Assembly (NCBI GenBank): GCA_041550555.1
Contig: JBFEOO010000009.1
Location: forward strand, 2,162-66,161
Source: Arenicellales bacterium
GTDB taxonomy: Bacteria; Pseudomonadota; Gammaproteobacteria; Arenicellales; JBFEOO01
Direction: 5' to 3'
DNA length: 64,000 bases
In this document: piece after piece, positions 1 through 64,000 of the stretch
Layout of the letters: every line of letters starts with the position of its first letter
Position numbering within the stretch: position 1 is the stretch's first letter
The notes under the pieces: generated by a model
What the model saw: the letters and a program-made list of their open reading frames with translations, nothing else
What the model was told of the DNA's origin: nothing
Databases searched by the model: none
Program-made: the position numbers and the translations under genes

Positions 1-2
1 AC

Positions 3-1325
3 GTTTCCGTAGAGACGACCGGCGCCATAGGTCGTCGCATGACCGTTTCGGTACCGGCGGACGAGCTGGAGCGAGAGGTCTCCAGCCGGCTCAGCCGTTT
101 GGCGAAGAATCTCAAGTTGCCGGGGTTCCGGCCGGGAAAGGTGCCACGAAAAGTCGTGGAGGCGCGCTTCGGCGGCCAGGTCATACAGGAGGCTGCCGGC
201 GAGCTGATTCAGAACACCTACCGTGACGCGCTTGGTCAGCAGGGTCTCAACCCGGCGACCACCCCCGCCATCGAGGCGACCAAGCTCGAGCGCGGCGCGG
301 ATCTGGAATATGTGGCGAGCTTCGACGTTTTCCCCGAGATCGCGAGACTCGACCTCAAGGGCAAGCAGGTCGAGCGGCCGCGCATCGAGATCCAGGACCA
401 CGACGTCGAGCGCACCATCGAGTCGGTGCGCCGACAGCGGGTGACATGGGATCCGGTGGAGCGGCCGGCGCAGCGCGACGACCGGGTGGTCATCGATTTC
501 GAAGGTACCATCGACGGTGAATCGTTCGAAGGCGGAGCGGCGAGCGATTTTCCCGCCGTGCTCGGCAGCGGCGGACTGGTTGAAGATCTCGACGAAGGGC
601 TCGTCGGAGCGCGGGCGGGAGACGAGCGAAAGGTGAAGGTCTCGTTCTCGGACGATTACCCGGGCAAGAAGGTTGCCGGCAAGACCGCTGAGTTCACCGT
701 GAAGATCAAGCAGGTCGCCGAGCCGGTCCTGCCCGAGGTGGACGAAGAGTTCGCGCGCGCCTTCGGCGTCGAAGACGGGGATCGCGACAAGCTTCGCGCC
801 GAGGTCCGTGAGAACCTGCAGCGCGAGCTGGACGAACGCCTGCGGCGACATCTTCACGATCAAGTCATGAACCTGTTGCTCGAAGGCAACGAGTTCGACG
901 TTCCGCAGCAGATGGTCGACGAGGAAGCCCAGAGAATGGCTGCTGCCATTATGGGAGAAAGCGCGAAGCGTCGTTCTGGTGCCGCGCCGCACGTCGACAC
1001 CACGGTGCTCGTTCCGGAGGCGCGCCGTCGGGTCGCTCTGGGATTGATTCTGCGCGACATCATTGCCAAGCACTCGCTCGTGGCCGATGCCGGGCGAGTG
1101 CGTGCGAAAATCGATACCATGGCGGCCAGCTACGAACATCCCGAAGCGTTCGTCCAGTGGTATTATGCCGATCAGAATCGTCTCGCCCAGGTGCAGTCGT
1201 CGGTGGTCGAGGAGCAGATCGTTGATCTGCTCGTCGAGGAAGCGGACTGCGTGGACAAGGAGATGAGCTTCGAGGAATTCATGAACGCCCTGGGGCGGAG
1301 GCAGCCGTCGGCGGGCGAGGAATGA
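3..1325 (+). CDS. tig: Trigger factor (5' end just outside the window)
   Basis: The frame opens at the window edge as [18 protein letters not shown], the canonical trigger-factor N-terminus. Has the ribosome-binding GFRPGKVP motif and an FKBP domain ([16 protein letters not shown]). Precedes clpP. Confidence 0.97.
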
Positions 1326-1386
1326 CGATGCGGATGCCTGGCGCGTCGGGCGCGGCTGGGTCGTGATGCAAGGTCGAGGAGTATCG

Positions 1387-2016
1387 ATGAGAAATCTTCA
1401 CGGAGAGCGAGAGGTGACCACGCCGAGAGGGCTCGGGTTGGTGCCGATGGTGATCGAGACCACGGGACGGGGCGAGCGCGCTTACGACATCTATTCGCGC
1501 ATGCTCAAAGAGCGTGTCGTCTTTCTCGTCGGTCAGGTGGAGGACCACATGGCCAATCTCATCGTGGCCCAGCTGCTGTTCCTGGAGTCGGAGAACCCGG
1601 ACAAGGACATTCATCTGTATGTGAACAGCCCCGGAGGCGCCGTCAACGCCGGACTCGCGATCTACGACACCATGCAGTTCATCAAGCCCAACGTGAGCAC
1701 GGTGTGCGTCGGACAAGCGGCCAGCATGGGCGCGTTGATCCTCGCCGGCGGAACCAAGGGAAAGCGCCACGCTCTGCCGCATGCGCGCATGATGATTCAT
1801 CAGCCCTGGGGAGGGTTTCAAGGACAGGCCACCGACATCGATATTCACGCACGGGAGATTCTGCGCCTGCGCGAGCGGCTGAACGAGATTCTCGTGAATC
1901 ACACGGCGCAATCGCTGGAGACGATTCAGAGTGCCACCGATCGCGACAACTTCATGGAGAGCAATGAGGCGGTGAAATTCGGACTCATCGACTCCGTTAT
2001 CGAGCACCGCAGTTGA
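1387..2016 (+). CDS. clpP: ATP-dependent Clp protease proteolytic subunit
   Basis: Motifs [30 protein letters not shown] (catalytic Ser) and MIHQP (His). Start moved to ATG 1387, which follows a GAGGAG RBS (ORF track start 1363). Confidence 0.98.
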
Positions 2017-2045
2017 GGTGCTGAGGGTGTTCTCGCCGGCGAGAC

Positions 2046-2071
2046 TTGCAAATTGCGACGAGAATCTGCAT
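2046..2071 (+). promoter_or_regulatory. Possible sigma-32-type promoter upstream of clpX
   Basis: TTGCAA-N14-CTGCAT versus consensus TTGAAA-N14-CCCCAT, upstream of a heat-shock gene. Confidence 0.35.
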
Positions 2072-2218
2072 CTTTGACATGGGAGGGGTGACCGCTGCGG
2101 GCGAGCGAGCGCGTTGAGGCGCTGGTTTCCGATGCTGGCGGTGGGGTCTGCGGGAGGTGCCCGGGGGCACGGCGAGAACCGCAGCCGCGTAGCGGACTTG
2201 AAAGGATGAGGTCGAGAG

Positions 2219-3496
2219 ATGCCTGACGACAAGCGCGACGGTAAGGGCGAGAAGCTGCTCTATTGTTCCTTCTGCGGCAAGAGTCAGCACGAGGTGCGCA
2301 AGCTGATCGCGGGTCCGTCGGTTTTCGTTTGCGACGAGTGTGTCGAGCTCTGCAACGACATCATCCGCGAGGAGGTGCAGGAAGGCGCTGAAGGCGTCGA
2401 TGCGAACAGCAAGTTTCCCCGACCGTCCGACATCCGCGAGATTCTCGATGAATACGTGATCGGCCAGGAGGACGCAAAGAAGGTGCTGTCCGTGGCCGTC
2501 TACAACCACTACAAGCGTATCGAGAACGAGGATACCGTCGGCGACGTCGATATCTCCAAGAGCAACATTCTGCTCATCGGTCCCACGGGTTCGGGCAAGA
2601 CGCTGCTCGCCGAGACGCTGGCCCGACAGCTCAACGTGCCGTTCACCATCGCCGATGCTACGACGCTCACGGAAGCCGGCTATGTCGGCGAAGATGTCGA
2701 GAACATCATCCAGAAGCTTCTGCAGAAGTGCGACTACGACATCGAGAAGGCCCAGATAGGCATCGTATACATCGATGAGATCGATAAGATCTCACGCAAG
2801 TCGGACAACCCGTCGATTACCCGTGATGTTTCAGGCGAGGGCGTGCAGCAAGCGCTGCTCAAGCTCATCGAGGGTACCGTCGCCTCGGTGCCGCCCCAGG
2901 GGGGGCGCAAGCACCCGCAGCAGGAATTTCTTCAGGTCGATACCCGGAATGTGCTGTTCATCTGCGGCGGTGCTTTTTCCGGGCTCGAGAAGGTCATTCA
3001 AGATCGATCGGAGAAAAGCGGCATAGGATTCGGCGCCGAAATCAAGAGCCGCACCGACGGCAAGTTGGGTGAGATGCTGCGCGGGCTGGAGCCCGAGGAT
3101 CTCATCAAGTACGGTCTGATTCCAGAGTTCGTGGGCCGTCTGCCCATCGTGGCCACGCTCGATGAATTGGATGAGTCGGCGCTGGTTCGGATTCTGACCG
3201 AACCGCGCAACGCCCTCGTGAAGCAGTACCAGAAGCTGTTGAAGCTCGAGGGGGTCGAGCTCGAGTTCCGGGACGACGCGCTGCGCGCCGTGGCCCGCAA
3301 GGCGATGGAGCGACGAACTGGCGCTCGCGGCCTGCGCTCCATTCTCGAGAACGCGCTTCTCGATACCATGTACGAGCTGCCCTCCATGGATGGCGTCAAG
3401 AAGGTGATCGTCGATGCCAGCGTCATCGGGGAAGGCGCGCGGCCCTTGTACATATATGAGGAAAGCGAGAAGAAGAATGCCTCCACCGTTCGCTAG
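2219..3496 (+). CDS. clpX: ATP-dependent Clp protease ATP-binding subunit ClpX
   Basis: C4 zinc finger CSFCGK...CDECVELC, Walker [29 protein letters not shown] and the TGARGLR motif. Confidence 0.99.
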
Positions 3497-3921
3497 ACGA
3501 ATGAGGGTGAAGGGATAGGCATCGACCGCGGACCGCCCACGCGTTCTCACGGGGCTCGAAGGCCAGGTTACTTCACAGCCAGGTCGACGCCGCAGGTTTC
3601 GCCCGATCTCGAAACAATGATCCCGGCATTGCATCGCTCGGGAGGCGGCCGCCGACTTGCTCGGGCTCCCGCGCCAACGTGCATGTAGGACGCCCGCTTT
3701 CGCTTTGACTCCCTCCCCGAATCTTCGATGACACCTCGAGTGCATCGCCTGTCTGGCCGCATAGTGGGCGGACGCCGCCGATGGCCGCCTGCGGCGCTTC
3801 GGTTGCAAGGCCCGGGCGCTTGCTGAACTCGCGTTGCGGCCGCGAGGGTATTCGTAGCGGCGCGCCGGGCGGCCCGCAGCTTCGTCCGGGCGGACGGGTT
3901 CCGCCGGCGGGAGCGTGGGAG

Positions 3922-3947
3922 TTGATTTCTGAAAAACCAGTCCGCAT
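3922..3947 (+). promoter_or_regulatory. Probable sigma-32-type promoter upstream of lon
   Basis: TTGATT-N14-CCGCAT; the spacing and 9/12 positions match TTGAAA-N14-CCCCAT. lon is a classical RpoH-regulon gene. Confidence 0.5.
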
Positions 3948-4145
3948 AGTTATTCTGAAGGGGCGAGGCGCGCGAGCAGAGCCTGCCGCGGATGACCGAT
4001 TTCGTAGAGGCTGCGGCTGGACACCGCCCTCATTCGAGGTTGCGGACGCGTCGGAGATCGCCAACCGGCGGACAGCGCCCGCTCATGGTCCGACCGGGAC
4101 CCCATGCCCATTTTCAGCAGCCGCCCAGCGGTATCAGGTATAGCG

Positions 4146-6584
<2,439 letters not shown>

Positions 6585-6706
6585 GTAGCGCGAAATCAGG
6601 TACTTAGAGTAAACCGTGCGACACGCTTGACCGCTCGTCGTTGCGCGTGACGGAACGGCGTCCGCGAACGCTTGGGTCGACCCGGTATGAGCCTCCCGTT
6701 GTTGCC

Positions 6707-6736
6707 TTGACAGCGCTTTTTGGCGCTTGGTATAAG
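6707..6736 (+). promoter_or_regulatory. Sigma-70 promoter for hupB/tRNAs
   Basis: TTGACA at 6707-6712, 18-nt spacer, TG extension and TATAAG at 6731-6736, about 100 nt upstream of the hupB start. Confidence 0.7.
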
Positions 6737-6838
6737 GTCGTGCCCGGGGAGGAGTATCTGAGCGTCATCGTCTCACCACGCTCGGAGCCCGCCCATATTT
6801 CAACAATACGCCCCCGTCGAAGAAGGAGGATGTAAAGC

Positions 6839-7111
6839 GTGAACAAAGCCGAACTGATCGACTTGGTTGCTGACACCACCGATCTATCCAAAGCTTCTGC
6901 TGGACGAGCCGTTGAGGCCGTGTTCGATGGCATTTCCAATTCCCTGCAGAAGGGCGATTCCGTTACGCTCGTCGGTTTCGGAACTTTCTCCGTCAGTCAG
7001 TCGGCCGCGCGAACTGGCCGCAATCCCCGGACGGGCGAGACGATCCATATCCCCGCGCTGAAGAAGCCAAAATTCAAAGCTGGCAAAGGACTCAAGGATG
7101 CCTTAAACTGA
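6839..7111 (+). CDS. hupB: DNA-binding protein HU
   Basis: MNKAELID...[11 protein letters not shown]...[12 protein letters not shown]...[14 protein letters not shown]; sits in the conserved lon-hupB-ppiD order. Confidence 0.97.
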
Positions 7112-7122
7112 GGCGCCCCTGC

Positions 7123-7198
7123 GGGTGCTTAGCTCAGCTGGGAGAGCGTCGCCCTTACAAGGCGAAGGTCGCAGGTTCGAGCCCCGCAGCACCCACCA
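7123..7198 (+). tRNA. tRNA-Val (anticodon TAC)
   Basis: Cloverleaf with GGGTGCT/AGCACCC acceptor stem, anticodon loop CT-TAC-AA in a TCGCC/GGCGA stem, GGTTCGAG T-loop and encoded CCA. Confidence 0.97.
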
Positions 7199-7207
7199 GC
7201 ATCGTCG

Positions 7208-7285
7208 GGAGCGGTAGTTCAGTTTGGTTAGAATACCGGCCTGTCACGCCGGGGGTCGCGGGTTCGAGTCCCGTCCGCTCCGCCA
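7208..7285 (+). tRNA. tRNA-Asp (anticodon GTC)
   Basis: GGAGCGG/CCGCTCC acceptor stem, anticodon loop CT-GTC-AC, GGTTCGAGTCC and encoded CCA. Confidence 0.97.
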
Positions 7286-7295
7286 AGTATCGCCG

Positions 7296-7327
7296 AGCGG
7301 CGAGGAATAGCTCCTCGCCGCTTTTTT
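7296..7327 (+). terminator. Rho-independent terminator after the tRNA pair
   Basis: Stem AGCGGCGAGGA/TCCTCGCCGCT with a 5-nt loop, followed by a T run. Confidence 0.85.
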
Positions 7328-7375
7328 CGTGGGGCGTTTCCAACGCACGCATTTTACCGACCGACTTGAACTGCG

Positions 7376-9286
7376 ATGCTCAGCCAGATACGTGACAGAG
7401 CCACCGGCTGGATTGCCTGGGCCATTGTCATCATCATCACGATTCCGTTCGCCTTGTGGGGCATCAACTCCTATTTCGAAGGACTGACACAGGTCGACGT
7501 GGCCATCGTCGACGGCGAGGAGATTGACTATCAGACTTATCAGAATGCCGTATCCGAGCGGCGCCGATTCATGCTGCAGACGCTCGGTGGCCGTGTCGAT
7601 CCGGATGTCTTCAACAGCGATGAATTCAAGACCCAGGTTCTCGACGATCTGATCGACGATGTGCTGCTGAGCAACGAAGCGCGCCGGTTCGGATACCGCG
7701 TCAGCGATGCACAGCTCGCCGCATGGATTCAGTCTCTTCCTCAGTTTCAGCGAGACGGAGCCTTCGACCGCGCGCTCTACGAGGATGTGCTGCGACGCGT
7801 AGGTTACACAGTGGCCCAGTTCGAGTCCCTGCAGCGTCGACAGAGCACGCTCGACCAGCTGCGCACCGCCTACGGCGATTCCGCCTTCGTTACCGATAGC
7901 GACGTCAACAATCTGTTGAAGCTCATATACGAAAGGCGGCAAGCCGAGTACGTCACGCTCACTCCCGAGATGTTCACGGGCGACGTCGAGGTGTCGGATG
8001 CCGAAATCGAGCAGGAATACCAGGCGAACACCGAGCGCTACCGTGAGCGGGCGCGGCTGAAGGTCGCCTACGTCGAATTGAGCGTGGACGAGCTCGCGCA
8101 GGCGATTACGCCGAGCGAAGATGAGCTGCGCCAGCTCTACGATGAGAGTGAACAGCGGTTTGTCGCTCCAGAGCAGCGCCGGGCCAGCCATATACTGGTG
8201 GCGCTCGCCGAGGACGCTGATGAAGCCGCTCGGAAGGCCGCCTTGGACAAGGCCGTTGATCTTGCTGCGCAGGCCCGGGCCGGCACAGACTTTGCGGAAC
8301 TCGCCCGTGAGCATAGCGACGATTCGGGATCGGCCGCCAACGGGGGTGACCTTGGCGTGATCAGTCGCGGGGTCATGGTGGCGCCCTTCGAGCAGGCTGT
8401 GTACGACATGGAGGAGGGCGCGATCAGCGATCCTGTGGAGACTCGCTACGGTTACCACGTGATTCGACTTGCGGAGGTGGTCCCCGAACGCCGCAAGACC
8501 TTTGAGGAAGTGCGAACCCAGCTGGAGGAGCAAGAGCGACGACGGCAGGCGGAGGCGCTCTTTCTGCACAACGCGGAGACATTCCGCAATCTCGTTTACG
8601 AGCAGCCGGAGTCCCTGGAGCCGGTTGCCGAGGAGCTCCGGCTCGAGATCAAGGAAAGCGACTGGTTTACCTCGAGTCAAGGCGAAGGAGTAGCAGCCAA
8701 TCCCCGGATGCGCGAGGTCGCGTTCGGTGAAGAGGTGCTCGAAGGCGGGCTGAACAGTGAAGTCATCGAGATCGGCTTGAATTCACTCGTTGCCGTGAGA
8801 AAGCTCGCGTACGAAGAGTCGAAGCTCAGCCCGTTGGGACAGGTGCGCGACGCGATTCGTACGGAGCTGCAGAGAGCGAAAGCGGCGACCAAGGCAGAGG
8901 AGGCGGGCGAAGAGATGCTGAAGGCCCTGAGAGGTGGCGCCGAATGGGAAAGAATGCTCGAAGAGCGCGGGCTGACAGTGACTCCTTTGCCCGAGCTGCG
9001 CAGCGAAGCGACAGCCAATGAGGCGCGAGCCGTCGCCGAGGCGGTGTTCGCTGCGCCGAGGCCTGCGGCGGAGCCGGTATTCGGCGGTGCTTCCGCCGAG
9101 TTCGGTAACTATGCCGTTTACAGGCTCTCCTCGGTCACAGCGGGTGATCCGGAGGGGATTGAGGAGAGTGAGCGGGCTCGCGTGGTCGAGCTGCTGCGGC
9201 AACGCCAGGGAGTGGATTACTTTTTGGCGTATCGACAGGGTCTCAGGGACCGAGCCGACGTCACCGTGTTCACCGAACAGCTATAG
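7376..9286 (+). CDS. ppiD: Membrane-anchored periplasmic chaperone/peptidyl-prolyl isomerase D
   Basis: N-terminal TM (WIAWAIVIIITIPFALWG), SurA-N region and parvulin domain (RASHILV...SDDSGSAANGGDLG...PFEQAV...GYHVI); synteny with hupB. Confidence 0.95.
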   Translation: MLSQIRDRATGWIAWAIVIIITIPFALWGINSYFEGLTQVDVAIVDGEEIDYQTYQNAVSERRRFMLQTLGGRVDPDVFNSDEFKTQVLDDLIDDVLLSNEARRFGYRVSDAQLAAWIQSLPQFQRDGAFDRALYEDVLRRVGYTVAQFESLQRRQSTLDQLRTAYGDSAFVTDSDVNNLLKLIYERRQAEYVTLTPEMFTGDVEVSDAEIEQEYQANTERYRERARLKVAYVELSVDELAQAITPSEDELRQLYDESEQRFVAPEQRRASHILVALAEDADEAARKAALDKAVDLAAQARAGTDFAELAREHSDDSGSAANGGDLGVISRGVMVAPFEQAVYDMEEGAISDPVETRYGYHVIRLAEVVPERRKTFEEVRTQLEEQERRRQAEALFLHNAETFRNLVYEQPESLEPVAEELRLEIKESDWFTSSQGEGVAANPRMREVAFGEEVLEGGLNSEVIEIGLNSLVAVRKLAYEESKLSPLGQVRDAIRTELQRAKAATKAEEAGEEMLKALRGGAEWERMLEERGLTVTPLPELRSEATANEARAVAEAVFAAPRPAAEPVFGGASAEFGNYAVYRLSSVTAGDPEGIEESERARVVELLRQRQGVDYFLAYRQGLRDRADVTVFTEQL

Positions 9287-9346
9287 TCGGACGGGGCGCC
9301 TGCAGACGTGATCAATACGGGAGCGCTCGATGCAGGGTGCCGGGCC

Positions 9347-10138
9347 TCAGTCGAGCTGGCGTTCGCTCAGGCCCACGATGTTGAAGCCGCAGTCGACATA
9401 GACAATCTGCCCTGTTATGCCCGAGGCGAGGTCTGAACAGAGAAAGGCCGCTGTGTTCCCCACCTCGTCGATGGTTACCCCTCGACCCAGTGGGACGGTT
9501 TTCTCATAGTAGTCCATCATTTTTCGGAAACCGCCGATCCCCGCGGCCGCCAGCGTTTTGATGGGGCCCGCCGAGATCGCGTTGACCCGCGTCCCCTCCG
9601 GCCCGAGCGACTGTGCAATGTACCGGACGTTCGCCTCGAGACTTGCCTTGGCCAATCCCATCACGTTGTAGCCGGGCATGGCACGCAGCGCGCCGATGTA
9701 GGAGAGTGTCAGCAACGCCCCATTGCGACCGCTCATCATGGCACGCGATGCCTTGGCCAGTGCCGCAAAGCTGTACGAGCTGATTTCGTGCGCCGTCAGG
9801 AACCCTTCCCGTGTGACGCAGTCGAGATACAGTCCATCGAGCTCGTCGCGTGGTGCGAATGCGACAGAATGAACGAGTATGTCGAAACCATCCCAGAAGT
9901 TGTCGAGCTGGGCGAAGACGGCATCGATCTGCTCGTCGTCGCCTACATCGCAGGGGATGACGATGTCCGACTCCAAGCTCGCCGCATACTTCTCGACGCG
10001 AGGCCGGAGCTTCTCGTTCTGATAGGTGAACGCCAGCTCGGCGTTCTCCCGATGCATCGCTTTGGCGATGCCCCAGGCTATGGAGCGCTCACTCGCCACA
10101 CCGATGATAAGTGCGCGTTTTCCCGCTAAGAAACCCAT
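9347..10138 (-). CDS. fabI: Enoyl-ACP reductase (NADH)
   Basis: [36 protein letters not shown] and [13 protein letters not shown]. Confidence 0.98.
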
Positions 10139-10307
10139 ATCTGATCCTCAGCTCGAATGTACGGCAACGGCCCGGGCTGTCCTGCGCCGAAGTGGATCGA
10201 TCGTATACGATAGTTTAGGATCGCCTATACATCAACACACCGCTGCTCGCCGGTGACGAGCGACATGGAGGTGACATGTCTTCCCTGTCGGCAATGAGCG
10301 TGACGGA

Positions 10308-12416
10308 ATGCGGCTGAAGCGCCTACTGTTGCTCGCCCCACTGACCGTGGTGGCGTTGCTGGTCCAGTCTTATTTCTGGGTGCCGACCTACGAGTCGCAG
10401 GCAAAGGCCAATCCGCACCGTCTGCGCATGTTCATCGAGTCCTCGATCGGTGACGCGAAGATTCTCAATCCGATTCTGAATGCCGATACGGCGAGCAGCA
10501 GGATAGTGGGGCTCGTCTTCGAAGGGTTGCTCGATCTGGACGATAATTTGCAGCTCCGGGGGCGACTGGCGACGCATTGGGAGGTGGGCGAGGACATTTA
10601 CCTGTTGGTCAATCCCGCTGCTCGCTTCGATGACGGATCATCGATTACACCCGAGTCGTTGCTCGACCGGCTGCGCAGCGAGTTGCTTGCGGGGACGTCG
10701 GCCGAGGACCCTTCGGACCCGATTCGGGCAATCGAGCTGCTACCGCCGGAGGTGCGTCGCCAGACCGTCGAGGTGCCGGGCTCAGAAGCGGAAGGCGAGG
10801 CTTCGCAGGTGGAAGTTCAGCTGACGTTGCCGCCCCGGATTCGCTTCGGCCTCTCGCGCGTGGTGCCTGACTTTCTCGACCGGATTCGGCCGATCATTGG
10901 CGAGCGCTACGAGCAGACGCTGCCGCGTTCGACGTGGGTGTCCGCGCCGGCGCAAATCATGTCCGCTATCGATCACGCGCGTCTCGCTGAAATGCTGCCG
11001 GTGCTCGAGCACAACCCGACGCTCGTTTTTCATCTGCGCCACGGCGTCCGTTTCCACGACGGGCATGAGTTCGACAGCGACGATGTGCGATTTACCTACC
11101 AGGCGATCATGGATCCCCGTAATCTTTCGCCGCGCACGTCGGATTTCGAACCGGTCAAGTCGGTGGACATCCTGGATCGCTACACCGTGCGAGTCGTCTA
11201 CAAGAGGCTGTTTTCGCCCGCGGTCAACGCGTGGACCATGCAGATCCTGCCTGAGCACCTGTTGAACGATGAGGCGTTGGGGCGGGAGATGGAACGTCGC
11301 GGCTTGTCGAGCGCTGCGCGGGCGACGTTCGGCATGCGCGAGAGCGTTTTCAATCGTGCGCCTGTCGGCACCGGTCCGTTCGTGTTCGAGCAGTGGCAGA
11401 GCGACGAGCAGATCCGATTGCGTGCCAATCAGGACTACTGGGAGGGAGCGCCCGAGTACAGCGAGTATTACTATCGCGTGCTGCCTGACCCACTCACGCA
11501 GGAAGTGGAGTTCCGCACTGGTGCTGTCGACATCTACGCGCCCCAGCCCCATCAGATTGCACGCTACCGTGACGATGACGCCTATCAGCGATTTTCGAGC
11601 CTGAGCACCGGCTACACGTACATTGGCTACAACAACCGCCGAGCGCTGTTTCAGGATCGCCGGGTTCGCCAAGCGTTGTCGATGGCGATAGACGTTGACG
11701 AGATCATCCGGTATGTCCTCTACGGCGAGGCCGAACGCACGACCGGCCCGTTTCCCAAGAACACCGTTTGGTACGATCCGGACGTCGAGCCGATCCCCTA
11801 CGATCCAGAGGGGGCGCGGGCACTGCTCGCCGAGATCGGCTGGCACCCCAACGAGCAGGGCTGGCTCGAGAAGGATGGTCAGCTCTTCGAGTTCAATCTG
11901 ATCACCAATAACGGCAATCTGGTTCGCAAGGCGGTGGTGACCATTGCGCAGAACGCGTGGCGCAAGATAGGCATCAAGTGCAACACCCAGCTGTTCGAGT
12001 GGGCGGTGTTTCTGGAGGACTTCGTCAATCCCGGGGATTTCGATGCGGTGGTATTGGGGTGGAGTATGGGCGCTGACCCCGACCTGTATCAGATCTGGCA
12101 TTCGAGCCAGACCGGCTACGGGCAGCTCAACTTCGCCGGCTACCGCAGCCCAGAGGCCGATGAGCTCATTGTTGCAATCAGAGAGGAATACGACGCGGAG
12201 CGACAGAGGACGTTGACGCGGCGGCTGCATCGGGTGATCGCCGCAGATCAACCCTACACCTTCCTCTACGCACCGCTGGCGACACGAGTTCTGGATAAGA
12301 AAATCGTCATGGTCAATCCGGACGGAACGTATTCAAGAATTCCCGATGTCAAGAGCGGGGATGTGTTCTACAGCTTCAACCGGTGGAGAAAGCTCGATCA
12401 TGTGCCTCGTTTTTGA
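10308..12416 (+). CDS. Family-5 (peptide/nickel-type) ABC substrate-binding protein with a large internal insertion
   Basis: N-terminal hydrophobic anchor; LNPI...VFEGL, FHLRHGVRFHDG, PVGTGPF and YIGYNN...RVRQALSMAID motifs. Confidence 0.9.
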   Translation: MRLKRLLLLAPLTVVALLVQSYFWVPTYESQAKANPHRLRMFIESSIGDAKILNPILNADTASSRIVGLVFEGLLDLDDNLQLRGRLATHWEVGEDIYLLVNPAARFDDGSSITPESLLDRLRSELLAGTSAEDPSDPIRAIELLPPEVRRQTVEVPGSEAEGEASQVEVQLTLPPRIRFGLSRVVPDFLDRIRPIIGERYEQTLPRSTWVSAPAQIMSAIDHARLAEMLPVLEHNPTLVFHLRHGVRFHDGHEFDSDDVRFTYQAIMDPRNLSPRTSDFEPVKSVDILDRYTVRVVYKRLFSPAVNAWTMQILPEHLLNDEALGREMERRGLSSAARATFGMRESVFNRAPVGTGPFVFEQWQSDEQIRLRANQDYWEGAPEYSEYYYRVLPDPLTQEVEFRTGAVDIYAPQPHQIARYRDDDAYQRFSSLSTGYTYIGYNNRRALFQDRRVRQALSMAIDVDEIIRYVLYGEAERTTGPFPKNTVWYDPDVEPIPYDPEGARALLAEIGWHPNEQGWLEKDGQLFEFNLITNNGNLVRKAVVTIAQNAWRKIGIKCNTQLFEWAVFLEDFVNPGDFDAVVLGWSMGADPDLYQIWHSSQTGYGQLNFAGYRSPEADELIVAIREEYDAERQRTLTRRLHRVIAADQPYTFLYAPLATRVLDKKIVMVNPDGTYSRIPDVKSGDVFYSFNRWRKLDHVPRF

Positions 12417-12491
12417 GTCTCCACGCGCGGGGTCATGCTCATCGGCAACGTCGGGTTCGGGCTCGACAGCACAAGCGGGGAGGTAATGGAG

Positions 12492-13454
12492 ATGTTGGCC
12501 TATGTCATCCGTAATCTGCTTCAGCGCCTCGTCCTGCTCTTCGTCGTTTCGGTCATGGCCCATGCAGTGGTGCATATCGCGCCCGGAGAACCCAGCGAGG
12601 TCGATCCAAGCAACCCGAGACTGAAGCCGGAAGACGTCACGAAGATTCGCGCCGCTTTCCACTTGGACGACCCGTTGCATCTGCAGTACGTCTATTGGAT
12701 GCGGGATTTACTGAGCGGTGAGCTCAAATCCTTCAAGGACAGTCAACCCGTGCTGCCGAAGATTTGGGATCGTTTTCTCAATTCACTGCCGTTGTTTGTG
12801 ACCGCCACGGTGATTGTGTGGACTCTGTCGTTTCCGGCGGGGATTCACGCCGCTCTGCGTCGCGGCTCGGTTTACGATCGCAGCACGACGTTTCTCGCCT
12901 ACGCCCTCATTTCAATACCCGGGTTCTTTTTTTCTTATCTGGTGATCCTATCGGTCGTGGAATTGTTCGGAGTGCCGGTGATCGGGATGCGTACGTTTGG
13001 AATGGAAGACGCTGCACCGCTGTTTCGCGCGATGGATCGACTTTGGCATCTGGTGATTCCTTCGATTATGTCCGCGTTGGTGGGCGTCGCAATACTGTCG
13101 CGTTACGTGCGTTCACAGATGCTCGAGGTGATCGGGGCCGACTACGTGCGTACGGCGCGTGCCAAGGGGCTGGAGGAGGAAACGGTGGTCTACACTCATG
13201 CGCTGCGGAACGCGCTGCTTCCCTTCGTGACCATGTTCGGCCTACTGCTCCCCGGTTTGATAGGTGGGTCGGTGATTTTCGAGCAGATCTTCGCATGGCC
13301 GGGGATCGGAAGGCTCGGCTACGACGCGATCCTGGCGCGGGATTTTCCGGTCATTCTGACGATCAATCTCATCGCCGCCGTGTTGACCTTGGCCGGGACC
13401 TTTCTCTCCGACATCCTGTACGCGGCTGTCGATCCGCGCATACGGCTGCAATGA
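12492..13454 (+). CDS. Peptide/nickel ABC permease (OppB/DppB-like)
   Basis: LDDPLHLQYVYW, EAA loop DYVRTARAKGL and FAWPGIGRL. Start is ATG 12486 or 12492. Confidence 0.92.
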   Translation: MLAYVIRNLLQRLVLLFVVSVMAHAVVHIAPGEPSEVDPSNPRLKPEDVTKIRAAFHLDDPLHLQYVYWMRDLLSGELKSFKDSQPVLPKIWDRFLNSLPLFVTATVIVWTLSFPAGIHAALRRGSVYDRSTTFLAYALISIPGFFFSYLVILSVVELFGVPVIGMRTFGMEDAAPLFRAMDRLWHLVIPSIMSALVGVAILSRYVRSQMLEVIGADYVRTARAKGLEEETVVYTHALRNALLPFVTMFGLLLPGLIGGSVIFEQIFAWPGIGRLGYDAILARDFPVILTINLIAAVLTLAGTFLSDILYAAVDPRIRLQ

Positions 13455-13530
13455 GCACGTCCGTCCTGAGGCGTGCGTGGCCGTGACCGCCGGCGAGGCG
13501 AATGCTCGACAGGCGCCGGGCGAAAGAGAG

Positions 13531-14475
13531 ATGGAGCAGACGACGGCGCCCCATGGGGGAACGCTCGCTGGTGAGTTCTGGCTGAGGCTCAAACGCGACA
13601 GGCTCACCCTCGCCGCTCTGTGCGTGCTTGCACTGCTCGTCGTTGCAGCGTTGGCCGGCAAGGCGCTGACGGAGTGGAGCACGGTATTCGATCCCGCCAC
13701 GGTCCGCCTGATGGACAAATTTCGTCCGCCGCTCGCCCGTCCGGCAGAACAGCTGCCGGTTCCGGATCGACCTCGCTTTGGTATCTACCTGCTCGGCACG
13801 GACGATCTTGGCCGAGATGTGTTCGCGCGTATGCTGCAAGGGTCGTTCGTGTCGCTCTCGATCGGCTTCGTTGCCGTAGCCATCTCGCTCCTGGTCGGTG
13901 TGACCCTCGGTGCGCTCGCCGGGTATTTCGGTGAGATTCGGTTTGGATTCGTCACAGTCGACACGCTGATCATGCGCTTCACCGACGTCATGCTCTGCTT
14001 TCCCACCTTTTTTCTCATTCTCACGGTCGTGGCGCTTCTGCCACCGAGCATTTACAACATCATGGTCGTCATTGGTCTCACGGGCTGGATGGGAACGGCC
14101 CGATTCGTCCGCGCCGAATTCCTCTCGCTGCGAGAGCAGGACTTCGTGGCGGCGGCCGAAGTGCTCGGTCTGCCACGTCGACGGATCATTTTCGTGCACA
14201 TGGTGCCCAATGCCGTGGCACCGGTTCTGGTGTCGGCCACGATCAGCGTCGCGACGGCCATACTGACGGAGTCCGCTTTGAGCTTCCTCGGTTTCGGCGT
14301 GCAACCGCCATTCGCGACGTGGGGCAATATTCTCGCCGATGGCAAGGCGTTCATTTTCGATGCCCCGTGGCTGTTCTTCACCCCGGGTCTGGCGATTCTC
14401 GCCGTGGTGCTGTCGTTCAACCTGGTGGGAGAGGGCCTTCGTGAGGCGCTCAATCCCAAGCTGCGCAGGGTGTAG
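13531..14475 (+). CDS. Peptide/nickel ABC permease (OppC/DppC-like)
   Basis: LLGTDDLGRDVFAR, FVAAAEVLG...IIFVHMVPN and ESALSFLGFGVQPP..TWG. Start uncertain (13477-13531). Confidence 0.92.
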   Translation: MEQTTAPHGGTLAGEFWLRLKRDRLTLAALCVLALLVVAALAGKALTEWSTVFDPATVRLMDKFRPPLARPAEQLPVPDRPRFGIYLLGTDDLGRDVFARMLQGSFVSLSIGFVAVAISLLVGVTLGALAGYFGEIRFGFVTVDTLIMRFTDVMLCFPTFFLILTVVALLPPSIYNIMVVIGLTGWMGTARFVRAEFLSLREQDFVAAAEVLGLPRRRIIFVHMVPNAVAPVLVSATISVATAILTESALSFLGFGVQPPFATWGNILADGKAFIFDAPWLFFTPGLAILAVVLSFNLVGEGLREALNPKLRRV

Positions 14476-14493
14476 CGGCCGGCGGCCGGGACG

Positions 14494-15276
14494 GTGGGCG
14501 AGGTGATGCCAGGGAGCTGCACGGGGCTGCTCTCGTCCGCTGACTCGGCGTCTGCGTCGATCGCCGTCTTCGCGGATGACGATGGGGATTACCGCGGCCG
14601 AGCCTTGGCAAAACGGCTCCGGCTTCCGGTTGTGGACCGCGAATCGGCTGGCGGCTTCGCTTTTGTACTGGAGTTTCTGCCCGAGGGTCTGGCGCTGCGC
14701 GACCAACGCGACCGGCGCCTCAATCCCGTGATGGTGGATTTCTGCAACGGCCCGCGACGCGTCTCCCGACGCGATCCGCTCGTCAAAGCCGTGGGCCGGC
14801 GAACCGAACGCATTGTCGATGCCACCGCCGGATACGGGAGAGACGCCCTGCACCTCTCCATCGCCGGCTATCGCGTGACCGCCGTCGAGCGCTCGCCGGT
14901 TATTGCCGCATTGCTTCGCGATGGGCTAACCCGCGGCGGCGCGAGCGTGGGTCCGGGTACCCTGGTCGTGATCGAAGCCGATGCACGCCGCGTTCTCGAG
15001 GATATGACGCCCGGTCCCGACGCTGTTTATCTGGATCCGATGTACCCGCTAAGAACACAGGCCACCGCGCTCGGTCGCAAGGCGCTGCGTATGCTGCGCG
15101 ACGTCGTCGGCGACGACGATGACATTGGCAGTCTATTCGCTGTCGCTCTTCGCTCGGCCCGGCGACGTGTCATCGTAAAACGACCGCGCCACGCGGCGGT
15201 GCTTGCTGGCCCTTTTTTGACGAGCTTCGGCGGGAAGCTCGTCCGCTATGACGTATATCGAGGGAGCGCGCCGTGA
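14494..15276 (+). CDS. rsmJ: 16S rRNA m2G1516 methyltransferase-like (class I SAM methyltransferase)
   Basis: VDATAGYGRDA SAM motif, VYLDPMYP and RVIVKRP, all characteristic of RsmJ. Confidence 0.85.
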   Translation: MGEVMPGSCTGLLSSADSASASIAVFADDDGDYRGRALAKRLRLPVVDRESAGGFAFVLEFLPEGLALRDQRDRRLNPVMVDFCNGPRRVSRRDPLVKAVGRRTERIVDATAGYGRDALHLSIAGYRVTAVERSPVIAALLRDGLTRGGASVGPGTLVVIEADARRVLEDMTPGPDAVYLDPMYPLRTQATALGRKALRMLRDVVGDDDDIGSLFAVALRSARRRVIVKRPRHAAVLAGPFLTSFGGKLVRYDVYRGSAP

Positions 15277-16031
15277 GCGGTGGCGGAGGCGACGACCCGT
15301 TCTTCTTCATCGAGACGATGCCGGGTGTGGGCGACACTGCCGAGCTCGCCGAGCGGGAAGGCAGGCACGTTTGTGCGTCGCGGCGCCTGCGCTGCGGCGA
15401 CAGCCTGAGCGTATTCGACGGTCGCGGCAGCGTGGGTCGCGCCGTGGTCGAGGCCGTCGCGGCTCGCGGTCGGCGTATCGTGCTCCGGCTGACCGAACGG
15501 TCGGCCGCGGCGGCTCCGGTGGCCGTTATACACCTGGCCAGTGCCGTCCCCAAAGGGGATCGTCAGAGCATCCTCCTCGACATGGCGACGCAGCTCGGAA
15601 TGACCGACTACACGCCGCTGGAATGCGCACGCAGCACGACGCGTGGGAGCGCCGCGTTGACCATACGCTGGCAACGTATCGTCCTTGAGGCGTGCAAGCA
15701 GAGTCGGCGCGCCTACCTGCCCAATATCCATACCCCGGCGGACCCGCTTGCAGTGGTCGCACAGGCCACGGCTCACGCACACGACATTTGGGTGGCGGAT
15801 CCCGATGGCGAGCCCCTGGCTGCCACGCCAAGCGGGCGATCGCTGCGTTCGATGACATTGCTGGTCGGACCCGAAGGCGGATTCACGGACGCTGAGCGCT
15901 CGGCGCTGGTCGGCGCCGGCGCCCGCCTCGCGGCGCTGTCTTGCGGAATATTGCGCGTCGAGACGGCCGCTGTGATGTTGGTTGGCTGCGCCGTCGCCGG
16001 ATTGGCCGGCGGCGAAACGCCCGTTCCGTAA
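15273..16031 (+). CDS. rsmE: 16S rRNA m3U1498 methyltransferase (SPOUT)
   Basis: PKGDR, ATQLG, LLVGPEGGF and ILRVETAA; GTGA overlap with rsmJ. Confidence 0.9.
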   Translation: MSGGGGDDPFFFIETMPGVGDTAELAEREGRHVCASRRLRCGDSLSVFDGRGSVGRAVVEAVAARGRRIVLRLTERSAAAAPVAVIHLASAVPKGDRQSILLDMATQLGMTDYTPLECARSTTRGSAALTIRWQRIVLEACKQSRRAYLPNIHTPADPLAVVAQATAHAHDIWVADPDGEPLAATPSGRSLRSMTLLVGPEGGFTDAERSALVGAGARLAALSCGILRVETAAVMLVGCAVAGLAGGETPVP

Positions 16032-16053
16032 CATCGGCCGGGAGGCTGGCGAC

Positions 16054-18846
16054 CTACGATGGGCCGAGTGCGCGTATCTTCTCGTACTGCGCCTGGAGTT
16101 CCTCCAGCGCGGTCTGCATCGCGTCGGTGCGCTCGCGTTCCTTGCCGACTACGTCCGCCGGTGCACGCTGAACGAAGTTGGGATTGGCGAGCTTGCTGCG
16201 CGAGCGGGTGAGATCGCCCTCCAGCTTGGTGATCTGTTTGCCCAGTCTCTTCAGCTCCGCGTCCTTGTCGATGGCGGAGTCGAGGGGCAGCAGAACTTTG
16301 AGCTGGCCAACCAATGCCGTTGCCGAGTCGGGTGGACCCTGTTGCCCGGTGAGGACGTCGATGCGCGCGAGATGCGCAAGTGCGGCCAAGCCGGTTCGGT
16401 TCCGCTCGAGATAGTCCCAATCGTCGGCCGACCCGTCCTGGAGCAGAACGCGCAGGGGGTGGGTGGGTGCAATGTTCATCTCGCCCCGAATGTTTCGCAC
16501 TGCCCCAACCACCGACTGCAGCCAGCCGATTTCTCTGAGCGCATCCTCATCGACCTTGGTGGGATCGGCCACTGGGTAAGCTTGGGTCATGATCGAGGAC
16601 CCGTCCTTGCCGGCCAGCGGCGCTACTTTCTGCCAGATCGTCTCGGTGATGAAAGGCATCAGCGGGTGCAGCAGTCGCAGGGCGCTCTCGAGCACACGCA
16701 CCAGCGTCCGCCGAGTGCCCACTTTGCGTTGCGTCGTTTCATCCTCGTCGGCCAGTGTGATCTTGGAGAGCTCCAAGTACCAGCTGCAGTACTCGTCCCA
16801 GATGAAGGCGTATATGGCCTGGGTCATTCTGTCGAAGCGGTAGTGCTCGATCGCTTCGGCGACCTCGGCCTCGGTCTGTTGAAGCCGCGCTATGATCCAC
16901 CGCTCAGCGGCGCCCAGCGCGTAGTCGTCACCGTCCTGGCCACAGCGCTCACCGGCGGTATTCATCAATACGAACCGCGCCGCGTTCCAAAGTTTATTGC
17001 AGAAGTTGCGGTAGCCCTCGATACGGCCCAGATCGAAGCGGATGTCTCGTCCCTGTGTTGCCAGACTGGCGAAGGTGAAACGCAAGGCGTCGGTCCCGTG
17101 CGCGGCGATACCATTCGGAAACTCCTTGCGGGTCGCCGCCTCGATGCGGGGCGCCAACTGAGGCTGCATGAGTCCAGTCGTACGCTTGTCTATTAGCTCG
17201 TCGATGGCCACGCCGTCGATGAGGTCGAGCGGATCGAGGATGTTGCCCTTCGATTTGGACATCTTCTGTCCGAGGGCGTCGCGGATCAGCCCGTGAACGT
17301 AGACCTCGCGGAAGGGGACGCTGCCCAAGAACTTCAGCCCGAACATGATCATACGGGCGACCCAAAAGAAGATGATGTCGAAGCCCGTGACCAGGACACT
17401 GGTGGGATAAAACGTCTGCAGCTCCTCCGTTTGCCGTGGCCAGCCGAGGGTCGAAAACGGCCACAGCGCGGAGGAGAACCACGTATCGAGGACGTCCTCG
17501 TCCTGGCGCAACGGGATGTCGCGGCCGTGCTTCGCGCGAGCCTTGTCGCGGGCCTCGGCCTCGCTGCGCGCCACGAAGATGCCGCCCTCCTCGTCGTACC
17601 AGGCCGGAATGCGGTGTCCCCACCAAAGCTGGCGCGAAATGCACCAGTCCTCGATGTTGCGCATCCACTCGAAATACGTGCTGGACCAGTTGTCGGGCAC
17701 GAAGCGAATGTCGCCCTGCTCGACAGCGGCAATGGCCGGCTCGGCAAGCGGCGCCACCTTTACGAACCACTGGTTGGTGAGGTACGGCTCGATCACGGCA
17801 TTCGAACGATCACCGCGGGGAACCTTGTGACGGTGCGCGTCGGTCTTGACGAGCAGACCCTCGGCGTCGAGCTGCGCGACGATCTTGCTGCGCGCTTCGA
17901 AGCGGTCCAGCCCGTGGTAGGGACTCCCTTCGAGGTCGATGGCGGCATCCGGGGTGAGGACGTTGATGATCGGCAGGTCGTGGCGTTGTCCGACGGCGTA
18001 GTCATTGAAATCGTGCGCGGGGGTGATCTTCACACAGCCGGAGCCGAAAGCCGGATCGACATACTCGTCGGCGATGACGGGTATCTCGCGCTGCACGAGC
18101 GGCAGCACAATTGTCTTACCCACGGCCGAGCGGTAGCGGTCGTCGTCGGGATGAACCGCGACTGCGGTATCACCAAGCATGGTTTCCGGGCGTGTGGTGG
18201 CGACGACGAGGTGCCCGCTGCCGTCGCTCAATGGATAACGGATGTGCCACAGGTGGCCGTTTTCTTCTTCGGTGATGACCTCCAGGTCGGAGATGGCCGT
18301 ATGCAGCACGGGGTCCCAGTTGACCAGGCGCTTGCCGCGGTAGATGAGGTCTTCCTCGTAGAGTCGCACGAAGACTTCGAGAACGGCGTTCGACAGACCT
18401 GGGTCCATCGTAAAGCGTTCGCGCGACCAATCGAGTGAGGCGCCCATGCGGCGCAGTTGCCGAGTGATCTGGCCCCCGGAGTGCGCCTTCCACTCCCAGA
18501 TTCGCTGTACGAATGCCTGGCGTCCCAGCTGGTGGCGCGTCTTGCCCTCGGCGTTGAGGCGACGTTCCACGACCATTTGCGTCGCGATGCCGGCATGATC
18601 CGTGCCGGCCTGCCACAGAGTTCTGAATCCGTGCATGCGATGGTAGCGGATCAGCGCGTCCATGATCGTATCCTGGAACGCGTGCCCCATATGAAGGCTT
18701 CCCGTGACGTTCGGAGGCGGGATCATTATGCAGTAAGGCGGACCGTTGCCCGTCGGGGCAAAGTACCCCGACTGCTCCCAGACGTCGTACAACGGCTGTT
18801 CGATAGCGTGCGGATCGTAGGTCTTGCTAAGTATGGTGTCGGTCAT
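16054..18846 (-). CDS. valS: Valyl-tRNA synthetase
   Basis: [14 protein letters not shown] (HIGH), KMSKSKGN (KMSKS) and a C-terminal coiled coil. Start moved to ATG 18846 ([12 protein letters not shown]). Confidence 0.99.
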
Positions 18847-19056
18847 GGTACGCCGAGCTATCGGGTGATCACGCTTCAGTATGCGATGTTGCCTCACCGC
18901 GCCTGCACACCACGGAAGGGGTCGGGACGCATGCCCGGGGTGACGTGCACAGCAGCGCCTCGAAGCGTCCCTCGCAACAGCCGGCAGACGCCCAGCAGCC
19001 GCGCTCCGCGGCGGGCTGGTCACGCCGTGGCGAATCTAGATATTGCGCACGGCGCT

Positions 19057-19761
19057 TCATTCGTCGGATTGCGGCGGACGACTGCTGGTGGGCGCAGAGG
19101 TCTCTCGCGCATCGCTCACGGCGCGCTCCTGTTGGGCAGTCCACTCGCGCAGCCAGCGCTCCGTCAGGCGCAGCAGATCACTGGCAAGGTCCGCGTCGAC
19201 GCGCACTCCGGCAGTGTCGCGCAGTCTTGCGTCGATCAATGCCACGATCCGTTGCGCCATGGCCCGGGGATCGAGAAGAGGCGCATCCGTCGAAAGCCCG
19301 TCGACCGGGTACTCGTCCCCGCCGATGTTGGTCGGTGCGGCGGCTGTGGGTGCCGTCGTGACCGGCGCCCAAGGCGAGCCATCGCCGACGCCGGCCGCGG
19401 CGCCGCTGTCGGGCCCCAGGGCAGGCGTGGGTGCGCGATGCGGTGGTGCGGGTGCCGGCGGGGCGTGGAGCGCGGGCTCATAGGCCACCTCATCGAGCAC
19501 GGGTATCTCGTCCCAGGGTGTGGGTTTGGCGGGTGCCGCCGCCTGCCGGGCGGATGGTGGCCCATTCGCGGGGCGAGCGGCGGCGGGGGCGGGCGCGCCC
19601 GGCTCCGCAGGCGCCTCGTCGACGGGTGCCGAGGGGGGACGTGCGTCGGGTTCTCGCTCGCGAGTCGTCGGCTCGGCGCCATCGATCAGCGCTTGCAGTG
19701 ATCGCAACGCGTCGAGAAGGGTTACGCGTTCGGCATCGGCCTGGTTGTCCGAATCAGGCAT
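19057..19761 (-). CDS. Hypothetical Pro/Ala-rich protein between holC and valS (helix-IDR-helix)
   Basis: Fills the holC-valS gap. N-terminal amphipathic helix LLDALRSLQALID, DEIPVLDEV motif, long low-complexity linker and helical C-terminus. Confidence 0.7.
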   Translation of the reverse strand: MPDSDNQADAERVTLLDALRSLQALIDGAEPTTREREPDARPPSAPVDEAPAEPGAPAPAAARPANGPPSARQAAAPAKPTPWDEIPVLDEVAYEPALHAPPAPAPPHRAPTPALGPDSGAAAGVGDGSPWAPVTTAPTAAAPTNIGGDEYPVDGLSTDAPLLDPRAMAQRIVALIDARLRDTAGVRVDADLASDLLRLTERWLREWTAQQERAVSDARETSAPTSSRPPQSDE

Positions 19762-19771
19762 TGGGCGACCG

Positions 19772-20215
19772 TTACTCGGGGCTGACGTGATGAATGTTGA
19801 GCTCGGCGCCCCGCGCGCGGTAGGCGCGATAACGCTCGCGGGCCGTCGCCCGCTCCCCTTCGTCGTGGTCGATCGGCTCGATAACGCGCTGAAAGCGGCC
19901 GAAGTCCTCAGCAATCTGTTGCTGTAACGAGATCAGGACGTCGCGGCAGGAGCCGGGTGCCGCGGACTGTCCAATCAACACTGGATAATCATCGAGTCTG
20001 TCCGCCGCTTGCTCGAGCGCCGCGTGCGGAACGAAACTTCCCTGGGAAAACGTCCACAGCAGATCGTCGAGCTGACGCACCTCATCCTCAGAACGTGCGT
20101 GGATGTAGACGCGAGCGCCATGACGGTAGGCCTTTGCAGCGAGGCGGCACACCAAGCGGGCCCTGCCAGCCGCGCCCGCGCTATCGAGCAGATAAAAGTC
20201 GACCCTCGAGCTCAT
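19772..20215 (-). CDS. holC: DNA polymerase III chi subunit
   Basis: RVDFYLL...CRLAAKAY...LDDLLWTFSQGSFVPH...RVIE...ARERYRAYR; conserved pepA-holC-valS order. Confidence 0.95.
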   Translation of the reverse strand: MSSRVDFYLLDSAGAAGRARLVCRLAAKAYRHGARVYIHARSEDEVRQLDDLLWTFSQGSFVPHAALEQAADRLDDYPVLIGQSAAPGSCRDVLISLQQQIAEDFGRFQRVIEPIDHDEGERATARERYRAYRARGAELNIHHVSPE

Positions 20216-20240
20216 GCGGCTGCATCCGACAGCGCGGCTG

Positions 20241-21728
20241 TCATCCCGTGAATCGATCGACCAGGTACTGCACGAGCAGAGGCACAGGACGCCCGGTCGC
20301 GCCTTTCTGCTTGCCGCCTTTCCACGCAGTGCCGGCAATATCGAGATGGGCCCACTTGAACTTCTCGGCAAAGCGGGCGAGAAAGCATGCGGCCGTGACG
20401 GCACCGGCGTCGCGGCCGCCGACGTTCGCCACGTCGGCGAAGTTGCTGTCGAGCTGCTCCTGATAGTCCTCCCAAACGGGCATGCGCCATGCTCGGTCGC
20501 GACAGCTTTCGCCGGAGTGAACCAGCGCATCGGCAAGCGCGTCGTCGTTGGCGAACAGGCCGCTTGCATGGGCGCCGAGAGCCACGACGCAGGCCCCTGT
20601 CAGGGTTGCGACGTCGATGACTGCCTCCGGCTTGTAGCGCTCGGCGTACGTCAGCGCGTCGCAGAGGATGAGACGGCCCTCGGCGTCCGTGTTCAGGATC
20701 TCGATCGTCTTGCCCGACATGCTGGTCACGATGTCTCCCGGTTTGTTGGCCGCGCCATCGGGAAGGTTTTCGCTGCTGGGCACGATGCCGATGACATTCG
20801 CCCGCAGTTTCAGCATGGCGACGGCCTGCAGCACACCGAATACAGCCGCTCCGCCGCACATGTCGTACTTCATTTCATCCATCTTGGCCGCCGGCTTGAG
20901 CGAGATACCGCCGGCATCGAACGTCAGGCCCTTTCCGACCAAGACGGTCGGGGCGGATTTCTTTGCGCCGCCGTGATACTCCATCACTATCGTATACGGC
21001 GGCTGTCGGCTGCCCCGCGCGACGCTGAGCAGCGCCCCCATGCCCAGCTGCTTCATTTTCGCCTCGTCCAAGACGGTGAGCTTCAGCTTGTGATTGCGGC
21101 GCAGTATCTTGGCCTGCTCGACGAGATAAGAAGGGGTGCAGACGTTGCCAGGCAGATTGCCGAGGTCTTTGGCCATCCTGACGCCGGCGCTTACCGCTTC
21201 ACCTTGACGCACGCCCTGCTGGGCGGCCGCAGCATCGCGGCGGTCGGAGACGTACAGACGAACCTGATCCAGCACCAATTTCTCATTCTTCTTGCTCTTC
21301 ATCTGATCGAAGCGGTACAGAGCTTCATTGGTGCTTTCGACGAGGTGCTTCGCCTTCCACGCGACGTTCCGATCCGTAATCTCGACATCGAAGACGAAAA
21401 AAGCGGCGTTGGTGACGGCGATCTCCTTGAGCCTGATGGCGGCCGCCGCCACGGCTTGCCGAAAACGGCCCTCGTTCACGTCGTTCTCCTCGCCGAAGCC
21501 AAGCAGGAGAACTCGCTCGGCGGCGACGCCGTCGAGCTGCTGAAGCAGCAGCGTACGCCCGACGTCCCCATTCATGTCGCCCCGCCGCATGACGTTGGCG
21601 ATGGTGCCCCGGGATGCCTTGTTCAACTGAGCGGCCGCCGCCGAGAGTTTGCGGGACTTGAACACGGCCACCACGAGACAGGCGCCGCGCTGTCGGTCGG
21701 GACTTCCGCTTCTGACAGGAAACTCCAT
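20241..21728 (-). CDS. pepA: Leucyl aminopeptidase (M17)
   Basis: VGKGLTFDAGGISLK, MKYDMCG, NTDAEGRL and ATLTGA. Confidence 0.98.
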   Translation of the reverse strand: MEFPVRSGSPDRQRGACLVVAVFKSRKLSAAAAQLNKASRGTIANVMRRGDMNGDVGRTLLLQQLDGVAAERVLLLGFGEENDVNEGRFRQAVAAAAIRLKEIAVTNAAFFVFDVEITDRNVAWKAKHLVESTNEALYRFDQMKSKKNEKLVLDQVRLYVSDRRDAAAAQQGVRQGEAVSAGVRMAKDLGNLPGNVCTPSYLVEQAKILRRNHKLKLTVLDEAKMKQLGMGALLSVARGSRQPPYTIVMEYHGGAKKSAPTVLVGKGLTFDAGGISLKPAAKMDEMKYDMCGGAAVFGVLQAVAMLKLRANVIGIVPSSENLPDGAANKPGDIVTSMSGKTIEILNTDAEGRLILCDALTYAERYKPEAVIDVATLTGACVVALGAHASGLFANDDALADALVHSGESCRDRAWRMPVWEDYQEQLDSNFADVANVGGRDAGAVTAACFLARFAEKFKWAHLDIAGTAWKGGKQKGATGRPVPLLVQYLVDRFTG

Positions 21729-22045
21729 CGATGTCCCCGTTTCAATTTGCAGGGCTGTAGTTTACATTCGACAAGGCGGCCGCTCGCACTAGCATCCCAG
21801 TGCGAGGGTCCGGCAATCAGCAGGCGCAGAGTAGCACGGTTCGGGTCAGAAGGCTTGCCGATGCCCGTCGATCCCCGTCGCCGCGCACTGCGTGTCCGCC
21901 AGTCGGATCGACCGAAACGACTTGTCGGGTCACGCCTCGCGAATGCACGCGGACCGCGTGAGCACCGGCGCCGGAACGCTGCGGCCGAATCGCAATATTG
22001 TCCAATGGGTCGATTTTCAATGTCAAAGCGCGGCAGGGGGATTCG

Positions 22046-23146
22046 ATGATCATCAATCGGGCCCTCATCCGCGAGGTTCTCCAGACCAGCAGTGCCGTCA
22101 CGCTGGTGATACTGAGCATCTTCCTGGTGGTGCGCCTCGTCGGTTTCCTGCGCCAGGCAGCGGCGGGCGACATTCCGGTTGATAGCGTGTTGATCCTGCT
22201 GCTTCTGCGGCTGGTGACCTACATGGACGTGATTCTCCCGCTGATACTGTATGTCGCCATTCTCATGGTGCTCGGCCGCTGGAACAGAGACAACGAGATG
22301 GCCGTCATTTCCGCGTGTGGGATCGGCCTCAAGAACTTTCTGCGACCGATGGCGTATCTGCTGGCGGGCATCGGCATCGTGGTCGGCATGTTTTCGCTTT
22401 ATCTATCGCCGCTGGCGGTCCAGGTGAGCGAAACCCTCGAGGAGGAGTTCAAGTCGCGCACCGAAGTGTCCGGCGTCGTCCCCGGTGTGTTCGTCGAGAC
22501 ACGTCGAGGCGGGAGCGTGTACTTCGTCGAAGAGTTCGACCGGCAGGCGGACGAATATCGGAATATCTTCGTCTACCTCTCCTCGTTCGCCAAAGACGGT
22601 ATCGTGGTGGCGGCCAGCGGTCGCCGATATGTCGATGACCTGACCAACGACGACTTCCTGGTGCTCAAGAACGGCACGCGCTACGAAGGCAATCCCGGTA
22701 GGCCGGACTACCGTATCATCGAGTTCGAGAGCTACGCGATTCGCATCCAGCAACGGCCGCCGGAGGTGCCCAGAATGCCCGTGCGTGGGCGGACTTCGGC
22801 GGAGCTTTTTCGATCCAATCATCCCCGTTTGATTACCGAGTGGCATTGGCGCTTGGCCAAGCCGCTTTCGTTGCCGGCGCTCATGCTCTTCGCACTCGCC
22901 ATCAGCAATGTCGATGTTCGACGAAGTCGTCTGCCGAACATGCTGGTCGCATTCGCTTTCTACTTTTCCTATGTCAATGCTGCCGGTTTTGCAGTGGCGC
23001 TGATGAAGAAGGGTACATTGAATCCCAGCGTGGGGATGTGGCTCGTCCACGTGATTTTTCTGGCCATTGCGATCTATGCCTTCATACGCCGGGAACGCAA
23101 CAGGCCGTTTTTCCCCCGGCTTCAATGGCGAGCTGCGTCGCCTTGA
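22046..23146 (+). CDS. lptF: LPS export ABC permease LptF
   Basis: MIINRALIREVL, DNEMAVISACGIG, six-TM YjgP/YjgQ architecture; divergent from pepA. Confidence 0.92.
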   Translation: MIINRALIREVLQTSSAVTLVILSIFLVVRLVGFLRQAAAGDIPVDSVLILLLLRLVTYMDVILPLILYVAILMVLGRWNRDNEMAVISACGIGLKNFLRPMAYLLAGIGIVVGMFSLYLSPLAVQVSETLEEEFKSRTEVSGVVPGVFVETRRGGSVYFVEEFDRQADEYRNIFVYLSSFAKDGIVVAASGRRYVDDLTNDDFLVLKNGTRYEGNPGRPDYRIIEFESYAIRIQQRPPEVPRMPVRGRTSAELFRSNHPRLITEWHWRLAKPLSLPALMLFALAISNVDVRRSRLPNMLVAFAFYFSYVNAAGFAVALMKKGTLNPSVGMWLVHVIFLAIAIYAFIRRERNRPFFPRLQWRAASP

Positions 23147-24207
23147 AGATCCTCGACGTCTATATCGGTCGCACGATCCTGCACCAGACGGCAGTCGTCC
23201 TGGGAGTGTTGCTGGGGTTGTTCGCGTTCGTTGGCTTTGTCGATGAGGTGGGCGAGCTCGGGACCAACAACTACACGCTGTTCAAGATCGTAAAGTTCAT
23301 CATCTTGTCGATGCCGCGCTTGATTTACGAGCTCTTCCCGATGGCGGCCCTGCTCGGGACGATGCTCGGATTGTCGATGCTCGCGCAGGACTCGGAGCTC
23401 GTAGTGCTTAGGGCTAGTGGAGTTTCGCTCTACCGGATTGTCGGTGCCGCCTTGAAGATGGGTCTCGTGTTTGTCGCGTTAGCGGTGGCCATGGGCGAGC
23501 TGGTCGTGCCAACGACTGAGACCCGCGCACAGCGAGGAAGAGCGGAGGCGCTACAGAAGGACATCCAGCAGCAGACCGATTTCGGTTTGTGGATGCGCGA
23601 CGGTCAAACGATCGTCAACGTCGGCGAGGTGTTGCCCGACCTCACTTTGCTGCGCCTGCGGATTTTCGAATTCGACGGCAGCGGTCAGCTGCGTTCGCTG
23701 GTCTACGCGCGTGAGGGGCGCTACGAGGAGACGGGGTGGCAGCTCTGGGATGTCGGCCAGACGTTCATTGATCAGCAGACCGTCACCACTCGACAGGTTG
23801 ACACGGCGGCGTGGACCACCAGCGTCTCGCCGGCCATTCTGTCGGTCTTCCTGGTGAGCCCTGAGCAGCTGTCCGCTTGGCAGCTGAGCAAGTACATCGA
23901 TCACCTGCGCGAGAACAGTCAGGAAACCGACAGTTTTGAGCTGGCCTTCTGGAGCAAGGTGGGGCTGCCTCTGGCGACCGCGGTCATGGTGGTGCTCGCC
24001 GTGCCGTTCGTTTTTCGGCAGGTGCGCAGCGGCGCTCTCGGGCGAGGTCTGCTGGTAGGCATCATGCTGGGACTCGGCTTCTATGTTGCCAACAAGGGTT
24101 TCGGCTACGTCGTCCTCGTGTACGGCATCGCTCCCATAGCGGGTGCCACGGCGCCGCTCGCCGGCTTCCTGATGGCGGCGCTCTTCATGTTGCGACGCGT
24201 TTCGTGA
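23143..24207 (+). CDS. lptG: LPS export ABC permease LptG
   Basis: TTG start overlapping the lptF stop; KILDVYIG, SELVVLRASGVS, GLWMRDG and FELAFWSK. Confidence 0.93.
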   Translation: MKILDVYIGRTILHQTAVVLGVLLGLFAFVGFVDEVGELGTNNYTLFKIVKFIILSMPRLIYELFPMAALLGTMLGLSMLAQDSELVVLRASGVSLYRIVGAALKMGLVFVALAVAMGELVVPTTETRAQRGRAEALQKDIQQQTDFGLWMRDGQTIVNVGEVLPDLTLLRLRIFEFDGSGQLRSLVYAREGRYEETGWQLWDVGQTFIDQQTVTTRQVDTAAWTTSVSPAILSVFLVSPEQLSAWQLSKYIDHLRENSQETDSFELAFWSKVGLPLATAVMVVLAVPFVFRQVRSGALGRGLLVGIMLGLGFYVANKGFGYVVLVYGIAPIAGATAPLAGFLMAALFMLRRVS

Positions 24208-24253
24208 GGCGTGCCGACGGCACGCGTGCAGCCGTTTCCCCGTGGTGCGCGGA

Positions 24254-24763
24254 TCAGTGCGATCGGCGGCGCGAATCGGGCGCCGCAGCGGTTTCGCTCA
24301 ATGACCTGTCGGCAGGGTGCATCTCAAGCTCGGTGCCCGAAAGGCGGTCGTGCCAGGCTAGCCGATCGTGGCGCGTCAGCACCGTCAAAAAACCTAGACC
24401 GAGACAGGCCCAGGAAAACAGCGCCGCTGCAAAACGGCGGCCTGCCCGCGCCCAGTCGACGGTTTCTCCTCGTGACGCGACGAGTCTGATGCGCCACGCG
24501 CGCATGCCGAGCGTCTGCCCGCCATGCGTCCAGAACCAACCGAAGAAACCGAACGCTACGACGAGCAGATAGCACTGCAGACCCAATCGGCCCGCGGTGC
24601 TGACGCGAATCGATTCGGGAACGAGGGGCAGCGGCAGCGCCGCGAAGAACCACACGGCGAGCAGCAGCAGTCCGTCGTAGAGGATGGCCCCCAAGCGGCG
24701 GAGCAGTCGCGGCCGCTCACCCCGAAAACACGCGCCTGGCCTGTTGTCGCGGGCGGGGCTCAC
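24254..24763 (-). CDS. RDD family membrane protein
   Basis: RRLGAILYD, GGQTLGMRAWRIRLV and WHDRLSGT; usual position convergent with lptG. Confidence 0.92.
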   Translation of the reverse strand: MSPARDNRPGACFRGERPRLLRRLGAILYDGLLLLAVWFFAALPLPLVPESIRVSTAGRLGLQCYLLVVAFGFFGWFWTHGGQTLGMRAWRIRLVASRGETVDWARAGRRFAAALFSWACLGLGFLTVLTRHDRLAWHDRLSGTELEMHPADRSLSETAAAPDSRRRSH

Positions 24764-24829
24764 GCCAGGCTGCGCCGCGCTCCGGGTCGAGGCACGGCAG
24801 GCGCTGCCGCGAGCCGACTGCGGTGCCAG

Positions 24830-25024
24830 TTGTGCACAATGGCCAAAAGTACTTTGCTGTCAAACGAGTACGGCTCAGGTCGTCCGCGTTTTTCGAGACT
24901 GTGCGCATAATTCATTGAATAGACGTAAGAAGTTTTTTCGCTCTTCTCTTGGCCAATGAGCGCGGCGAACAACACTGCTTGCCAAATGAACGATATTGCG
25001 GCGTTATCCACAGAGTTGTCCACA
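24830..25024. promoter_or_regulatory. Cluster of DnaA boxes around an AT-rich core
   Basis: Perfect TTATCCACA at 25004-25012, TTGTCCACA at 25016-25024, palindromic TTGTGCACAA at 24830-24839 and TTATGCGCA on the minus strand at 24902-24910. Confidence 0.6.
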
Positions 25025-25044
25025 GAACTGCGGGCGCCGACGTG

Positions 25045-25884
25045 TCAGCGGGGCACCTCTCCGGCGAGGATGACGCGATGCATCAGCCTGCGGTAGCCGT
25101 GATAGTCGTTGACAGGATTGTGCTGGCTGCAGCGATTGTCCCACAGGGCGATCGTTCCGGGTGCCCAGCGCAGCCGAAAGGTGAACTCCGCTCTGACCTG
25201 GTGGCGGAACAGGTACTCGAGCAAGGATCTGCTCTCCGGTTCGGTCCAGCCCTCGAAGCGAACCGTATGGGCGACATTGACGTACAGCGCCGCGCGACCG
25301 GTTTCGGGATGATGACGCACCACCGGATGGATGGTCTCGAACGACCTCGCAGCGCCCCCGTTCGGATGGGAGTGCGTGCGGTCCGCGCCAGTCCGGTAGC
25401 CGTCGGCGTTTGCGGAGCTGTTCACGGCGCACAGGTTGGCGAGGGTGCGCTGCAGCCCTGCCGAGAGGGTTTCGTACGCCAGATACTGGTTGGCCCACAA
25501 CGTGTCTCCCCCGACCGGCGGGGTTTGCTTGGCCAGCAGCATGGTGGCCATCGGGGGGCGCTCGAGATACGCCGTGTCCGAGTGCCAAAGCCCCCCGAAA
25601 TTGACGGTCTCGTGCTCGAGCTTGACCACGGGGGTGATCTCGGGGTTGTCGCTGAGCCCCTGAATCATCGGATAAATCTCGGGTGTGCCGAAATAGCGGG
25701 CGAAACGCAGCTGTTGCGTGGGAGTGATCGGCTGGTTGCGCAGGTACACCACGAGGTGCTCGAGAAAGGCCCGCCGGATCTCGGCCACCGTCTCGTCGTT
25801 GAGAGGCTCACGAAGGTCCACACCGGAGATCTCGGCGCCCAAGGCCCCGGCGACGGGCGTCACTGAGATGTGTCGGTAAGCCAA
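25045..25884 (-). CDS. TauD/TfdA family Fe(II)/2-oxoglutarate dioxygenase
   Basis: GALGAEISGVDL, WHSD (HxD), HPVVRHHPETGR and WDNRCSQH; TTG start. Confidence 0.93.
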   Translation of the reverse strand: MAYRHISVTPVAGALGAEISGVDLREPLNDETVAEIRRAFLEHLVVYLRNQPITPTQQLRFARYFGTPEIYPMIQGLSDNPEITPVVKLEHETVNFGGLWHSDTAYLERPPMATMLLAKQTPPVGGDTLWANQYLAYETLSAGLQRTLANLCAVNSSANADGYRTGADRTHSHPNGGAARSFETIHPVVRHHPETGRAALYVNVAHTVRFEGWTEPESRSLLEYLFRHQVRAEFTFRLRWAPGTIALWDNRCSQHNPVNDYHGYRRLMHRVILAGEVPR

Positions 25885-26135
25885 TCCTGCTCCTCTCGCC
25901 GGTAGCGCGGCGCATCGCGCGCCCGTGGGCCGTTGCGCGCCGACCGTCGACCGACGGCACGGCCGCCGCCGCCCGCGCCGCTGCTACGGACGTTCGGACG
26001 AGCCGCCTTCTGCGCCGGCGGGCGCCATTTTCGCAAAGCTCTCGCTGGCAATCCACGAGCAGGGCGTCGCGGCGGCAGAGACGCTCGCAGCCGGGGGCAC
26101 GGATCGTTTATGCTCGTCACGGGGATCCGGATGCG

Positions 26136-27059
26136 ATGCGCGCGACCGCCCGACTTCCAAAGTGGCCCACGCTTGAGCTCGAGCGATCCGTCGACGGCAT
26201 CGCGTGTGGCGTCGACGAGGCGGGCTACGCACCGATCGCCGGACCGTTGGTGGCCGCCGCCGTGGTGCTGCCCACCGGCCCCAAGCCGCGCTGCCTGCAA
26301 GGATTGACCGACTCGAAGCTGTTGTCCCCGGCAGCGCGGGCCAGGTACTTCGACGTCATTCGAGAGGTTGGCGAGGTCGGCGTCGGGATCGCGAGCGTTA
26401 GCGAGATCGACGCGCTCAACGTTCTGCGCGCAGATATGTGCGCCATGCGCCGCGCGGTGGAGGCACTGGGCGTGGCGCCCGATAGCGCGCTCGTGGACGG
26501 TCGCGCGGCCCCAGCCCTGGCATGCTCCGTGCTCACCGTCGTCAAGGGCGATCGGCGCTGCCTCTCGATTGCGGCAGCCTCTGTCGTCGCCAAGGTTGTC
26601 CGTGACCGTCTGATGAAAGAGCTGGCGGCCGATTTTCCCGGCTACGGTTGGGACGCGAACGTCGGTTACGGCACCGACCGTCACTATCTCGGTCTGCTGC
26701 GCAAAGGTCCCACTCGGCACCACAGGCGGAGCTTCGCCCCTCTGACGACGCTGTTCGGTCGAGATCGCGAAGCGCTCGCCGGGCTGCGATTCGGCTGCCT
26801 CGAACGCGCCAGCGACCTCTCGCGACCGCGGCTGGTGCAGCTGCGACGGGATCTGTTCGCCGTCTTCGAGGGCGGTCGTCAGCACATCGGCGTGTTGAAG
26901 CGGCTGGGCGGGCGCTGGGGATTCCAGGCCGTGGGCTACGACGGGTCGGGCGAGCCCGTCTGCGGCGGCGGCCCTTGCGCCGCATGGCACGGTGCGCCCG
27001 TCTGCGCACCGGAGCACAGCGCGCTCGTTCGCCTGTTCTCGGCGCCCCCCCTCGCCTGA
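26136..27059 (+). CDS. Atypical ribonuclease HII-family protein with a C-terminal extension
   Basis: GVDEAGYAP.AGP (normally DEAGRGP), DSKLL, LVDG, VKGD, SIAAASVVAKVVRD, GYGT and HRRSF, followed by about 95 extra residues. Confidence 0.85.
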   Translation: MRATARLPKWPTLELERSVDGIACGVDEAGYAPIAGPLVAAAVVLPTGPKPRCLQGLTDSKLLSPAARARYFDVIREVGEVGVGIASVSEIDALNVLRADMCAMRRAVEALGVAPDSALVDGRAAPALACSVLTVVKGDRRCLSIAAASVVAKVVRDRLMKELAADFPGYGWDANVGYGTDRHYLGLLRKGPTRHHRRSFAPLTTLFGRDREALAGLRFGCLERASDLSRPRLVQLRRDLFAVFEGGRQHIGVLKRLGGRWGFQAVGYDGSGEPVCGGGPCAAWHGAPVCAPEHSALVRLFSAPPLA

Positions 27060-27281
27060 CGGTCGCGCACTGCGTCTTTACCGCCGGCCGGGGCGGGACA
27101 CGATAGGCGCGTGGCGGCGGGGCCGCCTCGCAGTCGGCGGTGTGGCACGCAGCGCCCGGCTTCCGCAGCCGGCGGACGGGAACCGATGCCGCGTCGGCGG
27201 CGAGCGCGAGAGATAGTCTACGGGGTGCGCCCTGCTGCGGTCACGGGGTGGGGGTGGGGAACGCAGTGATTCGATTCGTCT

Positions 27282-29495
27282 TTACCCGGGCTGTCCGCGT
27301 TCCGCGCGCACGGCGCTCAAGATCGCGTCGACCCGCGGTTCGTCCGACCACCGTTCGAGGTCGAGAGCGAGCTTGCGGCGCCAGTTGGGGTAAGCATCAG
27401 TGGTTCCCGGCAGATTGACCTGCTCGCGCTGCCCGAGCAAGTCTTCGAGCTGGACCATGAGCAAGCGGGCCGGGCTGCGGGCGAGAAAGCGATGGATCGC
27501 GGATGCGAGAGCCGGCGTCATCTCCAAAGAAGCGGTCGCATCGGCCCCCAGGGCCGCGGGCAGGAGCCCCTCGTGCGCCAATGCCGAAAGCAGGCGAGCG
27601 CGGTCTTCGGCGCGACCCGCCAGCTGGGCCTCACAGCTCGACGGCGCCGGGAACAGTCCGAGCTGTCTGCGTACCTCGATATCCACGCCGGCCCAATAGC
27701 CCGCCAGCGTCGGCAGGTCGTGCGTGCTCGCGCAGACCACGGCGCGGGCGGGATAGGCGTCGGGCGGCAAGAACGAGCCGTCGGCGGCTTTGCTGAAGTA
27801 CAGCAGTCTATAGGAGAGCACATCGAAGGATGCGAGCCCCTCGCGGACCTCGTCCGGCACGGTGCCCAGGTCCTCGCCTACGACGAGGCAACGGTTGCGG
27901 ACGCTCTCCAGCGCGAGGACTCGGAGCAGGTCGGTCAGGGGGTAGCGGACGTAGGTGCCGTCGGCGGGCCCGGCGCCTTCGGGGATCCAGAACTGGCGGG
28001 CAAGCCCCATGATGTGGTCGATTCGCAATGCCCCCGCGGCGCGCATGTTGGTCCGCAACGTGCGCACGAGCGGCGCGTAGCCCGCCTCGCGCAGGCGGCC
28101 TGGGTGCCAGGGCGGAAGTCCCCAGTTCTGACCCTCGAGGTTGAAGTCGTCTGGCGGTGCGCCAACCCGTACCGCGAGGGCGAAAGCGTCGTGCTCCGCC
28201 CAGGTCTCGGCGCCACCGCTATCGACGCCCACCGCCAGGTCCTGATAAAGGCCGACAGCCAGACCGAGCTCCGCCGCGCGTTGGCCGACCCGATCGAGCT
28301 GGGTGCGGGCTTGCCATTGGGCGTACTCGCGCGCCTCGATCTCCTCAGGGTGCTGCTGCGCGAACGCGGCTACCGCCTCACCGTCCGGGTGCCGGTAGGC
28401 CAGCGGCCACACTGGCCAACCCCAGAGATCCGGATTGCGCGCGTGAAGATGGGCCTGCAGAGCCTCGTAGAGCGCGTGGCGGCGGAGCGCCGGACCTTCT
28501 TGGATCTGAAAGTCCCGAAATTTGCGCGCGCGGTCATCGCCGCCGGCAACGTGCTTGGCGCGGAAGTGGCTATAGAGCAACGCGAGCACCTCGGATTTCG
28601 CGGCTGCCACGTCGCCGTAGCGCAGCTGTTCGCTCGCCCGCAGCCCCTGCAGCCGGGTCTGGAACGCGTCGGTCGCCACCAGCCGGCGCGCTGCGCCGCA
28701 CTCGGCGAACTCCGGGATGGCTTCTATGTCGAGGTGCAGCGTATTGAGGAAAAGCCGACTGGAGGGGCTGTACGGGCTGGCATGGTCAGGGTTGTGCGGG
28801 AACAGCGCGTGCAGCGGGCTCACCCCGACCACGCCGGCGCCCGCTTGGGCGGCGAACTCGACCAGCCGGCGCAGGTCGGTGAAATCGCCGATGCCCCAGT
28901 TGCGCGTCGAGCGCACGGCGTAGAGCTGGGCGGAAAGACCCCAAACCCGCTGCGCGTGCGCGAGCGACGCTGGGCGGTAGCAGCGCTCCGGCGCCACCAC
29001 GAGCGTCGTCTGTGCCTGCCAGGGCGCGCCGGAGCTCAGTCGTGTCTCCAGGACGACCCGGTGATAGCCGAGCCCTACGTCGAGGGGAATACGGATGGGC
29101 GTCGCCAGCCAGTCGGTCCCTTCGACGGTGCGCCGCTCGTCGGCAGCAAACGTCGTCGTTGGCAGCTCTCCCTCTTGGATCGCCCCGTTCTCGGCCTCGA
29201 CACGCCAGCGCATCGGCGCGCTCGTCCCGCTGGCGGGGACGGTGAGCCGCAGCGCGAGTTCGGTCGAGCCTTCGGCGAGCACGCATACCGGCGGCAGCCC
29301 ACGCTGCCAGGCAAGGTTCTCGCGGACGCCGAGTGCCGCGGCCGCTGAGGCATCGTCGTCGACGGCGAAGCCGAGCGCCGCCAGCACGGCCAAGCGGGTT
29401 TCCATCGGCGCATGCCGTTCGCCCCCCCAGATGTCGTAGTAGCGGGCGGCGATACCGAGCGCTTCACAGAGCTGCTCGAGGGCGCCGTTGCTCAT
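27282..29495 (-). CDS. malQ: 4-alpha-glucanotransferase (amylomaltase, GH77, long form)
   Basis: SPYSPSSR, YQDLAVG, GQNWGLPP, LRIDHIMG, GEDLG, STHDLPT and NWRRKL. Start moved to ATG 29495. Confidence 0.97.
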   Translation of the reverse strand: MSNGALEQLCEALGIAARYYDIWGGERHAPMETRLAVLAALGFAVDDDASAAAALGVRENLAWQRGLPPVCVLAEGSTELALRLTVPASGTSAPMRWRVEAENGAIQEGELPTTTFAADERRTVEGTDWLATPIRIPLDVGLGYHRVVLETRLSSGAPWQAQTTLVVAPERCYRPASLAHAQRVWGLSAQLYAVRSTRNWGIGDFTDLRRLVEFAAQAGAGVVGVSPLHALFPHNPDHASPYSPSSRLFLNTLHLDIEAIPEFAECGAARRLVATDAFQTRLQGLRASEQLRYGDVAAAKSEVLALLYSHFRAKHVAGGDDRARKFRDFQIQEGPALRRHALYEALQAHLHARNPDLWGWPVWPLAYRHPDGEAVAAFAQQHPEEIEAREYAQWQARTQLDRVGQRAAELGLAVGLYQDLAVGVDSGGAETWAEHDAFALAVRVGAPPDDFNLEGQNWGLPPWHPGRLREAGYAPLVRTLRTNMRAAGALRIDHIMGLARQFWIPEGAGPADGTYVRYPLTDLLRVLALESVRNRCLVVGEDLGTVPDEVREGLASFDVLSYRLLYFSKAADGSFLPPDAYPARAVVCASTHDLPTLAGYWAGVDIEVRRQLGLFPAPSSCEAQLAGRAEDRARLLSALAHEGLLPAALGADATASLEMTPALASAIHRFLARSPARLLMVQLEDLLGQREQVNLPGTTDAYPNWRRKLALDLERWSDEPRVDAILSAVRAERGQPG

Positions 29496-29775
29496 GGTCT
29501 GCCCGGGGCACGCCCAGCCCGCCACACGCCGGCGCCTGGCTGGGCGACGTGGCCGAGCGGCAGCCGACAAGCCGGGCGCCGCGGGATCCGTTGCGCAGGG
29601 GCCGGTAACCCGCTGCCCTGGTGGCAGCCGCCGTCGCTGTGCTCGGGCGGTGCCGCAGCGCATCGCCCACCACCCTCCGGGAGCCGTTTTTTGCGGCAGG
29701 CGGCGGCGGGCCACCGGCGGCCTGGAACGCCTGCGGCTGCGTGCAGCAGAGCAGCGAGCATCGCCCGGCGGTGCG

Positions 29776-31905
29776 TCACTTCGGCACGGCCCGCCGCTGC
29801 GTCAGCACGGACAGTGAGCGGCCGGCAAGCGGATAGCGGTCCCGGTAGTGAGCACGCGCCGCCGTGTCGCTCACCGTGTCGAGCACCAGCTCCCAGCCGC
29901 GGCTGTGCCATGCCTTGGGCAGCACGAAGTCAATGCTGTCGTGATGGGCGTTGAGCAGAACGAGAAAGTCGTCGTCGACGATGCGGCGGCCCCGCGCGTC
30001 GCGCTCCACGATGGCGTTCCCGGCGAGCTGCATACCAAGACAGCGGGCGTGACCGAGCTTCCACATGGCGTCGCTCATCTCACCGCCGTCGGGTGTCAGC
30101 CACGCGATGTCCTTGACGCCCTCGCCGCGGATGTCTCGTCCTTGAAGAAATCCCCGGCGGCGAAAGACAGGATGGCGAGAAAGGCGAATCGCGCGGCTGG
30201 TAAACGACATCAGCGCGCGCTGGGCTGTATCGAGGTTCCAGTCGAGCCACGACACCGGATTGTCCTGACAGTAGGCGTTGTTGTTCCCGTGTTGGGTGCG
30301 CCCGAGCTCGTCGCCGGCGAGCAGCATGGGGACCCCCTGGGAAAGCAACATCGTGGCCAGCAGATTGCGCTTCTGGCGCTCGCGCAGCTGCGCGACGGCG
30401 GCGTCGTCGCTCGGACCCTCGACACCGCAATTCCAGCTGCGGTTGTGGTTCTCGCCGTCGCGGTTGTTCTCGAGGTTTGCCTCGTTGTGTTTCTCGTTGT
30501 AGGAAACCAGATCGTGGAGTGTGAAGCCGTCGTGGCAGGTGACGAAGTTCACGCTCGCCCGGGGATTGCGGCCGTCGGCGCCGTAGAGATCGCTCGATCC
30601 GGTGAGCCGGTAGCCGAGCTCGTCGAGAAGCCCGCCTTCACCGCGCCAGTAATCCCGCACGGTGTCGCGGTAGCGGCCGTTCCATTCCGTCCATCCCACC
30701 GGAAAATTGCCCACCTGGTAGCCGCCCTCGCCGAGATCCCAAGGCTCGGCGATCAGCTTGACCCCGGCGAGGACTGGATCCTGGTGGATGATGTCGAAGA
30801 ACGCGCCGAGGCGGTCGACGTCGTGCAGCTCCCGTGCCAGTGCGGAGGCCAGGTCGAAGCGAAAACCGTCGACGTGCATCTCCACTACCCAGTAGCGGAG
30901 GCTGTCCATGATGAGCTGCAGCACCCGGGGGTGCATCATGTTCAGGGTGTTGCCGCAGCCGGTGTAGTCGCGATATAGGCGCCGCTCACCGGGCTCGAGA
31001 CGGTAATAGGCGACGTTGTCGATGCCCCGAAAACAAAGAGTCGGGCCGAGGTGGTTGCCTTCCCCGGTGTGGTTGTAGACGACGTCGAGTATCACCTCGA
31101 GACCTGCCGAGTGCAGGGTCTTTACCATCGTTCGGAACTCGTGCTCGGGGTGGTCGGTCGCTGCGTAACGACGGTCGGGGGCGAAAAAACCGATCGAGTT
31201 GTATCCCCAGTAGTTGCGCAGTCCCCTGGTAATCAGATGCCGATCGTCCACGAAGGCGTGCACCGGCAAGAGCTCTACCGCGGTGATGCCCAGCGCGAGC
31301 AGGTGCTCGAGCACCGGTTCGGTCGCCAGCGCCGCATACGTTCCGCGCAGGGGCGCGGGGACGCCCGGATGCTGCATCGTGTAGCCCCGGACGTGAAGCT
31401 CATAGATCACCGTCTCGTGCCACGGAATGCTCGGTGGCCTATCGTCGCCCCACGTGAATGCGGGGTCTATCACGCGGCACTTGGGCATACCGGGAGCGCT
31501 GTTGCGCCGATCAATGGACAGATCCCCGCTCGGGTGGTCGACGCGGTAGCCGAAGTGGGCGTCGCTCCAGCTCAGCTCTCCGGCGATGGCCTTCGCATAG
31601 GGGTCGAGCAGCAGCTTGTTGGCGTTGAAGCGGTGACCCGCCTCGGGCTGGTAAGGACCGTGGACGCGATAACCGTAGAGTTGACCGGGCCGCACCTCGG
31701 GAAGGTAGCCGTGCCAGACGAAGTCGGTTCGCTCGGGCAGCGGCACGCGTTCGAGCTCGCGGCGGCCCTTGGCGTCGAACAGACAAAGCTCGACGCCCTC
31801 GGCGTGCTGAGAGAAGAGGGCGAAATTCACGCCCTCGCCGTCCCACGTCGCCCCGAGCGGGTACGGCGCGCCCGGCCAGACGGCGGAGGAAGCGCGGCGC
31901 GTCAT
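29776..31905 (-). CDS. glgX: Glycogen debranching enzyme GlgX (GH13)
   Basis: [41 protein letters not shown] and [11 protein letters not shown]. Confidence 0.98.
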
Positions 31906-32113
31906 CGGAGTGCGGGGCCCGGCCCGGCACGGGGGGGCCTTGCCGGGGGGCGCGTCGCAGGGCTCGGACGGGTTGCGACGGCACGAGGCATCCGTCCCGC
32001 GGCCGAGCGCAACGACGACACGCGCGCAATCGCACGACGGAGACCTCCGACAGCACGGCGGATCTCCTCGATCAATGCGCGATAACGCGGGTCCGGCAGC
32101 ACAAGCGCGCCGC

Positions 32114-34063
32114 TCAGCGGTGCTCTCCCGCCTCCGGAGCGAAGTACAGCGCCCCGAGTGGCGGAAGCGTCAGCGTCAGGGAATATGGCTGGCCCTGCAC
32201 GCCGGTCGGCGCCGCACTGACGCCCCCGAAATTGCCCTGACCGCTGCCTCCGTAAAGGGTCGCGTCACTGTTCAGCAGCTCACGCCAGCGGCCGCCGCGC
32301 GGTGCGCCCACGCGATAGTCAGCACGGGGGACCGGTGTCATGTTGCAGACGAACAGGATCACGTCGTCGCTGTGCACGCCGTATCTGAGAAAGCTGAGGA
32401 CACTCGCTTCGACGTCGTGAAAATCGATCCATTCGAAACCATCGGGATCGAAGTCGCGCTCCCAGAGCGCAGGCGCGTGTCGATAGGCGCGGTTGAGGTC
32501 TTGCATCCAGCGCCGGATGCCGGCGTGCGCGGGTTGCGCGAGCAGGTGCCAGTCCAGGCTCATGTCATGGTTCCACTCTCTCCACTGAGCGAACTCGCTG
32601 CCCATGAAGGTCAGCTTCTTGCCCGGGTGAGCGTACATCAAGCCGAGCAGCAGCCGAAGATTGGCCAGGCGGCGCCAGTCGTCGCCGGGCATCTTTGCCG
32701 GCAGCGAGCCCTTGCCATAGACCACTTCGTCGTGCGACAGACTGAGCACGAAATTTTCGCTGAAGGCATACCACAGGCCGAACGTCAGGCGGTCGTGGTG
32801 GTACTTGCGGTGCACGGGATCCTCGGAAAAGTAGCTCAACGTATCGTGCATCCAGCCCATGTTCCACTTCATTCCAAAGCCGAGTCCGCCGAGGTAGGTC
32901 GGTCGCGACACCATGGGCCACGCGGTGGACTCCTCGGCGATGGTCTGTGCGTCCGGGTGCGCGGCGTAGATCGCTTCGTTCAGCTCGCGAAGCAAACGCA
33001 CCGCGGCGAGATTCTCGTTTCCACCGTGCTCGTTTGGAACCCACTCCCCCTCGCGCCGGCCGTAGTCGAGATAAAGCATCGAGGCCACTGCGTCGACACG
33101 GATTGCATCGGCGTGATAGCGGTCCAGCCAGAAAAGTGCACTGCTGACCAGAAACGCCCTCACCTCGTGCCGGCCGTAGTTGAAAATGGCGCTGTGCCAT
33201 TCCGGATGGTAGCCCTGCCGCGGGTCCTCGTGCTCGAACAGATGGGTCCCGTCGAAGCGCGCTAGGCCGTGCGCGTCGTCCGGGAAATGGGAAGGCACCC
33301 AGTCGAGGATAACGCCGATCTCTGCCTGGTGAAGGGCGTCAACGAGATGCATGAAGTCCTGGGGCGTACCGTAGCGCGCCGACGGAGCGAAGTAGCCCGT
33401 GCACTGATAGCCCCACGAGCCGTAGAAAGGATGCTCCATCACCGGCATGAGCTCGACGTGGGTGTACCCCATGTCCGTGACGTAGTCAGTGAGTCGGGAC
33501 GCGAGCTCCTGATATGTCATCAAGCGCTCGCCATGCTCACCGCTCCGCATCCAGGAGCCGATGTGCAGTTCGTAGATCGACCACGGCGCCGACAGGGCGT
33601 TGCGCCGCCCGCGCTCGCGCATCCAATCACCATCGTGCCAGTCGTAGGCGAGATCCCAGACGCGCGAGGCGGTCCTTGGCGGTGACTCCCAAGCGAAGGC
33701 GAACGGGTCGCCCTTCTCGAGGATCTCATCGCGATGCCGCGACACGATGCGGTATTTGTAGGTCGTTCCCAGCCCCACGGCGGGAACGAATCCCTCCCAC
33801 ACGCCCGAGCCGTCGGCGCGCACGGCAAGCGGGTGGGTGTCGGGATTCCAGCCGTTGAAATCCCCGATCACCGAGACCTGCCTGGCGTTTGGAGCCCACA
33901 GCGCAAAGCGGCACCCGGGCGTGCCGTCGACCGTCTCCAGGTGCGCGCCGAGCTTGTCGTACAAACGACGATGTGTGCCTTCCCGAAACAGGTAAATGTC
34001 GTGAGCGCTCAGCCCTGCAGTACCGCCTTCGGCCGAAGGTGACGGGGCGTGTGCCTGGCGCAT
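32114..34063 (-). CDS. glgB: 1,4-alpha-glucan branching enzyme
   Basis: [34 protein letters not shown] and [10 protein letters not shown]. Start about ATG 34063. Confidence 0.97.
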
Positions 34064-34471
34064 GAACAACTCGAATCGTAGCCGATCGGGGAATGACGAG
34101 GCGACGCGTAGAGCGCGCCATCGGGCAGTGCCTCTCGAAGCCCGTACGGAGCGACTGCGGCACCCCTGAACGGCACGCTGAGCGTTGCGGGCGGGCTCTA
34201 GGCTGCTGATCATACCGGAGAGCGTCGGCGCGAGATAGCCTGCCTGCGGTCGCCGCAACCGCGCAGACGAGCGCTACGCTCCGAGCGGGCGCCGCGCGAA
34301 GAACATCGCCGCCGCGCCGGTCGCGATGCAGATGACTCCGACCACCCGCGACCGATCACGTCCGCAACCCGCGCGTAGGCGAAGAGGGATGACGTCGGCA
34401 GCTAGCTCACCGACGATCTTCGGCGTCGGCACGCGTCACCGGGCCGGTGAGACCGCAGAGGGGTCTCGGCG

Positions 34472-35215
34472 TTATGCTGTCTCGTTTCGCAAGCTTACGT
34501 AGCGCTTGAGATCCCGCGCATTGTCGACAGCGCAGCCGCCGGCGTCATTGTTGAAGTAGGCGAAGACGTCGAGGCCGTCGCCTAGCCACCCGGCGATGCG
34601 TCGCGCCTGTGCAGTCAGGAACTGGTGGCTGTAGGATCCGCCGTAGCCGTTGCCGTGAAAACGCAAGTAGACCCAATCGGCGGTGAGGGTGACGGGGTGT
34701 CTCTCGATCATGTCGTGGATACACAGCGCCGCATTGTGAGCTCGGAGCGTGTCGAAGACCTCCGCATTCAACCAGCGTGCGTCGCGGAACTCCACCGCCC
34801 AGCGGTGCGCAGCGGGCGCCGCGTCGAGAAAGGCCCGCAGTCGTTCGGCATCGGCGTGCCAGTTCGGCGGGAGCTGAACCAGGATCGGCCCGAGCAGGGA
34901 GCCGAGGTGGGATGCCCGCTCGAGAAACAGGCCGATCGTCTCCTGCGGGTCCCTCAGGCGCTTCAGGTGGCTCCCGTAGCGGCTGAACTTGAGGACATAG
35001 AGGAATCCGACCGGGGCCTGCTCCCGCCACGACTCGAAAGTGTGCATGTCGGGAAGGTGGTAGAAGGTATTGTTGATCTCTACGGTATCGAAGACCGCTG
35101 CGTAGCGGGCGAACCAGTCTTTCTTGGGCAAGCCCTCTTCGTAGAGAATTCCGCGCCAGTGGGCGTATTGGTATCCGGACGTACCGATGCGGCATTCGGG
35201 TTTTCGAGCCCTCAT
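34472..35215 (-). CDS. DUF72 (YecE-like) family protein
   Basis: IGTSGYQY..W, VEINNTFY, LVQLPP, AVEFR, VYLRFHG and AYFNND. Confidence 0.93.
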   Translation of the reverse strand: MRARKPECRIGTSGYQYAHWRGILYEEGLPKKDWFARYAAVFDTVEINNTFYHLPDMHTFESWREQAPVGFLYVLKFSRYGSHLKRLRDPQETIGLFLERASHLGSLLGPILVQLPPNWHADAERLRAFLDAAPAAHRWAVEFRDARWLNAEVFDTLRAHNAALCIHDMIERHPVTLTADWVYLRFHGNGYGGSYSHQFLTAQARRIAGWLGDGLDVFAYFNNDAGGCAVDNARDLKRYVSLRNETA

Positions 35216-35658
35216 CGATATCCCTTTCTCAATCAGCTGGTTGTGCGAGGGGACGCATCGACATCAAGGCAAAAGGTGCACCGGCGAGGCGATTCACGTC
35301 TCGCGCTCCACCGTTCGACGTCGCGTGTGCGCCGCATCGTGCGACGCCCCATTGCAACGACGACGGCGCCTCCTTGTGTGGCCGCATGGCGCCCCATCCA
35401 CCGCGACCGGGTATCACCCGAACGGGTACTGACAGCGTACCAGCAAATGACCCTGGCAGTCGTCCCTGCCGCAGGCACACGGCGCAACGCCAGCCGGGCC
35501 GACGGCAGGGCTGCAGTGCTGCTTCTCTGGCGATGCGTTATGATGCGGACCCGCGGCGCACATCGTCGCTTTGGATCCGATCTCCACCGGCGATGTGCGT
35601 CGAGCGTGAGCGACCGCATCCGACTCCGCATGGAAGTCGATGGCGGGCACGGTCGGGC

Positions 35659-35734
35659 TGGCGCCCCGAAGAGGATTCGAACCTCTGACCTGCCGCTTAG
35701 GAGGCGGCTGCTCTATCCTCTGAGCTATCGGGGC
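35659..35734 (-). tRNA. tRNA-Arg (anticodon CCT)
   Basis: Reverse complement GCCCCGA...GCCGC-CTCCTAA-GCGGC...GGTTCGAATCC...TCGGGGC-G-CCA, 76 nt. Confidence 0.96.
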
Positions 35735-35894
35735 GAAAACCCGATTCTACGTCAACTGCCGCGTGGTGAGATGTGCGGATCTTGAGCGAGGGACGGACAT
35801 GATCGGCGTATTGGCGCCGCTCGGACACCGCGGGTCGTACGTCGAATGGCGCACGGCATTTCACAGCGTGGTGGTTGGTCATTGTTGTCGAGAC

Positions 35895-36272
35895 GTGATT
35901 TCGCGCTCGGCCACGGCGTTGTTGTTGACGGCTGCGCTGGGTGGCGTTGCCAGCGCTGACCAAAGCTGGTCTTACACCATCGGCGAGACGTGGATTGATC
36001 AGCAGGCGAATTTCTGCGCTTCCCGGGCGGAGTCCCTGCGCATCGCCGAGGTGTTCGAGGAACGCGGCGCACGGGCGGGTTTTAGCGCGCTCGATGAGTC
36101 GATCGAATGCCGTCTGCGCGTCGAAACGTTCATGCCCGAAGCGTTGTTGAGGGAGGTGGTGATCTCTCAGGGCGAGCCGGGTGAGTACACCGTGCGCTTC
36201 GTGCGCGTGCGCCTCGATGGGGGGGAGACCCGGTTTCTGGTAACCACGCGCGCCGTGCGCATCGCCAACTGA
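35895..36272 (+). CDS. Small exported hypothetical protein
   Basis: From GTG 35895 there is a signal-peptide-like segment (SRSATALLLTAALGGVASA-DQ) and a ~105-aa mature domain with two Cys; no family recognised. Confidence 0.6.
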   Translation: MISRSATALLLTAALGGVASADQSWSYTIGETWIDQQANFCASRAESLRIAEVFEERGARAGFSALDESIECRLRVETFMPEALLREVVISQGEPGEYTVRFVRVRLDGGETRFLVTTRAVRIAN

Positions 36273-36328
36273 GCGACGCGGCGGCAGGGCGCCGGCGGTT
36301 TTTGCGGTGATCGCTCCAGGGGATCCCG

Positions 36329-37915
36329 TTAGAATCCGCCGGCGTGCCCGTCTTTGCGATGATCCGATGCGGCGCAGTAGCCGTTGTGCAACGCGTAGAT
36401 CAGCTGGGCGCCGCCGAACAGCGCCATGGAAACATCGTCCGGATCCATCAGCGTGTGGCCACGTCGCTCGAGCTCGCCGCTGAGCTGGGGCGCAAACCCC
36501 TGCTCGAGACCGATGCGGCCGTCCCGGTCGATATACCAGCGCGGCGCGTCGGAGGCGGTCTGAGGGTTCTGTCCGTAGTCGACGATGCGCACCACCATCT
36601 GCACATGACCCTGTGCCTGCATGTGGCCCCCCATGACCCCGAAGCTCATGAGCGGGGCTCCGTTGCGCGACACGAAGCCCGGGATGATGGTGTGAAAGGG
36701 ACGCTTGCCGCCGCCGACGAGGTTCGGGTGCCCCGGCTCGAGGGAGAAGCCCACCCCCCTGTTCTGGAGACTGATGCCCGTTCCCGGAACCACCACGCCT
36801 GATCCAAATCCCTGATAGTTCGACTGGATCAAAGACACCATCATCCCGGCGGCATCGGCCGCCGTGAGGTATACGGTGCCTGCGTCGTCGGGCAGCGGCG
36901 CCACCGGTCGCGACGCTCGTTCCAGCGATATTGCGGCTGCCTGTCGGGCGAGTCGCGATGCGTCGAGTAGCTCATCGATCGACGTCTGCATCGTCGCGGG
37001 ATCACCGATGTGCTGGCGCGCCTGATCGAGGGCGATCTTCATCGCTTCGATCTGAACGTGCACGCTGTCGGGGGAATCCGCCGCATACCCCGCCACATCG
37101 ATGTGCTGCAGTATCCCCAACGCGATCAGAGCAGCCAGCCCTTGGCCGTTCGGGGGCAGCTCGTGCACGCGCACGTCGCGGTAGTCCTGAGCGATAGCGT
37201 CGACCCATTCCGAGCGGTGCTCGGCCAGATCGTCGAGGGACAGCGCCCCATTCTCGCGCTCGGCGTGTCGTACGAGCTGCTCGGCGAGGGCGCCTCGGTA
37301 AAACGATTCGCCCATCGATTCGGCAATGCTCTCGAGCGTCGCGGCCTGCTCGGGCATCACGAAGAGTTCGCCCGCGGTTGGTGGGCGTCCCGACGGCAGG
37401 TAGGCGTCGGCAAAGTCGCTCCGATGCCCGAAGCGTGTCGCTGCCAGGCGCCAGCGGGAGGCGATGATGGGCGAGACGATGAAGCCTTCTCGCGCGTAGT
37501 GGATGGCGGGGTCGAACAAGCTCGCAAACGGCAGCGATCCGAATCGGCGATGAAGCTGAACCCAAGCGTCCACGGCGCCGGGCACCGTCACCGATTCCCA
37601 GCCCTGCGCGGGCATCGCACTCAGCCCCTCGAAACGCTCCGGTGACCACGTTTTCGGCGCGCGTCCCGACGCGTTCAGCCCGTGGAGGCGGTTGCCGTCC
37701 CACACGATCGCGAAGGCGTCACTGCCGATGCCGTTACCGCTGGGCTCGACGACGGTCAGCGTAATCGCCATCGCCAGGGCCGCATCCACCGCATTGCCAC
37801 CCGATTGCAGCGCGTTCAGCCCGGCCTGCGTGGCGAGAGGCTGCGACGTGGCCACCGCATTGCGCGCCAGCACCGGAGAGCGCCGCGAGGGGTAGTCAAA
37901 CGTCCAGGAAATCAT
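36329..37915 (-). CDS. Gamma-glutamyltransferase-family Ntn hydrolase (cytoplasmic, YwrD-like)
   Basis: ATSQPLA..AG...GGNAVDAA, nucleophile GTVYL, SLIQSNYQGFGSG, KRPFHTIIP and GVMGGHMQAQGH; no signal peptide. Start ATG 37915. Confidence 0.93.
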   Translation of the reverse strand: MISWTFDYPSRRSPVLARNAVATSQPLATQAGLNALQSGGNAVDAALAMAITLTVVEPSGNGIGSDAFAIVWDGNRLHGLNASGRAPKTWSPERFEGLSAMPAQGWESVTVPGAVDAWVQLHRRFGSLPFASLFDPAIHYAREGFIVSPIIASRWRLAATRFGHRSDFADAYLPSGRPPTAGELFVMPEQAATLESIAESMGESFYRGALAEQLVRHAERENGALSLDDLAEHRSEWVDAIAQDYRDVRVHELPPNGQGLAALIALGILQHIDVAGYAADSPDSVHVQIEAMKIALDQARQHIGDPATMQTSIDELLDASRLARQAAAISLERASRPVAPLPDDAGTVYLTAADAAGMMVSLIQSNYQGFGSGVVVPGTGISLQNRGVGFSLEPGHPNLVGGGKRPFHTIIPGFVSRNGAPLMSFGVMGGHMQAQGHVQMVVRIVDYGQNPQTASDAPRWYIDRDGRIGLEQGFAPQLSGELERRGHTLMDPDDVSMALFGGAQLIYALHNGYCAASDHRKDGHAGGF

Positions 37916-38262
37916 CGCCTTCGAAGCGTATCTCCGTGGTGCGCGCCGTCGCCGGTCGCCGCGGATGCGGTGGGCTCGCTGGAGGGCCCGCTGTGGCGCC
38001 GATTGCGGCGAGCCATTCGGGGTGTCACGCAACCATGCCGGCCAGCGCCGCGGGCCTGACACGGCGTCTTCACTCTGCCAGAATCGTCGTTGCCAAACCA
38101 GAGTTACAAAGCCGTTGCTACGACATCCAATCGTGCCGCCGGCGCGCGGCGGGCGTTCTCTGCCCCGTCTCGTCGGCCGACGCACCGCGCCGCCCAGCTC
38201 GGGCCAATACCGGCGCGGGCCGATACCGGCGCACAGCGCTTGATCGCGACACTGCCGACGCG

Positions 38263-39099
38263 ATGAGCCAGCTCAAACAGTCCTTCGCACCGACTTCGCT
38301 GGCTGTGGCGATAGCCGGCTTCGGCACCATCGGCGAGGCGGTGGCCGACAAGCTTCGCGAGGATGTGCCGGGTGTGCGCTTGTGTGCCATTGCCTCGCGC
38401 GATGTCGCCCGTGCGCGAGCCGCCATGGTGCGGGCAGGCGTCAGCGTACCGGTAATGGCAGCCGCGGAGCTGCCAGAGGTCGCCGATGTCATCGTCGAGT
38501 GCGCTCCAGCGGCGGCATTCCGCGAGATTGCCGTTCCGGCCCTCGAGGCCGGACGCATCCTCGTGCCGCTGAGCGCCGGCGCGTTGCTGGATTGCCCGGA
38601 CCTGATCGAGCTGGCGAGGGAGCGCGGGGCTCGCATTATCGTTCCCACCGGCGCGCTGCTCGGCCTGGACGCGGTACGCGCTGCGGCGGAAGGGCACATC
38701 CATTCCGTGAGGATAGTTACCCGAAAGCCGCCGGGCGGGTTGGCGGGTGCGCCCTACCTGAGGCAGCGCGACATCGATATCTCTGCGCTCGAAGCGCCGC
38801 TCAGGCTGTTCAAGGGCACCGCCCGCGAGGGGGTCGCGGGTTTCCCGGCGAACGTCAACGTCGTGGCGGCGCTGAGTCTCGCCGGAATCGGTGCGGATCA
38901 GACGCAGCTCGAGATCTGGGCCGATCCTGGCGTGGACCGCAACATGCACCGCATCGAGGTCGATGCCGACAGCGCTCACTTCTCGATGAAGATCGAGAAC
39001 GTACCGAGCGAGACCAACCCCGCCACCGGGCGTATCACGCCGTTGAGCGTGGTCGCCTGTCTGCGCGGGCTGGTGGCGACGCTAAGGGTCGGTTCTTAG
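38263..39099 (+). CDS. nadX: L-aspartate dehydrogenase (NadX-like)
   Basis: GFGTIG Rossmann motif, VECA, GALLGLDAVRAA, FPANVNV, NMHRIEV and NPATG. Confidence 0.85.
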   Translation: MSQLKQSFAPTSLAVAIAGFGTIGEAVADKLREDVPGVRLCAIASRDVARARAAMVRAGVSVPVMAAAELPEVADVIVECAPAAAFREIAVPALEAGRILVPLSAGALLDCPDLIELARERGARIIVPTGALLGLDAVRAAAEGHIHSVRIVTRKPPGGLAGAPYLRQRDIDISALEAPLRLFKGTAREGVAGFPANVNVVAALSLAGIGADQTQLEIWADPGVDRNMHRIEVDADSAHFSMKIENVPSETNPATGRITPLSVVACLRGLVATLRVGS

Positions 39100-39124
39100 C
39101 AGCCGGACACCAACAACCCGCAGC

Positions 39125-39631
39125 TTACTTCTGGATCACGTCCACGGTGAGGCTGCGCTCCTCCTCGCCGCAGTCTTGCTCGCACAGGCGGATGTCGAAC
39201 TCGGTGCCACGCACGCCGAGGGTGGCCACCGGCGTGTTCACGCGGTACGCATCCGGATTGGTCTTGGCAATGGCGCCGGTGAGTGCCCGCAGCCCGCCTT
39301 TGACGAGATTCAGGGCGGAGCCGTCGTTGTCGCCGCCGTACGCGTACTCGTCTATGACCAGCACGCTACCGGGGCGCACGGTCACCTTACTGTCGTCCGT
39401 AAAGCGGATGACGGTGAAGCTCTTGGCAGCGGTAGTCACCGTGTCACCCACCAGGATCTCCGCGCCCTTCTCGATGAGCCGCGCCTCGGCGCCGTCCTGC
39501 TGAGCGGACACACTTCCCTTGACCATAATCGCTTCGCCGGCGACGTCGGCCGCGGCTATGGGCGCCGTGAGCAGCACGGCCGCCGCGAAGAGCCATCGCC
39601 CGCGCGAGACCCTGGCATTTTTGCTCTTCAT
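39125..39631 (-). CDS. Secreted stand-alone FecR-domain protein (short form)
   Basis: Signal peptide; GDTVTT...IRFTDDSKVTV, LNLVKGGLR, VNTPVATLGVRGTEF; ends shortly after CEQDC. Confidence 0.88.
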   Translation of the reverse strand: MKSKNARVSRGRWLFAAAVLLTAPIAAADVAGEAIMVKGSVSAQQDGAEARLIEKGAEILVGDTVTTAAKSFTVIRFTDDSKVTVRPGSVLVIDEYAYGGDNDGSALNLVKGGLRALTGAIAKTNPDAYRVNTPVATLGVRGTEFDIRLCEQDCGEEERSLTVDVIQK

Positions 39632-39728
39632 GATGATCGCCCTTCCTAGTCAAACAAATCGTGCGATCTACATTACACCAAATCCGCCCCGTTTACTATC
39701 GGCCCTACCCCTAACTATACGCCTCTCG

Positions 39729-41306
39729 CTATGCGGGGCTGGCTGGCGGTGGCGCCGGCGGTGGCGGTGGCGGTGGTGGCGGTGGCGGTGGCGGTGGCGG
39801 TGGCACCGCTCCTCCGCCGCCACCGGACGGTGCGCCCGGCGCCGGCGCGGGTGCGCCGCCGGCCGTGATTGCCGCCGCGGCGCCGGCGCACTCTGCCGCC
39901 GCCATGAGTCGATCGATGCAGTCGGCGGGTGCTGCGCAATCCAGCCGGTCCATCTCGTGGTAAAAGACAATCGCGGGCACGTCCGTCATGCCGAGCTCGG
40001 CCGCCGCCCGCAACCGCTCGGGCTCGTCCACGATCAGGGTGCGTGACTCGCTCATCAGGGTGACCGCCATGGGCCGGCGCCCGAAGCCATTCTCACGCAC
40101 ATCACCGAGCAGCGCCTCGTACCGCTCGGGGTCGATTGCCTCGCGTTCGGGGATGTCGACCGTTTCCTGCCACTGCGCCATCGAAACCAGCAGATGGTGA
40201 TCGCCCACTCGAAGCTCCGGCACGGGGGTCAGCTCTTCGAGTTGGCCGAAGTAGGCGTCGGCGACCTCCTGCAGGGTGACGTCCGCCCCGAAACCGCTGA
40301 CCAGACGCTGATGGCGCTCGTTGTAGAGGAATACGACCGGCAGGCTGGTCAGCCCGCTGGCGTGCGCCGCCTCGAGCCGCTCGAGCGACCAGTCCAGCAC
40401 GATCTGCTGACCCTCGCGGTAGAGCGATACGAAAACCACCTCCCGCGGGTTTCCCCCCGGCCGGGTCGTGGGCGGGCCGGGTCGGTACCAATACTGCTCG
40501 CCCGCCAACGCGAGGAGCTCGGACATCGAGGCGTTGAGGTTGGCGTCGCCGGCACGCCAGAAGGGGGACGGCCCCAGACGATCGTTGTCCTCGAAGAAAC
40601 GCTTGGCGACCTCGGCGATGGTCCGGTTTTCCAACGGCAGTTCCTCGATCGCGTACACGGGGGCGTACTTCGCCGAGTCACGCGCCGTTCCGCACACCCA
40701 GCCAGGCATGTAGGGCAATAGATCGATGGCGGCGTTGACCAAGAAATCTACGCGCTCGGGCTGTGCCTTGACAGTCAGGAATATGGCGTCGCTCATCGTC
40801 ATCCCGAGACCAACCAGGTGCAGGAGGACGGAGTAGGGCGGGTAGCCGCGGCGCAGCAGGTCTGTAACCGCCGCCTGCCGTTGGTCGTTGATGGCGCGAA
40901 AGCTGCCGAAAGGTCGCCACGACTCGCTGCTGCCGACGCCGCACACGGCGGCGAGAATCAGGCTGGGGCGAGGCATCACATCTTGCAGGAAGAACTCCGG
41001 ATTCTGCTCCAGGCACGACAGCAGGCGCTCGTCGACGAAACCTGCGTCGCCCGGCTCGAGCTCGAGAAGCTCATCGCCCCGCTCTAAAAACGAGCCGCCA
41101 TCGTAGACCGTCATGTAAAGGCCAGGCGCCACGTCCTCTTCGGCCAACGAGCGGCACTCCGCTTCGGTGACCGCGGCCGCGGCCTGCTGGGCCTGTGTCG
41201 GCGGCGTGAAGGAGAAGAAAGCGATCAGCGTCGACAGCGATGCGATGGCCAGACGGCGGCCCGTCGCTGCGTGCCCCTGACCCCGCAGATTCGTCACATA
41301 CCGCAT
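39729..41306 (-). CDS. Secreted hypothetical protein: FecR-C-like segment, helical region, two tandem ParB/Srx-like repeats and a poly-Pro tail
   Basis: ATG 41306 after a GGGGGG RBS-like run; signal peptide (RRLAIASLSTLIAFFSFTPPTQA-Q); internal repeat visible by eye; 525 aa. Confidence 0.85.
   Translation of the reverse strand: MRYVTNLRGQGHAATGRRLAIASLSTLIAFFSFTPPTQAQQAAAAVTEAECRSLAEEDVAPGLYMTVYDGGSFLERGDELLELEPGDAGFVDERLLSCLEQNPEFFLQDVMPRPSLILAAVCGVGSSESWRPFGSFRAINDQRQAAVTDLLRRGYPPYSVLLHLVGLGMTMSDAIFLTVKAQPERVDFLVNAAIDLLPYMPGWVCGTARDSAKYAPVYAIEELPLENRTIAEVAKRFFEDNDRLGPSPFWRAGDANLNASMSELLALAGEQYWYRPGPPTTRPGGNPREVVFVSLYREGQQIVLDWSLERLEAAHASGLTSLPVVFLYNERHQRLVSGFGADVTLQEVADAYFGQLEELTPVPELRVGDHHLLVSMAQWQETVDIPEREAIDPERYEALLGDVRENGFGRRPMAVTLMSESRTLIVDEPERLRAAAELGMTDVPAIVFYHEMDRLDCAAPADCIDRLMAAAECAGAAAAITAGGAPAPAPGAPSGGGGGAVPPPPPPPPPPPPPPPPAPPPASPA
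39757..39804. repeat. (GGCGGT)n hexamer tract encoding a ~15-residue poly-Pro run
   Basis: About 8 near-perfect GGCGGT units; read on the minus strand as CCA/CCG Pro codons. Confidence 0.9.
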
Positions 41307-41627
41307 CGTGCCCCCCCTGATTTCCTGATCGGAGGCTGTCCTCCCACCGGAGAAATCTCGTCCGTGGCACACTCCCCTGTCGGGGGCGCGTCCCCGAGCG
41401 TCTTGCTGTCCGCCCTGTCCGCGGCGTACCTTGCCGAGTTTACGCGCCGGCGTGCCGTACTTGTCAAGTACGCACCTTTGCGTGTTCAATGGCGGTGGCG
41501 CCGTGATCGCCTAGAAAAAGCACCCCCTACTATGGAAAGCATAGGCCGAAAGGCCAAAAAGGCAACCGTTTTGGCGCTCCGCGCCGCAGCGCCCCCAGCG
41601 GTGCCCAATTCCTAGGGCGAGGACAGC

Positions 41628-43805
41628 ATGCGTCGCTATGTTCTGCGGATTGCCCTGAGCCTGACCATTGCGCTGGTCTTCGCCGCGCACGTTGCCGGGA
41701 TCTTCGAGCTCGGCATCATCGATCGTCTCGAAGACCTGAGCTACGACGCGCGCCTCAACCTGACGTTGCCCGGTGGGGTGGATCCGCGCATCGTGATCAT
41801 CGATATCGACGAGACCAGTCTGCGTCAGGAGGGCCACTGGCCATGGTCGCGGATCAAGCTCAAGGACCTGGTTGAAAAGCTTTTCGATCACTATGGCGTA
41901 GCCGTGCTCGGTTTCGACGTGGTTTTCGCCGAGCGGGAAGGCAATTATGTCGTCAACATGCTGCGCGACGTCAGTGCCCAGGCGGGTGACGACGAGTTTT
42001 CCGAGAAACTCGGCGCCTACGCCGATCAGTACGATCCTGATCAGCTCTTCGCAGAAGCCCTCGAAGGCCGGCCCGTGGTGCTTGGTTACTTCTTCAATAC
42101 CGATCCGACCAAAGTCGGTGAACAAACGGGCGCACTGCCGGAGCCGACGTTCGAGGAGGACGACTACATCACGCGATCGATCTTCGCGCCACGGGCATCG
42201 ACCTATGGCGGTAATTTACCGGTGCTCCAAGAGAGCGCATGGAACGCCGGCTTCTTCAGTACCCCGTTGATCGCCCGCGACGGAGTCATTCGGCGCGTGC
42301 CCCTGCTTCACGAGTATGAGGGGTCGCTCTACGAGTCGCTCGGGCTGGCGGTGGCTCGGGTTTATCTCGACGACATCGTGCTGCCGCTGTTCGCCGAGGG
42401 CGTCGAGGTGGCGGGTTATCCGTCAATGGAGGCGCTCGAATTGGCCGGTGAGCGGATTCCCATCGACGCCGACTCTGGCGTGCTGGTGCCCTATCGCGGG
42501 CCTCCGCGCAGCTTCCCGTATATATCCGCCACGGACGTGCTGAAGCTGACCGTGCCCGACGCGCAAGCCTTGGATGGAGCCATCGCCTTTCTGGGCGCGT
42601 CTGCCGCCGGGCTCGCCGACCTGCGGGCGACTCCCGTCGAAGCGGTGTTTCCCGGCGTCGAGGTTCACGCCAATGTCACGGCGGGTATCCTCGACGGCTC
42701 TTTCAAGGAGCGGGCGGCGTATACCCGCGGCGCCGAGCTTGGCTACATCGCCGTCTTTGGAACGTTGGTCGGCGTGGTGCTGCCCCTGCTCAATCCCGTC
42801 GTGGCCATGTCGCTGGTATTCGTGATGCTTGCCGGAACCATCGGCTTCAACATGTATCTCTGGCAGCAAGGCGTGGTGTTTCCGCTAGCAGGGAGCCTGT
42901 TGCTGGTCATCACGCTGTTCTCTGTCAACGCCGTGTACGGTTTCTCCGTAGAGTCGCGTTCGAAGCGGCTGCTGCGCCGGGCATTCAGCTCCTATCTCTC
43001 TCCCGCTCTGGTCGAGCAGATCGCCGACGATCCTAACAAGCTGCGTCTCGAGGGGGAAACCCGCATGATGACGTTCCTGTTCACCGATATCGCAGGGTTC
43101 ACCACATTCGCCGAGCGCGTCGAGCCGAAGCTTCTGGTCAGCCTGCTCAATGAGTATCTCGATTCCATGTGCGGCATCGTCATGGACTACGGTGGCACGA
43201 TCGACAAGATTGTTGGCGACGCCGTGCACGCAATCTTCAATGCGCCACTCGACCAGCCCGATCACGCCGAGCTTGCCGTCCGCTGCGCGCTCGATTTGGA
43301 CCGCTTTGGGATGGAGTTCATCGAAAAGCAGGAACAGCAGGGGGTCAAGTTCGGGGTCACGCGCATCGGCGTCAACACGGGCCCTGCCGTGGTCGGCAAC
43401 TTCGGAGGCAGTCGTCGCTTCGATTACACCGCTCACGGCGACGCGATCAACACGGCGGCGCGTATGGAGAGTGTGAACAAACACCTGGGGACACGCGTCT
43501 GCGTATCGAGGACCACGGTGGATCTGTGCACGGACCAACATTTCCGGCCCATTGCCGGCCTGGTCTTGAAGGGTAAGACCGAGGCCGTCGTCGCCTACGA
43601 GCCCATCAGCGAAGACGAGGCCAGCTCGCAGCGTGTTAAGGACTACCTCGCGGCGTATGAGCTAATGAAGGCCGAGTCGACCGAGGCACGGGCCGCTTTC
43701 GAGAAGCTGGCCGTCGACTATCCCGACGATCCGGTTATCCAGCTCCACCTCGGGCGGCTGACCGAGGGGGAAGTCGGCGAAGTGCTGGTGATGGCAGAGA
43801 AATAA
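41628..43805 (+). CDS. CHASE2-domain class III adenylate cyclase
   Basis: CHASE2 motifs (IVIIDIDETSL...WPWSR, LGFDVVFAE, PGVEVHAN) and three TMs. Cyclase motifs FTDIAGFT, IDKIVGDA, DYTAHGDAINTAARME; the Lys/Thr pair indicates ATP specificity. Short TPR-like C-tail. Confidence 0.95.
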   Translation: MRRYVLRIALSLTIALVFAAHVAGIFELGIIDRLEDLSYDARLNLTLPGGVDPRIVIIDIDETSLRQEGHWPWSRIKLKDLVEKLFDHYGVAVLGFDVVFAEREGNYVVNMLRDVSAQAGDDEFSEKLGAYADQYDPDQLFAEALEGRPVVLGYFFNTDPTKVGEQTGALPEPTFEEDDYITRSIFAPRASTYGGNLPVLQESAWNAGFFSTPLIARDGVIRRVPLLHEYEGSLYESLGLAVARVYLDDIVLPLFAEGVEVAGYPSMEALELAGERIPIDADSGVLVPYRGPPRSFPYISATDVLKLTVPDAQALDGAIAFLGASAAGLADLRATPVEAVFPGVEVHANVTAGILDGSFKERAAYTRGAELGYIAVFGTLVGVVLPLLNPVVAMSLVFVMLAGTIGFNMYLWQQGVVFPLAGSLLLVITLFSVNAVYGFSVESRSKRLLRRAFSSYLSPALVEQIADDPNKLRLEGETRMMTFLFTDIAGFTTFAERVEPKLLVSLLNEYLDSMCGIVMDYGGTIDKIVGDAVHAIFNAPLDQPDHAELAVRCALDLDRFGMEFIEKQEQQGVKFGVTRIGVNTGPAVVGNFGGSRRFDYTAHGDAINTAARMESVNKHLGTRVCVSRTTVDLCTDQHFRPIAGLVLKGKTEAVVAYEPISEDEASSQRVKDYLAAYELMKAESTEARAAFEKLAVDYPDDPVIQLHLGRLTEGEVGEVLVMAEK

Positions 43806-43860
43806 GCCTTCGGCGCGGCCCGTGGCGACGCCCAGCCGTCGTGCCGGGCGAATGTCTTTC

Positions 43861-45450
43861 TCAGTACGCCGCGGCAATGCCGTCCCCGCGGGGGTCGGCG
43901 GCACCCTCGATAACACCGTCAGGGCGCCGCACGACTGCACCGGCATGCCCCATGCGCTCGTCGAATCCCGCAACGACCTCCACGTCATGGCCGGCACGGG
44001 CGAGCGCTTCGCGCACCTCGGCCGGGAAACGACGCTCTATCGTGAGATTGAGGCGCGGTGTTCCCCACGTACGCCCGAGCAGCCAGCGCGGCGCGGTTAC
44101 CGCCTGCTGCAACGGCTGGTCATACATGGCGTAGCGGCTGAACACGGCGGCCTGGCTCTGTGGCTGGCCGTCACCGCCCATGCACCCGTAGACCATGAGG
44201 CGCCCGTCGCGCAACCTTGCCAGCGCGGGATGGATCGTGTGAAAGGGGCGTCGGCCCGGCGCGAGCGCATTGGGCGCCTTGGCGTCGAGGCGAAAGCTGG
44301 CACCGCGATTCTGCCAGGTGATGCCCGTCTGCGGCAGAACGAGGCCGGAGCCGAACTCCCAGTAGATGCTCTGTATGAAGCTCACCGCCCGGCCGGCGCC
44401 GTCGATGGCACCAAGCCAGACGGTGTCCCCGCGCGCCTCGCCCGTCGCCCAGGGCGCTGCCTGCGCCAGGTCGATCTCCCCGGCCAAGGCGTCGAGGCGC
44501 GCTGCATCGAGATACTCCCGCGGGTCGACGCGCATGGTTGCCGGGTCGGCGATGTGCGCGTCGCGGACGCGGAACGCGCTTTTGGTCGCCTCGATCAGCC
44601 GGTGCACGTGATCGAAGCCATCCGCCTCCGGCGGACGCATGCGATCGAAGAGGGCGAGAATGATCAGCGAGGCGAGCCCCTGCGTAGGCGGTGGCAGCTG
44701 ATAGACCCTGGCGCAGTCGAGATCCACGCTGAGCGGGGAGACGCTGAGCGCCCGGTGAGCATGCAGATCGGCTGCACGAAGCGGGCTGTCGACGTGGGCG
44801 AGATCGGCGGCGAGCGAGGCGGCAAGCTCACCGCGGTAGAAGTCGTCGAGTCCTCTGCGTGCGAGCTGCTCCAGGGTCGCCGCCAGGCGTGGCTGACGCA
44901 GCGGCGCCCCGACGGTCGGGGCCTGATCCCCGTTCAAGAACACCTCGGCGAAGCCCGGGCATGGGAGCAGCTCATCGAGATGGTCAGCGGTGTTCTGGTG
45001 CTGACTGCGGGTGGTAGGGACGCCCGCATTGGCGTAATAGATGGCGTCCTCGAACAGCCGTGCGAGGGGCAGCCGCCCGCCCCAGCGCGCCGCGATATCG
45101 AGCGCCGCCGCCCACCCCGACACAGCGCCGGCGACGGTGATGGCGGCAAGAGGGCCGCGCGTGGGCATATTTTCGTAGCCGAGGTGACGATAGAAGTCGA
45201 TCGAGACCGCGCTCGCCGCGGCACCGCAGGCGTCGATGGCGGTCGGCGCGCCGTCGCCGCCGGTCAGTAGCCAGAAATTGTCGCCGCCCAAACTGTTCAT
45301 ATGTGGATAGACGACGGCGATGGTGGCGCCGGCCGCCACCATCGCCTCGATGGCGTTGCCGCCCTCGCGCAGCACGCGTAATCCTGCTTGCGCGGCGAGG
45401 TGATGCGGGGCGACGACCATGCCGCGGGTAGCTCGTGGGGTGTGCCGCAT
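43861..45450 (-). CDS. GGT-family Ntn hydrolase, oxamate amidohydrolase HpxW-like
   Basis: GMVVAPHHLAAQAG...IAVVYPHMNSLGGD, GDTVW nucleophile, SFIQSIYWEFGSG and MGGDGQPQSQ; resembles the HpxW subfamily from recall. Confidence 0.85.
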   Translation of the reverse strand: MRHTPRATRGMVVAPHHLAAQAGLRVLREGGNAIEAMVAAGATIAVVYPHMNSLGGDNFWLLTGGDGAPTAIDACGAAASAVSIDFYRHLGYENMPTRGPLAAITVAGAVSGWAAALDIAARWGGRLPLARLFEDAIYYANAGVPTTRSQHQNTADHLDELLPCPGFAEVFLNGDQAPTVGAPLRQPRLAATLEQLARRGLDDFYRGELAASLAADLAHVDSPLRAADLHAHRALSVSPLSVDLDCARVYQLPPPTQGLASLIILALFDRMRPPEADGFDHVHRLIEATKSAFRVRDAHIADPATMRVDPREYLDAARLDALAGEIDLAQAAPWATGEARGDTVWLGAIDGAGRAVSFIQSIYWEFGSGLVLPQTGITWQNRGASFRLDAKAPNALAPGRRPFHTIHPALARLRDGRLMVYGCMGGDGQPQSQAAVFSRYAMYDQPLQQAVTAPRWLLGRTWGTPRLNLTIERRFPAEVREALARAGHDVEVVAGFDERMGHAGAVVRRPDGVIEGAADPRGDGIAAAY

Positions 45451-45648
45451 TCGACGTTTCCTCCGGTTAGTTCTCTGACAGCCCCGGCACGGATAGGTAG
45501 TGCCAACGCGAACCGCTCACGAACGCCCGGCGGTCGATGCTTCGAGTCCCGATCTCAGGTGGTTCCGCGACTGCGGCCGTTCGGCGACCGACGAGCAGCC
45601 TTGCGCTTCGAGGAGGACGGCCTCCACGACCAAAGCCCGCCGGTGTCC

Positions 45649-46464
45649 TCAGCAGGCGACGGGGTTGGTCAGCGAGCGGCCTCCCATAGCGATCTGAACA
45701 ACGTCACCCACCTCGAGCGTGAAGTCGTCCGGGGGAACGATCCCCGCGCCCGTCATTAGAAATACGCCTTCCGGGAAGGCGAGTTCTCGGAACAGCCACT
45801 CGACGAGTTCTTCGAGACCTCGTTTCATCTGCGATGTGGTCGTTTGGCCCTCGAATACCATCTGTGTCCCGCGGCGAATCTCCAGGCGGATGGCGAGGTC
45901 CCGTTGAGCGGTGGCATCCGCGATGACAACGCCCGGTCCGAGAGCGCAGCTGCCGTCGTAGATCTTGGCCTGAGGCAGATAAAGCGGATTCTCGCCCTCG
46001 ATGTCGCGTGACGACATGTCATTGCCAATGGTGTAACCGACGATCTCCGCATGCCGATTGACGACCAGCGTGAGCTCCGGCTCGGGTACGTTCCAGCGCG
46101 CGTCGCGGCGGATGCGAACCGGCTGTCCGGGACCTGCGGTGCGCCACCCGGGGGCCTTGAAGAACAGCTCTGCCCGCTGGGCCTCGTAGACCTTCTCGTA
46201 GATGTCCTTGGTCTGCGACTCGACCACCCGTGCTTCGCGGCTGCGCAGATAGGTCACGCCGCTGGCCCAGACTTCCTGCCCCGGCTCGATGGGCGGCAGC
46301 AGGTCGTCGCCCGTCCGCTCGTCGCCGGCAGCGGCAGCCAGCACGGGCCGGAGCGCGGCAGCGGGCAGCTCGAGCAGCGTGCCGAGAACCAGCGAGGGCG
46401 GCAGCAATCGGCCGTCGACCGCCCAGCGCGGACCGTGCGCGGTGGCGTGTCGCGTCAGAAACAT
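45649..46464 (-). CDS. FAH-superfamily 2-keto-3-deoxy-pentonate dehydratase-like (KdaD/XacE type)
   Basis: EVWASGVTY, IYEKVYEAQRAELFFKA, PEPEL, NDMSSRDIEGENPLYLPQAK. Start ATG 46464. Confidence 0.8.
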   Translation of the reverse strand: MFLTRHATAHGPRWAVDGRLLPPSLVLGTLLELPAAALRPVLAAAAGDERTGDDLLPPIEPGQEVWASGVTYLRSREARVVESQTKDIYEKVYEAQRAELFFKAPGWRTAGPGQPVRIRRDARWNVPEPELTLVVNRHAEIVGYTIGNDMSSRDIEGENPLYLPQAKIYDGSCALGPGVVIADATAQRDLAIRLEIRRGTQMVFEGQTTTSQMKRGLEELVEWLFRELAFPEGVFLMTGAGIVPPDDFTLEVGDVVQIAMGGRSLTNPVAC

Positions 46465-46477
46465 GGCGCAGCGGGAC

Positions 46478-47404
46478 TCATTCCTTGACGGCACCTGTCA
46501 TGGACGAGACATAGTGCTCGACGAAGAAGGAGTAGACGATCGCCACCGGCACCGAGCCCAGCAGCGCGCCGGCCATGAGCGGTCCCCAGTGGTAGATGTC
46601 TCCTTCGACGAGCTCGCTGAGTACGGCGACGGGGACCGTCTTGTTCTCCGAAGACAGGATGAACGTGAGCGCGTAGATGAATTCGTTCCAGCACAGGGTG
46701 AAGGCGAAGATGCCGGCGGAGATGATGCCCGGAATGGACAGCGGCAGCACGATCTTGGTCAGGATCTGCCAGCGCGATGCGCCGTCGATTAGGGCGCACT
46801 CCTCCAGCTCGTAGGGGATCGACTTGAAGTAGCCCATGAGCAGCCAGGTGCTGAACGGAATCAGGATGGTCGGGTAGGTCAGTATCAGCGCCAGAGGGCT
46901 GTCGAAAAGACCGTACTCCGAAACCAGTATCGACAACGGAATGAACAGAATGCTCGGGGGTACCAGATAGGCGAGAAAGATCATGCCGCCTATCCACTGC
47001 GAGCCGGAATAGCGTATGCGCACTATGGCGTAGGCGGCCATCACACTGGCGACGATGGACAGGAAGGTCGCCACGACGGCAACCATCATCGTGTTCCACA
47101 TCCAGTTCGGATAGTCGGTTTCGAAGAGCAGCTTGGCATAGTGCGCGAGCGTCGGGCTCGTCACCCACCACGGATTGTGGTTCGCCATGTCGATCAGCTC
47201 TTCGTTGGGTTTGACGCTCGTCAGCGCCATCCAGTAGAAGGGAAACAACAGAACGATGAGAAATATGCAGACGGGAATGTAGATCGTGACGACCCGACGC
47301 GGCAGCGTCGAGAGGTAAGACATCCCTTCCTCTTCGAGCCGCTTTGCGTCCTGCCAGCGGCTGATGAATCCCTTCTTGCTGGTGTCGACGGCGGTGTTGG
47401 CCAT
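46478..47404 (-). CDS. Carbohydrate (CUT1) ABC permease
   Basis: FPFYWM, EAA motif IPYELEECALIDGAS, WNEFIYAL and WGPLMA. Confidence 0.94.
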   Translation of the reverse strand: MANTAVDTSKKGFISRWQDAKRLEEEGMSYLSTLPRRVVTIYIPVCIFLIVLLFPFYWMALTSVKPNEELIDMANHNPWWVTSPTLAHYAKLLFETDYPNWMWNTMMVAVVATFLSIVASVMAAYAIVRIRYSGSQWIGGMIFLAYLVPPSILFIPLSILVSEYGLFDSPLALILTYPTILIPFSTWLLMGYFKSIPYELEECALIDGASRWQILTKIVLPLSIPGIISAGIFAFTLCWNEFIYALTFILSSENKTVPVAVLSELVEGDIYHWGPLMAGALLGSVPVAIVYSFFVEHYVSSMTGAVKE

Positions 47405-47425
47405 GGTTCGTATCCCGTCGCCCGT

Positions 47426-48373
47426 TCAGTCGTTGCCTTCGCCCTGCTGCCACTTGCGCCGCTGCAACCCGAACCAGCTGAACATGATGGCCGCGAGCAG
47501 AAACGGGATCATGGCCGTCGAGATGGCGGCGCCTTCACCAAGCGCTCCCCCCATGATGGCTCGCTGGAAGGATAGCGTCGCCATGAGGTGTGTGGCATTG
47601 GCGGGGCCGCCGCGGGTCAGCGCGTAGATCAGCTGGAAATCGGTGAACGTGAACAGCACGGAGAATGTCATCACCACGGCGATGATGGGCGTCAGCAGGG
47701 GGTAGGTGATGTGACGGAACATCTGCCAGCGGTTGGCGCCGTCAATGGTTGCGGCCTCGTACAGAGACTGCGGCACGGTCTGCAGCCCGGCAAGCAGGGT
47801 GATGGCGACGAAAGGAATGCCACGCCAGACGTTGGCGACGATCACCGCAATGCGGGCATTGTTCGGCTCGCCCAGGAAATCGATGTTCTGGGTGAGCAGA
47901 CCGAGCTCTTTGAGCGACCAGCTGATGATCGAGAACTGAGCGTCGTAGATCCACCAGAAAGCGATCGCGGAGAGCACGGTGGGAACGATGAACGGCAGCA
48001 GGACGACGGCGCGGATCATCGCCTTGAAGGGCATGTTGTTGTTCAGGACGAGTGCGAGGTAGAGCCCGAGGCCGAATTTGAAAATCGACGCTACGATGGT
48101 GTAGAGGAAGGTGTTGAACACCGACATCCAGAACACCGGGTCTTCCCACAGCCAGGCAAAGTTCTCTAGGCCGATGAACACGCCGGGACGACTCAGCGTC
48201 CGGTCGGTGAAGCTGAGCCAGATGCCGAGCCCCAGTGGCCAGGTCAGAAACACCAGCAGGAAAACGGCCGCCGGCAGCATGAACCACACGCCGAGCACAT
48301 TGCGGTGCGTCGTCAACCACGCCAGCGGGGAGCGATCGGCCGGGCTCGCAATCGTCTGTGCGCTAGTTGCCAT
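47426..48373 (-). CDS. Carbohydrate (CUT1) ABC permease
   Basis: FIGLENF, LAGLQTVPQSLYEAATIDGANRWQMFRHIT and GGPANAT. Confidence 0.94.
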   Translation of the reverse strand: MATSAQTIASPADRSPLAWLTTHRNVLGVWFMLPAAVFLLVFLTWPLGLGIWLSFTDRTLSRPGVFIGLENFAWLWEDPVFWMSVFNTFLYTIVASIFKFGLGLYLALVLNNNMPFKAMIRAVVLLPFIVPTVLSAIAFWWIYDAQFSIISWSLKELGLLTQNIDFLGEPNNARIAVIVANVWRGIPFVAITLLAGLQTVPQSLYEAATIDGANRWQMFRHITYPLLTPIIAVVMTFSVLFTFTDFQLIYALTRGGPANATHLMATLSFQRAIMGGALGEGAAISTAMIPFLLAAIMFSWFGLQRRKWQQGEGND

Positions 48374-48399
48374 CTGCTCTCGTTCCGATCGCGGTCAGT

Positions 48400-48428
48400 G
48401 GCGGGCCGCCCGGGACAGGCGGCCCGCC
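48400..48428. other. Perfect 11-bp GC stem-loop between the binding-protein and permease genes
   Basis: GGCGGGCCGCC-cgggaca-GGCGGCCCGCC. Such hairpins commonly stabilise binding-protein mRNA in ABC operons (inference). Confidence 0.6.
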
Positions 48429-48445
48429 GAGGTCGTACCGCTAAC

Positions 48446-49765
48446 TCACACCCTGTAGTAGCGGCTCGCCCGTTTCTCGGCCTGCTTGATGGCCTCCTCG
48501 GGCGACAGCTGGCCGGTGGCGGCCTGCGACACCATGTCGACGACGACGAAGTCGGCCAGCACGCCAGCCGCCGCATAACCGAGCGGCCCGGCATAGCCCA
48601 TGTCGAGCGAGCGCGTGTTGGCGTCCTTGAACACGCGCCGCTTCGGATCTTCGTTCCAGACCGGGTGATCCTCGAAACCCTTGAGCGTCTGCGTGAAGTA
48701 GCCCACGGACTCCTGCAGCCAGGCGTTGTACTGCGGTGCTTCCATGAGGAAGGCGAGCAGCGTCTTGCAGGCGTTCGGGTACTTGCTGTACTGGAACGCC
48801 TCGATCATGAACGGCAGCTGCAGCTCCGTCGGTTTGCCTACCGGGCCAATCGGGAAGTAGGCGTGGTCGATGTCGGCGGCCAGGTCGGTCATGCCTTCAC
48901 GCACCGCGGCCGCGTAGATGGAGATACCGTTGTTGGTGTAGGAAACCTCGCCGGAGAGAAACGCCTTGTTGTTGTTGCTGTCGTTCCAGCCGGCGGTGCC
49001 GGGGATCCAGTGCTGGTAGAGTTCCTTGATGTACTCCAGCGCCGCCTTGGTCTCCGGGCTGTTGATGACCACGTTGCCGTCCTCGTCGACGAGCTTGCCG
49101 CCGAACGCCCAGATCAGCCAGTGCGTCCAGGCGTTGCCGTCGCCCGTTGCCCGGCCGAGCGCCATGCCGCCGGGATGACCCGCCTTGTTGAGCTCCATGC
49201 TCACCTTGAGCAGGTCGTCCGTGGTCGCGGGAAACTTGTCCGCCCCGGCTTCTTTCAACCAGCTCGTTCGATAGTTGATGTAGTTGCCGCTCACGCACAG
49301 CGGAATGCCGATCCACTTGCCGTCACGAATTCCGTATCTCGCCGGGGTCTCGTACCAGCCCCCGTATTTCTCGCCCAGATAATTGGCAACGTCGGTGATG
49401 TCCAGCAGCTTGTCGGGAATCAGGTGCGGGATGGCCATGGGGCCCCAGATGACGTCCGGGCCTTTACCGACGTTGGCCGCCACAGCCGCCTTCGGCTGGA
49501 TGTCGTCGAGAAATTCCTTGTCCAGGCGCAATTTGATGCCGGTGGCTTCCTGGAAGGCTGCGATGTTCTTGTCGAACTGGATGTCCTCGGATTCGACGAA
49601 TCGATTCCAGCGCAGCATACGCAGCTCCGCGCCCGACTCCGGCTTGAACGGCATGGCCGCCGCCCAGGCTTTGGTCCAGTCGAGCAGCGACACGCCGCCC
49701 AACGCCGCACCGGCAGCGACGCCGGCGCCGGTCTTCAGTACATCCCGACGGGTGAACTTTCTCAT
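48446..49765 (-). CDS. Sugar ABC substrate-binding protein, Tat-exported
   Basis: Twin-arginine signal TRRDVLK; family-1 SBP features; operonic with CUT1 permeases. Confidence 0.92.
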   Translation of the reverse strand: MRKFTRRDVLKTGAGVAAGAALGGVSLLDWTKAWAAAMPFKPESGAELRMLRWNRFVESEDIQFDKNIAAFQEATGIKLRLDKEFLDDIQPKAAVAANVGKGPDVIWGPMAIPHLIPDKLLDITDVANYLGEKYGGWYETPARYGIRDGKWIGIPLCVSGNYINYRTSWLKEAGADKFPATTDDLLKVSMELNKAGHPGGMALGRATGDGNAWTHWLIWAFGGKLVDEDGNVVINSPETKAALEYIKELYQHWIPGTAGWNDSNNNKAFLSGEVSYTNNGISIYAAAVREGMTDLAADIDHAYFPIGPVGKPTELQLPFMIEAFQYSKYPNACKTLLAFLMEAPQYNAWLQESVGYFTQTLKGFEDHPVWNEDPKRRVFKDANTRSLDMGYAGPLGYAAAGVLADFVVVDMVSQAATGQLSPEEAIKQAEKRASRYYRV

Positions 49766-49844
49766 CGTGTCCTCCTGTAGCTTAGGGTCTTGGGTTGTTG
49801 AGTTGTCCTCTAAGCGGCGACAGCCTCAGCGGCGCCGCTTCGCT

Positions 49845-50921
49845 TCAATGCGTGATGCGCCTGTGTGTCTCGGCGTCGAAAACGTGCACGTGGTCGAGCC
49901 GCGGCCGCAGATAGACGTGCTTGCCGGCGCGGAAGTCGTGTCGCTCGCGGAACGCGGCCTGAACCTGGGTGCCTGCCATCGTCGCGACAACCAGCGTCTC
50001 CGATCCCGTCGGCTCGACCACGACGACCACCGTGTCCACGCCTTCGATGTCGGTGGCGAGCTCGAGATGTTCGGGACGTACGCCGAAAATCACCGACTGG
50101 CCGTCGGCACCGGCGACCTCGGGGCTGAGGCCGATCTCCGTGCCGTCGTCAGCGATCAGGCTGGCGGCCCCGTTGCGACGACTGAGCTTGCCGGGGATGA
50201 AGTTCATGGCCGGCGATCCGATAAAGCCCGCCACGAATAGATTTTCAGGATGATCGTACAGCTCGAGCGGTGCGCCGATCTGCTCGACGTTGCCGTCGTG
50301 CATGACGACGATCCGGTCGCCCATGGTCATGGCCTCGATCTGGTCGTGGGTGACGTAAATCGAGGTCACGTGAAGACGTTGGTGCAGCGCCCGGATCTCG
50401 GTGCGCATCTGCACCCGCAGTTTGGCGTCGAGGTTCGACAGCGGCTCGTCGAACAGGAAAACCTGCGGGTCGCGCACGATGCAGCGTCCCATGGCGACCC
50501 GTTGCCGCTGCCCGCCTGAGAGCTGGCGCGGGTAGCGGTCGAGAAACTCCACCAGATTGAGGGTCTCGGCGGCGCGTTGCACCCGCTCCGCGATGATGCG
50601 GGGATCGACCTTGGCCAACTTGAGGCTGAACGCCATGTTGTCGAAGACCTTCATGTGCGGGTAGAGGGCGTAATTCTGGAAAACCATGGCGATGTCGCGT
50701 TCCTTGGGCGGAACCTTGTTCACGATCCGGCCGCCGATGGAAATGTCGCCACCGGTAATGTTTTCCAGCCCCGCAATCATGCGCAGCAGGGTGGACTTGC
50801 CGCAGCCCGAAGGGCCGACGAGGACGACGAATTCCTGATCGGGAATGTCGATGTTGATGCCGTGTATGACCTCGTGCGCGCCAAACGATTTGCGCACGTC
50901 GCGGATCTCTACGGATGCCAT
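49845..50921 (-). CDS. Sugar ABC ATP-binding protein (MalK/UgpC-like)
   Basis: [41 protein letters not shown] and a TOBE tail. Confidence 0.97.
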
Positions 50922-51126
50922 CCGCTACGGCTCCTCCTGGTGCAAGCGCCGCTGTCGAGGTAGGCAGGCAATGCGCCGGTTGTTCTGGGCCGCGTCCGGG
51001 TCGACGCGTCCCGAGCAGTCTCTGCCGCGAGCCGCAGTGTAGCACACCTGCTGCGGGCCCGGGGCTGCACGCCCCACGGACATCCGCCGCCGTGGCTCGC
51101 CGGCCGGCGCGCATTCGCGCTGCACC

Positions 51127-52021
51127 TTACGCGAGTGAGTTCTCGGCACGGCCGCTGCGGCAGTCGGAGAGGTCGATCCAGCGCGGTTCCGCGGCGGAGC
51201 GATAGACCGCCTCCTCGATGTCGAGAGTGGGCAGATAGGCGCGCGCCTCGCTCTCGAGCGGTGCGCCGTGCAGGTAGTGCGACAGGACATGCGCCTGCAG
51301 CGCCAGCAGGCAGTCGCCGGCGAAGCCGCGGTCGTGCCAGAGCTAGGGGTGTTGGCGCTCGTCCCCGCCGTGCGGCTTCAGCCACAAACGGCCGAAGCCG
51401 TCGAGCCGCAGAATGCCCCGCGAGCCTTCGATCCACCTCTCCCCCATGGTGCGTCGCGTGTCGTCGCTGACGTGCTCGTTCAAACGGTCGCCGTCGAACG
51501 AACCCGCCGCACCGCTGGCAAAGCCGAACACGATATGGCCGGCGTCCTCACCGGCGATGGCGGGATTGAGCCTGCGCAGCCGGGCAGACAGCCCCGTGAT
51601 CTCGCCCATGAGAAATCGGAACCTGTCGATCCAGTGGATTGTTGTCTCGTGCACGATCGAAGTGACGCCGGCCGATTCCGCGCTGACGGTCAGCCGGACC
51701 GCCTCGTCGAAGCTCGGCGCCAGCGGTTTGTGGCAGATGCATGTCGCAGCCGGCGGCCGCGATCGCGCCCACCGGCTCGAGGTGAGACGCCGGGGGGCGT
51801 CATGATGTCCACGAGGTCGGGTGCGGTCTCGGCAAGCAGCGCCGCCGGCGCGTCGAAGACGGGGATGCGGCCGAATGCTTGCACGGCGGCGCGGGCCCGC
51901 GCGAGGTCGCCGTCGCAGACGCCCACCAGCTTCGCCCCGCGAGCCGGTGCCAGGCGTCGAGATGGTAAGCGGCGACATAGCCGGCGTCCAACACGGCCAC
52001 GCGCAGCGGCGCGCTCACCAC
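51127..52021 (-). pseudogene. Degraded Gfo/Idh/MocA oxidoreductase
   Basis: Homology is spread over several frames: LRVAVLDAGY, GVCDGD...DLVDIMTPP, ICHKPLAP...VHE/TTIHWIDRFRFL and DRGFAGDC. Frameshifts near 51926, 51790 and 51742, in-frame TAG at 51343-51345, and an apparent internal deletion after VHE. Confidence 0.85.
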
Positions 52022-52097
52022 GACACCGGCGGCCGCAGGGCGTCCCGCAAAAAGGGGTGTGCCGCCCTGCGCCCCACCCGGATCGCCGGCTCTGCGG

Positions 52098-53531
52098 TCA
52101 AGCGCTGACGTAGGCGGTCTTTACGAGCGTGTAGAACTCTGCGGCATAACGTCCCTGCTCGCGGGGACCATAGTTCGAGCCCTTACAACCACCAAAGGGC
52201 ACATGGTAGTCGACGCCCGCGGTGGGCAGGTTGACCATCACGAGACCGGCCTGGGCATGGCGCCGAAAATGGTCGGCGTGCTTGAGTGATTGTGTGCAGA
52301 TTCCCGACGACAAGCCGAAGGTGGTGTCATTGGCTACGGCCAGCGCCTCGTCGTAGTCCGAGACCCGAATCACACTGGCCACCGGGCCGAAGATTTCTTC
52401 CCGATTGATGGTCATGTCATTGCTCGTATCGGTGAACAACGTCGGAGAGAGGTAGAACCCGTCGTGCTCGCGCGAAAGGCGCTCGCCACCCGTGGCCAGC
52501 GTGGCCTCGTCGCTGCCGATCTCGATGTAACGCAGGTCTTGATCGAGCTGGGTCTGATCGACGACCGGCCCCATCTCGGTGCCGTCCTTGAGCGCATCGT
52601 CGACCTTGAGCGACTTGAGCCGCGTCACCATCGCGTCCACGAAGCGATCGTGAATGCCGTCGGTGACGACGAATCGCGAGGACGCCGTGCAGCGCTGTCC
52701 GGTGGAGAAGTAGGCGCCATTGACCGCGCAGGCGACCGCCGTGTCCAGATCGGCATCGTCGAGCACCACGAGAGGGTTCTTGCCGCCCATCTCGAGCTGC
52801 ACCCTGGCATGGCGTGCGGCGCAGGCTTGCGAGACGCGGCGCCCGATCTCCGCCGATCCGGTGAAGCTGATGCCGGCGATGCGCGAGGAGTGGAGCAGCG
52901 TTTCCCCTACCTCCGATCCACGCCCCATGACCAGGTTGAAGACGCCGGCCGGAATCCCCGAGCGGCTGATGATCTCGGCAAGCGCCCAGGCGCATCCGGG
53001 CACCAGGTCGGCCGGTTTGAAGACGACGCAGTTACCGTAGGCCAGCGCCGGCGCAATCTTCCACGCTGGAATTGCGATGGGGAAGTTCCACGGGGTGATC
53101 AGACCGACGACGCCGATCGGCTCGCGGGTGATCTCGACGCCGATACCCGGGCGTACCGACGGCAGCCGCTCGCCGGCCAGGCGCAGCACTTCCCCGGCGA
53201 AGAACTTGAAAATCTGACCGGCGCGGGCCGCCTCGCCTATACCTTCGGGCAGCGTCTTGCCCTCCTCCCGCGAGAGCAGACGGCCCAGCTCCTCTTTGCG
53301 CGCGAGAATCTCGCTGCCGATGAAATCGAGGGCATCGAAACGTTGCTGGATGCCGCTCAGTGACCAGCTGCCGAACGCTGCGCTGGCCGCATCGATCGCC
53401 TGCTGGGCATGGGTCCGGTCGGCCCGTGCATAGTCGCCGACGACATCGTCGGTATTGGACGGGTTGATGTTGTGATTGACGGCCTGACCGCCAACCCACT
53501 CCCCGCCGATGTAGTTGTCGTGCACATCCAT
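52098..53531 (-). CDS. NAD(P)+ aldehyde dehydrogenase, 2-oxoglutarate semialdehyde dehydrogenase-like
   Basis: ITPWNFPIAIP, FTGS, QLEMGGKN, STGQRCTA (catalytic Cys) and EEIFGPV. Start ATG 53531. Confidence 0.9.
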   Translation of the reverse strand: MDVHDNYIGGEWVGGQAVNHNINPSNTDDVVGDYARADRTHAQQAIDAASAAFGSWSLSGIQQRFDALDFIGSEILARKEELGRLLSREEGKTLPEGIGEAARAGQIFKFFAGEVLRLAGERLPSVRPGIGVEITREPIGVVGLITPWNFPIAIPAWKIAPALAYGNCVVFKPADLVPGCAWALAEIISRSGIPAGVFNLVMGRGSEVGETLLHSSRIAGISFTGSAEIGRRVSQACAARHARVQLEMGGKNPLVVLDDADLDTAVACAVNGAYFSTGQRCTASSRFVVTDGIHDRFVDAMVTRLKSLKVDDALKDGTEMGPVVDQTQLDQDLRYIEIGSDEATLATGGERLSREHDGFYLSPTLFTDTSNDMTINREEIFGPVASVIRVSDYDEALAVANDTTFGLSSGICTQSLKHADHFRRHAQAGLVMVNLPTAGVDYHVPFGGCKGSNYGPREQGRYAAEFYTLVKTAYVSA

Positions 53532-53954
53532 AGCTCGTCTCTCCAGGGGTTGTTTCTCCGGGGGCTGGCAGCCAGTGCGGCGTGCGTCCGCGGCGCGGCG
53601 GGTGCTGCGCGTCATGCGTGGCGGTCGCCGCGTGAGGCGCCGATGCGACTTCATCCGCGTCCCTCCGCACAAGCGCCCGGAAACGCCCGGCCACGCCCGT
53701 TCGCGCACCGGGTAGCACCCCGCGCGGGAGGGCCGACACCGCGTATGAGCGGTGCGCGGTCTCGCGCCTGCCCGCCGGCCAGCCGAGTCGGCCATGCGCT
53801 GATCTCACGGCGCGCCCCGGCGCGAGTGTATCACCAACTCACCGGCTCGCAGCACGTGTCGCGCGGTTATCAGCCAAGGCCGAGCTGTGTAGAATAACGT
53901 CCCGCTTTTTTCACCCGTGCCCAGCGCAAACGACCAGACCACCCGACGGCGCCT

Positions 53955-54707
53955 ATGAACAGCATCGACCTTCGCGGCCGGCGGGCCATCGTCACCGGGG
54001 CAGCTCAGGGAATCGGTCTGTGCATCGTCGAGCGCCTGCTTGCCTCGGGTGCGCACGTGAGCATGTGGGATCGCGATCGCGACCTGCTGGTGCGGACCGC
54101 GGGGGAGCTGGAGCCGTCGGACCGTGTGCACGTCTTCACGGTGGACGTCACCGACGCCGAAGCGGTCGCCGAGGCGGCATCGGAGACGGTCACCGCGCTC
54201 GGCCACGTCGACATTCTGGTCAACAACGCCGGAATCGCGGGTCCAACCTTGCCGTCGTGGGAGTATCCACTGGATGCCTGGCGGGAGGTGATCGATGTGG
54301 ATCTCAACGGCGTCTACTACTGCTGCCGCGCGGTGCTGCCCGGCATGCGCGAGCGCGGCTACGGACGCGTGGTGAACGTCGCGTCGATCGCCGGCAAGGA
54401 GGGCAATCCGAACGCCGCCGCCTACAGCGCGGCGAAAGCCGGGGTGATTGCCTTGACCAAATCCATCGCCAAAGAACTTGCCGATCTCGACATCGCGGTG
54501 AACTGTATAACCCCGGCCGCGGCGCGCACGCGAATTTTTGAGCAGATCAGCCAAGCGCATATCGACTATATGCTCTCGCGAATACCTCGCGGGCGATTCG
54601 TAAAGGTCGAGGAGGTGGCGGCGATGGTGGCTTGGCTCGTCTCCGAGGAGAACTCGTTCACGACGGGTGCGGCGTTCGATTTGAGTGGGGGCCGGGCGAG
54701 CTATTGA
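53955..54707 (+). CDS. SDR, 2-keto-3-deoxy-L-rhamnonate 4-dehydrogenase (LRA5)-like
   Basis: TGAAQGIG, NNAGIAG, SIAGKEGNPNAAAYSAAK, SFTTGAAFDLSGGR; similarity to LRA5 is from recall. Confidence 0.75.
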   Translation: MNSIDLRGRRAIVTGAAQGIGLCIVERLLASGAHVSMWDRDRDLLVRTAGELEPSDRVHVFTVDVTDAEAVAEAASETVTALGHVDILVNNAGIAGPTLPSWEYPLDAWREVIDVDLNGVYYCCRAVLPGMRERGYGRVVNVASIAGKEGNPNAAAYSAAKAGVIALTKSIAKELADLDIAVNCITPAAARTRIFEQISQAHIDYMLSRIPRGRFVKVEEVAAMVAWLVSEENSFTTGAAFDLSGGRASY

Positions 54708-54950
54708 GGACGGCACGGCGCGCCAGCGGTCGCCCGTTTCCGGCGGCCGGGCTTTTCGAGAGCTGATTGCAGCGTCTGACCGATCCGTCGGCTCCCACCG
54801 GGAACGGGGTGTCCGGCCGAGATCGTGCGCCGCCGCGCCATGTCGTGACAGCGGTGCAGAGACCGCGCGGAAAGCTTTCCGTGCCCTGACCGTTCCCCCC
54901 GCCGGGAGGGTGGGCAGGGCGTTCGGGGATGGCCCAACGAGGAGGATGCT

Positions 54951-55943
54951 GTGAACGTTTTGGTGACGGGAGGAACGGGTTTCATCGGCCGACGCCTGGT
55001 GGCAAGGCTGTTGGCCGAGGGTCAGCTGCCTGCATCCGACGGTAGCGGGGAGCAGATCGACGCGATACGGGTGGCGGACATCGTCGAGCCGCCGCAGCCG
55101 CTGCCCAGCGATCCGCGCATCGAGGTCGTCTACGGCGATTTCAGCGAGCCCGGCGCCGCAGAGCGGCTGGTCGATGGCGACACCGGCGCCGTCTTCCACC
55201 TGGCCGCGGTGGTGAGCGGCGAGGCCGAGCAGAATTTCGGGCTCGGCATGCGTGTGAATCTGCACGGCACCGAGCAGCTGCTCGACGCCTGTCGCCGACT
55301 GGGCACGTGCCCGCGGTTCGTGTTCTCGAGCTCGGTCGCTGTGTACGGCGGCGAGATGCCGGCCGTCATCGAGGACGACACGCCGCTCAATCCTCAGACG
55401 TCCTACGGCTCGCAGAAGGCGGTCGGCGAATTGCTCGTGAACGACTACAGCCGCAAAAGCTTCGTCGATGGCCGCGCATTGCGCCTGCCGACGATCATCG
55501 TGCGACCCGGCAAACCGAACCTCGCCGCCTCGTCGTTCGCCAGCTCCGTAGTGCGCGAGCCGCTGCAGGGCGAAGCGTACGCCTGCCCGGTGACCGCCGA
55601 GACCGGCATCTACGTGCTGTCGCCGCGGCGCGTCGTCGACAACCTGATCCATGCGGTGGAGCTGCCGCCGACGGCGTGGGGCGTCAATCGCGCGCTGTTG
55701 CTTCCCGGCATCACCGTATCGGTTGGGCACATGGTGGACGCCCTGCGCCGGGTGGGCGGTGACGCGGTGGCGGAACGGGTCCGCTTCGAGCGCGATCCTT
55801 TCATCGAGAAGATCGTCTACGGCTGGCCGACGCGGTTTTCGGCGCGCCGGGCCGTGGCCATGGGATTCGTCGCCGACGGCAACATCGACGACATCGTCCA
55901 GGCGTTCGTCGAGGACGAGCTCGGCGGACACGTCGCCGGGTGA
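54951..55943 (+). CDS. denD: D-erythronate dehydrogenase-like extended SDR
   Basis: TGGTGFIG, HLAAVVSGEAE, SYGSQK and RLPTIIVRPGKPNLAASSFAS, typical of the DenD family. Confidence 0.75.
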   Translation: MNVLVTGGTGFIGRRLVARLLAEGQLPASDGSGEQIDAIRVADIVEPPQPLPSDPRIEVVYGDFSEPGAAERLVDGDTGAVFHLAAVVSGEAEQNFGLGMRVNLHGTEQLLDACRRLGTCPRFVFSSSVAVYGGEMPAVIEDDTPLNPQTSYGSQKAVGELLVNDYSRKSFVDGRALRLPTIIVRPGKPNLAASSFASSVVREPLQGEAYACPVTAETGIYVLSPRRVVDNLIHAVELPPTAWGVNRALLLPGITVSVGHMVDALRRVGGDAVAERVRFERDPFIEKIVYGWPTRFSARRAVAMGFVADGNIDDIVQAFVEDELGGHVAG

Positions 55944-56034
55944 CGTAGGCGTCGGCGAGGCCCGCCGAACGGCGCGGCCCGCGGCAACGCGACGTGCGTG
56001 GGCACCATCGCAACATTCACGGGAGTCGAGCGTT

Positions 56035-56988
56035 ATGGCGACTAAGCGCAGCAAGCAGGGCAAGCACGGCAAGGCGCCGCGGGTGGGGTTCATCGGCGTG
56101 GGGCTCATGGGGCACGGCATGGCCAAGAATATGCTGCAAAACGGGTACGCCCTGACCGTGATGGTTCACCGCAACAGAAAGCCCGTGAACGATCTGGTGC
56201 GCCGGGGTGCGAAAGAGGCCAAGACGCCGGCGGCGGTGGCCAAGAAGGCCGATGTGGTGTTCTTGTGCGTGACGTCGTCGGTTCAGGTGGAAGAGATCAT
56301 CCGCGGGCGCGCGGGCATAAAGAGCGCGGCGCGGAAGGGTCTCACCGTGGTCGACTGCACGACGGCGGACCCGGTCTCGACGCTGGCGCTCGCGGCGGAG
56401 CTCAAGCCTCTGGGAGTGCGCTTCATCGACGCCCCGCTCGGGCGCACGCCGAGAGAGGCCGAGGCCGGGAAGCTCAACACCTTTGTCGGCGCCGACCGCA
56501 AGACCTTCGACGAGCTCAGGCCTCTGTTCGACACCTGGGCGGAGAACGTGATCCATGTCGGTCCGCCGGGCAACGGCCACAAGATCAAGCTGATCAACAA
56601 CTTCATCGCCATGAGCTACGCGGCGATCTTTGCGGAGGCCTTCACGGCCGCCGAGAAGTCGGGGGTCGGCGCCGAGACCTTGAATGCGGTTGTCGGCGCC
56701 GGGCCGTTGGCGAGCCCGTTCTACAAGATGCTCACCGGCTGGATTCTCGATCGCGACCCCGAGGCGTTCAAGTTCACCCTGGCGAACGCCGCCAAAGACA
56801 TTCGTTACTTCAACAGGCTGGCGGAGTCCCTCGAGCTCGCCGGCGGCGTCAGCGGGGCCGTCAAACAGATGTACGACATTGCACTGGCGCGCGGTGTCGG
56901 CGATCGGTTCGTGCCGAGGCTCGCCGACGACTTTGCCGAGTTCAACGGCGTAACGCTCGACCCGGCAGCGAAAAAGACAGCCGCCTAG
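56035..56988 (+). CDS. Beta-hydroxyacid dehydrogenase family (HIBADH/GarR/LtnD-like)
   Basis: GFIGVGLMG, VDCTT, DAPLGR and KIKLINN (catalytic Lys). Start ATG 56035. Confidence 0.9.
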   Translation: MATKRSKQGKHGKAPRVGFIGVGLMGHGMAKNMLQNGYALTVMVHRNRKPVNDLVRRGAKEAKTPAAVAKKADVVFLCVTSSVQVEEIIRGRAGIKSAARKGLTVVDCTTADPVSTLALAAELKPLGVRFIDAPLGRTPREAEAGKLNTFVGADRKTFDELRPLFDTWAENVIHVGPPGNGHKIKLINNFIAMSYAAIFAEAFTAAEKSGVGAETLNAVVGAGPLASPFYKMLTGWILDRDPEAFKFTLANAAKDIRYFNRLAESLELAGGVSGAVKQMYDIALARGVGDRFVPRLADDFAEFNGVTLDPAAKKTAA

Positions 56989-57060
56989 GCACCCATCCGA
57001 GGGCAGGGCTGGTACCCGGCGCAGCGGTTCTCGCCGCGTGACGATCCCGCACGGACGCTG

Positions 57061-57987
57061 TCAGCCGCGCTGATCCGCGGCGGGGATCAGCGCGCCACGG
57101 AAGGCGATGACCTGCCTGGCGAGGGCGTGCGCCTCGCGGGCGGCGGCCACGCCCGCGAGACCATGGAGCCGAGCAGCCATATACGCCGCATTGAAGGCGT
57201 CGCCTGCGGCCGTGGTGTCGAGCGGTGCCGGCACGGGCGATGGCGCCGGGACCCAGTCGCGCGTCCGCCCTTCGGCGACCAGGCAGGGGTCGGCGCCGTT
57301 CTTGACCACCACCTCGGGGACGCCCCACTCGAGCCAGCGTCGCGCGGTGATCTCGGGGGAGGCGTCGCCGTACAGCGCGCGCTCGTCGGCGTAGGTGGGT
57401 AAAGCCAGGGTGATGCACCGTGCGATCCTCCGGCAGGTGTCGCGGGCCTCGTCGTCGCTCTGCCACAACGCCGGGCGGAAGTTGCTGTCGAAGGCGACCT
57501 GCGCGCCCCGGGTGCGCGCGTCGCCCAGCACGTCGAGCAGGCGCTGGCGACTGCGGGCATCGAGAATGGCTGTCGTGATGCCGGAGGTATAAATGAGGTC
57601 GTAATTGCGCAGGGCGTCGGCGAGCAGCCGATCGCGGCCGTCGTGCAGCAGCGCGCGGCAGGCGGCGTTGTCGCGCCAGTAGTAGAAAGAGCGCTCACCC
57701 TGCTCGTCGTTGGCGATGAGATAGAGTCCTGGCAGTCGGCCGCGCAGGCGGAACACCAGCTCGACACCGAGACCCTCCGCCCGCCACAGAGCGATCATGC
57801 GGGCGCTGAACGGGTCGTCGCCCAACGCCGTGACGTAGTCCACGCGGCAATCGGTGGCGGCGAGACAGCGAACCAGGTACACGGCCGTGTTGAGCGTGTC
57901 GCCCCCGAAGCCCTGCTCCGCGCTGGCACGATCCGCCTCGAGCGCGAACTCGATCATGCACTCGCCGATCGCCGCAATGCGAATCAC
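57061..57987 (-). CDS. kdgK: 2-keto-3-deoxygluconate kinase (PfkB family)
   Basis: IGECMIE, GGDTLNTAVYL, GERSFYYWR, FDSNFRP.LW and DTTAAGDAFN; GTG start overlaps the eda stop. Confidence 0.88.
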   Translation of the reverse strand: MIRIAAIGECMIEFALEADRASAEQGFGGDTLNTAVYLVRCLAATDCRVDYVTALGDDPFSARMIALWRAEGLGVELVFRLRGRLPGLYLIANDEQGERSFYYWRDNAACRALLHDGRDRLLADALRNYDLIYTSGITTAILDARSRQRLLDVLGDARTRGAQVAFDSNFRPALWQSDDEARDTCRRIARCITLALPTYADERALYGDASPEITARRWLEWGVPEVVVKNGADPCLVAEGRTRDWVPAPSPVPAPLDTTAAGDAFNAAYMAARLHGLAGVAAAREAHALARQVIAFRGALIPAADQRG

Positions 57988-58643
57988 GATCGCGCGGCAC
58001 CCAGCCCGGCGGCTTCGCGGGCCAGGCTGTGAATGGTGGCCCAGTCGCGACGCCGCAGGGCGTCGGTGGGGACCATCCACGAGCCGCCCACGCAGGCGAC
58101 GTTCTCGCAGCTCAGGTAGTCCGCTGCGTTGGCGGCGCCGATGCCGCCGGTGGGACAGAAGCGGGCCGACGGGATGACCTTGGCGACGGCGCGCAAGAAG
58201 CCCACCCCGCCGCAGGCCTCGGCGGGGAACAGCTTGAGGCAGGTGAAGTCGCGCGCCAGCAAGCGCATCGCCTCGGACACCGTGCCGACGCCGGGAAGGT
58301 AGGGTATCTCGAGCTCGGCGGCCGCCGCCGCCAGCGCATCGGTGGCGCCGGGTGAGACCGCGAAGTCCGCACCCGCGGCGTGTGCCGCCCGCATGTGGGA
58401 TGGCAGCAGCACCGTGCCGGCGCCGATGGTGACGCCCGGGACGTTCTTGCGGGCCTGTGCGATCGATTCGAGTGCCGCCGCGCTGCGCAGCGTGAATTCG
58501 ACGACCCGCAGGCCAGCCTCGCAGAGGGTCTCGACGAGCGGGGCAGCGGCTGCGGCGTCCTCGACGGTGACCACGGGTATGACGGCGGCTCCCGCAAGCA
58601 GCGCGTCAAGGCGTTCGCCCGGGCTCGCCCGCGCAACCTTCAT
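57984..58643 (-). CDS. eda: KDPG/KHG aldolase
   Basis: VIPVV, EFTLRS, GAGTV, FAVSPG, LKLFPAE (Schiff-base Lys) and FCPTGGI. Confidence 0.95.
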   Translation of the reverse strand: MKVARASPGERLDALLAGAAVIPVVTVEDAAAAAPLVETLCEAGLRVVEFTLRSAAALESIAQARKNVPGVTIGAGTVLLPSHMRAAHAAGADFAVSPGATDALAAAAAELEIPYLPGVGTVSEAMRLLARDFTCLKLFPAEACGGVGFLRAVAKVIPSARFCPTGGIGAANAADYLSCENVACVGGSWMVPTDALRRRDWATIHSLAREAAGLGAARS

Positions 58644-59842
58644 GCGCAATCCGTGACCACGATTACGGCGCCGGGGCGCTCGCGAATGTCCGGCAGCAGC
58701 TCGGTGCCGAGACCGGGACCCTGCGGCGCGAGGATGTAGCCGTTGTCGATGGTCGGAACGACGGTGACGAGCTCGCGGTACCAACCCGCGTAGAACGCGC
58801 GTACCGACTCCTGCACGAGCGCATTGGGTACGCTCAGCGAGAGATGCACCGCTGCCATGAACGCCACCGGGCCGGTGCAGTCGTGCGGCGCCACCGGCCG
58901 ATGGTAGCTGTCCGCCAGGGCCGCGATCTTACGAGCGGTCGTGAGGCCGCCGCACCACACGATGTCCGGCATCACCACGCCGACGGCGCCCGTCTCGAGC
59001 AGATCGCGGTGCGACCAGTGCCCGGCCAGGGTCTCGCTGGCACAGATCGGAGTATTGGTGGCGCGCGCAAGATCGGCCAGCGCCTTGAGGCTGTCCATGC
59101 GCACGGGATCCTCGATCCAGTAGGGCGTGAACGGCTCGAGCGCGCGGGCGATCTGAACTGCTGCCGGGAACCGCCAAAGCGAATGCAGCTCGACCATGAT
59201 GTCCATCTGCCGCCCGACCGCGTCGCGGATGCGGGCGAACGGCTCGAGGGCGCGGTCGAGCTCGGCGGGCGAGATGGCATAGCCGCCCGACGCCGTCGCG
59301 GCGTAGTCGAACGGCCAGATCTTCATGCCGGTAATGCCCTGCTCGAGCAGGCTGTGCGCCAGCTCGGCGGGCCGGTGGAGAAAGCCGTCGAGGTCCTCGT
59401 AAGGTCCCTCGGCGGTGTCGCCGAGGCCCCAATCACGGGTGTCCCAATCGGGCAGGTTGCGCACGTAGCGGTAGCCGGCGCAGGTGTTGTAGGTGCGAAT
59501 TCGCTCGCGTGTGAGACCGCCCAGCAGCTGGTAGACCGGCTGCTCGCTGTACTTGCCGAACAGATCCCAGAGCGCGACGTCGATGGCCGAACGCCCCCGC
59601 GTCTCGGCGCCGGCGCCGCTGAAACCAACGTAGGGCATGAGCTCCGTGGCGATGCGCTCGATTTCGAGGGGACTGCGGCCGAGCAGCTTGGGTGCCGCCG
59701 ACTCGTGCACGTAGGCCTCGACGGCACGCGCGCCGAAGTAGGTTTCGCCCAACCCGCTCAGGCCTTCCGAGGTGTGGACGAGCACCCACAGCACGTTGCC
59801 GAACTCGGGCAGGCGAATGGTCTCGATGGCGGTGATTCTCAC
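58640..59842 (-). CDS. Enolase superfamily (MR/MLE) acid-sugar dehydratase-like protein
   Basis: GLGET, SAIDVALWD..GK, MKIWPF, MVELH, WIED, SET, MPD, PHDCTGP and PGLG; GTG start at 59842; ATGA overlap with eda. Confidence 0.9.
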   Translation of the reverse strand: MRITAIETIRLPEFGNVLWVLVHTSEGLSGLGETYFGARAVEAYVHESAAPKLLGRSPLEIERIATELMPYVGFSGAGAETRGRSAIDVALWDLFGKYSEQPVYQLLGGLTRERIRTYNTCAGYRYVRNLPDWDTRDWGLGDTAEGPYEDLDGFLHRPAELAHSLLEQGITGMKIWPFDYAATASGGYAISPAELDRALEPFARIRDAVGRQMDIMVELHSLWRFPAAVQIARALEPFTPYWIEDPVRMDSLKALADLARATNTPICASETLAGHWSHRDLLETGAVGVVMPDIVWCGGLTTARKIAALADSYHRPVAPHDCTGPVAFMAAVHLSLSVPNALVQESVRAFYAGWYRELVTVVPTIDNGYILAPQGPGLGTELLPDIRERPGAVIVVTDCA

Positions 59843-59999
59843 GATGCATTGCCTCGCTGGTATGCTAGACCGCCGCTCGGCCTGGCTCGCGCCGCCTCGG
59901 CAGCAGCTCGGTGGCTGCGGTTGGCCGCAAAGTCCGGGCGTCGAAGTGTAAAGCACAACGGGCCCGATACCACCCGACCGTATTCAGGAGGAGCCGGAC

Positions 60000-60689
60000 A
60001 TGATCGAAGATCCCCCGCTTCTGACTATTCGCCGTCACTTCGAGCGGCCGCCCGCCGCAGCCGTCGCGGCGCTACGCGGTGTGGCCACCGGGCCGCTCGT
60101 CGACTGCATGGAGGGACGGGGTGCGCTGGCCCACTCGATCAAGCCGCTCGACGCCGATTGCGCGGTGTTCGCCGGCGTCGCGGTAACGTGCTGGGCGGGC
60201 CCGGCGGACAACCTCGCCGTGTTCGGCGCCCTGACGGCGGTGACCGCGGGTGACGTGATCGTCGCCGCTACCGACGGTTTTACCGCGACCTGTATCAGCG
60301 GTGATCTGCTCGTCGGCATGGCCCGTAACGCCGGCGCTGGCGCCTTCGTCACCGATGGCCTGCTGCGCGATAGCGACGGCATCCGGCGGGTCGGCATTCC
60401 GGTGTTCGCCGCGGGGGTGACGCCGAACTCGCCTGCCCGCAACGGCCCTGGAACGGTCGGTCAGCCGATCACGCTCGGCGGGGTGTGCGTCGCTTCCGGT
60501 GACGTCGTCGTCGGTGATCGCGATGGGGTGGTCGTGGTCCCGCGCGAGCGCCTCGACGGCGTCCTCGCCCGTCTTGCGCGGGTGGCCGATGCCGAGGCGG
60601 CGCTCGAGGCCAAGGTGGCCGCCGGGCTGACGATCCCCGACTTCTTCCAGAGCGTCATCGACTCGGGACGCATCGAAGAGATCGACTGA
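60000..60689 (+). CDS. RraA/HMG-aldolase family protein
   Basis: DCMEGRG, AGDVIV, GDLL, VTDGLLRD and GDVVVGDRDGVVVVP. Confidence 0.88.
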   Translation: MIEDPPLLTIRRHFERPPAAAVAALRGVATGPLVDCMEGRGALAHSIKPLDADCAVFAGVAVTCWAGPADNLAVFGALTAVTAGDVIVAATDGFTATCISGDLLVGMARNAGAGAFVTDGLLRDSDGIRRVGIPVFAAGVTPNSPARNGPGTVGQPITLGGVCVASGDVVVGDRDGVVVVPRERLDGVLARLARVADAEAALEAKVAAGLTIPDFFQSVIDSGRIEEID

Positions 60690-60741
60690 ACGCGGGTCGG
60701 GCCCCGCGGAGCCCGTCGTGCGCCCGCTGCCTGCGCTCGCG

Positions 60742-61908
<1,167 letters not shown>

Positions 61909-62221
61909 GATATAGTTGCGCGGGCCGCGGCCGAAGCTCGCGGTGTGGTTGCTCGCGCGCCGGCGGCTGCCCCGTGCGCCGCTCGTCTTCCAAGAGAAAT
62001 GCGCGGAGCGGGATGCCGCGGGGTGGGCGCATCGTGACGGGCTCGGAAGCGATCTTCGCTCCGGGACCGGCTCCGACCTCATCACCCCCACCAGCCGCGG
62101 CGTGCCGGGTGAGCGCTATGCGCTTTTCGCGCGGCGGGGCGCTCCGGTGGCAGACGCCCTCCGGGCACGGCGATCGACCACTATACAGGATCACGGGCGA
62201 GCAGATGATGGCGGTACGGCA

Positions 62222-64000
62222 ATGACGGCGGCAATGGAGCTGGAGTTCGACAGCATCGCTCGGCTGCCTGCCGCCGGGGACAACGTGGCCATCGCCACCG
62301 AGCGGCTGGCGGCCGGTGTTCGCGTGCGCCACCGGGGCAGTGTTTTCGCGCTTTCCCACGACGTGCTCGAGGGGCACCGTTTTGCGTCGGCCCCCGTCGC
62401 GGCGGGGTCCCCGCTGCTGTCCTGGGGCCTGCCGTTTGGCATCGCCACGCGCGACATCCTCCCCGGGGAATACGCCTGCAACGAGAAAATCCTGCGTGTG
62501 CTGGCCGAGCGCGACGTCGGATTTGCGCTCCCGGCAGAGCCCAACTTCCGCGATTATCTGCAACCCCACGGAGGCGGCTTCAGCGTCGGGCAACAGGTTG
62601 CGCCCGCGGCGGTGGCCGGGGGGTTCGAGGGCTTCCGGCGATCGGGTGGGCGCGGCGTCGGTACGCGCAACGTCATCGTCATCCTGGCCACGACGTCGCG
62701 CACCGCCGCTTTCGCGGAGCGCCTCGCGGCGAGCGTGCGTGGACGCGCGGCGTCCGCCCGCGGCGTCGACGGCGTGTGCGCCGTGACGCACACCGAGGGC
62801 GGCGGTGAACGGCGCCCGCACAATCTCGAGTTCGTGCTGCGCACCCTGGCGGGCTTCATGGTGCACCCGAATGTTGCCGCTGTGCTGGCCGTCGATGACG
62901 GTGCCGGGGCATTCGACAACCGCGACCTCGAGCGCTATGCGCGGGACAACCGCTATCCCCTCGATCACGTACGGCACCGCTTCGCGACGCTGGCCGGGGA
63001 CGCCGCCAGTGAGCTCGCCGCCTGGGAGCGTGTGGTGGTCGATTGGCTTGGCGAGGCCGATGGTGCCGAACGCACCGTGGCACCGCTCGGCGCGCTGAAG
63101 ATTGCGCTGCAGTGCGGGGGCTCGGACGCCTTTTCGGGTGTGTCGGGCAATGCGCTCGCGGGGTGGGTGGCCAAGGAGCTGCTGCGTCACGGGGGCAGCG
63201 CCAATCTGGCGGAAACCGACGAGCTGATCGGCGCCGAGCCGTACGTGCTCGCCAACGTGCGCGACGCCGACACCGCCCGGGCGTTTCTGCACAAGATCGA
63301 GGTGTTCAAAGAACGCGCCCGTCATCACGGCGCCAGCGCCGAAGGCAACCCATCAGGGGGAAACAATTACCGCGGCCTGTACAACATCGCCCTCAAATCG
63401 ATCGGCGCGGCGCGCAAGAAGGATCCCGATGTGCGGCTCGACCACGTCATCGACTACGGCGCCCCCATGACCGCGCCGGGTTACTACTTCATGGACAGCC
63501 CGGGTAACGATCTCGAGAGCATCGCCGGGCAGGTGGCTTCCGGCGCAAACCTGATCCTGTTCATTACCGGCAACGGCTCGATTACCAATTTCCCGTTCGT
63601 GCCGACGCTCAAGTTCGTCACCACCACGGGGCGTTTCGGCATGCTGTCCGGCGAGATGGACGTCAACGCCGGCCGCTACAACGACGGCCTGCCGATGGAG
63701 CAGCTCGGCCGCGAGACGTTCGATCTCATGGTGCGGGTCGCCAGCGGCCAACGCAGCAAAGGCGAGACGGCTGGCCACGCCCAGGTGCAGATTTGGCGCG
63801 ACTGGCCGCGAACCGACGCGAGTGGTCTGGATGCGCTGCGCGCTGCCCCCGAGGCGGACGGCCGGCCGCTTGCTGTCGTGCCGGGACCGCCCGCGAAGCT
63901 AGACTTCGAGGCGCTGGCCGGTGAGCGCGGCCCGGCGTGCGACCAGGTCGGTCTGATAATGCCCACGAGTTTGTGCTCGGGGCAGATTGCGCGCCTCATC
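62222..64000 (+). CDS. UxaA/GarD-family dehydratase with N-terminal SAF domain, 3' truncated by the window (not in the ORF track)
   Basis: Open frame from ATG 62222 to the window end; GDNVAIA SAF domain, GVGTRN, HTEGGG, LQCGGSDAFSG, ETDELIG, GNPSGGN, FMDSPG.D, LFITGNG. Confidence 0.92.
   Translation, partial: MTAAMELEFDSIARLPAAGDNVAIATERLAAGVRVRHRGSVFALSHDVLEGHRFASAPVAAGSPLLSWGLPFGIATRDILPGEYACNEKILRVLAERDVGFALPAEPNFRDYLQPHGGGFSVGQQVAPAAVAGGFEGFRRSGGRGVGTRNVIVILATTSRTAAFAERLAASVRGRAASARGVDGVCAVTHTEGGGERRPHNLEFVLRTLAGFMVHPNVAAVLAVDDGAGAFDNRDLERYARDNRYPLDHVRHRFATLAGDAASELAAWERVVVDWLGEADGAERTVAPLGALKIALQCGGSDAFSGVSGNALAGWVAKELLRHGGSANLAETDELIGAEPYVLANVRDADTARAFLHKIEVFKERARHHGASAEGNPSGGNNYRGLYNIALKSIGAARKKDPDVRLDHVIDYGAPMTAPGYYFMDSPGNDLESIAGQVASGANLILFITGNGSITNFPFVPTLKFVTTTGRFGMLSGEMDVNAGRYNDGLPMEQLGRETFDLMVRVASGQRSKGETAGHAQVQIWRDWPRTDASGLDALRAAPEADGRPLAVVPGPPAKLDFEALAGERGPACDQVGLIMPTSLCSGQIARLI

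What the first reader, a model, noticed from the sequence alone, without database searches (positions are those of the whole stretch)
26136..27059. RNase HII paralogue with an altered GRG junction motif and an unknown ~95-aa C-terminal domain
Seen: the acidic catalytic residues (DE, LVDG, KGD) and the GYGT tyrosine are retained, but DEAGRGP reads DEAGYAP. After HRRSF the protein continues with an unrecognised beta-rich, Cys-containing extension. The gene is outside the usual lpxB-rnhB-dnaE context. Established: the GRG motif helps RNase H2 recognise the ribonucleotide at RNA-DNA junctions. Inference: a second RNase HII-like nuclease with shifted substrate specificity, such as a damaged or modified nucleotide or pure hybrids, possibly horizontally acquired.
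Basis: partly seen in the sequence, partly recalled or inferred. Interest (0 to 1): 0.6.

Follow-up and report, generated by a model that had tools for sequence, protein, structure and literature searches.

The report
Sole RNase HII with extra domain
This gene is not a spare copy but the bacterium's only RNase HII, a remodelled version with an altered sugar-sensing loop and an undescribed extra domain that has taken over from the ordinary gene in a scattered set of marine-type Gammaproteobacteria.

Summary
Window 26136-27059 (+) encodes a 307-aa RNase HII. It keeps all four catalytic carboxylates and the junction-sensing tyrosine, reads G-Y-A where the family has G-R-G, and carries a conserved beta-rich C-terminal domain of about 90 aa.

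The "paralogue" reading does not hold. This is the only type-2 RNase H found in the 92.6%-complete genome. The usual lpxB-rnhB-dnaE slot is empty, with lpxB 62 bp from dnaE.

More than 120 protein clusters share the same architecture (303-312 aa, G-[C/Y/V]-A). They form one clade (bootstrap 100) nested among canonical gammaproteobacterial rnhB. In 15 of 17 genomes carrying this form it is the sole RNase HII. One genome keeps an internally deleted GRG-type remnant between lpxB and dnaE.

The C-terminal domain has no Pfam or NCBIfam family. Its confident AlphaFold model (pLDDT 93) has no convincing fold match. It also occurs as free-standing proteins of about 80 aa.

Most likely this is a derived RNase HII that still incises at ribonucleotides and has displaced the canonical enzyme. 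The extra domain would then be a substrate- or partner-binding add-on. A changed substrate preference is possible but untested.

I rate it a new variant of a known kind, of moderate interest.

The parts
26136..27059 (+). Whole ORF, 307 aa plus stop: long-form RNase HII (rnhB)
26136..26195 (+). N-terminal segment of about 20 aa (M..LPKWPTL.LER), specific to the long form
   Evidence: Invariant or near-invariant in long forms; gapped in 38-47 of 49 canonical sequences
26205..26738 (+). RNase HII catalytic domain plus helix-loop-helix (residues 24-201)
   Evidence: Pfam PF01351. The model superposes on E. coli RNase HII 7uwe_C with TM 0.93 and rmsd 1.2 A
26214..26219 (+). Catalytic D27-E28 (Tm D18/E19)
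26223..26231 (+). G30-Y31-A32, in place of the GRG 2'-OH-sensing motif
26283..26291 (+). K50-P51-R52, a basic insertion before the DSK motif, specific to the long form
   Evidence: Gap in 49 of 49 canonical sequences; 5-residue gap in the Tm alignment
26496..26504 (+). Catalytic D121 (Tm D107) followed by G122-R123; R123 replaces the canonical Asn
26550..26555 (+). Catalytic D139 (Tm D124) and R140, specific to the long form
26667..26669 (+). Y178, the junction-sensing tyrosine (Tm Y163)
26739..26828 (+). Linker, residues 202-231, with two short helices and near-invariant R218-F219
26829..27056 (+). Undescribed C-terminal domain, residues 232-307: five strands and one helix; core H250, G252, K255, W261, F263, Y268, G279, P280, H285
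   Evidence: no family or fold match

Best explanation
The ORF encodes the genome's single type-2 RNase H. It belongs to a derived "long-form" subfamily of bacterial RNase HII that arose once from a gammaproteobacterial rnhB. It later replaced the canonical gene in scattered lineages, including this one.

Shown:
- It is the sole copy, and the canonical slot is empty.
- The long forms are monophyletic.
- They share a fixed set of changes: an N-terminal motif, G-[C/Y/V]-A instead of GRG, a KPR insertion, new Arg residues next to two catalytic Asp, and a C-terminal domain of about 90 aa.

Inferred:
- The enzyme still nicks DNA 5' of embedded ribonucleotides and at RNA-DNA junctions, so it starts ribonucleotide excision repair.
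- The 2'-OH would be read by the backbone amides of the G-Y-A loop together with Tyr178.
- The role of the lost Arg side chain would be taken over by the new arginines (R123, R140) or by the extra domain.
- The C-terminal domain is packed rigidly on the catalytic domain and serves as an additional binding surface, for the nucleic-acid substrate or for a partner protein.
For: Sole copy:
- One PF01351 match in G000, and it is this ORF.
- tblastn with five canonical rnhB proteins finds nothing else.
- In G000 the order is lpxA-lpxB-dnaE-accA, with 62 bp between lpxB and dnaE.
- All 19 same-order relatives examined have lpxA-lpxB-rnhB(GRG)-dnaE.

Displacement:
- lpxB abuts dnaE in four other long-form genomes.
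- G310 keeps an internally deleted GRG-type rnhB remnant in that spacer.
- In 15 of 17 long-form genomes the long form is the only RNase HII.

Retained machinery:
- The DEDD carboxylates, K61, Y178, P33, and the two arginines that brace the GRG loop (R156 and R197, equivalent to Tm R141 and R182) are invariant.
- Published mutagenesis: the GRG contacts are made by the backbone, and R22A has little effect (PMC3025331).
- The fold superposes on E. coli RNase HII with TM 0.93.

One origin: the long forms are one clade at UFBoot 100 / SH-aLRT 99.

Fixed domain arrangement: the full-length model has pLDDT 93.9 and pTM 0.90.

Precedent: Kochiwa et al. 2007 found one RNase HII per genome in 219 of 220 bacterial species that have the gene, and proposed that a domain-bearing RNase HI replaced the plain one (PMC1950709).
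Against: - No biochemical or expression data.
- The third Gly of GRG is conserved in all 49 canonical sequences sampled, and per PMC3025331 also in RNase HIII. Its replacement may change the loop geometry.
- rnhB is dispensable in several bacteria, so loss of the canonical gene does not prove that the long form does the same job.
- Two MAGs (G444, G447) hold both forms. That fits either a transitional state or non-redundancy, unless those bins are mixed.
- The role of the C-terminal domain rests on inference only. I could not inspect model coordinates for contacts.
Confidence: 0.68

Rival explanations
1. Changed specificity. The long form is a type-2 RNase H whose remodelled junction loop and extra domain shift it away from single-ribonucleotide incision, for example towards longer RNA/DNA hybrids, R-loops, or damaged or mismatched ribonucleotides. 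On this reading the canonical activity was simply lost in these lineages.
For: - G32A replaces a Gly that is invariant in 49 of 49 canonical sequences.
- The Arg that sits in the minor groove and steadies E19 on single-rNMP substrates is lost.
- Basic residues are gained around the active site: the KPR insertion, R55, R123 and R140.
- A new domain is rigidly attached.
- Two MAGs hold both forms.
Against: - Tyr178, which RNase HIII lacks and which explains HIII's failure on junctions, is invariant.
- R22A has only small effects.
- The near-perfect mutual exclusion with canonical rnhB, and the decayed remnant in G310, argue for redundancy.
Confidence: 0.22
2. One reading: a second, horizontally acquired RNase HII paralogue that works beside a canonical rnhB in this genome.
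For: - The gene lies outside the lpxB-dnaE context.
- The form is patchily distributed: only G000 among 41 genomes of its order, and 6 of 61 in G446's family.
- It coexists with a canonical copy in G444.
Against: - No second PF01351 match and no tblastn hit in G000.
- The canonical slot is assembled and empty.
- The gene's GC (0.697) and GC3 (0.805) are typical of the genome, which has gene GC 0.665 +/- 0.032 and GC3 0.828 +/- 0.043.
Confidence: 0.04
3. A catalytically dead or purely regulatory RNase HII-like protein.
For: The GRG motif is altered, and there is no activity data.
Against: - All four carboxylates, K61, K137 and Y178 are invariant across a clade that has diverged to about 60% identity.
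- The score exceeds the NCBIfam equivalog cut-off.
Confidence: 0.04

Closest known systems
Canonical bacterial RNase HII (E. coli RnhB, PDB 7UWE chain C; T. maritima RNase H2, PDB 3O3F/3O3G)
   Same: - 43-45% identity.
- Same fold: TM 0.93 and rmsd 1.2 A to 7uwe_C.
- Same DEDD active site.
- Same DSK lysine, junction tyrosine, and GRG-bracing arginines.
   Different: - GRG is replaced by G-[C/Y/V]-A.
- A KPR insertion is present.
- R123 and R140 sit next to catalytic Asp residues.
- A conserved N-terminal motif of about 20 aa is present.
- There is an additional C-terminal domain of about 90 aa.
- The gene is not in the lpxB-rnhB-dnaE cluster.
RNase H enzymes with accessory extensions or fusions: the T. 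maritima RNase H2 C-terminal extension and B. stearothermophilus RNase H2 N-terminal extension (Permanasari 2013, as cited in PMC13492167); RNase HI with dsRHbd (PMC1950709); M. smegmatis RNase HII-(p)ppGpp synthetase fusion MS_RHII-RSD (PMC7591505, PMC5224475)
   Same: An RNase H core carries an appended module. For dsRHbd-RNase HI, the domain-bearing form is proposed to have replaced the plain orthologue.
   Different: The module here is unrelated in sequence to any of those. It has no family assignment and no convincing fold match.
RNase HIII (rnhC)
   Same: It is a type-2 RNase H, and its central Arg of GRG is not conserved.
   Different: RNase HIII keeps both glycines, lacks the junction tyrosine, and has an N-terminal TBP-like domain. 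This protein keeps the tyrosine, loses the third Gly, and carries its extra domain at the C-terminus.
Free-standing hypothetical proteins of about 76-120 aa in Pseudomonadota (consensus HVGNLK.I.G.WKFKAIGYD..G.VIPGGGPLTDRHNT)
   Same: They are homologous to the C-terminal domain: E down to 1e-10 with a single sequence, and 1e-28 to 1e-31 with the profile. They share the same invariant H, G, K, W, F, Y, GP and H.
   Different: They are not fused to RNase HII and lack Cys281. They have no known function. In one family the gene sits directly downstream of an AMP-binding enzyme gene.

Membership tests
RNase HII (Pfam PF01351; NCBIfam NF000595 rnhB equivalog) | Profile score above the curated cut-off | tested here: met
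   PF01351 scores 129.8 bits against a cut-off of 25.8. NF000595 scores 210.5 bits against 167.
RNase HII | Four catalytic carboxylates (Tm D18, E19, D107, D124) | tested here: met
   D27, E28, D121 and D139 align and are invariant in the clade.
RNase HII | Junction-sensing tyrosine (Tm Y163) | tested here: met
   Y178 lies in the VGYGT stretch and is invariant.
RNase HII | GRG 2'-OH-sensing motif | tested here: not met
   The protein reads G30-Y31-A32. None of 124 long forms has GRG, against 48 of 49 canonical sequences. The first Gly and the following Pro are kept.
RNase HII | Arginines that brace the GRG loop (Tm R141, R182) | tested here: met
   R156 and R197 are invariant.
RNase HII | RNase H fold plus C-terminal helix-loop-helix | tested here: met
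   Foldseek to 7uwe_C gives E 9.7e-22, TMt 0.93 and rmsd 1.2 A.
RNase HII | Cleaves 5' of a single embedded ribonucleotide | not testable with these tools
   This needs an enzyme assay.
Gammaproteobacterial rnhB orthologue by position | Located between lpxB and dnaE | tested here: not met
   The gene lies between tauD and malQ. The lpxB-dnaE slot is empty in G000. The slot is occupied in 19 of 19 same-order relatives.
RNase HIII | N-terminal TBP-like domain; junction tyrosine absent | tested here: not met
   There is no N-terminal domain, only a motif of about 20 aa. The tyrosine is present.
TerD domain (PF02342), for the C-terminal domain | Profile match over the domain | tested here: inconclusive
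   Only the last beta hairpin, about 22 aa, matches weakly. Pfam gives E 0.24 for one free-standing homologue. The PDB profile search gives E 0.42-0.95.
ThermoDBP-RP2 ssDNA-binding fold (PDB 4PSN), for the C-terminal domain | Structural similarity above noise | tested here: inconclusive
   Foldseek gives E 0.48 and TMq 0.41. VIA-align gives Z 4.1, rmsd 3.3 A over 66 residues, tied with unrelated OspA and OspB.

The most novel reading that the evidence does not exclude
The long form is a functionally distinct class of type-2 RNase H. A rebuilt junction-sensing loop (no Arg, no third Gly) and a new-fold C-terminal module together would give a different mode of substrate recognition or recruitment. 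The free-standing homologues of about 80 aa would then be a new family of small nucleic-acid- or partner-binding proteins.
Probability: 0.25. Interest if true: 0.7.

Novelty: new variant of a known kind. Interest (0 to 1): 0.5.

Why it matters
RNase HII is the near-universal enzyme that starts removal of ribonucleotides from DNA, and its GRG-plus-tyrosine junction sensor is treated as invariant.

This clade shows that two of the three GRG residues can be replaced in nature, always together with a new domain and new arginines at the active site. The resulting enzyme is good enough to displace the standard gene repeatedly.

That gives a natural experiment on how the 2'-OH is sensed. It also flags an unannotated domain family, fused and free-standing, with a confident predicted structure and no known relative. 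Current annotation calls all of these proteins simply "ribonuclease HII" and hides the difference.

Tried and rejected
Function and fold of the C-terminal domain. None of these gave a usable match:
- Pfam, NCBIfam, PHROGs and PADLOC, on the domain and on free-standing homologues.
- A profile search of PDB sequences.
- Foldseek against PDB and BFVD.
- VIA-align against 48,161 chains, best Z 4.1.
- ESM Atlas. The fused domain gave no hit. The free-standing form matched only unnamed hypothetical-protein clusters.

Other lines that led nowhere:
- The multi-repeat proteins among the exhaustive phmmer hits (P0124, P0136, P0137, P0154, P0155). The three I read (P0124, P0136, P0154) are tandem-repeat artefacts; I set aside P0137 and P0155 on the same multi-stretch hit pattern.
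- Conserved neighbours of the long-form gene. None is shared across the clade; only three related loci share synteny.
- Mutual information between position 31 and the rest of the protein. The top partner is residue 253 in the C-terminal domain, but the signal is weak and confounded by relatedness.
- A beta-clamp-binding tail. I rejected this because the C-terminal residues form a helix of the domain fold and only L300 is conserved.
- A compositional sign of recent transfer. None was found.
- Promoter and terminator scans. No hits.
- Literature search for such an RNase HII. Nothing found.

So I have no expression or sample information.

Full report
THE GENE

Window 26136..27059 (+) is a 307-aa ORF. 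It matches Pfam RNase_HII over residues 24-201 at E 1.6e-37. It exceeds the curated cut-off of the NCBIfam rnhB equivalog NF000595, scoring 210.5 bits against 167.

Alignment to T. maritima RNase H2 (PDB 3O3G) pairs these residues:
- D27/E28 with D18/E19.
- D121 with D107.
- D139 with D124.
- K61 with K47.
- Y178 with the junction-sensing Y163.
- G30-Y31-A32 with G21-R22-G23.

The DNA at 26223-26231 reads GGC TAC GCA. The two arginines that Rychlik et al. describe as bracing the GRG loop (Tm R141 and R182) correspond to R156 and R197. The proline after the motif is also kept.

NOT A PARALOGUE

The genome holding the window (G000) has 155 contigs and is 92.6% complete. It has one PF01351 match, and that match is this ORF. 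tblastn with five canonical rnhB proteins finds nothing else credible. RNase HI is present elsewhere in the genome.

The canonical locus is assembled. On contig C13 the order is lpxA, lpxB, dnaE, accA, with 62 bp between lpxB and dnaE and no rnhB. All 19 loci examined from other families of the same order show lpxA-lpxB-rnhB-dnaE. Their rnhB is short and GRG-bearing, and 45-51% identical to this catalytic domain.

A WIDESPREAD, COHERENT SUBFAMILY

The protein search returned 120 clusters of mostly 303-312 aa (a few reach about 360) at 59-95% identity over 93-100% of the query. Where the sources name them, they come from Woeseiaceae, Wenzhouxiangella, Lentisalinibacter and "Xanthomonadales". 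Scanning species genomes added loci labelled Woeseiaceae, Lysobacterales, Thioalkalivibrio and Wenzhouxiangellaceae.

The motif tally is clean:
- None of 124 long forms has GRG. Position 31 is C, Y, V, R or M; position 32 is A in 121 and S in 3.
- 48 of 49 canonical sequences have GRG, and 49 of 49 have Gly at the third position.

Positions fixed in at least 90% of long forms and present in at most 10% of canonical sequences:
- An N-terminal motif of about 20 aa.
- C24 and A32.
- A K50-P51-R52 insertion, and R55.
- R123, next to catalytic D121, where canonical sequences have Asn.
- R140, next to catalytic D139.
- W172, and Y184-L185-G186.

A maximum-likelihood tree of the catalytic domain (82 rows, IQ-TREE LG+G4) puts all long forms in one clade at UFBoot 100 / SH-aLRT 99. 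The nearest canonical rows are from two families of G000's own order, at 99/76 and 98/95. The root is at the midpoint, and the bootstrap had not fully settled (quick version).

DISPLACEMENT OF THE CANONICAL GENE

I examined 17 genomes that carry the long form.
- In 15 it is the only PF01351 match. In two of these the gene is cut by contig ends.
- lpxB abuts dnaE directly in G442, G443, G445 and G446, as it does in G000.
- In G310 the 415-bp lpxB-dnaE spacer holds a remnant. It reads AGVDEAGRGPLAAPVV...RDSKVL and then jumps to HRRSFAPV. This is a canonical GRG-type rnhB with its middle deleted.
- G444 keeps an apparently intact canonical copy beside lpxB in addition to a long form.
- G447 has a canonical copy, plus a long-form fragment on a 1.5-kb contig. 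Mixed bins cannot be excluded for G444 or G447.

The long form is patchily distributed:
- Only G000 among 41 genomes of its order.
- None among one genome from each of 150 other families of the class, judged by the catalytic domain staying at or below 52% identity.
- 6 of 61 genomes in G446's family.
- Both forms occur within family f89: G310 has the long form and G115 the canonical one.

The gene's composition is ordinary for G000. Its GC is 0.697 and GC3 0.805, against gene means of 0.665 +/- 0.032 and 0.828 +/- 0.043. Any transfer into this lineage is therefore not recent.

The pattern fits Kochiwa et al. 2007 (PMC1950709). They found one RNase HII per genome in 219 of 220 bacterial species with the gene. 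They argued that redundant RNase H genes are not inherited together.

THE C-TERMINAL DOMAIN

Residues ~232-307 are conserved across the clade. They have no Pfam, NCBIfam, PHROGs or PADLOC match.

An exhaustive phmmer search of 1.84 billion representatives found 42 hits. Apart from tandem-repeat artefacts, these are other RNase HII fusions and free-standing proteins of 76-120 aa. The free-standing consensus is HVGNLK.I.G.WKFKAIGYD..G.VIPGGGPLTDRHNT. G, K and W are invariant, and H, F, A, G, Y, G, G, P, H are nearly invariant.

The domain is rare:
- 8 of 401 genomes in the class sample.
- None besides G000 in a 400-genome sample of the phylum.

In family f217 six of seven genomes have a free-standing copy. 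In four of five loci it lies directly downstream of an AMP-binding enzyme gene. Elsewhere its neighbours differ.

AlphaFold2 gives confident models:
- Full length: pLDDT 93.9 and pTM 0.90.
- Domain alone: pLDDT 93.1.
- The domain has strands at 232-237, 240-244, 249-257, 260-268 and 274-276, and a helix at 294-302.

The high pTM for a two-domain protein implies a fixed packing. This is an inference, because I could not read the coordinates.

No fold relative stands out:
- Foldseek against PDB: best E 0.48.
- VIA-align against 48,161 chains: best Z 4.1, below the tool's stated noise level.
- BFVD: best E 0.13.

Two weak, unconfirmed leads remain. One is the ssDNA-binding ThermoDBP-RP2 (4PSN), which appears in both PDB structure searches. 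The other is the last beta hairpin of TerD.

MECHANISM

According to Rychlik et al. 2010 (PMC3025331):
- The 2'-OH of the junction ribonucleotide is bound by backbone amides of G21, R22 and G23 and by the hydroxyl of Y163.
- G21S is damaging.
- R22A leaves most activities intact and only slightly lowers cleavage at a single ribonucleotide, where R22 steadies E19.

In this protein the first Gly, the tyrosine, the loop-bracing arginines and the whole active site are kept. The enzyme has also replaced the canonical one. The best-supported reading is therefore a working RNase HII that still initiates ribonucleotide excision repair. R123, R140 and/or the extra domain would compensate for the lost Arg side chain (inference; confidence about 0.68).

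A real change in substrate preference cannot be excluded (about 0.22). The third Gly is otherwise invariant, and the substrate face has gained several basic residues. A dead enzyme or a true second paralogue in this genome is unlikely.

CONTEXT IN THE WINDOW

The neighbouring genes are lptF and lptG (+), an RDD-family gene (-), tauD (-), rnhB (+), malQ (-) and glgX (-). rnhB is flanked by a divergent and a convergent neighbour, so it is probably transcribed alone. Simple promoter and terminator scans found nothing.

CAVEATS

- Rows from unpublished genomes: G079 supplied one free-standing example (L028) and one canonical row (L079) in the tree and the motif counts. G181 appears only in the tally. 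No conclusion depends on them.
- Earlier notes of this scan held nothing on this gene.

Noticed in passing
L044:1195-1610 (G310, between lpxB and dnaE): A remnant of a canonical GRG-type rnhB with an internal deletion. The N-terminal ~45 codons are joined to the HRRSFAPV end. It sits in the normal rnhB slot of a genome that carries the long form.
   Followed up: yes
L026:730-1806 and L033:598-1653 (G310 contig C2, about 2.9 kb apart): A tandem segmental duplication holds two long-form rnhB copies. The second is frameshifted within the linker and C-terminal domain. Each lies downstream of sequence that resembles the C-terminal part of an Lhr-type helicase; I did not verify that resemblance with a profile.
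   Followed up: partly
L085, L086, L087, L088 (family f217): The free-standing homologue of the C-terminal domain lies immediately downstream of, and in places overlaps, an AMP-binding enzyme gene (PF00501) in four of five loci of this family. In L089 the neighbours are instead an AlaX-like tRNA_SAD protein and a DsbA-like protein.
   Followed up: partly
L050 (G444) and L039: One Wenzhouxiangellaceae MAG holds both an apparently intact canonical rnhB next to lpxB and a long-form rnhB split over two contig ends. This is either a transitional state or a mixed bin.
   Followed up: partly
window 21998-24207: lptF and lptG have unusually low GC for this genome: 0.585 and 0.611, the 1st and 6th percentile of long ORFs.
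   Followed up: no
I did not examine it.
   Followed up: no
G000:C101:2331-2486: A single weak tblastn hit (E 0.002, 38% over 52 aa) from one of five canonical rnhB queries. It is probably chance.
   Followed up: no

Follow-up and report, generated by a model that had tools for sequence, protein, structure and literature searches.

A split FecR adaptor and a ParB/Srx-like exported protein encoded beside a CHASE2 adenylate cyclase: a candidate envelope-to-cAMP signalling unit

What does a CHASE2 receptor respond to, and do the exported proteins encoded beside it take part in the response? Few extracytoplasmic sensor domains are as common in bacteria as CHASE2. Our search of the literature found neither a ligand nor an activation mechanism for it, and the FecR-domain protein that recurs in its neighbourhood is the best clue. 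The locus analysed here, from an uncultured marine-sediment gammaproteobacterium, combines a CHASE2 adenylate cyclase with a short FecR protein of 168 residues (FecR168) and a protein of 525 residues (P525). It lies in a stretch of 64,000 nucleotides, the whole of which is called the window below. The original prediction held that the two small proteins are secreted and form a periplasmic complex, which presents a signal, perhaps a nucleotide or phosphorylated ligand, to the CHASE2 domain.

The open reading frames of all three genes, with their predicted domains, are located as listed in Table 1. In agreement with the original prediction, the cyclase gene is divergent from two co-oriented genes with signal peptides, those of P525 and FecR168, which are separated by 97 bp; the spacer on the cyclase side is 321 bp long. 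P525 starts with an ATG that follows GGGGGGG, a Shine-Dalgarno-like run, and signal-peptide-like N-termini are present in both P525 (RRLAIASLSTLIAFFSFTPPTQAQQ) and FecR168 (RWLFAAAVLLTAPIAAADV). The divergent spacer contains a perfect palindrome that, from its sequence, could be an operator; its 5-1-5 core occurs only once in the 3.9-Mb genome, so that no regulon can be inferred from it. No sigma-70 consensus was found in the spacer, and promoter and terminator scans gave nothing exceeding the shuffled background. According to their translations, the neighbouring open reading frames are of the dehydrogenase and gamma-glutamyltransferase types. The region is contained in one metatranscriptome, where genes, divergent spacer and flanking DNA are all covered at the same low contig depth, and transcription is indistinguishable from DNA carry-over.

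Table 1. Positions of the genes, domains and intergenic elements of the locus (numbering of the window).
Feature	Position (nt)	Strand or location	Basis
Short exported FecR protein (FecR168), 168 aa	39125..39631	-	Pfam FecR E 6.5e-12
P525, exported, 525 aa	39729..41306	-	translation, profiles, AF2
P525 C-terminal tail, aa 463-525	39732..39920	-	translation
P525 ParB/Srx-like repeat 2, aa ~346-462	39921..40271	-	Pfam ParB_N, family profile, Foldseek
P525 ParB/Srx-like repeat 1, aa ~231-341	40284..40616	-	internal duplication
P525 N-module, aa 45-117	40956..41174	-	homologue of the long-FecR C-terminal module
Divergent intergenic region	41307..41627	.	321 bp; sequence
Perfect 8-1-8 palindrome, CGTACTTG-T-CAAGTACG	41456-41472	spacer	repeat search
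CHASE2 class IIIb adenylate cyclase, 725 aa	41628..43805	+	Pfam, alignment to solved cyclases
CHASE2 domain, aa 19-364	41682-42719	+	Pfam CHASE2 E 6.5e-53
Three TM segments, aa ~372-440	42741-42947	+	hydrophobicity read from translation
Cyclase domain, aa 480-641	43065-43550	+	Pfam Guanylate_cyc E 4.5e-23
TPR-like C-terminal hairpin, aa 672-711 of the cyclase		+	weak TPR_14 match

The cyclase has the topology of a CHASE2 receptor, with the periplasmic CHASE2 domain placed between one N-terminal TM segment (hydrophobic residues 5-27, read from the translation) and the block of three TM segments. Its closest solved relatives are adenylate cyclases, such as Pseudomonas aeruginosa CyaB (3r5g, E 3.9e-28). 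In the alignment to 3r5g, the metal-binding Asp residues are found in FTDIAGFT and GDAV, the substrate-specifying Lys and Thr in IDKIVGD and DYTAHG, and the Asn and Arg in AINTAAR. Judged from this alignment, the class IIIb hexad D, D, K, T, N, R is intact, as in a class III catalytic domain. The Pfam matches and the alignment both agree with the earlier description of a complete CHASE2-3TM adenylate cyclase with intact catalytic residues. The genome has no other CHASE2 gene.

FecR168 is an exported FecR protein whose match to Pfam FecR (PF04773) exceeds the gathering score. The N-terminal half of the protein is similar to the LapA/MpIBP retention module (NCBIfam retention_LapA, 6.4e-5), and in a sequence search of the PDB the FecR profile matched the MpIBP retention module 5ix9 (E 1e-3) and did not find MtxA, PupR or BDI_1681. 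An identity as anti-sigma factor of a FecI-FecR-FecA system was considered and rejected, because only a signal peptide precedes the FecR domain and neither an ECF sigma factor nor a TonB-dependent transducer was found among the neighbouring open reading frames. The genome encodes two further short FecR paralogues, on contigs C23 and C68, and neither lies next to a P525-like or CHASE2 gene.

P525 begins with a signal peptide and a FecR C-module (the N-module in Table 1). A helical subdomain and the two ParB/Srx-like repeats come next, and the chain ends with a Cys-rich stretch, five Gly residues, a poly-Pro linker (Pro accounts for about 26 of the final 32 residues) and the terminal residues ASPA. 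Across the family the tail motif is [AVST]SP[SNE] or CASPPC. The presence of duplicated ParB/Srx-like domains, as originally predicted, was confirmed by three approaches. The alignment of repeat 1 to repeat 2 gave an hhalign probability of 99.6% (E 6.3e-24, 109 columns); the family profile matched SbnI in the PDB (5uje, E 4.4e-4); and all of the 36 top Foldseek matches in the PDB belong to the ParB/Srx superfamily, with a probability of 0.99 for Srx (E 0.02, target TM ~0.5). On the AF2 model, in which the core (residues 145-450) has a pLDDT of 85-98, the repeats are predicted to adopt the ParB/Srx fold. The only Pfam match to P525 was a sub-threshold one to ParB_N (E 0.0038, residues 388-447), and no family for the core, the helical subdomain or the C-module was found in Pfam or NCBIfam. 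The P525 family has only 101 cluster representatives among 1.84 billion proteins, and a word-indexed homologue search of low sensitivity returned two core-only relatives. In the six family clusters whose names were checked, none was found other than "FecR domain-containing protein" for the fusion P0011, described below. Searching the literature for exported ParB/Srx proteins gave no result.

The members of the ParB/Srx superfamily, namely ParB, Noc, KorB, sulfiredoxin and SerK/SbnI, are similar to each P525 repeat at the level of the fold, and repeat 2 has a weak sequence likeness as well. Unlike them, P525 is exported and tandemly duplicated, has a degenerate nucleotide/catalytic motif and carries no HTH or DNA-binding part; moreover, its family is found in the context of polysaccharide-export and CHASE2 loci.

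The relation between P525 and FecR168 became apparent from the long FecR proteins, in which a FecR domain and a C-terminal module are carried on one chain. The long-FecR alignment matched the P525-type alignment over 70 columns (hhalign probability 98.2%, E 5e-14), with the shared motifs C...PGLY...AGF.D...SCL..P.F..D, and the N-module gave tblastn matches in 10 long-FecR loci; a word-indexed search of low sensitivity with the long-FecR C-module found two near-identical proteins only. The original prediction had called this part of P525 a FecR-C-like fragment. That reading holds insofar as the N-module is homologous to the C-module of long FecR proteins, but the module is not Pfam FecR_C/DUF4974, to which no match was obtained, and it was modelled as an all-beta structure with five strands. 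In the alignments, FecR168 stops at the R.C...C.EE boundary, so that its C-terminus (RGTEFDIRLCEQDCGEEE...) is the exact point at which the long proteins run on into the C-module. Neither chain alone has both modules here, and FecR168 and P525 residues 45-117 jointly cover the whole long form. Because the short protein ends exactly where the long one continues, these alignments indicate that the long FecR is split over two genes at this locus.

Additionally, a metagenomic protein of 626 residues, P0011, carries FecR, C-module and core in one chain. Its AF2 model (mean pLDDT 84.8, pTM 0.76) has a pLDDT of 93-96 in the C-module, whereas the N-module modelled in P525 alone remained below 50. In the PDB, the P0011 model comes closest to periplasmic signalling domains of the FecR/PupR type (4m0n, E 2.3e-7; 6ovk_R, E 8.5e-7; 161-182 columns). 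Since FecR168 and P525 are jointly equal to a long FecR, and since P0011 fuses FecR, C-module and core, the two proteins very probably bind each other, in line with the periplasmic complex originally proposed. The split gene and the natural fusion thus provide a genetic argument that FecR works within a larger periplasmic complex.

The comparison of gene neighbourhoods across genomes showed that the trio is a conserved unit. All 15 loci with a P525-type gene have a short FecR gene next to it, and 9 of the 13 informative loci have an adjacent CHASE2 cyclase gene, with shuffled gene order and strand; the cyclase-linked loci span at least three families and several metagenomes. Eight of these nine are co-directional, tightly spaced and operon-like, in the order cyclase, FecR, P525, and differ from the window, where the P525-FecR pair is divergent from the cyclase. 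Four loci of one clade (L017, L019, L024 and L056) have the FecR-P525 pair and no CHASE2 gene nearby, and at least one of their genomes keeps a CHASE2 cyclase beside another, long FecR. Relatives of the locus also carry an HD-domain protein, for which no PDB relative was found, and a small cNMP-binding protein. Sister loci within this taxonomic order combine the same cyclase with a long FecR, whose gene is flanked by those of a TpsB transporter and a giant TpsA exoprotein. These sister loci suggest that the cyclase-FecR pair is the constant part of the system and that the third component is exchangeable.

Proteins that have only the core of P525 are encoded elsewhere. In 12 of 14 loci, a conserved EpsL-Wza-Wzc locus for polysaccharide export starts with the core-only paralogue, which is followed by genes for an EpsL-like barrel, Wza, Wzc, and VpsP-like and Wzy-like proteins; the paralogue was never found beside CHASE2 or FecR. 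The genome studied here has its own core-only member with such a locus (contig C52), and a core-only paralogue is present in all nine genomes that have a P525-type gene. P525 itself differs from the core-only family by its additional N-module and its FecR and CHASE2 neighbours, and the P525-type cores form one clade (98/95), apart from the core-only forms. The putative exopolysaccharide link of P525 is one of paralogy and co-occurrence only, and these are phylogenetically confounded. Neither the core domain in EpsL-Wza-Wzc loci nor the TpsB/TpsA sister architecture had been part of the original prediction.

On balance, we lean towards the view that the products of the three genes work together as one envelope-to-cAMP signalling unit, with a split FecR adaptor at its centre. 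Both small proteins, as read from their signal peptides, would leave the cytoplasm via Sec. Homology, the exact break point and the natural full fusion suggest that FecR168 and the N-module of P525 would then rebuild in the periplasm the two-part unit that a long FecR forms as a single chain. This FecR unit would bind the periplasmic CHASE2 domain and set the activity of the cyclase, a step that we infer solely from the conserved adjacency of the genes, here and in other CHASE2 systems. The rest of P525, that is, the helical subdomain, the two degenerate repeats, the disulfide-rich stretch, the poly-proline arm and the conserved ASPx peptide, may be the sensing or tethering end. Because the only paralogues of the P525 core are the first genes of EpsL-Wza-Wzc loci, the likeliest input would be either the polymer or the condition of some component of the outer membrane or of exopolysaccharide export, and a small nucleotide is improbable. 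As output, the class IIIb cyclase, which is of the homodimeric type, would make cAMP; other parts of the genome code for 15 cNMP-binding proteins, some of which would detect it.

The ligand named in the original prediction, a nucleotide or phosphorylated compound bound by the duplicated ParB/Srx domains in the periplasm and presented to CHASE2, now appears most improbable. The fold does belong to a nucleotide-binding superfamily, and the Arg of repeat 2 is kept in most family members. However, the nucleotide/phosphate motif (GxxR in ParB, DGxHR in SerK/SbnI, GCHR in Srx) is replaced by DEPER in repeat 2 of P525 and is variable in the family (DEADR, DDPVA and others), and this degeneration leaves the idea unsupported. 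Invariance is confined to residues of a structural kind (Gly, Pro, Trp, Tyr, Ala), with none of a catalytic type among them, and the paralogues reside in polysaccharide-export loci. Moreover, P525 is exported and, to our knowledge, NTPs are unavailable in the periplasm. It is also very unlikely that FecR168 and P525 are accessories of the polysaccharide or outer-membrane machinery whose position beside CHASE2 is a historical accident. Such an origin would suit the four pair-only loci and a core family rooted in exopolysaccharide loci, but it fits poorly with nine independent cyclase-adjacent loci that differ in gene order and flanking genes, with orthologous cyclases that pair with long FecR genes in the sister loci, and with a CHASE2-FecR association that is general across phyla (PMC5192318, PMC9239204).

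The pair could also lie downstream of the cyclase, as envelope effectors controlled by the neighbouring cAMP, possibly acting on polysaccharide export, with no part in gating the cyclase; we regard this as rather unlikely. The closest analogy is the cyaD1-smc02177-smc02178 locus of Sinorhizobium meliloti, which, like the window, encodes a CHASE2 class III cyclase, an exported FecR-domain protein (smc02177) and a second periplasmic protein (smc02178, function unassigned). By this analogy, our pair may be a target of cAMP: smc02177 and smc02178 are activated by Clr and cAMP, are dispensable for perception of the plant signal, which the mutants still perceive, and Clr also governs succinoglycan and another polysaccharide cluster (PMC5498481). 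The divergent arrangement in the window, with an operator-like palindrome in the spacer, and the four loci with no adjacent cyclase point the same way. Against it, the operon-like order in eight of the nine cyclase-linked loci suits stoichiometric partners better than a regulator and its target, domains of the FecR type are known to relay signals in the periplasm (PupR, 6ovk), and neither a Crp/Clr-type gene nor any cNMP-binding gene was found on the contig of the window (C9). Input and output roles are mutually compatible, and feedback is possible.

The S. meliloti system also offers a precedent for protein partners of CHASE2. There, the outer-membrane barrel NsrA acts upstream of CyaD1, CyaD2 and CyaK (PMC7529298, PMC13001267), and cAMP signalling is tied to surface polysaccharides, as proposed here (PMC5498481, PMC7529298, PMC13001267). 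In contrast to S. meliloti, a Clr-type regulator is missing from the contig of the window and the organism is not a symbiont; the split-FecR logic and the ParB/Srx-like core are not described there. The FecR/PupR domains (PupR CCSSD, 6ovk; BDI_1681, 4m0n) share Pfam FecR with our protein, and the fusion model matches them at E 1e-6 to 1e-7. In the periplasm they relay signals that pass between a partner in the outer membrane and a signalling protein of the inner membrane, the same role that we propose; FecR168, however, has neither a cytoplasmic anti-sigma domain nor a TM segment, its second subdomain is encoded by another gene, and the output would be a CHASE2 cyclase and not a sigma factor. 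A CHASE2 receptor is likewise paired with an exported FecR-domain protein in the LysM-FecR and CHASE2 histidine kinase operons of Burkholderia ("BiofilmReg") and P. aeruginosa (PMC5192318), and in a Campylobacterota cluster of CHASE2 cyclase, FecR, TPR and phosphodiesterase (PMC9239204). In the window there is neither a LysM domain nor a TPR partner, and the third component is instead a protein with two ParB/Srx-like repeats that bears half of the FecR unit. In the magnetotactic mtx cluster, the periplasmic MtxA, also an exported multidomain partner, is encoded right beside a CHASE2 adenylate cyclase (PMC4439547). The PDB search found no sequence match between MtxA and the FecR proteins studied here, and the C-terminal Big/TPR-like domains of MtxA are unrelated to the P525 core. 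We regard the locus as a variation on the known CHASE2-FecR theme.

Judging by the roughly 22 cyclase domains and the 15 cNMP-binding domains that its genome encodes, cAMP signalling is clearly central to this organism. P525 represents an undescribed exported family on a ParB/Srx-like fold, and the locus offers a candidate target for the FecR complex, namely the polysaccharide-export or outer-membrane machinery. Since all three proteins are small, reconstitution in an E. coli cya- strain is feasible and the question is directly testable. A bolder proposal, unlikely as a whole, is that CHASE2 receptors read protein partners and not small ligands. The split FecR adaptor would physically link cAMP synthesis to the machinery of exopolysaccharide export (EpsL-like barrel, Wza, Wzc) through a new periplasmic ParB/Srx-like module that does not bind nucleotides, with the poly-proline arm and the ASPx peptide docking on an outer-membrane component, and the same chassis would have been rewired to two-partner secretion in the sister loci. 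If true, CHASE2-FecR would be a general "secretion-status sensor".

All three genes of the original prediction, which had proposed an envelope-sensing cAMP module, were found at their predicted positions (see the table). Its claim of a complete CHASE2 cyclase with intact catalytic residues was confirmed by the domain matches and by an alignment with P. aeruginosa CyaB, in which the two metal Asp residues, the substrate-binding Lys and Thr, and also Asn and Arg are retained. This marks the protein as a class IIIb adenylate cyclase with an intact catalytic set, and its nearest solved structures are bacterial adenylate cyclases. The short FecR protein (FecR168) and the 525-aa protein (P525) are exported, as judged from signals identified by reading their sequences. 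In the spacer that separates the divergent cyclase and P525 genes is a perfect 8-1-8 palindrome, CGTACTTG-T-CAAGTACG, whose core occurs once in the host genome and which could serve as an operator. The module is flanked by two paralogous ORFs that, judged by eye from their translations, look like gamma-glutamyltransferases.

Positions of the features and loci discussed (window coordinates unless a contig or locus is named)
Feature	Position	Strand	Description
CHASE2 adenylate cyclase	41628-43805	+	725 aa; CHASE2 E 6.5e-53; class III cyclase domain E 4.5e-23
P525	39729-41306	-	525 aa, exported; no above-threshold family match
P525 segment beyond repeats	39732-39920	-	
FecR168	39125-39631	-	168 aa, exported; Pfam FecR E 6.5e-12
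Retention-module-like part of FecR168	~39344-39526	-	aa 36-96
Spacer palindrome	41456-41472		candidate operator
Flanking ORFs	36329-38185; 43861-45450	-	paralogous
Short FecR paralogue	C23:40389-40964		72% identity to FecR168
Short FecR paralogue	C68:~4961-5341		61% identity to FecR168
Host EPS-type locus (L032)	C52:5843-15103		serS, core-only paralogue, EpsL-like barrel, Wza-like, Wzc-like, Wzy-like
cNMP-binding protein gene	L049 7749-8114		121 aa
Cyclase-linked P525-type loci	window, L018, L020-L023, L049/50, L052, L054
HD-gene loci	L017-L020, L024, L048, L049, L051, L054, L056		gene after P525-type gene
TpsB-long FecR-TpsA loci	L037-L046		relatives G008, G041, G030, G049, G035, G059, G021, G037, G055

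The host genome (3.9 Mb, 155 contigs) encodes about 22 class III cyclase domains as well as 15 cNMP-binding domains, and no cNMP-binding domain lies on the contig of the window; this cyclic-nucleotide set is very large for a genome of such size, and the cyclase of the window is its sole CHASE2 gene. Two more short FecR paralogues are present, with no CHASE2 or P525-like gene beside either; the one on contig C68 lies near genes for multihaem cytochromes and large outer-membrane proteins. DNA near-identical to the window is contained in many marine and sediment metagenomes.

In the AF2 model of P525, for which 20 homologues were used, aa 145-450 are confident (pLDDT 85-98) and the N-terminal 140 residues are poor. 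The PDB entries that Foldseek ranks as the 36 best matches to this model are without exception members of the ParB/Srx superfamily (sulfiredoxin, Noc, ParB, KorB, SbnI, SerK and PadC), with probabilities of up to 0.99 yet modest E-values of 0.02-0.6, and the family profile matches SbnI over repeat 2 (E 4.4e-4). Since the sub-alignment of aa 222-345 matches that of aa 346-462 with 99.6% probability (E 6e-24), the tandem duplication is real, and the duplicated ParB/Srx-like domains originally proposed are upheld. The position of the ParB GxxR and SerK/SbnI DGxHR motifs reads DEPER in P525 and is variable among homologues; the invariant columns of the family are Gly, Pro, Trp, Tyr and Ala. The degenerate motif, together with export to the periplasm, argues against nucleotide chemistry by P525, and the predicted nucleotide ligand was thus not borne out.

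Beyond the repeats, P525 continues through a stretch rich in Cys, a run of Gly and a proline-rich linker to a conserved C-terminal-most peptide, which is [AVST]SP[SNE] in most family members, CASPPC in one subgroup and ASPA in P525. This tail was found throughout the family (P0003-P0103), in CHASE2-linked and EPS-linked members alike, and to our knowledge no known sorting signal corresponds to it. Only 101 relatives at E < 1e-3 emerged when 1.84 billion representatives were scanned exhaustively with HMMER, and about seven of them possess the N-terminal module of P525 (aa 45-117). The sole name attached to the six family clusters looked up is 'FecR domain-containing protein', for the metagenomic fusion P0011.

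The 'FecR-C-like fragment' formerly noted in P525 proved to be a homologue of the C-terminal module of long FecR proteins. P525 aa 41-118 matches brief segments of other genomes from the same order, and all ten segments fetched fall at the C-termini of long FecR proteins of 250-340 aa, whose N-terminal halves are 40-47% identical to FecR168. In a profile-profile alignment with P525-type proteins (98.2% probability, E 5e-14, 70 columns), the C-module maps to aa 45-117 of P525. Sequence alignments show FecR168 terminating just past the conserved RGT...R.C...C.EE motif, at the point from which long FecR proteins carry on. P0011 (NCBI MFC1665523.1, 626 aa) joins the FecR domain, the C-module and the ParB/Srx-like core in a single chain; its AF2 model has a mean pLDDT of 84.8 and a pTM of 0.76 (C-module pLDDT 93-96), and its N-terminal part groups with the signalling domains that FecR-type regulators have in the periplasm (Foldseek: BDI_1681, E 2.3e-7; PupR CCSSD, E 8.5e-7). 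The split genes and this natural fusion are good grounds for taking FecR168 and P525 to be binding partners; the pairing predicted for the two secreted proteins is thus supported, and the nucleotide ligand that they were to present is not. The N-terminal halves of FecR168 and of the long FecR proteins (profile positions 28-91) also resemble the retention module found in RTX adhesins of the LapA/MpIBP type (NCBIfam retention_LapA, 6.4e-5; PDB 5ix9, E 1e-3; Foldseek target TM 0.83), a module that in those adhesins reportedly lodges in an outer-membrane pore.

The neighbourhood search also bore out the linkage of the trio. A short FecR gene adjoins the P525-type gene, whose product is defined by carrying the N-terminal module, in 15/15 loci, and a CHASE2 cyclase orthologous to that of the window (39-41% identity, full length) accompanies it in nine of the 13 loci long enough to judge. 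In 8/9 cyclase-linked loci all three genes share a strand, with the cyclase first, FecR second and P525 third, whereas in the window P525 and FecR, in that order, are divergent from the cyclase; the linkage has therefore outlasted rearrangement. The pair occurs with no cyclase nearby in L017, L019, L024 and L056, four loci that belong to a single clade. In ten loci the P525-type gene is followed by a gene for an Npun_R2479-type HD-domain metalloprotein of about 280-300 aa with no signal peptide, which is missing from the host genome, and one metagenomic contig pair (L049/L050) adds a small cNMP-binding protein. The HD protein could act as a phosphodiesterase in the module, and the cNMP-binding protein could be its effector.

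The long FecR genes of this order are flanked on one side by a gene for a TpsB of the ShlB/FhaC type and on the other by one for a giant TpsA with a TPS domain (1000-1950 aa). Full-length or near-full-length matches to the cyclase of the window are close by in 4/10 of these loci (L038, L040, L041, L042), and L043 has a match to the cyclase domain only. Cyclase and FecR therefore appear to form a chassis on which the third component can be exchanged. The TpsB-long FecR-TpsA-CHASE2 locus may be a cAMP sensor linked to two-partner secretion.

In other paralogues the ParB/Srx-like core directly follows the signal peptide, and FecR or CHASE2 genes are nearby in 0/14 of their loci. In 12 of the 14, the core-only paralogue opens a conserved locus 3' of serS, followed by an EpsL-like outer-membrane barrel, a Wza/EpsE-like exporter, a Wzc-like tyrosine kinase, VpsP-like and Wzy-like proteins and sugar epimerases. 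The host genome has its own EPS-type locus, whose paralogue is 36% identical to the P525 core, and all nine genomes carrying a P525-type gene also have a core-only paralogue. In the core tree, P525-type proteins form one clade (98/95), with the P525 of the window as its first branch.

The original interpretation is thus partly supported, in its complex and linkage and not in its ligand. What the analysis shows directly is which domains are present, that the cyclase is intact, that both partners bear export signals (by reading), that FecR is split here and fused elsewhere, and that the linkage is conserved. We propose that FecR168 and the N-module of P525 would assemble in the periplasm, that the FecR unit would contact CHASE2, and that the ParB/Srx-like core and proline arm would reach a component of the outer membrane or of polysaccharide export, and the state of this component would modulate cAMP synthesis. 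In line with this proposal, CHASE2 is reported to work with protein partners in several systems, namely LysM-FecR with CHASE2 kinases (PMC5192318), a CHASE2 cyclase/FecR/TPR/phosphodiesterase cluster (PMC9239204) and NsrA upstream of CyaD1/D2/K (PMC7529298, PMC13001267). The main alternative would place the FecR-P525 pair at the output end of cAMP signalling, by analogy with S. meliloti, in which the genes beside cyaD1, smc02177 and smc02178, are activated by Clr/cAMP and their mutants still perceive the plant signal (PMC5498481). The CHASE2-FecR theme itself is already known; the novelty here lies in the split FecR and in a third component that is ParB/Srx-like and EPS-related.

Follow-up and report, generated by a model that had tools for sequence, protein, structure and literature searches.

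A predicted exported protein family with tandem ParB/Srx-like domains, P-motif loss and FecR/CHASE2 gene linkage

The window analysed here, a 64,000-nucleotide stretch of DNA from an Arenicellales bacterium, contains a gene, P0001 (39729..41306, minus strand, 525 aa, delimited by its open reading frame and translation), whose product carries two tandem, mutually homologous domains, the second of which is predicted to have the ParB/Srx fold. By sequence, P0001 is the long paralogue of an exported family for which there is no Pfam or NCBIfam model. It is most likely a soluble periplasmic protein of the envelope, and we put it at about an even chance that it serves as a binding subunit, rather than an NTPase, of a FecR/CHASE2 cAMP module.

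Tandem ParB/Srx-like repeats and the P motif

Two homologous repeats of ~117 aa lie next to each other in P0001: repeat 1 at residues 222–338 (40293..40643, minus strand) and repeat 2 at residues 339–456 (39939..40292, minus strand). BLASTP comparison of residues 216–338 with 339–460 gave 32% identity over 111 columns (45 bits, E=5e-12), and HHalign comparison of the repeat 1 and repeat 2 profiles gave a probability of 99.7% (E=7.6e-26), values at which the internal duplication stands far above chance at the level of sequence. Profiles, column counts and heuristics reported here cover 46 family members. A first-pass annotation of this DNA had already described such a duplication, and its details hold up: all six of its paired peptide strings were found (residues 228–238/343–353, 245–254/360–369 and 308–328/429–449), and the span it gave, 39953–40626, equals residues 228–452 within one base.

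Repeat 2 is the better-preserved of the two domains. In the AlphaFold2 model it consists of beta1, a helix, a Box I-like helix (residues 393–406), beta2, beta3, a further helix and beta4; helix 393–406 is followed by an NGFxxxP loop and aligns with the ParB Box I region. Pfam PF02195 (ParB_N) matches residues 388–447 with an E-value of 0.0038 and 17.7 bits, below the gathering cut-off of 26.3; the match is confined to repeat 2, and only 3/46 family members reach E<0.01. With the repeat-2 family profile, the best sequence-profile match was SbnI (6e-5), followed by ParB, Noc and Spo0J at 0.02–0.3. The best 44 Foldseek PDB matches of the model are all ParB, Noc, KorB, Srx, SerK, SbnI or PadC, with probabilities of 0.69–0.99 over ~83 columns; for the single-domain proteins Srx, SerK and SbnI the TM scores are ~0.47–0.55, normalised to the length of Srx. 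The predicted structure is related to ParB/Srx, as the earlier reading of repeat 2 as ParB-like had supposed, and in the model repeat 2 adopts this fold.

Repeat 1 is a reduced ParB/Srx-like core. In the models the Box I helix is missing, and a loop with W273-Y274 (40485..40490, minus strand), the sole invariant residues of the 46-member alignment, stands in its place. D305 is present in 42/46 members, and no Arg is conserved (R in 11/46). Modelled by itself, repeat 1 reached a pLDDT of 85.5, and its best 36 Foldseek matches all have the ParB/Srx fold, each of them weak (E=0.4–4, 40–47 columns). Because the repeat-1 profile had no match among PDB sequences, the tie of repeat 1 to ParB/Srx runs only through these weak matches and its homology to repeat 2. 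That homology is secure by profile comparison, so the earlier description of a doubled ParB/Srx-like domain stands, with repeat 1 the more degenerate copy.

In P0001, DEPERLR (residues 427–433; 40008..40028, minus strand) stands where ParB has its Box II P motif (GERRxR); the Gly is missing and one Arg is kept. HMMER alignments to ParB and Noc place the family consensus "depeR" beneath the ParB "aGerR", which agrees with the previous claim that GxxR is replaced by DEPER. The erosion noted then extends across the family: position 428, that of the P-motif Gly, is Gly in 0/46 members (D, R, E, Q or S instead), and position 431, that of the P-motif Arg, is Arg in 27/46 and Lys in 6/46. Judged by alignment, the GxxR phosphate motif is lost family-wide, and by this defining motif the family would not belong to the ParB-CTPase family. 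The Arg of the Box II P motif GxxR was essential for NTP binding in the ParB-fold proteins tested (Kaljevic et al. 2025), and, taken with the absent helix of repeat 1, the loss suggests that NTP binding and hydrolysis are most likely gone. Sequence and AlphaFold3 are unreliable predictors of nucleotide binding (Kaljevic et al.), and P0001 itself retains D427, R431 and R433, so that residual phosphate or nucleotide binding by its repeat 2 is possible.

The best-conserved residues of the family lie away from the P motif (W273, Y274, D305, H256 and H371). A PxPxWxxGDxH...EL motif is conserved in both repeats, alongside D305, N329 and H450, and its positions tolerate substitution in several members. 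At three positions that hardly vary in the family, P0001 differs (H256N, W365L and E378Q), which could reflect an altered or relaxed function.

Domain layout and predicted export

P0001 begins with a predicted Sec signal peptide (residues 1–39; 41190..41306, minus strand), which reads MRYVTNLRGQGHAATGRR, then LAIASLSTLIAFFSF, then TPPTQA, followed by QQ; cleavage is likely after TQA or inside QQAAAA. The n-region is basic, the hydrophobic core is 16 aa long, a Cys lipobox is absent, and a Shine-Dalgarno-like AGGGGG run lies 5' of the ATG. Homologues start at the same signal peptide, and 34/46 family members show a comparable N-terminus by a heuristic of hydrophobicity, charge and a small-x-small pattern; a second hydrophobic window occurs in only 3/46. 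Export from the cytoplasm is therefore predicted, supported by the family-wide signal peptides, by fusions to periplasmic FecR, OmpA and TSP_3 domains and by conserved cysteines. Both the signal peptide and the exported location proposed in the first-pass annotation are in line with these data.

The signal peptide is followed by an N-terminal domain, a helical domain, repeats 1 and 2, a Cys-containing segment and a Gly/Pro tail. The N-terminal beta-rich domain (~residues 45–125; 40932..41174, minus strand) is found in long paralogues only and is modelled by AlphaFold2 at a low pLDDT of 40–60. Its homologue in FecR proteins is the segment C-terminal to the FecR domain, and it has standalone matches in ORFs of 250–340 aa in relatives. 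Residues 140–480 are modelled at pLDDT >90. The helical domain (residues 134–221; 40644..40907, minus strand) is conserved in the family, with the consensus LLxxGYPxxxVxLHxxxxGxxIxD...LPGWxC, and comprises helices 134–152, 157–166, 171–181 and 183–199 (pLDDT >93 in AlphaFold2); a search for relatives in PDB and Pfam found none. C-terminal to the repeats, the Cys-containing helical segment (residues 457–483; 39858..39938, minus strand) has the family consensus RxxCxxPxxCxxxxCxAAxxAG, of which P0001 retains C457, C463 and C473, and is modelled by AlphaFold2 with helices at 464–473 and 478–482. The protein ends in a Gly-rich and then poly-Pro tail, GGGGGAV P16 APPPASPA (39729..39857 with the stop codon, minus strand); a Pro content of at least 20% over the last 60 aa is shared by 22/46 family members.

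Gene neighbourhood, paralogues and fusions

Downstream of P0001 on the same strand, 97 bp past its stop codon, lies a FecR-domain gene (39125..39631, minus strand) for a 168-aa protein with its own signal peptide (Pfam FecR, 6.5e-12). A gene for a CHASE2-sensor adenylate/guanylate cyclase of 725 aa (41628..43805, plus strand; Pfam CHASE2 6.5e-53, Guanylate_cyc 4.5e-23) is divergent from P0001 at a distance of 321 bp; other neighbours in the window encode GGT and Asp dehydrogenase. A promoter and terminator scan of 38900–41800 gave nothing above shuffled expectation, which leaves the 97-bp same-strand spacing as the only indication of an operon of P0001 with the FecR gene.

FecR-domain partners are often encoded beside CHASE2. 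The FecR gene adjoins the long paralogue in 7/7 relatives, and in five of these the FecR and long-paralogue genes are immediately preceded, on the same strand, by a CHASE2 cyclase orthologue. No CHASE2 cyclase was found nearby in the other two, nor within ~7 kb in L034, closely related to one of them, so that the cyclase link is weaker than the FecR link. The linkage to both is retained in the window although the gene order has been rearranged. P0012, in which a FecR domain is joined to a whole protein of the family, unites orthologues of both P0001 and the FecR gene of the window end to end, and the FecR protein of the window is 43% identical to its N-terminal part. Since a second such fusion exists (P0061), and P0092 joins FecR to the N-terminal segment, we infer that the FecR-domain protein is a physical partner of P0001. 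With the N-terminal segment itself modelled at low confidence, the fusion and P0092 are what suggest that it docks on FecR.

The family is rare: an exhaustive representative search gave ~100 clusters at 50% identity, concentrated in Arenicellales, and a word-index homologue search only two matches. So far it comes exclusively from uncultured Arenicellales-type MAGs and metagenomes. A related-locus scan with P0001 found no locus, and one with a relative's protein found two. No NCBIfam model matches any paralogue, and matches to SerK, TIGR00180, NuoE and FosU fall far under their cut-offs. Besides FecR, fusion partners across the family are OmpA (P0041), TSP_3 and a DUF900 alpha/beta-hydrolase (P0029).

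Two types of paralogue, short and long, can be distinguished. The short paralogue heads a polysaccharide-export operon of the EpsL/EpsE(Wza-like)/Wzc type, 14–16 bp upstream of the EpsL-like barrel gene. The two genes are adjacent in 12/14 loci other than that of the window's own genome, and also in one genome that is not from the Arenicellales order. The copy on contig C52, from the same genome as the window, is a short paralogue in an EpsL/EpsE/Wzc/VpsP operon. The long paralogue of the window is not in an EPS export operon, and its relatives show no EpsL neighbour. Neither the two classes nor the link to the EPS operon had appeared in the first-pass annotation.

Proposed role and comparison with known systems

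We suggest that the core of P0001 forms a rigid unit made up of the helical domain and two tandem, anciently duplicated ParB/Srx-derived domains, of which repeat 1 would have lost a base-contacting helix and gained the invariant Trp-Tyr loop. NTPs are not expected to be available to a fold outside the cytoplasm, and the fold probably serves to bind a partner protein, or else an envelope or polysaccharide ligand. Predicted export, together with the genetic tie to a cAMP-making envelope sensor, argues for such a reuse as an extracytoplasmic binding module. The long class has gained an N-terminal segment that goes with the FecR domain. Most likely, this segment would dock on the FecR protein and a signal or partner would be bound by the tandem ParB-like unit; the complex would then act on the cyclase through its periplasmic CHASE2 domain, altering cAMP synthesis. 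The ligand-binding sensor imagined in the earlier annotation fits the conserved linkage to FecR and the CHASE2 cyclase. We know of no ligands for CHASE2, a widespread sensor domain, and FecR fusion and adjacency, along with a sister paralogue in a polysaccharide-export operon, make the family a specific candidate for providing the input to a CHASE2 pathway. In a more specific form, which we consider rather improbable, the tandem unit would be the ligand-recognition subunit of the CHASE2 pathway, derived from a periplasmic component of EPS export; an exported polymer or intermediate would be bound via the Trp-Tyr pocket of repeat 1 and reported through the FecR protein to the cyclase. If so, cAMP levels would track exopolysaccharide or envelope status, the ParB/Srx fold would for the first time be seen at work outside the cytoplasm on something other than a nucleotide, and CHASE2 would have one of its few defined inputs.

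Alternatively, the protein could have a structural or scaffolding function in the envelope and no part in sensing, its tandem unit binding peptidoglycan, the EpsL barrel or a Wza-like channel, its poly-Pro tail rigidly spanning the periplasm in the manner of a TonB spacer and the long paralogue merely tethering the FecR protein. The place of the short paralogue as first gene of an EPS export operon, immediately 5' of the EpsL-like barrel gene, the OmpA-domain fusion P0041 and the recurrent Pro-rich tail would all suit such a component; however, the long paralogue no longer sits in the EPS operon, its linkage to signalling genes is consistent, and many short paralogues lack the tail. We regard this explanation as unlikely. 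Enzymatic action on an envelope or matrix polymer, either as a polysaccharide modifier or as a ParB-like nuclease of extracellular DNA, would draw on the conserved GDxH, Asp, Glu and Asn residues, and the motif shared by both repeats together with D305, N329 and H450, the DUF900 hydrolase fusion P0029 and the short paralogue's position within the EPS operon can be cited for it. We find it very unlikely: P0001 has lost H256, W365 and E378, the motif positions are substituted in several members, and searches of Pfam, NCBIfam and PDB (by Foldseek) gave no match to a known hydrolase, lyase or nuclease family.

It may also be that repeat 2 still binds a nucleotide or another phosphate-bearing ligand found outside the cytoplasm (ATP or DNA in the extracellular space, polyphosphate, a sugar phosphate or a cyclic nucleotide, for example), which would make the protein a genuine nucleotide sensor. 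The residues D427, R431 and R433 and the Box I-like helix and loop, all kept in P0001, would allow for this, as would the varied NTP specificity of ParB-fold proteins (10.1101/2025.10.10.680097). Yet the family never has the P-motif Gly, has the Arg, essential for binding in the tested proteins, in just 59% of members, and shows its strongest conservation elsewhere, at W273, Y274, D305, H256 and H371, which makes nucleotide sensing a distinctly doubtful prospect. To a mis-called start codon, under which P0001 would be an ordinary cytoplasmic ParB/Srx-like protein, we give hardly any credence. What speaks for it is only the usual uncertainty over starts in GC-rich DNA, the frame being open to a TTG at 41489; but homologues show no equivalent of the Arg- and Gly-rich extension from this TTG, the next Met within the protein (M65) is part of the conserved N-terminal domain, 34/46 members carry the hydrophobic leader at a conserved position, and fusions are to periplasmic domains only. 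A cytoplasmic protein with another start was rejected on these grounds.

The preferred reading, a binding subunit of a FecR/CHASE2 module, would set the family apart from other bearers of the fold. [quoted passage not shown] A 2025 survey of ParB-fold diversity makes no mention of the terms signal peptide, periplasm, secreted, extracellular, transmembrane or tandem (10.1101/2025.10.10.680097). With an exported, tandem-duplicated family that lacks the P motif, the fold would have been put to a new use in a place where one would not expect it to have access to its customary nucleotides.

Repeat 2 superposes on Srx, SerK and SbnI, and like them P0001 has neither an HTH nor a dimerisation domain. 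These are, however, ATP-using enzymes of the cytoplasm or nucleus with the motif intact (GxxR/GCHR/DGxHR), whereas in the P0001 family the Gly is absent and the Arg poorly conserved, and P0001 in addition has a tandem-duplicated domain, a helical domain in front of it and a signal peptide. With ParB/Spo0J, Noc, KorB and PadC, repeat 2 shares the core fold and order of secondary structure, and its ERLRAAxxLG...VP aligns with the ParB-type GERRxRAAxxAG...VP. Unlike the ParB-CTPase clamps, P0001 has no ParA-binding motif and is predicted to be extracytoplasmic; no HTH or C-terminal dimerisation region was found in the model or by Pfam, no ParA homologue is present among the neighbouring genes examined, and the score against TIGR00180 is 13 bits (cut-off 58.45). 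A canonical ParB was rejected for want of an HTH and of a ParA partner among these genes.

CdiA-CT ToxB, a ParB-CTPase fold that acts as a contact-dependent inhibition toxin (bioRxiv 10.64898/2026.05.05.722872), shares with P0001 a ParB-like domain that is sent out of the cell in which it is made and whose DNA binding is lost. In contrast, ToxB resides inside CdiA, is accompanied by an immunity gene and works as an ATPase in the cytoplasm of the target cell, where the P-motif Arg is needed (R108A is inactive); the P0001 family has no CdiA/CdiB context, immunity-like neighbour or intact P motif. A CdiA-type ParB toxin was rejected for lack of a CDI context and of an intact P motif.

FecR and CHASE2 co-operons have been described before, for example the Burkholderia "BiofilmReg" operon of a response regulator, a LysM-FecR protein, a CHASE2 histidine kinase and a DUF4136 protein (PMC5192318). 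There too, the gene for an exported FecR-domain protein stands next to that for a CHASE2 transmembrane sensor, and the cluster includes one for a further exported protein with no known role. In the window, by contrast, the output is an adenylate cyclase instead of a histidine kinase, the FecR protein has no LysM, and the additional exported protein is the tandem ParB-like one, not DUF4136, and can be fused to FecR.

The tandem unit and its fold

P0001, a protein of 525 aa, is encoded on the minus strand at 39729-41306, and the span 39953-40626 singled out by the first-pass annotation corresponds to its residues 228-452, with every quoted peptide string found where expected. The internal duplication proposed there is real: BLASTP aligns residues 216-338 with 339-460 at 32% identity (111 columns, 45 bits, E=5e-12), and profiles of repeat 1 (residues 222-338) and repeat 2 (339-456), both excised from a 46-member family alignment, match one another with an HHalign probability of 99.7% (E=7.6e-26, 106 columns). 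Each repeat opens with a helix (VAxRFF or VxxxYF), followed by a PxPxWxxGDxH motif and a beta-(alpha)-beta-beta-alpha-beta core that closes with LPVVFxYN or PVVFFYH.

The Pfam ParB_N match covers residues 388-447 (E=0.0038), its 17.7 bits falling short of the gathering score of 26.3 bits, and the NCBIfam matches of P0001, SerK and TIGR00180, are weak only. The repeat-2 profile finds SbnI best (6e-5), followed by Myxococcus xanthus ParB, Noc, Caulobacter crescentus ParB and Spo0J (0.02-0.3), with proteins of these kinds filling its top seven places. An AlphaFold2 model built from the family alignment reaches pLDDT >90 over residues 140-480 (mean 80.1, pTM 0.69), and the Foldseek check of the ParB/Srx resemblance claimed for repeat 2 bears it out, the best 44 PDB matches all having this fold (Noc, Srx, ParB, KorB, SerK, SbnI, PadC and Pnob8 ParB among them; probabilities 0.69-0.99, ~83 aligned columns, TM ~0.5 normalised to Srx). 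The repeat-1 profile gave no match against PDB sequences. Modelled alone (pLDDT 85.5), repeat 1 returns ParB/Srx proteins in Foldseek places 1-36, although weakly (E 0.4-4, 40-47 columns). It lacks the helix equivalent to the base-contacting ParB Box I and has instead a loop with W273-Y274, the sole invariant residues of the family. On the fold and homology evidence from both repeats, P0001 thus comprises two domains derived from the ParB/Srx fold, of which the first is reduced and the second still recognisable.

HMMER aligns the family consensus 'l-l-d-e-p-e-R-v-a-v-A' with the ParB 'i-i-a-G-e-r-R-w-r-a-s', and the reported replacement of GxxR by DEPER is indeed present in P0001 (residues 427-433, DEPERLR). 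At the repeat-2 P motif (Box II GxxR), none of the 46 members has Gly at the Gly position, while at the Arg position 27 members have Arg and 6 have Lys. No conserved Arg occupies the repeat-1 P-motif site across the 46 members; D305, at the Asp site of DGxxR-type relatives, is kept in 42. Box II GxxR hardly varies among ParB-fold proteins that bind NTPs, and binding depends on its Arg (Kaljevic et al., bioRxiv 10.1101/2025.10.10.680097). By this standard the family, as judged from its alignment, would fall outside the functional ParB-CTPase class though the fold is retained. The strongest-conserved polar and aromatic positions lie away from the P motif (W250, H256, E263, W273, Y274, Y296, D305 and N329 in repeat 1; W365, D369, H371, Y449 and R454 in repeat 2). 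P0001 itself deviates at three positions, H256N, W365L and E378Q (about 40539-40541, 40212-40214 and 40173-40175), where the family residue is found in 42/46, 40/46 and 36/46 members, respectively, and is kept by the short paralogue of the same genome and by the long paralogues inspected (e.g. P0004).

Predicted export

An AGGGGG run stands before the ATG at 41306. The reading frame stays open further upstream, as far as a TTG at 41489, and this Arg/Gly-rich extension is without counterpart among the homologues. As claimed in the first-pass annotation, the N-terminus (MRYVTNLRGQGHAATGRR-LAIASLSTLIAFFSF-TPPTQA/QQ) has the make-up of a signal peptide, with a basic n-region, a hydrophobic core of 16 residues and a small-x-small site; no lipobox was seen on inspection of this leader. 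A simple heuristic detects a comparable leader in 34/46 family members, those without one being mostly fragments or mis-called starts, and a second hydrophobic window in 3/46 only. Fused domains are extracytoplasmic in type: FecR (P0012, P0061), an OmpA-family peptidoglycan-binding domain (P0041) and a thrombospondin type 3 repeat (P0042). A DUF900 hydrolase is additionally present in one member, P0029. Conserved cysteines (PGWxC and RxxCxxPxxCxxxxC) would fit an oxidising compartment. Together, the leaders, fusions and cysteines make export of the family a well-supported prediction.

Two paralogue classes and their neighbours

Both paralogue classes are present in the genome containing the window. 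The short class consists of the core alone (~400-440 aa) and in 12/14 loci immediately precedes the gene for an EpsL-like outer-membrane barrel, often right after serS; the EpsL-adjacent placement recurs in metagenomic homologues and, outside the order, in one genome. The window genome's own short paralogue (contig C52, locus L035, 10262-11749, minus strand; 36% identical to P0001) is the first gene after serS in an exopolysaccharide cluster. Its neighbours (27-10247) encode an EpsL-like barrel, an EpsE/Wza-like exporter, a Wzc-like tyrosine kinase and a VpsP-like protein; after these come sugar-nucleotide and amidotransferase genes, among them one for a sugar 4,6-dehydratase-like enzyme and one for an amidotransferase of the asparagine-synthase type.

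The long class, to which P0001 belongs, has an additional N-terminal segment (residues ~45-125; 40932-41174, minus strand), and no EpsL neighbour was found at the long-class loci examined. A small FecR-domain gene lies immediately upstream of the long paralogue in all seven relatives examined and a CHASE2 adenylate cyclase upstream of the FecR gene in five, with all genes on one strand. Relatives thus have the order cyclase-FecR-ParB-like, whereas in the window the ParB-like gene comes first, the FecR gene (39125-39631, minus strand) follows 97 bp downstream and the cyclase (41628-43805, plus strand) is divergent at 321 bp, the trio still being together. Encoding of FecR-domain proteins beside CHASE2 sensors is a known pattern (PMC5192318). 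The FecR link is the tighter of the two, since L026/L033 and L028 (relatives G053 and G041) and L034 keep the FecR and long-paralogue pair with no CHASE2 cyclase found in the fetched flanks. Genes around the L034 pair include one for a Cys/Met PLP enzyme and an ORF with a DUF1289 domain. In the window, two gamma-glutamyltranspeptidase paralogues bracket the module (36329-37900 and 43861-45450, both minus strand; Pfam G_glu_transpept 1e-144 and 3e-125), with an aspartate dehydrogenase-like gene also present (38254-39099, plus strand).

The 626-aa protein P0012 joins FecR and ParB-like parts end to end: its residues 18-157 share 43% identity with the window FecR protein, and its residues 159-602 align with P0001 residues 43-480. 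Behind its FecR domain, P0092 carries a stretch homologous to residues 59-115 of P0001. These architectures indicate that the N-terminal segment of P0001 probably belongs structurally with the FecR domain, an association that may explain its low model confidence alone, and they make the window FecR and P0001 genes look like a fission product, split between the FecR domain and the segment behind it. No sign of a permutation inside a protein was seen.

Candidate function, novelty and distribution

These observations support a protein that is exported, has lost the NTP-binding signature from its ParB/Srx-derived tandem unit, and is a putative partner of the FecR-domain protein and usually also of the CHASE2 cyclase; P0001 would then be a periplasmic binding subunit feeding the cyclase. 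A polysaccharide or export-machine component as its ligand is speculation, attractive because the gene is descended from, or a sister of, one in a polysaccharide-export operon and because the invariant repeat-1 positions are aromatic and acidic.

Alternatively, P0001 could be an envelope adaptor with a structural role only, or an enzyme working through the residues of GDxH together with Asp and Glu. Another alternative is a sensor with residual nucleotide or phosphate binding, favoured by retention of R431 and R433 in the window copy and set against the loss of the P-motif Gly throughout the family. That P0001 is cytoplasmic with a mis-called start is very unlikely given the leaders shared across the family.

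The ParB-CTPase fold is known and its versatility is an active research subject (10.1101/2025.10.10.680097; bioRxiv 10.64898/2026.05.05.722872). The 2025 survey of its diversity (10.1101/2025.10.10.680097) uses none of the terms signal peptide, periplasm, secreted, extracellular, transmembrane or tandem, and CdiA-ToxB, the exported example found in the literature searched (bioRxiv 10.64898/2026.05.05.722872), differs in that it acts in the target cytoplasm and needs the P-motif Arg. We therefore rate the family as a new variation on a known fold: an unmodelled family with a duplicated, P-motif-less ParB/Srx fold, predicted to lie outside the cytoplasm and tied to CHASE2/FecR signalling and EPS export.

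The family is without a Pfam or NCBIfam model. Among the NCBI records looked up, the single named one is a 'hypothetical protein' from an Arenicellales MAG, and the fusion protein is called only 'FecR domain-containing protein'. A word-index search for homologues gave two matches only, and an exhaustive search of 1.84 billion representatives gave 101 clusters at E<1e-3 (76 at E<1e-10). Matches occur in 31/61 genomes within the order and, with even sampling across the class, in 4/300, two of these four being outside the order. At L034 (7001-8477; uncultured gammaproteobacterium MAG), an orthologue 77% identical to the L033 protein aligns as two parts, 7088-8161 and 8076-8345, that lie in different frames; this suggests a frameshift, whether genuine or introduced during assembly. 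A single in-frame stop interrupts each of the matches in G037, G055, G030 and G213. No known sorting signal was recognised at the C-termini in the family alignment, which vary by subgroup: the final residues are ...CASPPC(N/AL) in one divergent subgroup, ...QCTS or ...LCTS in several short paralogues, and GGGG plus poly-Pro in many long paralogues.
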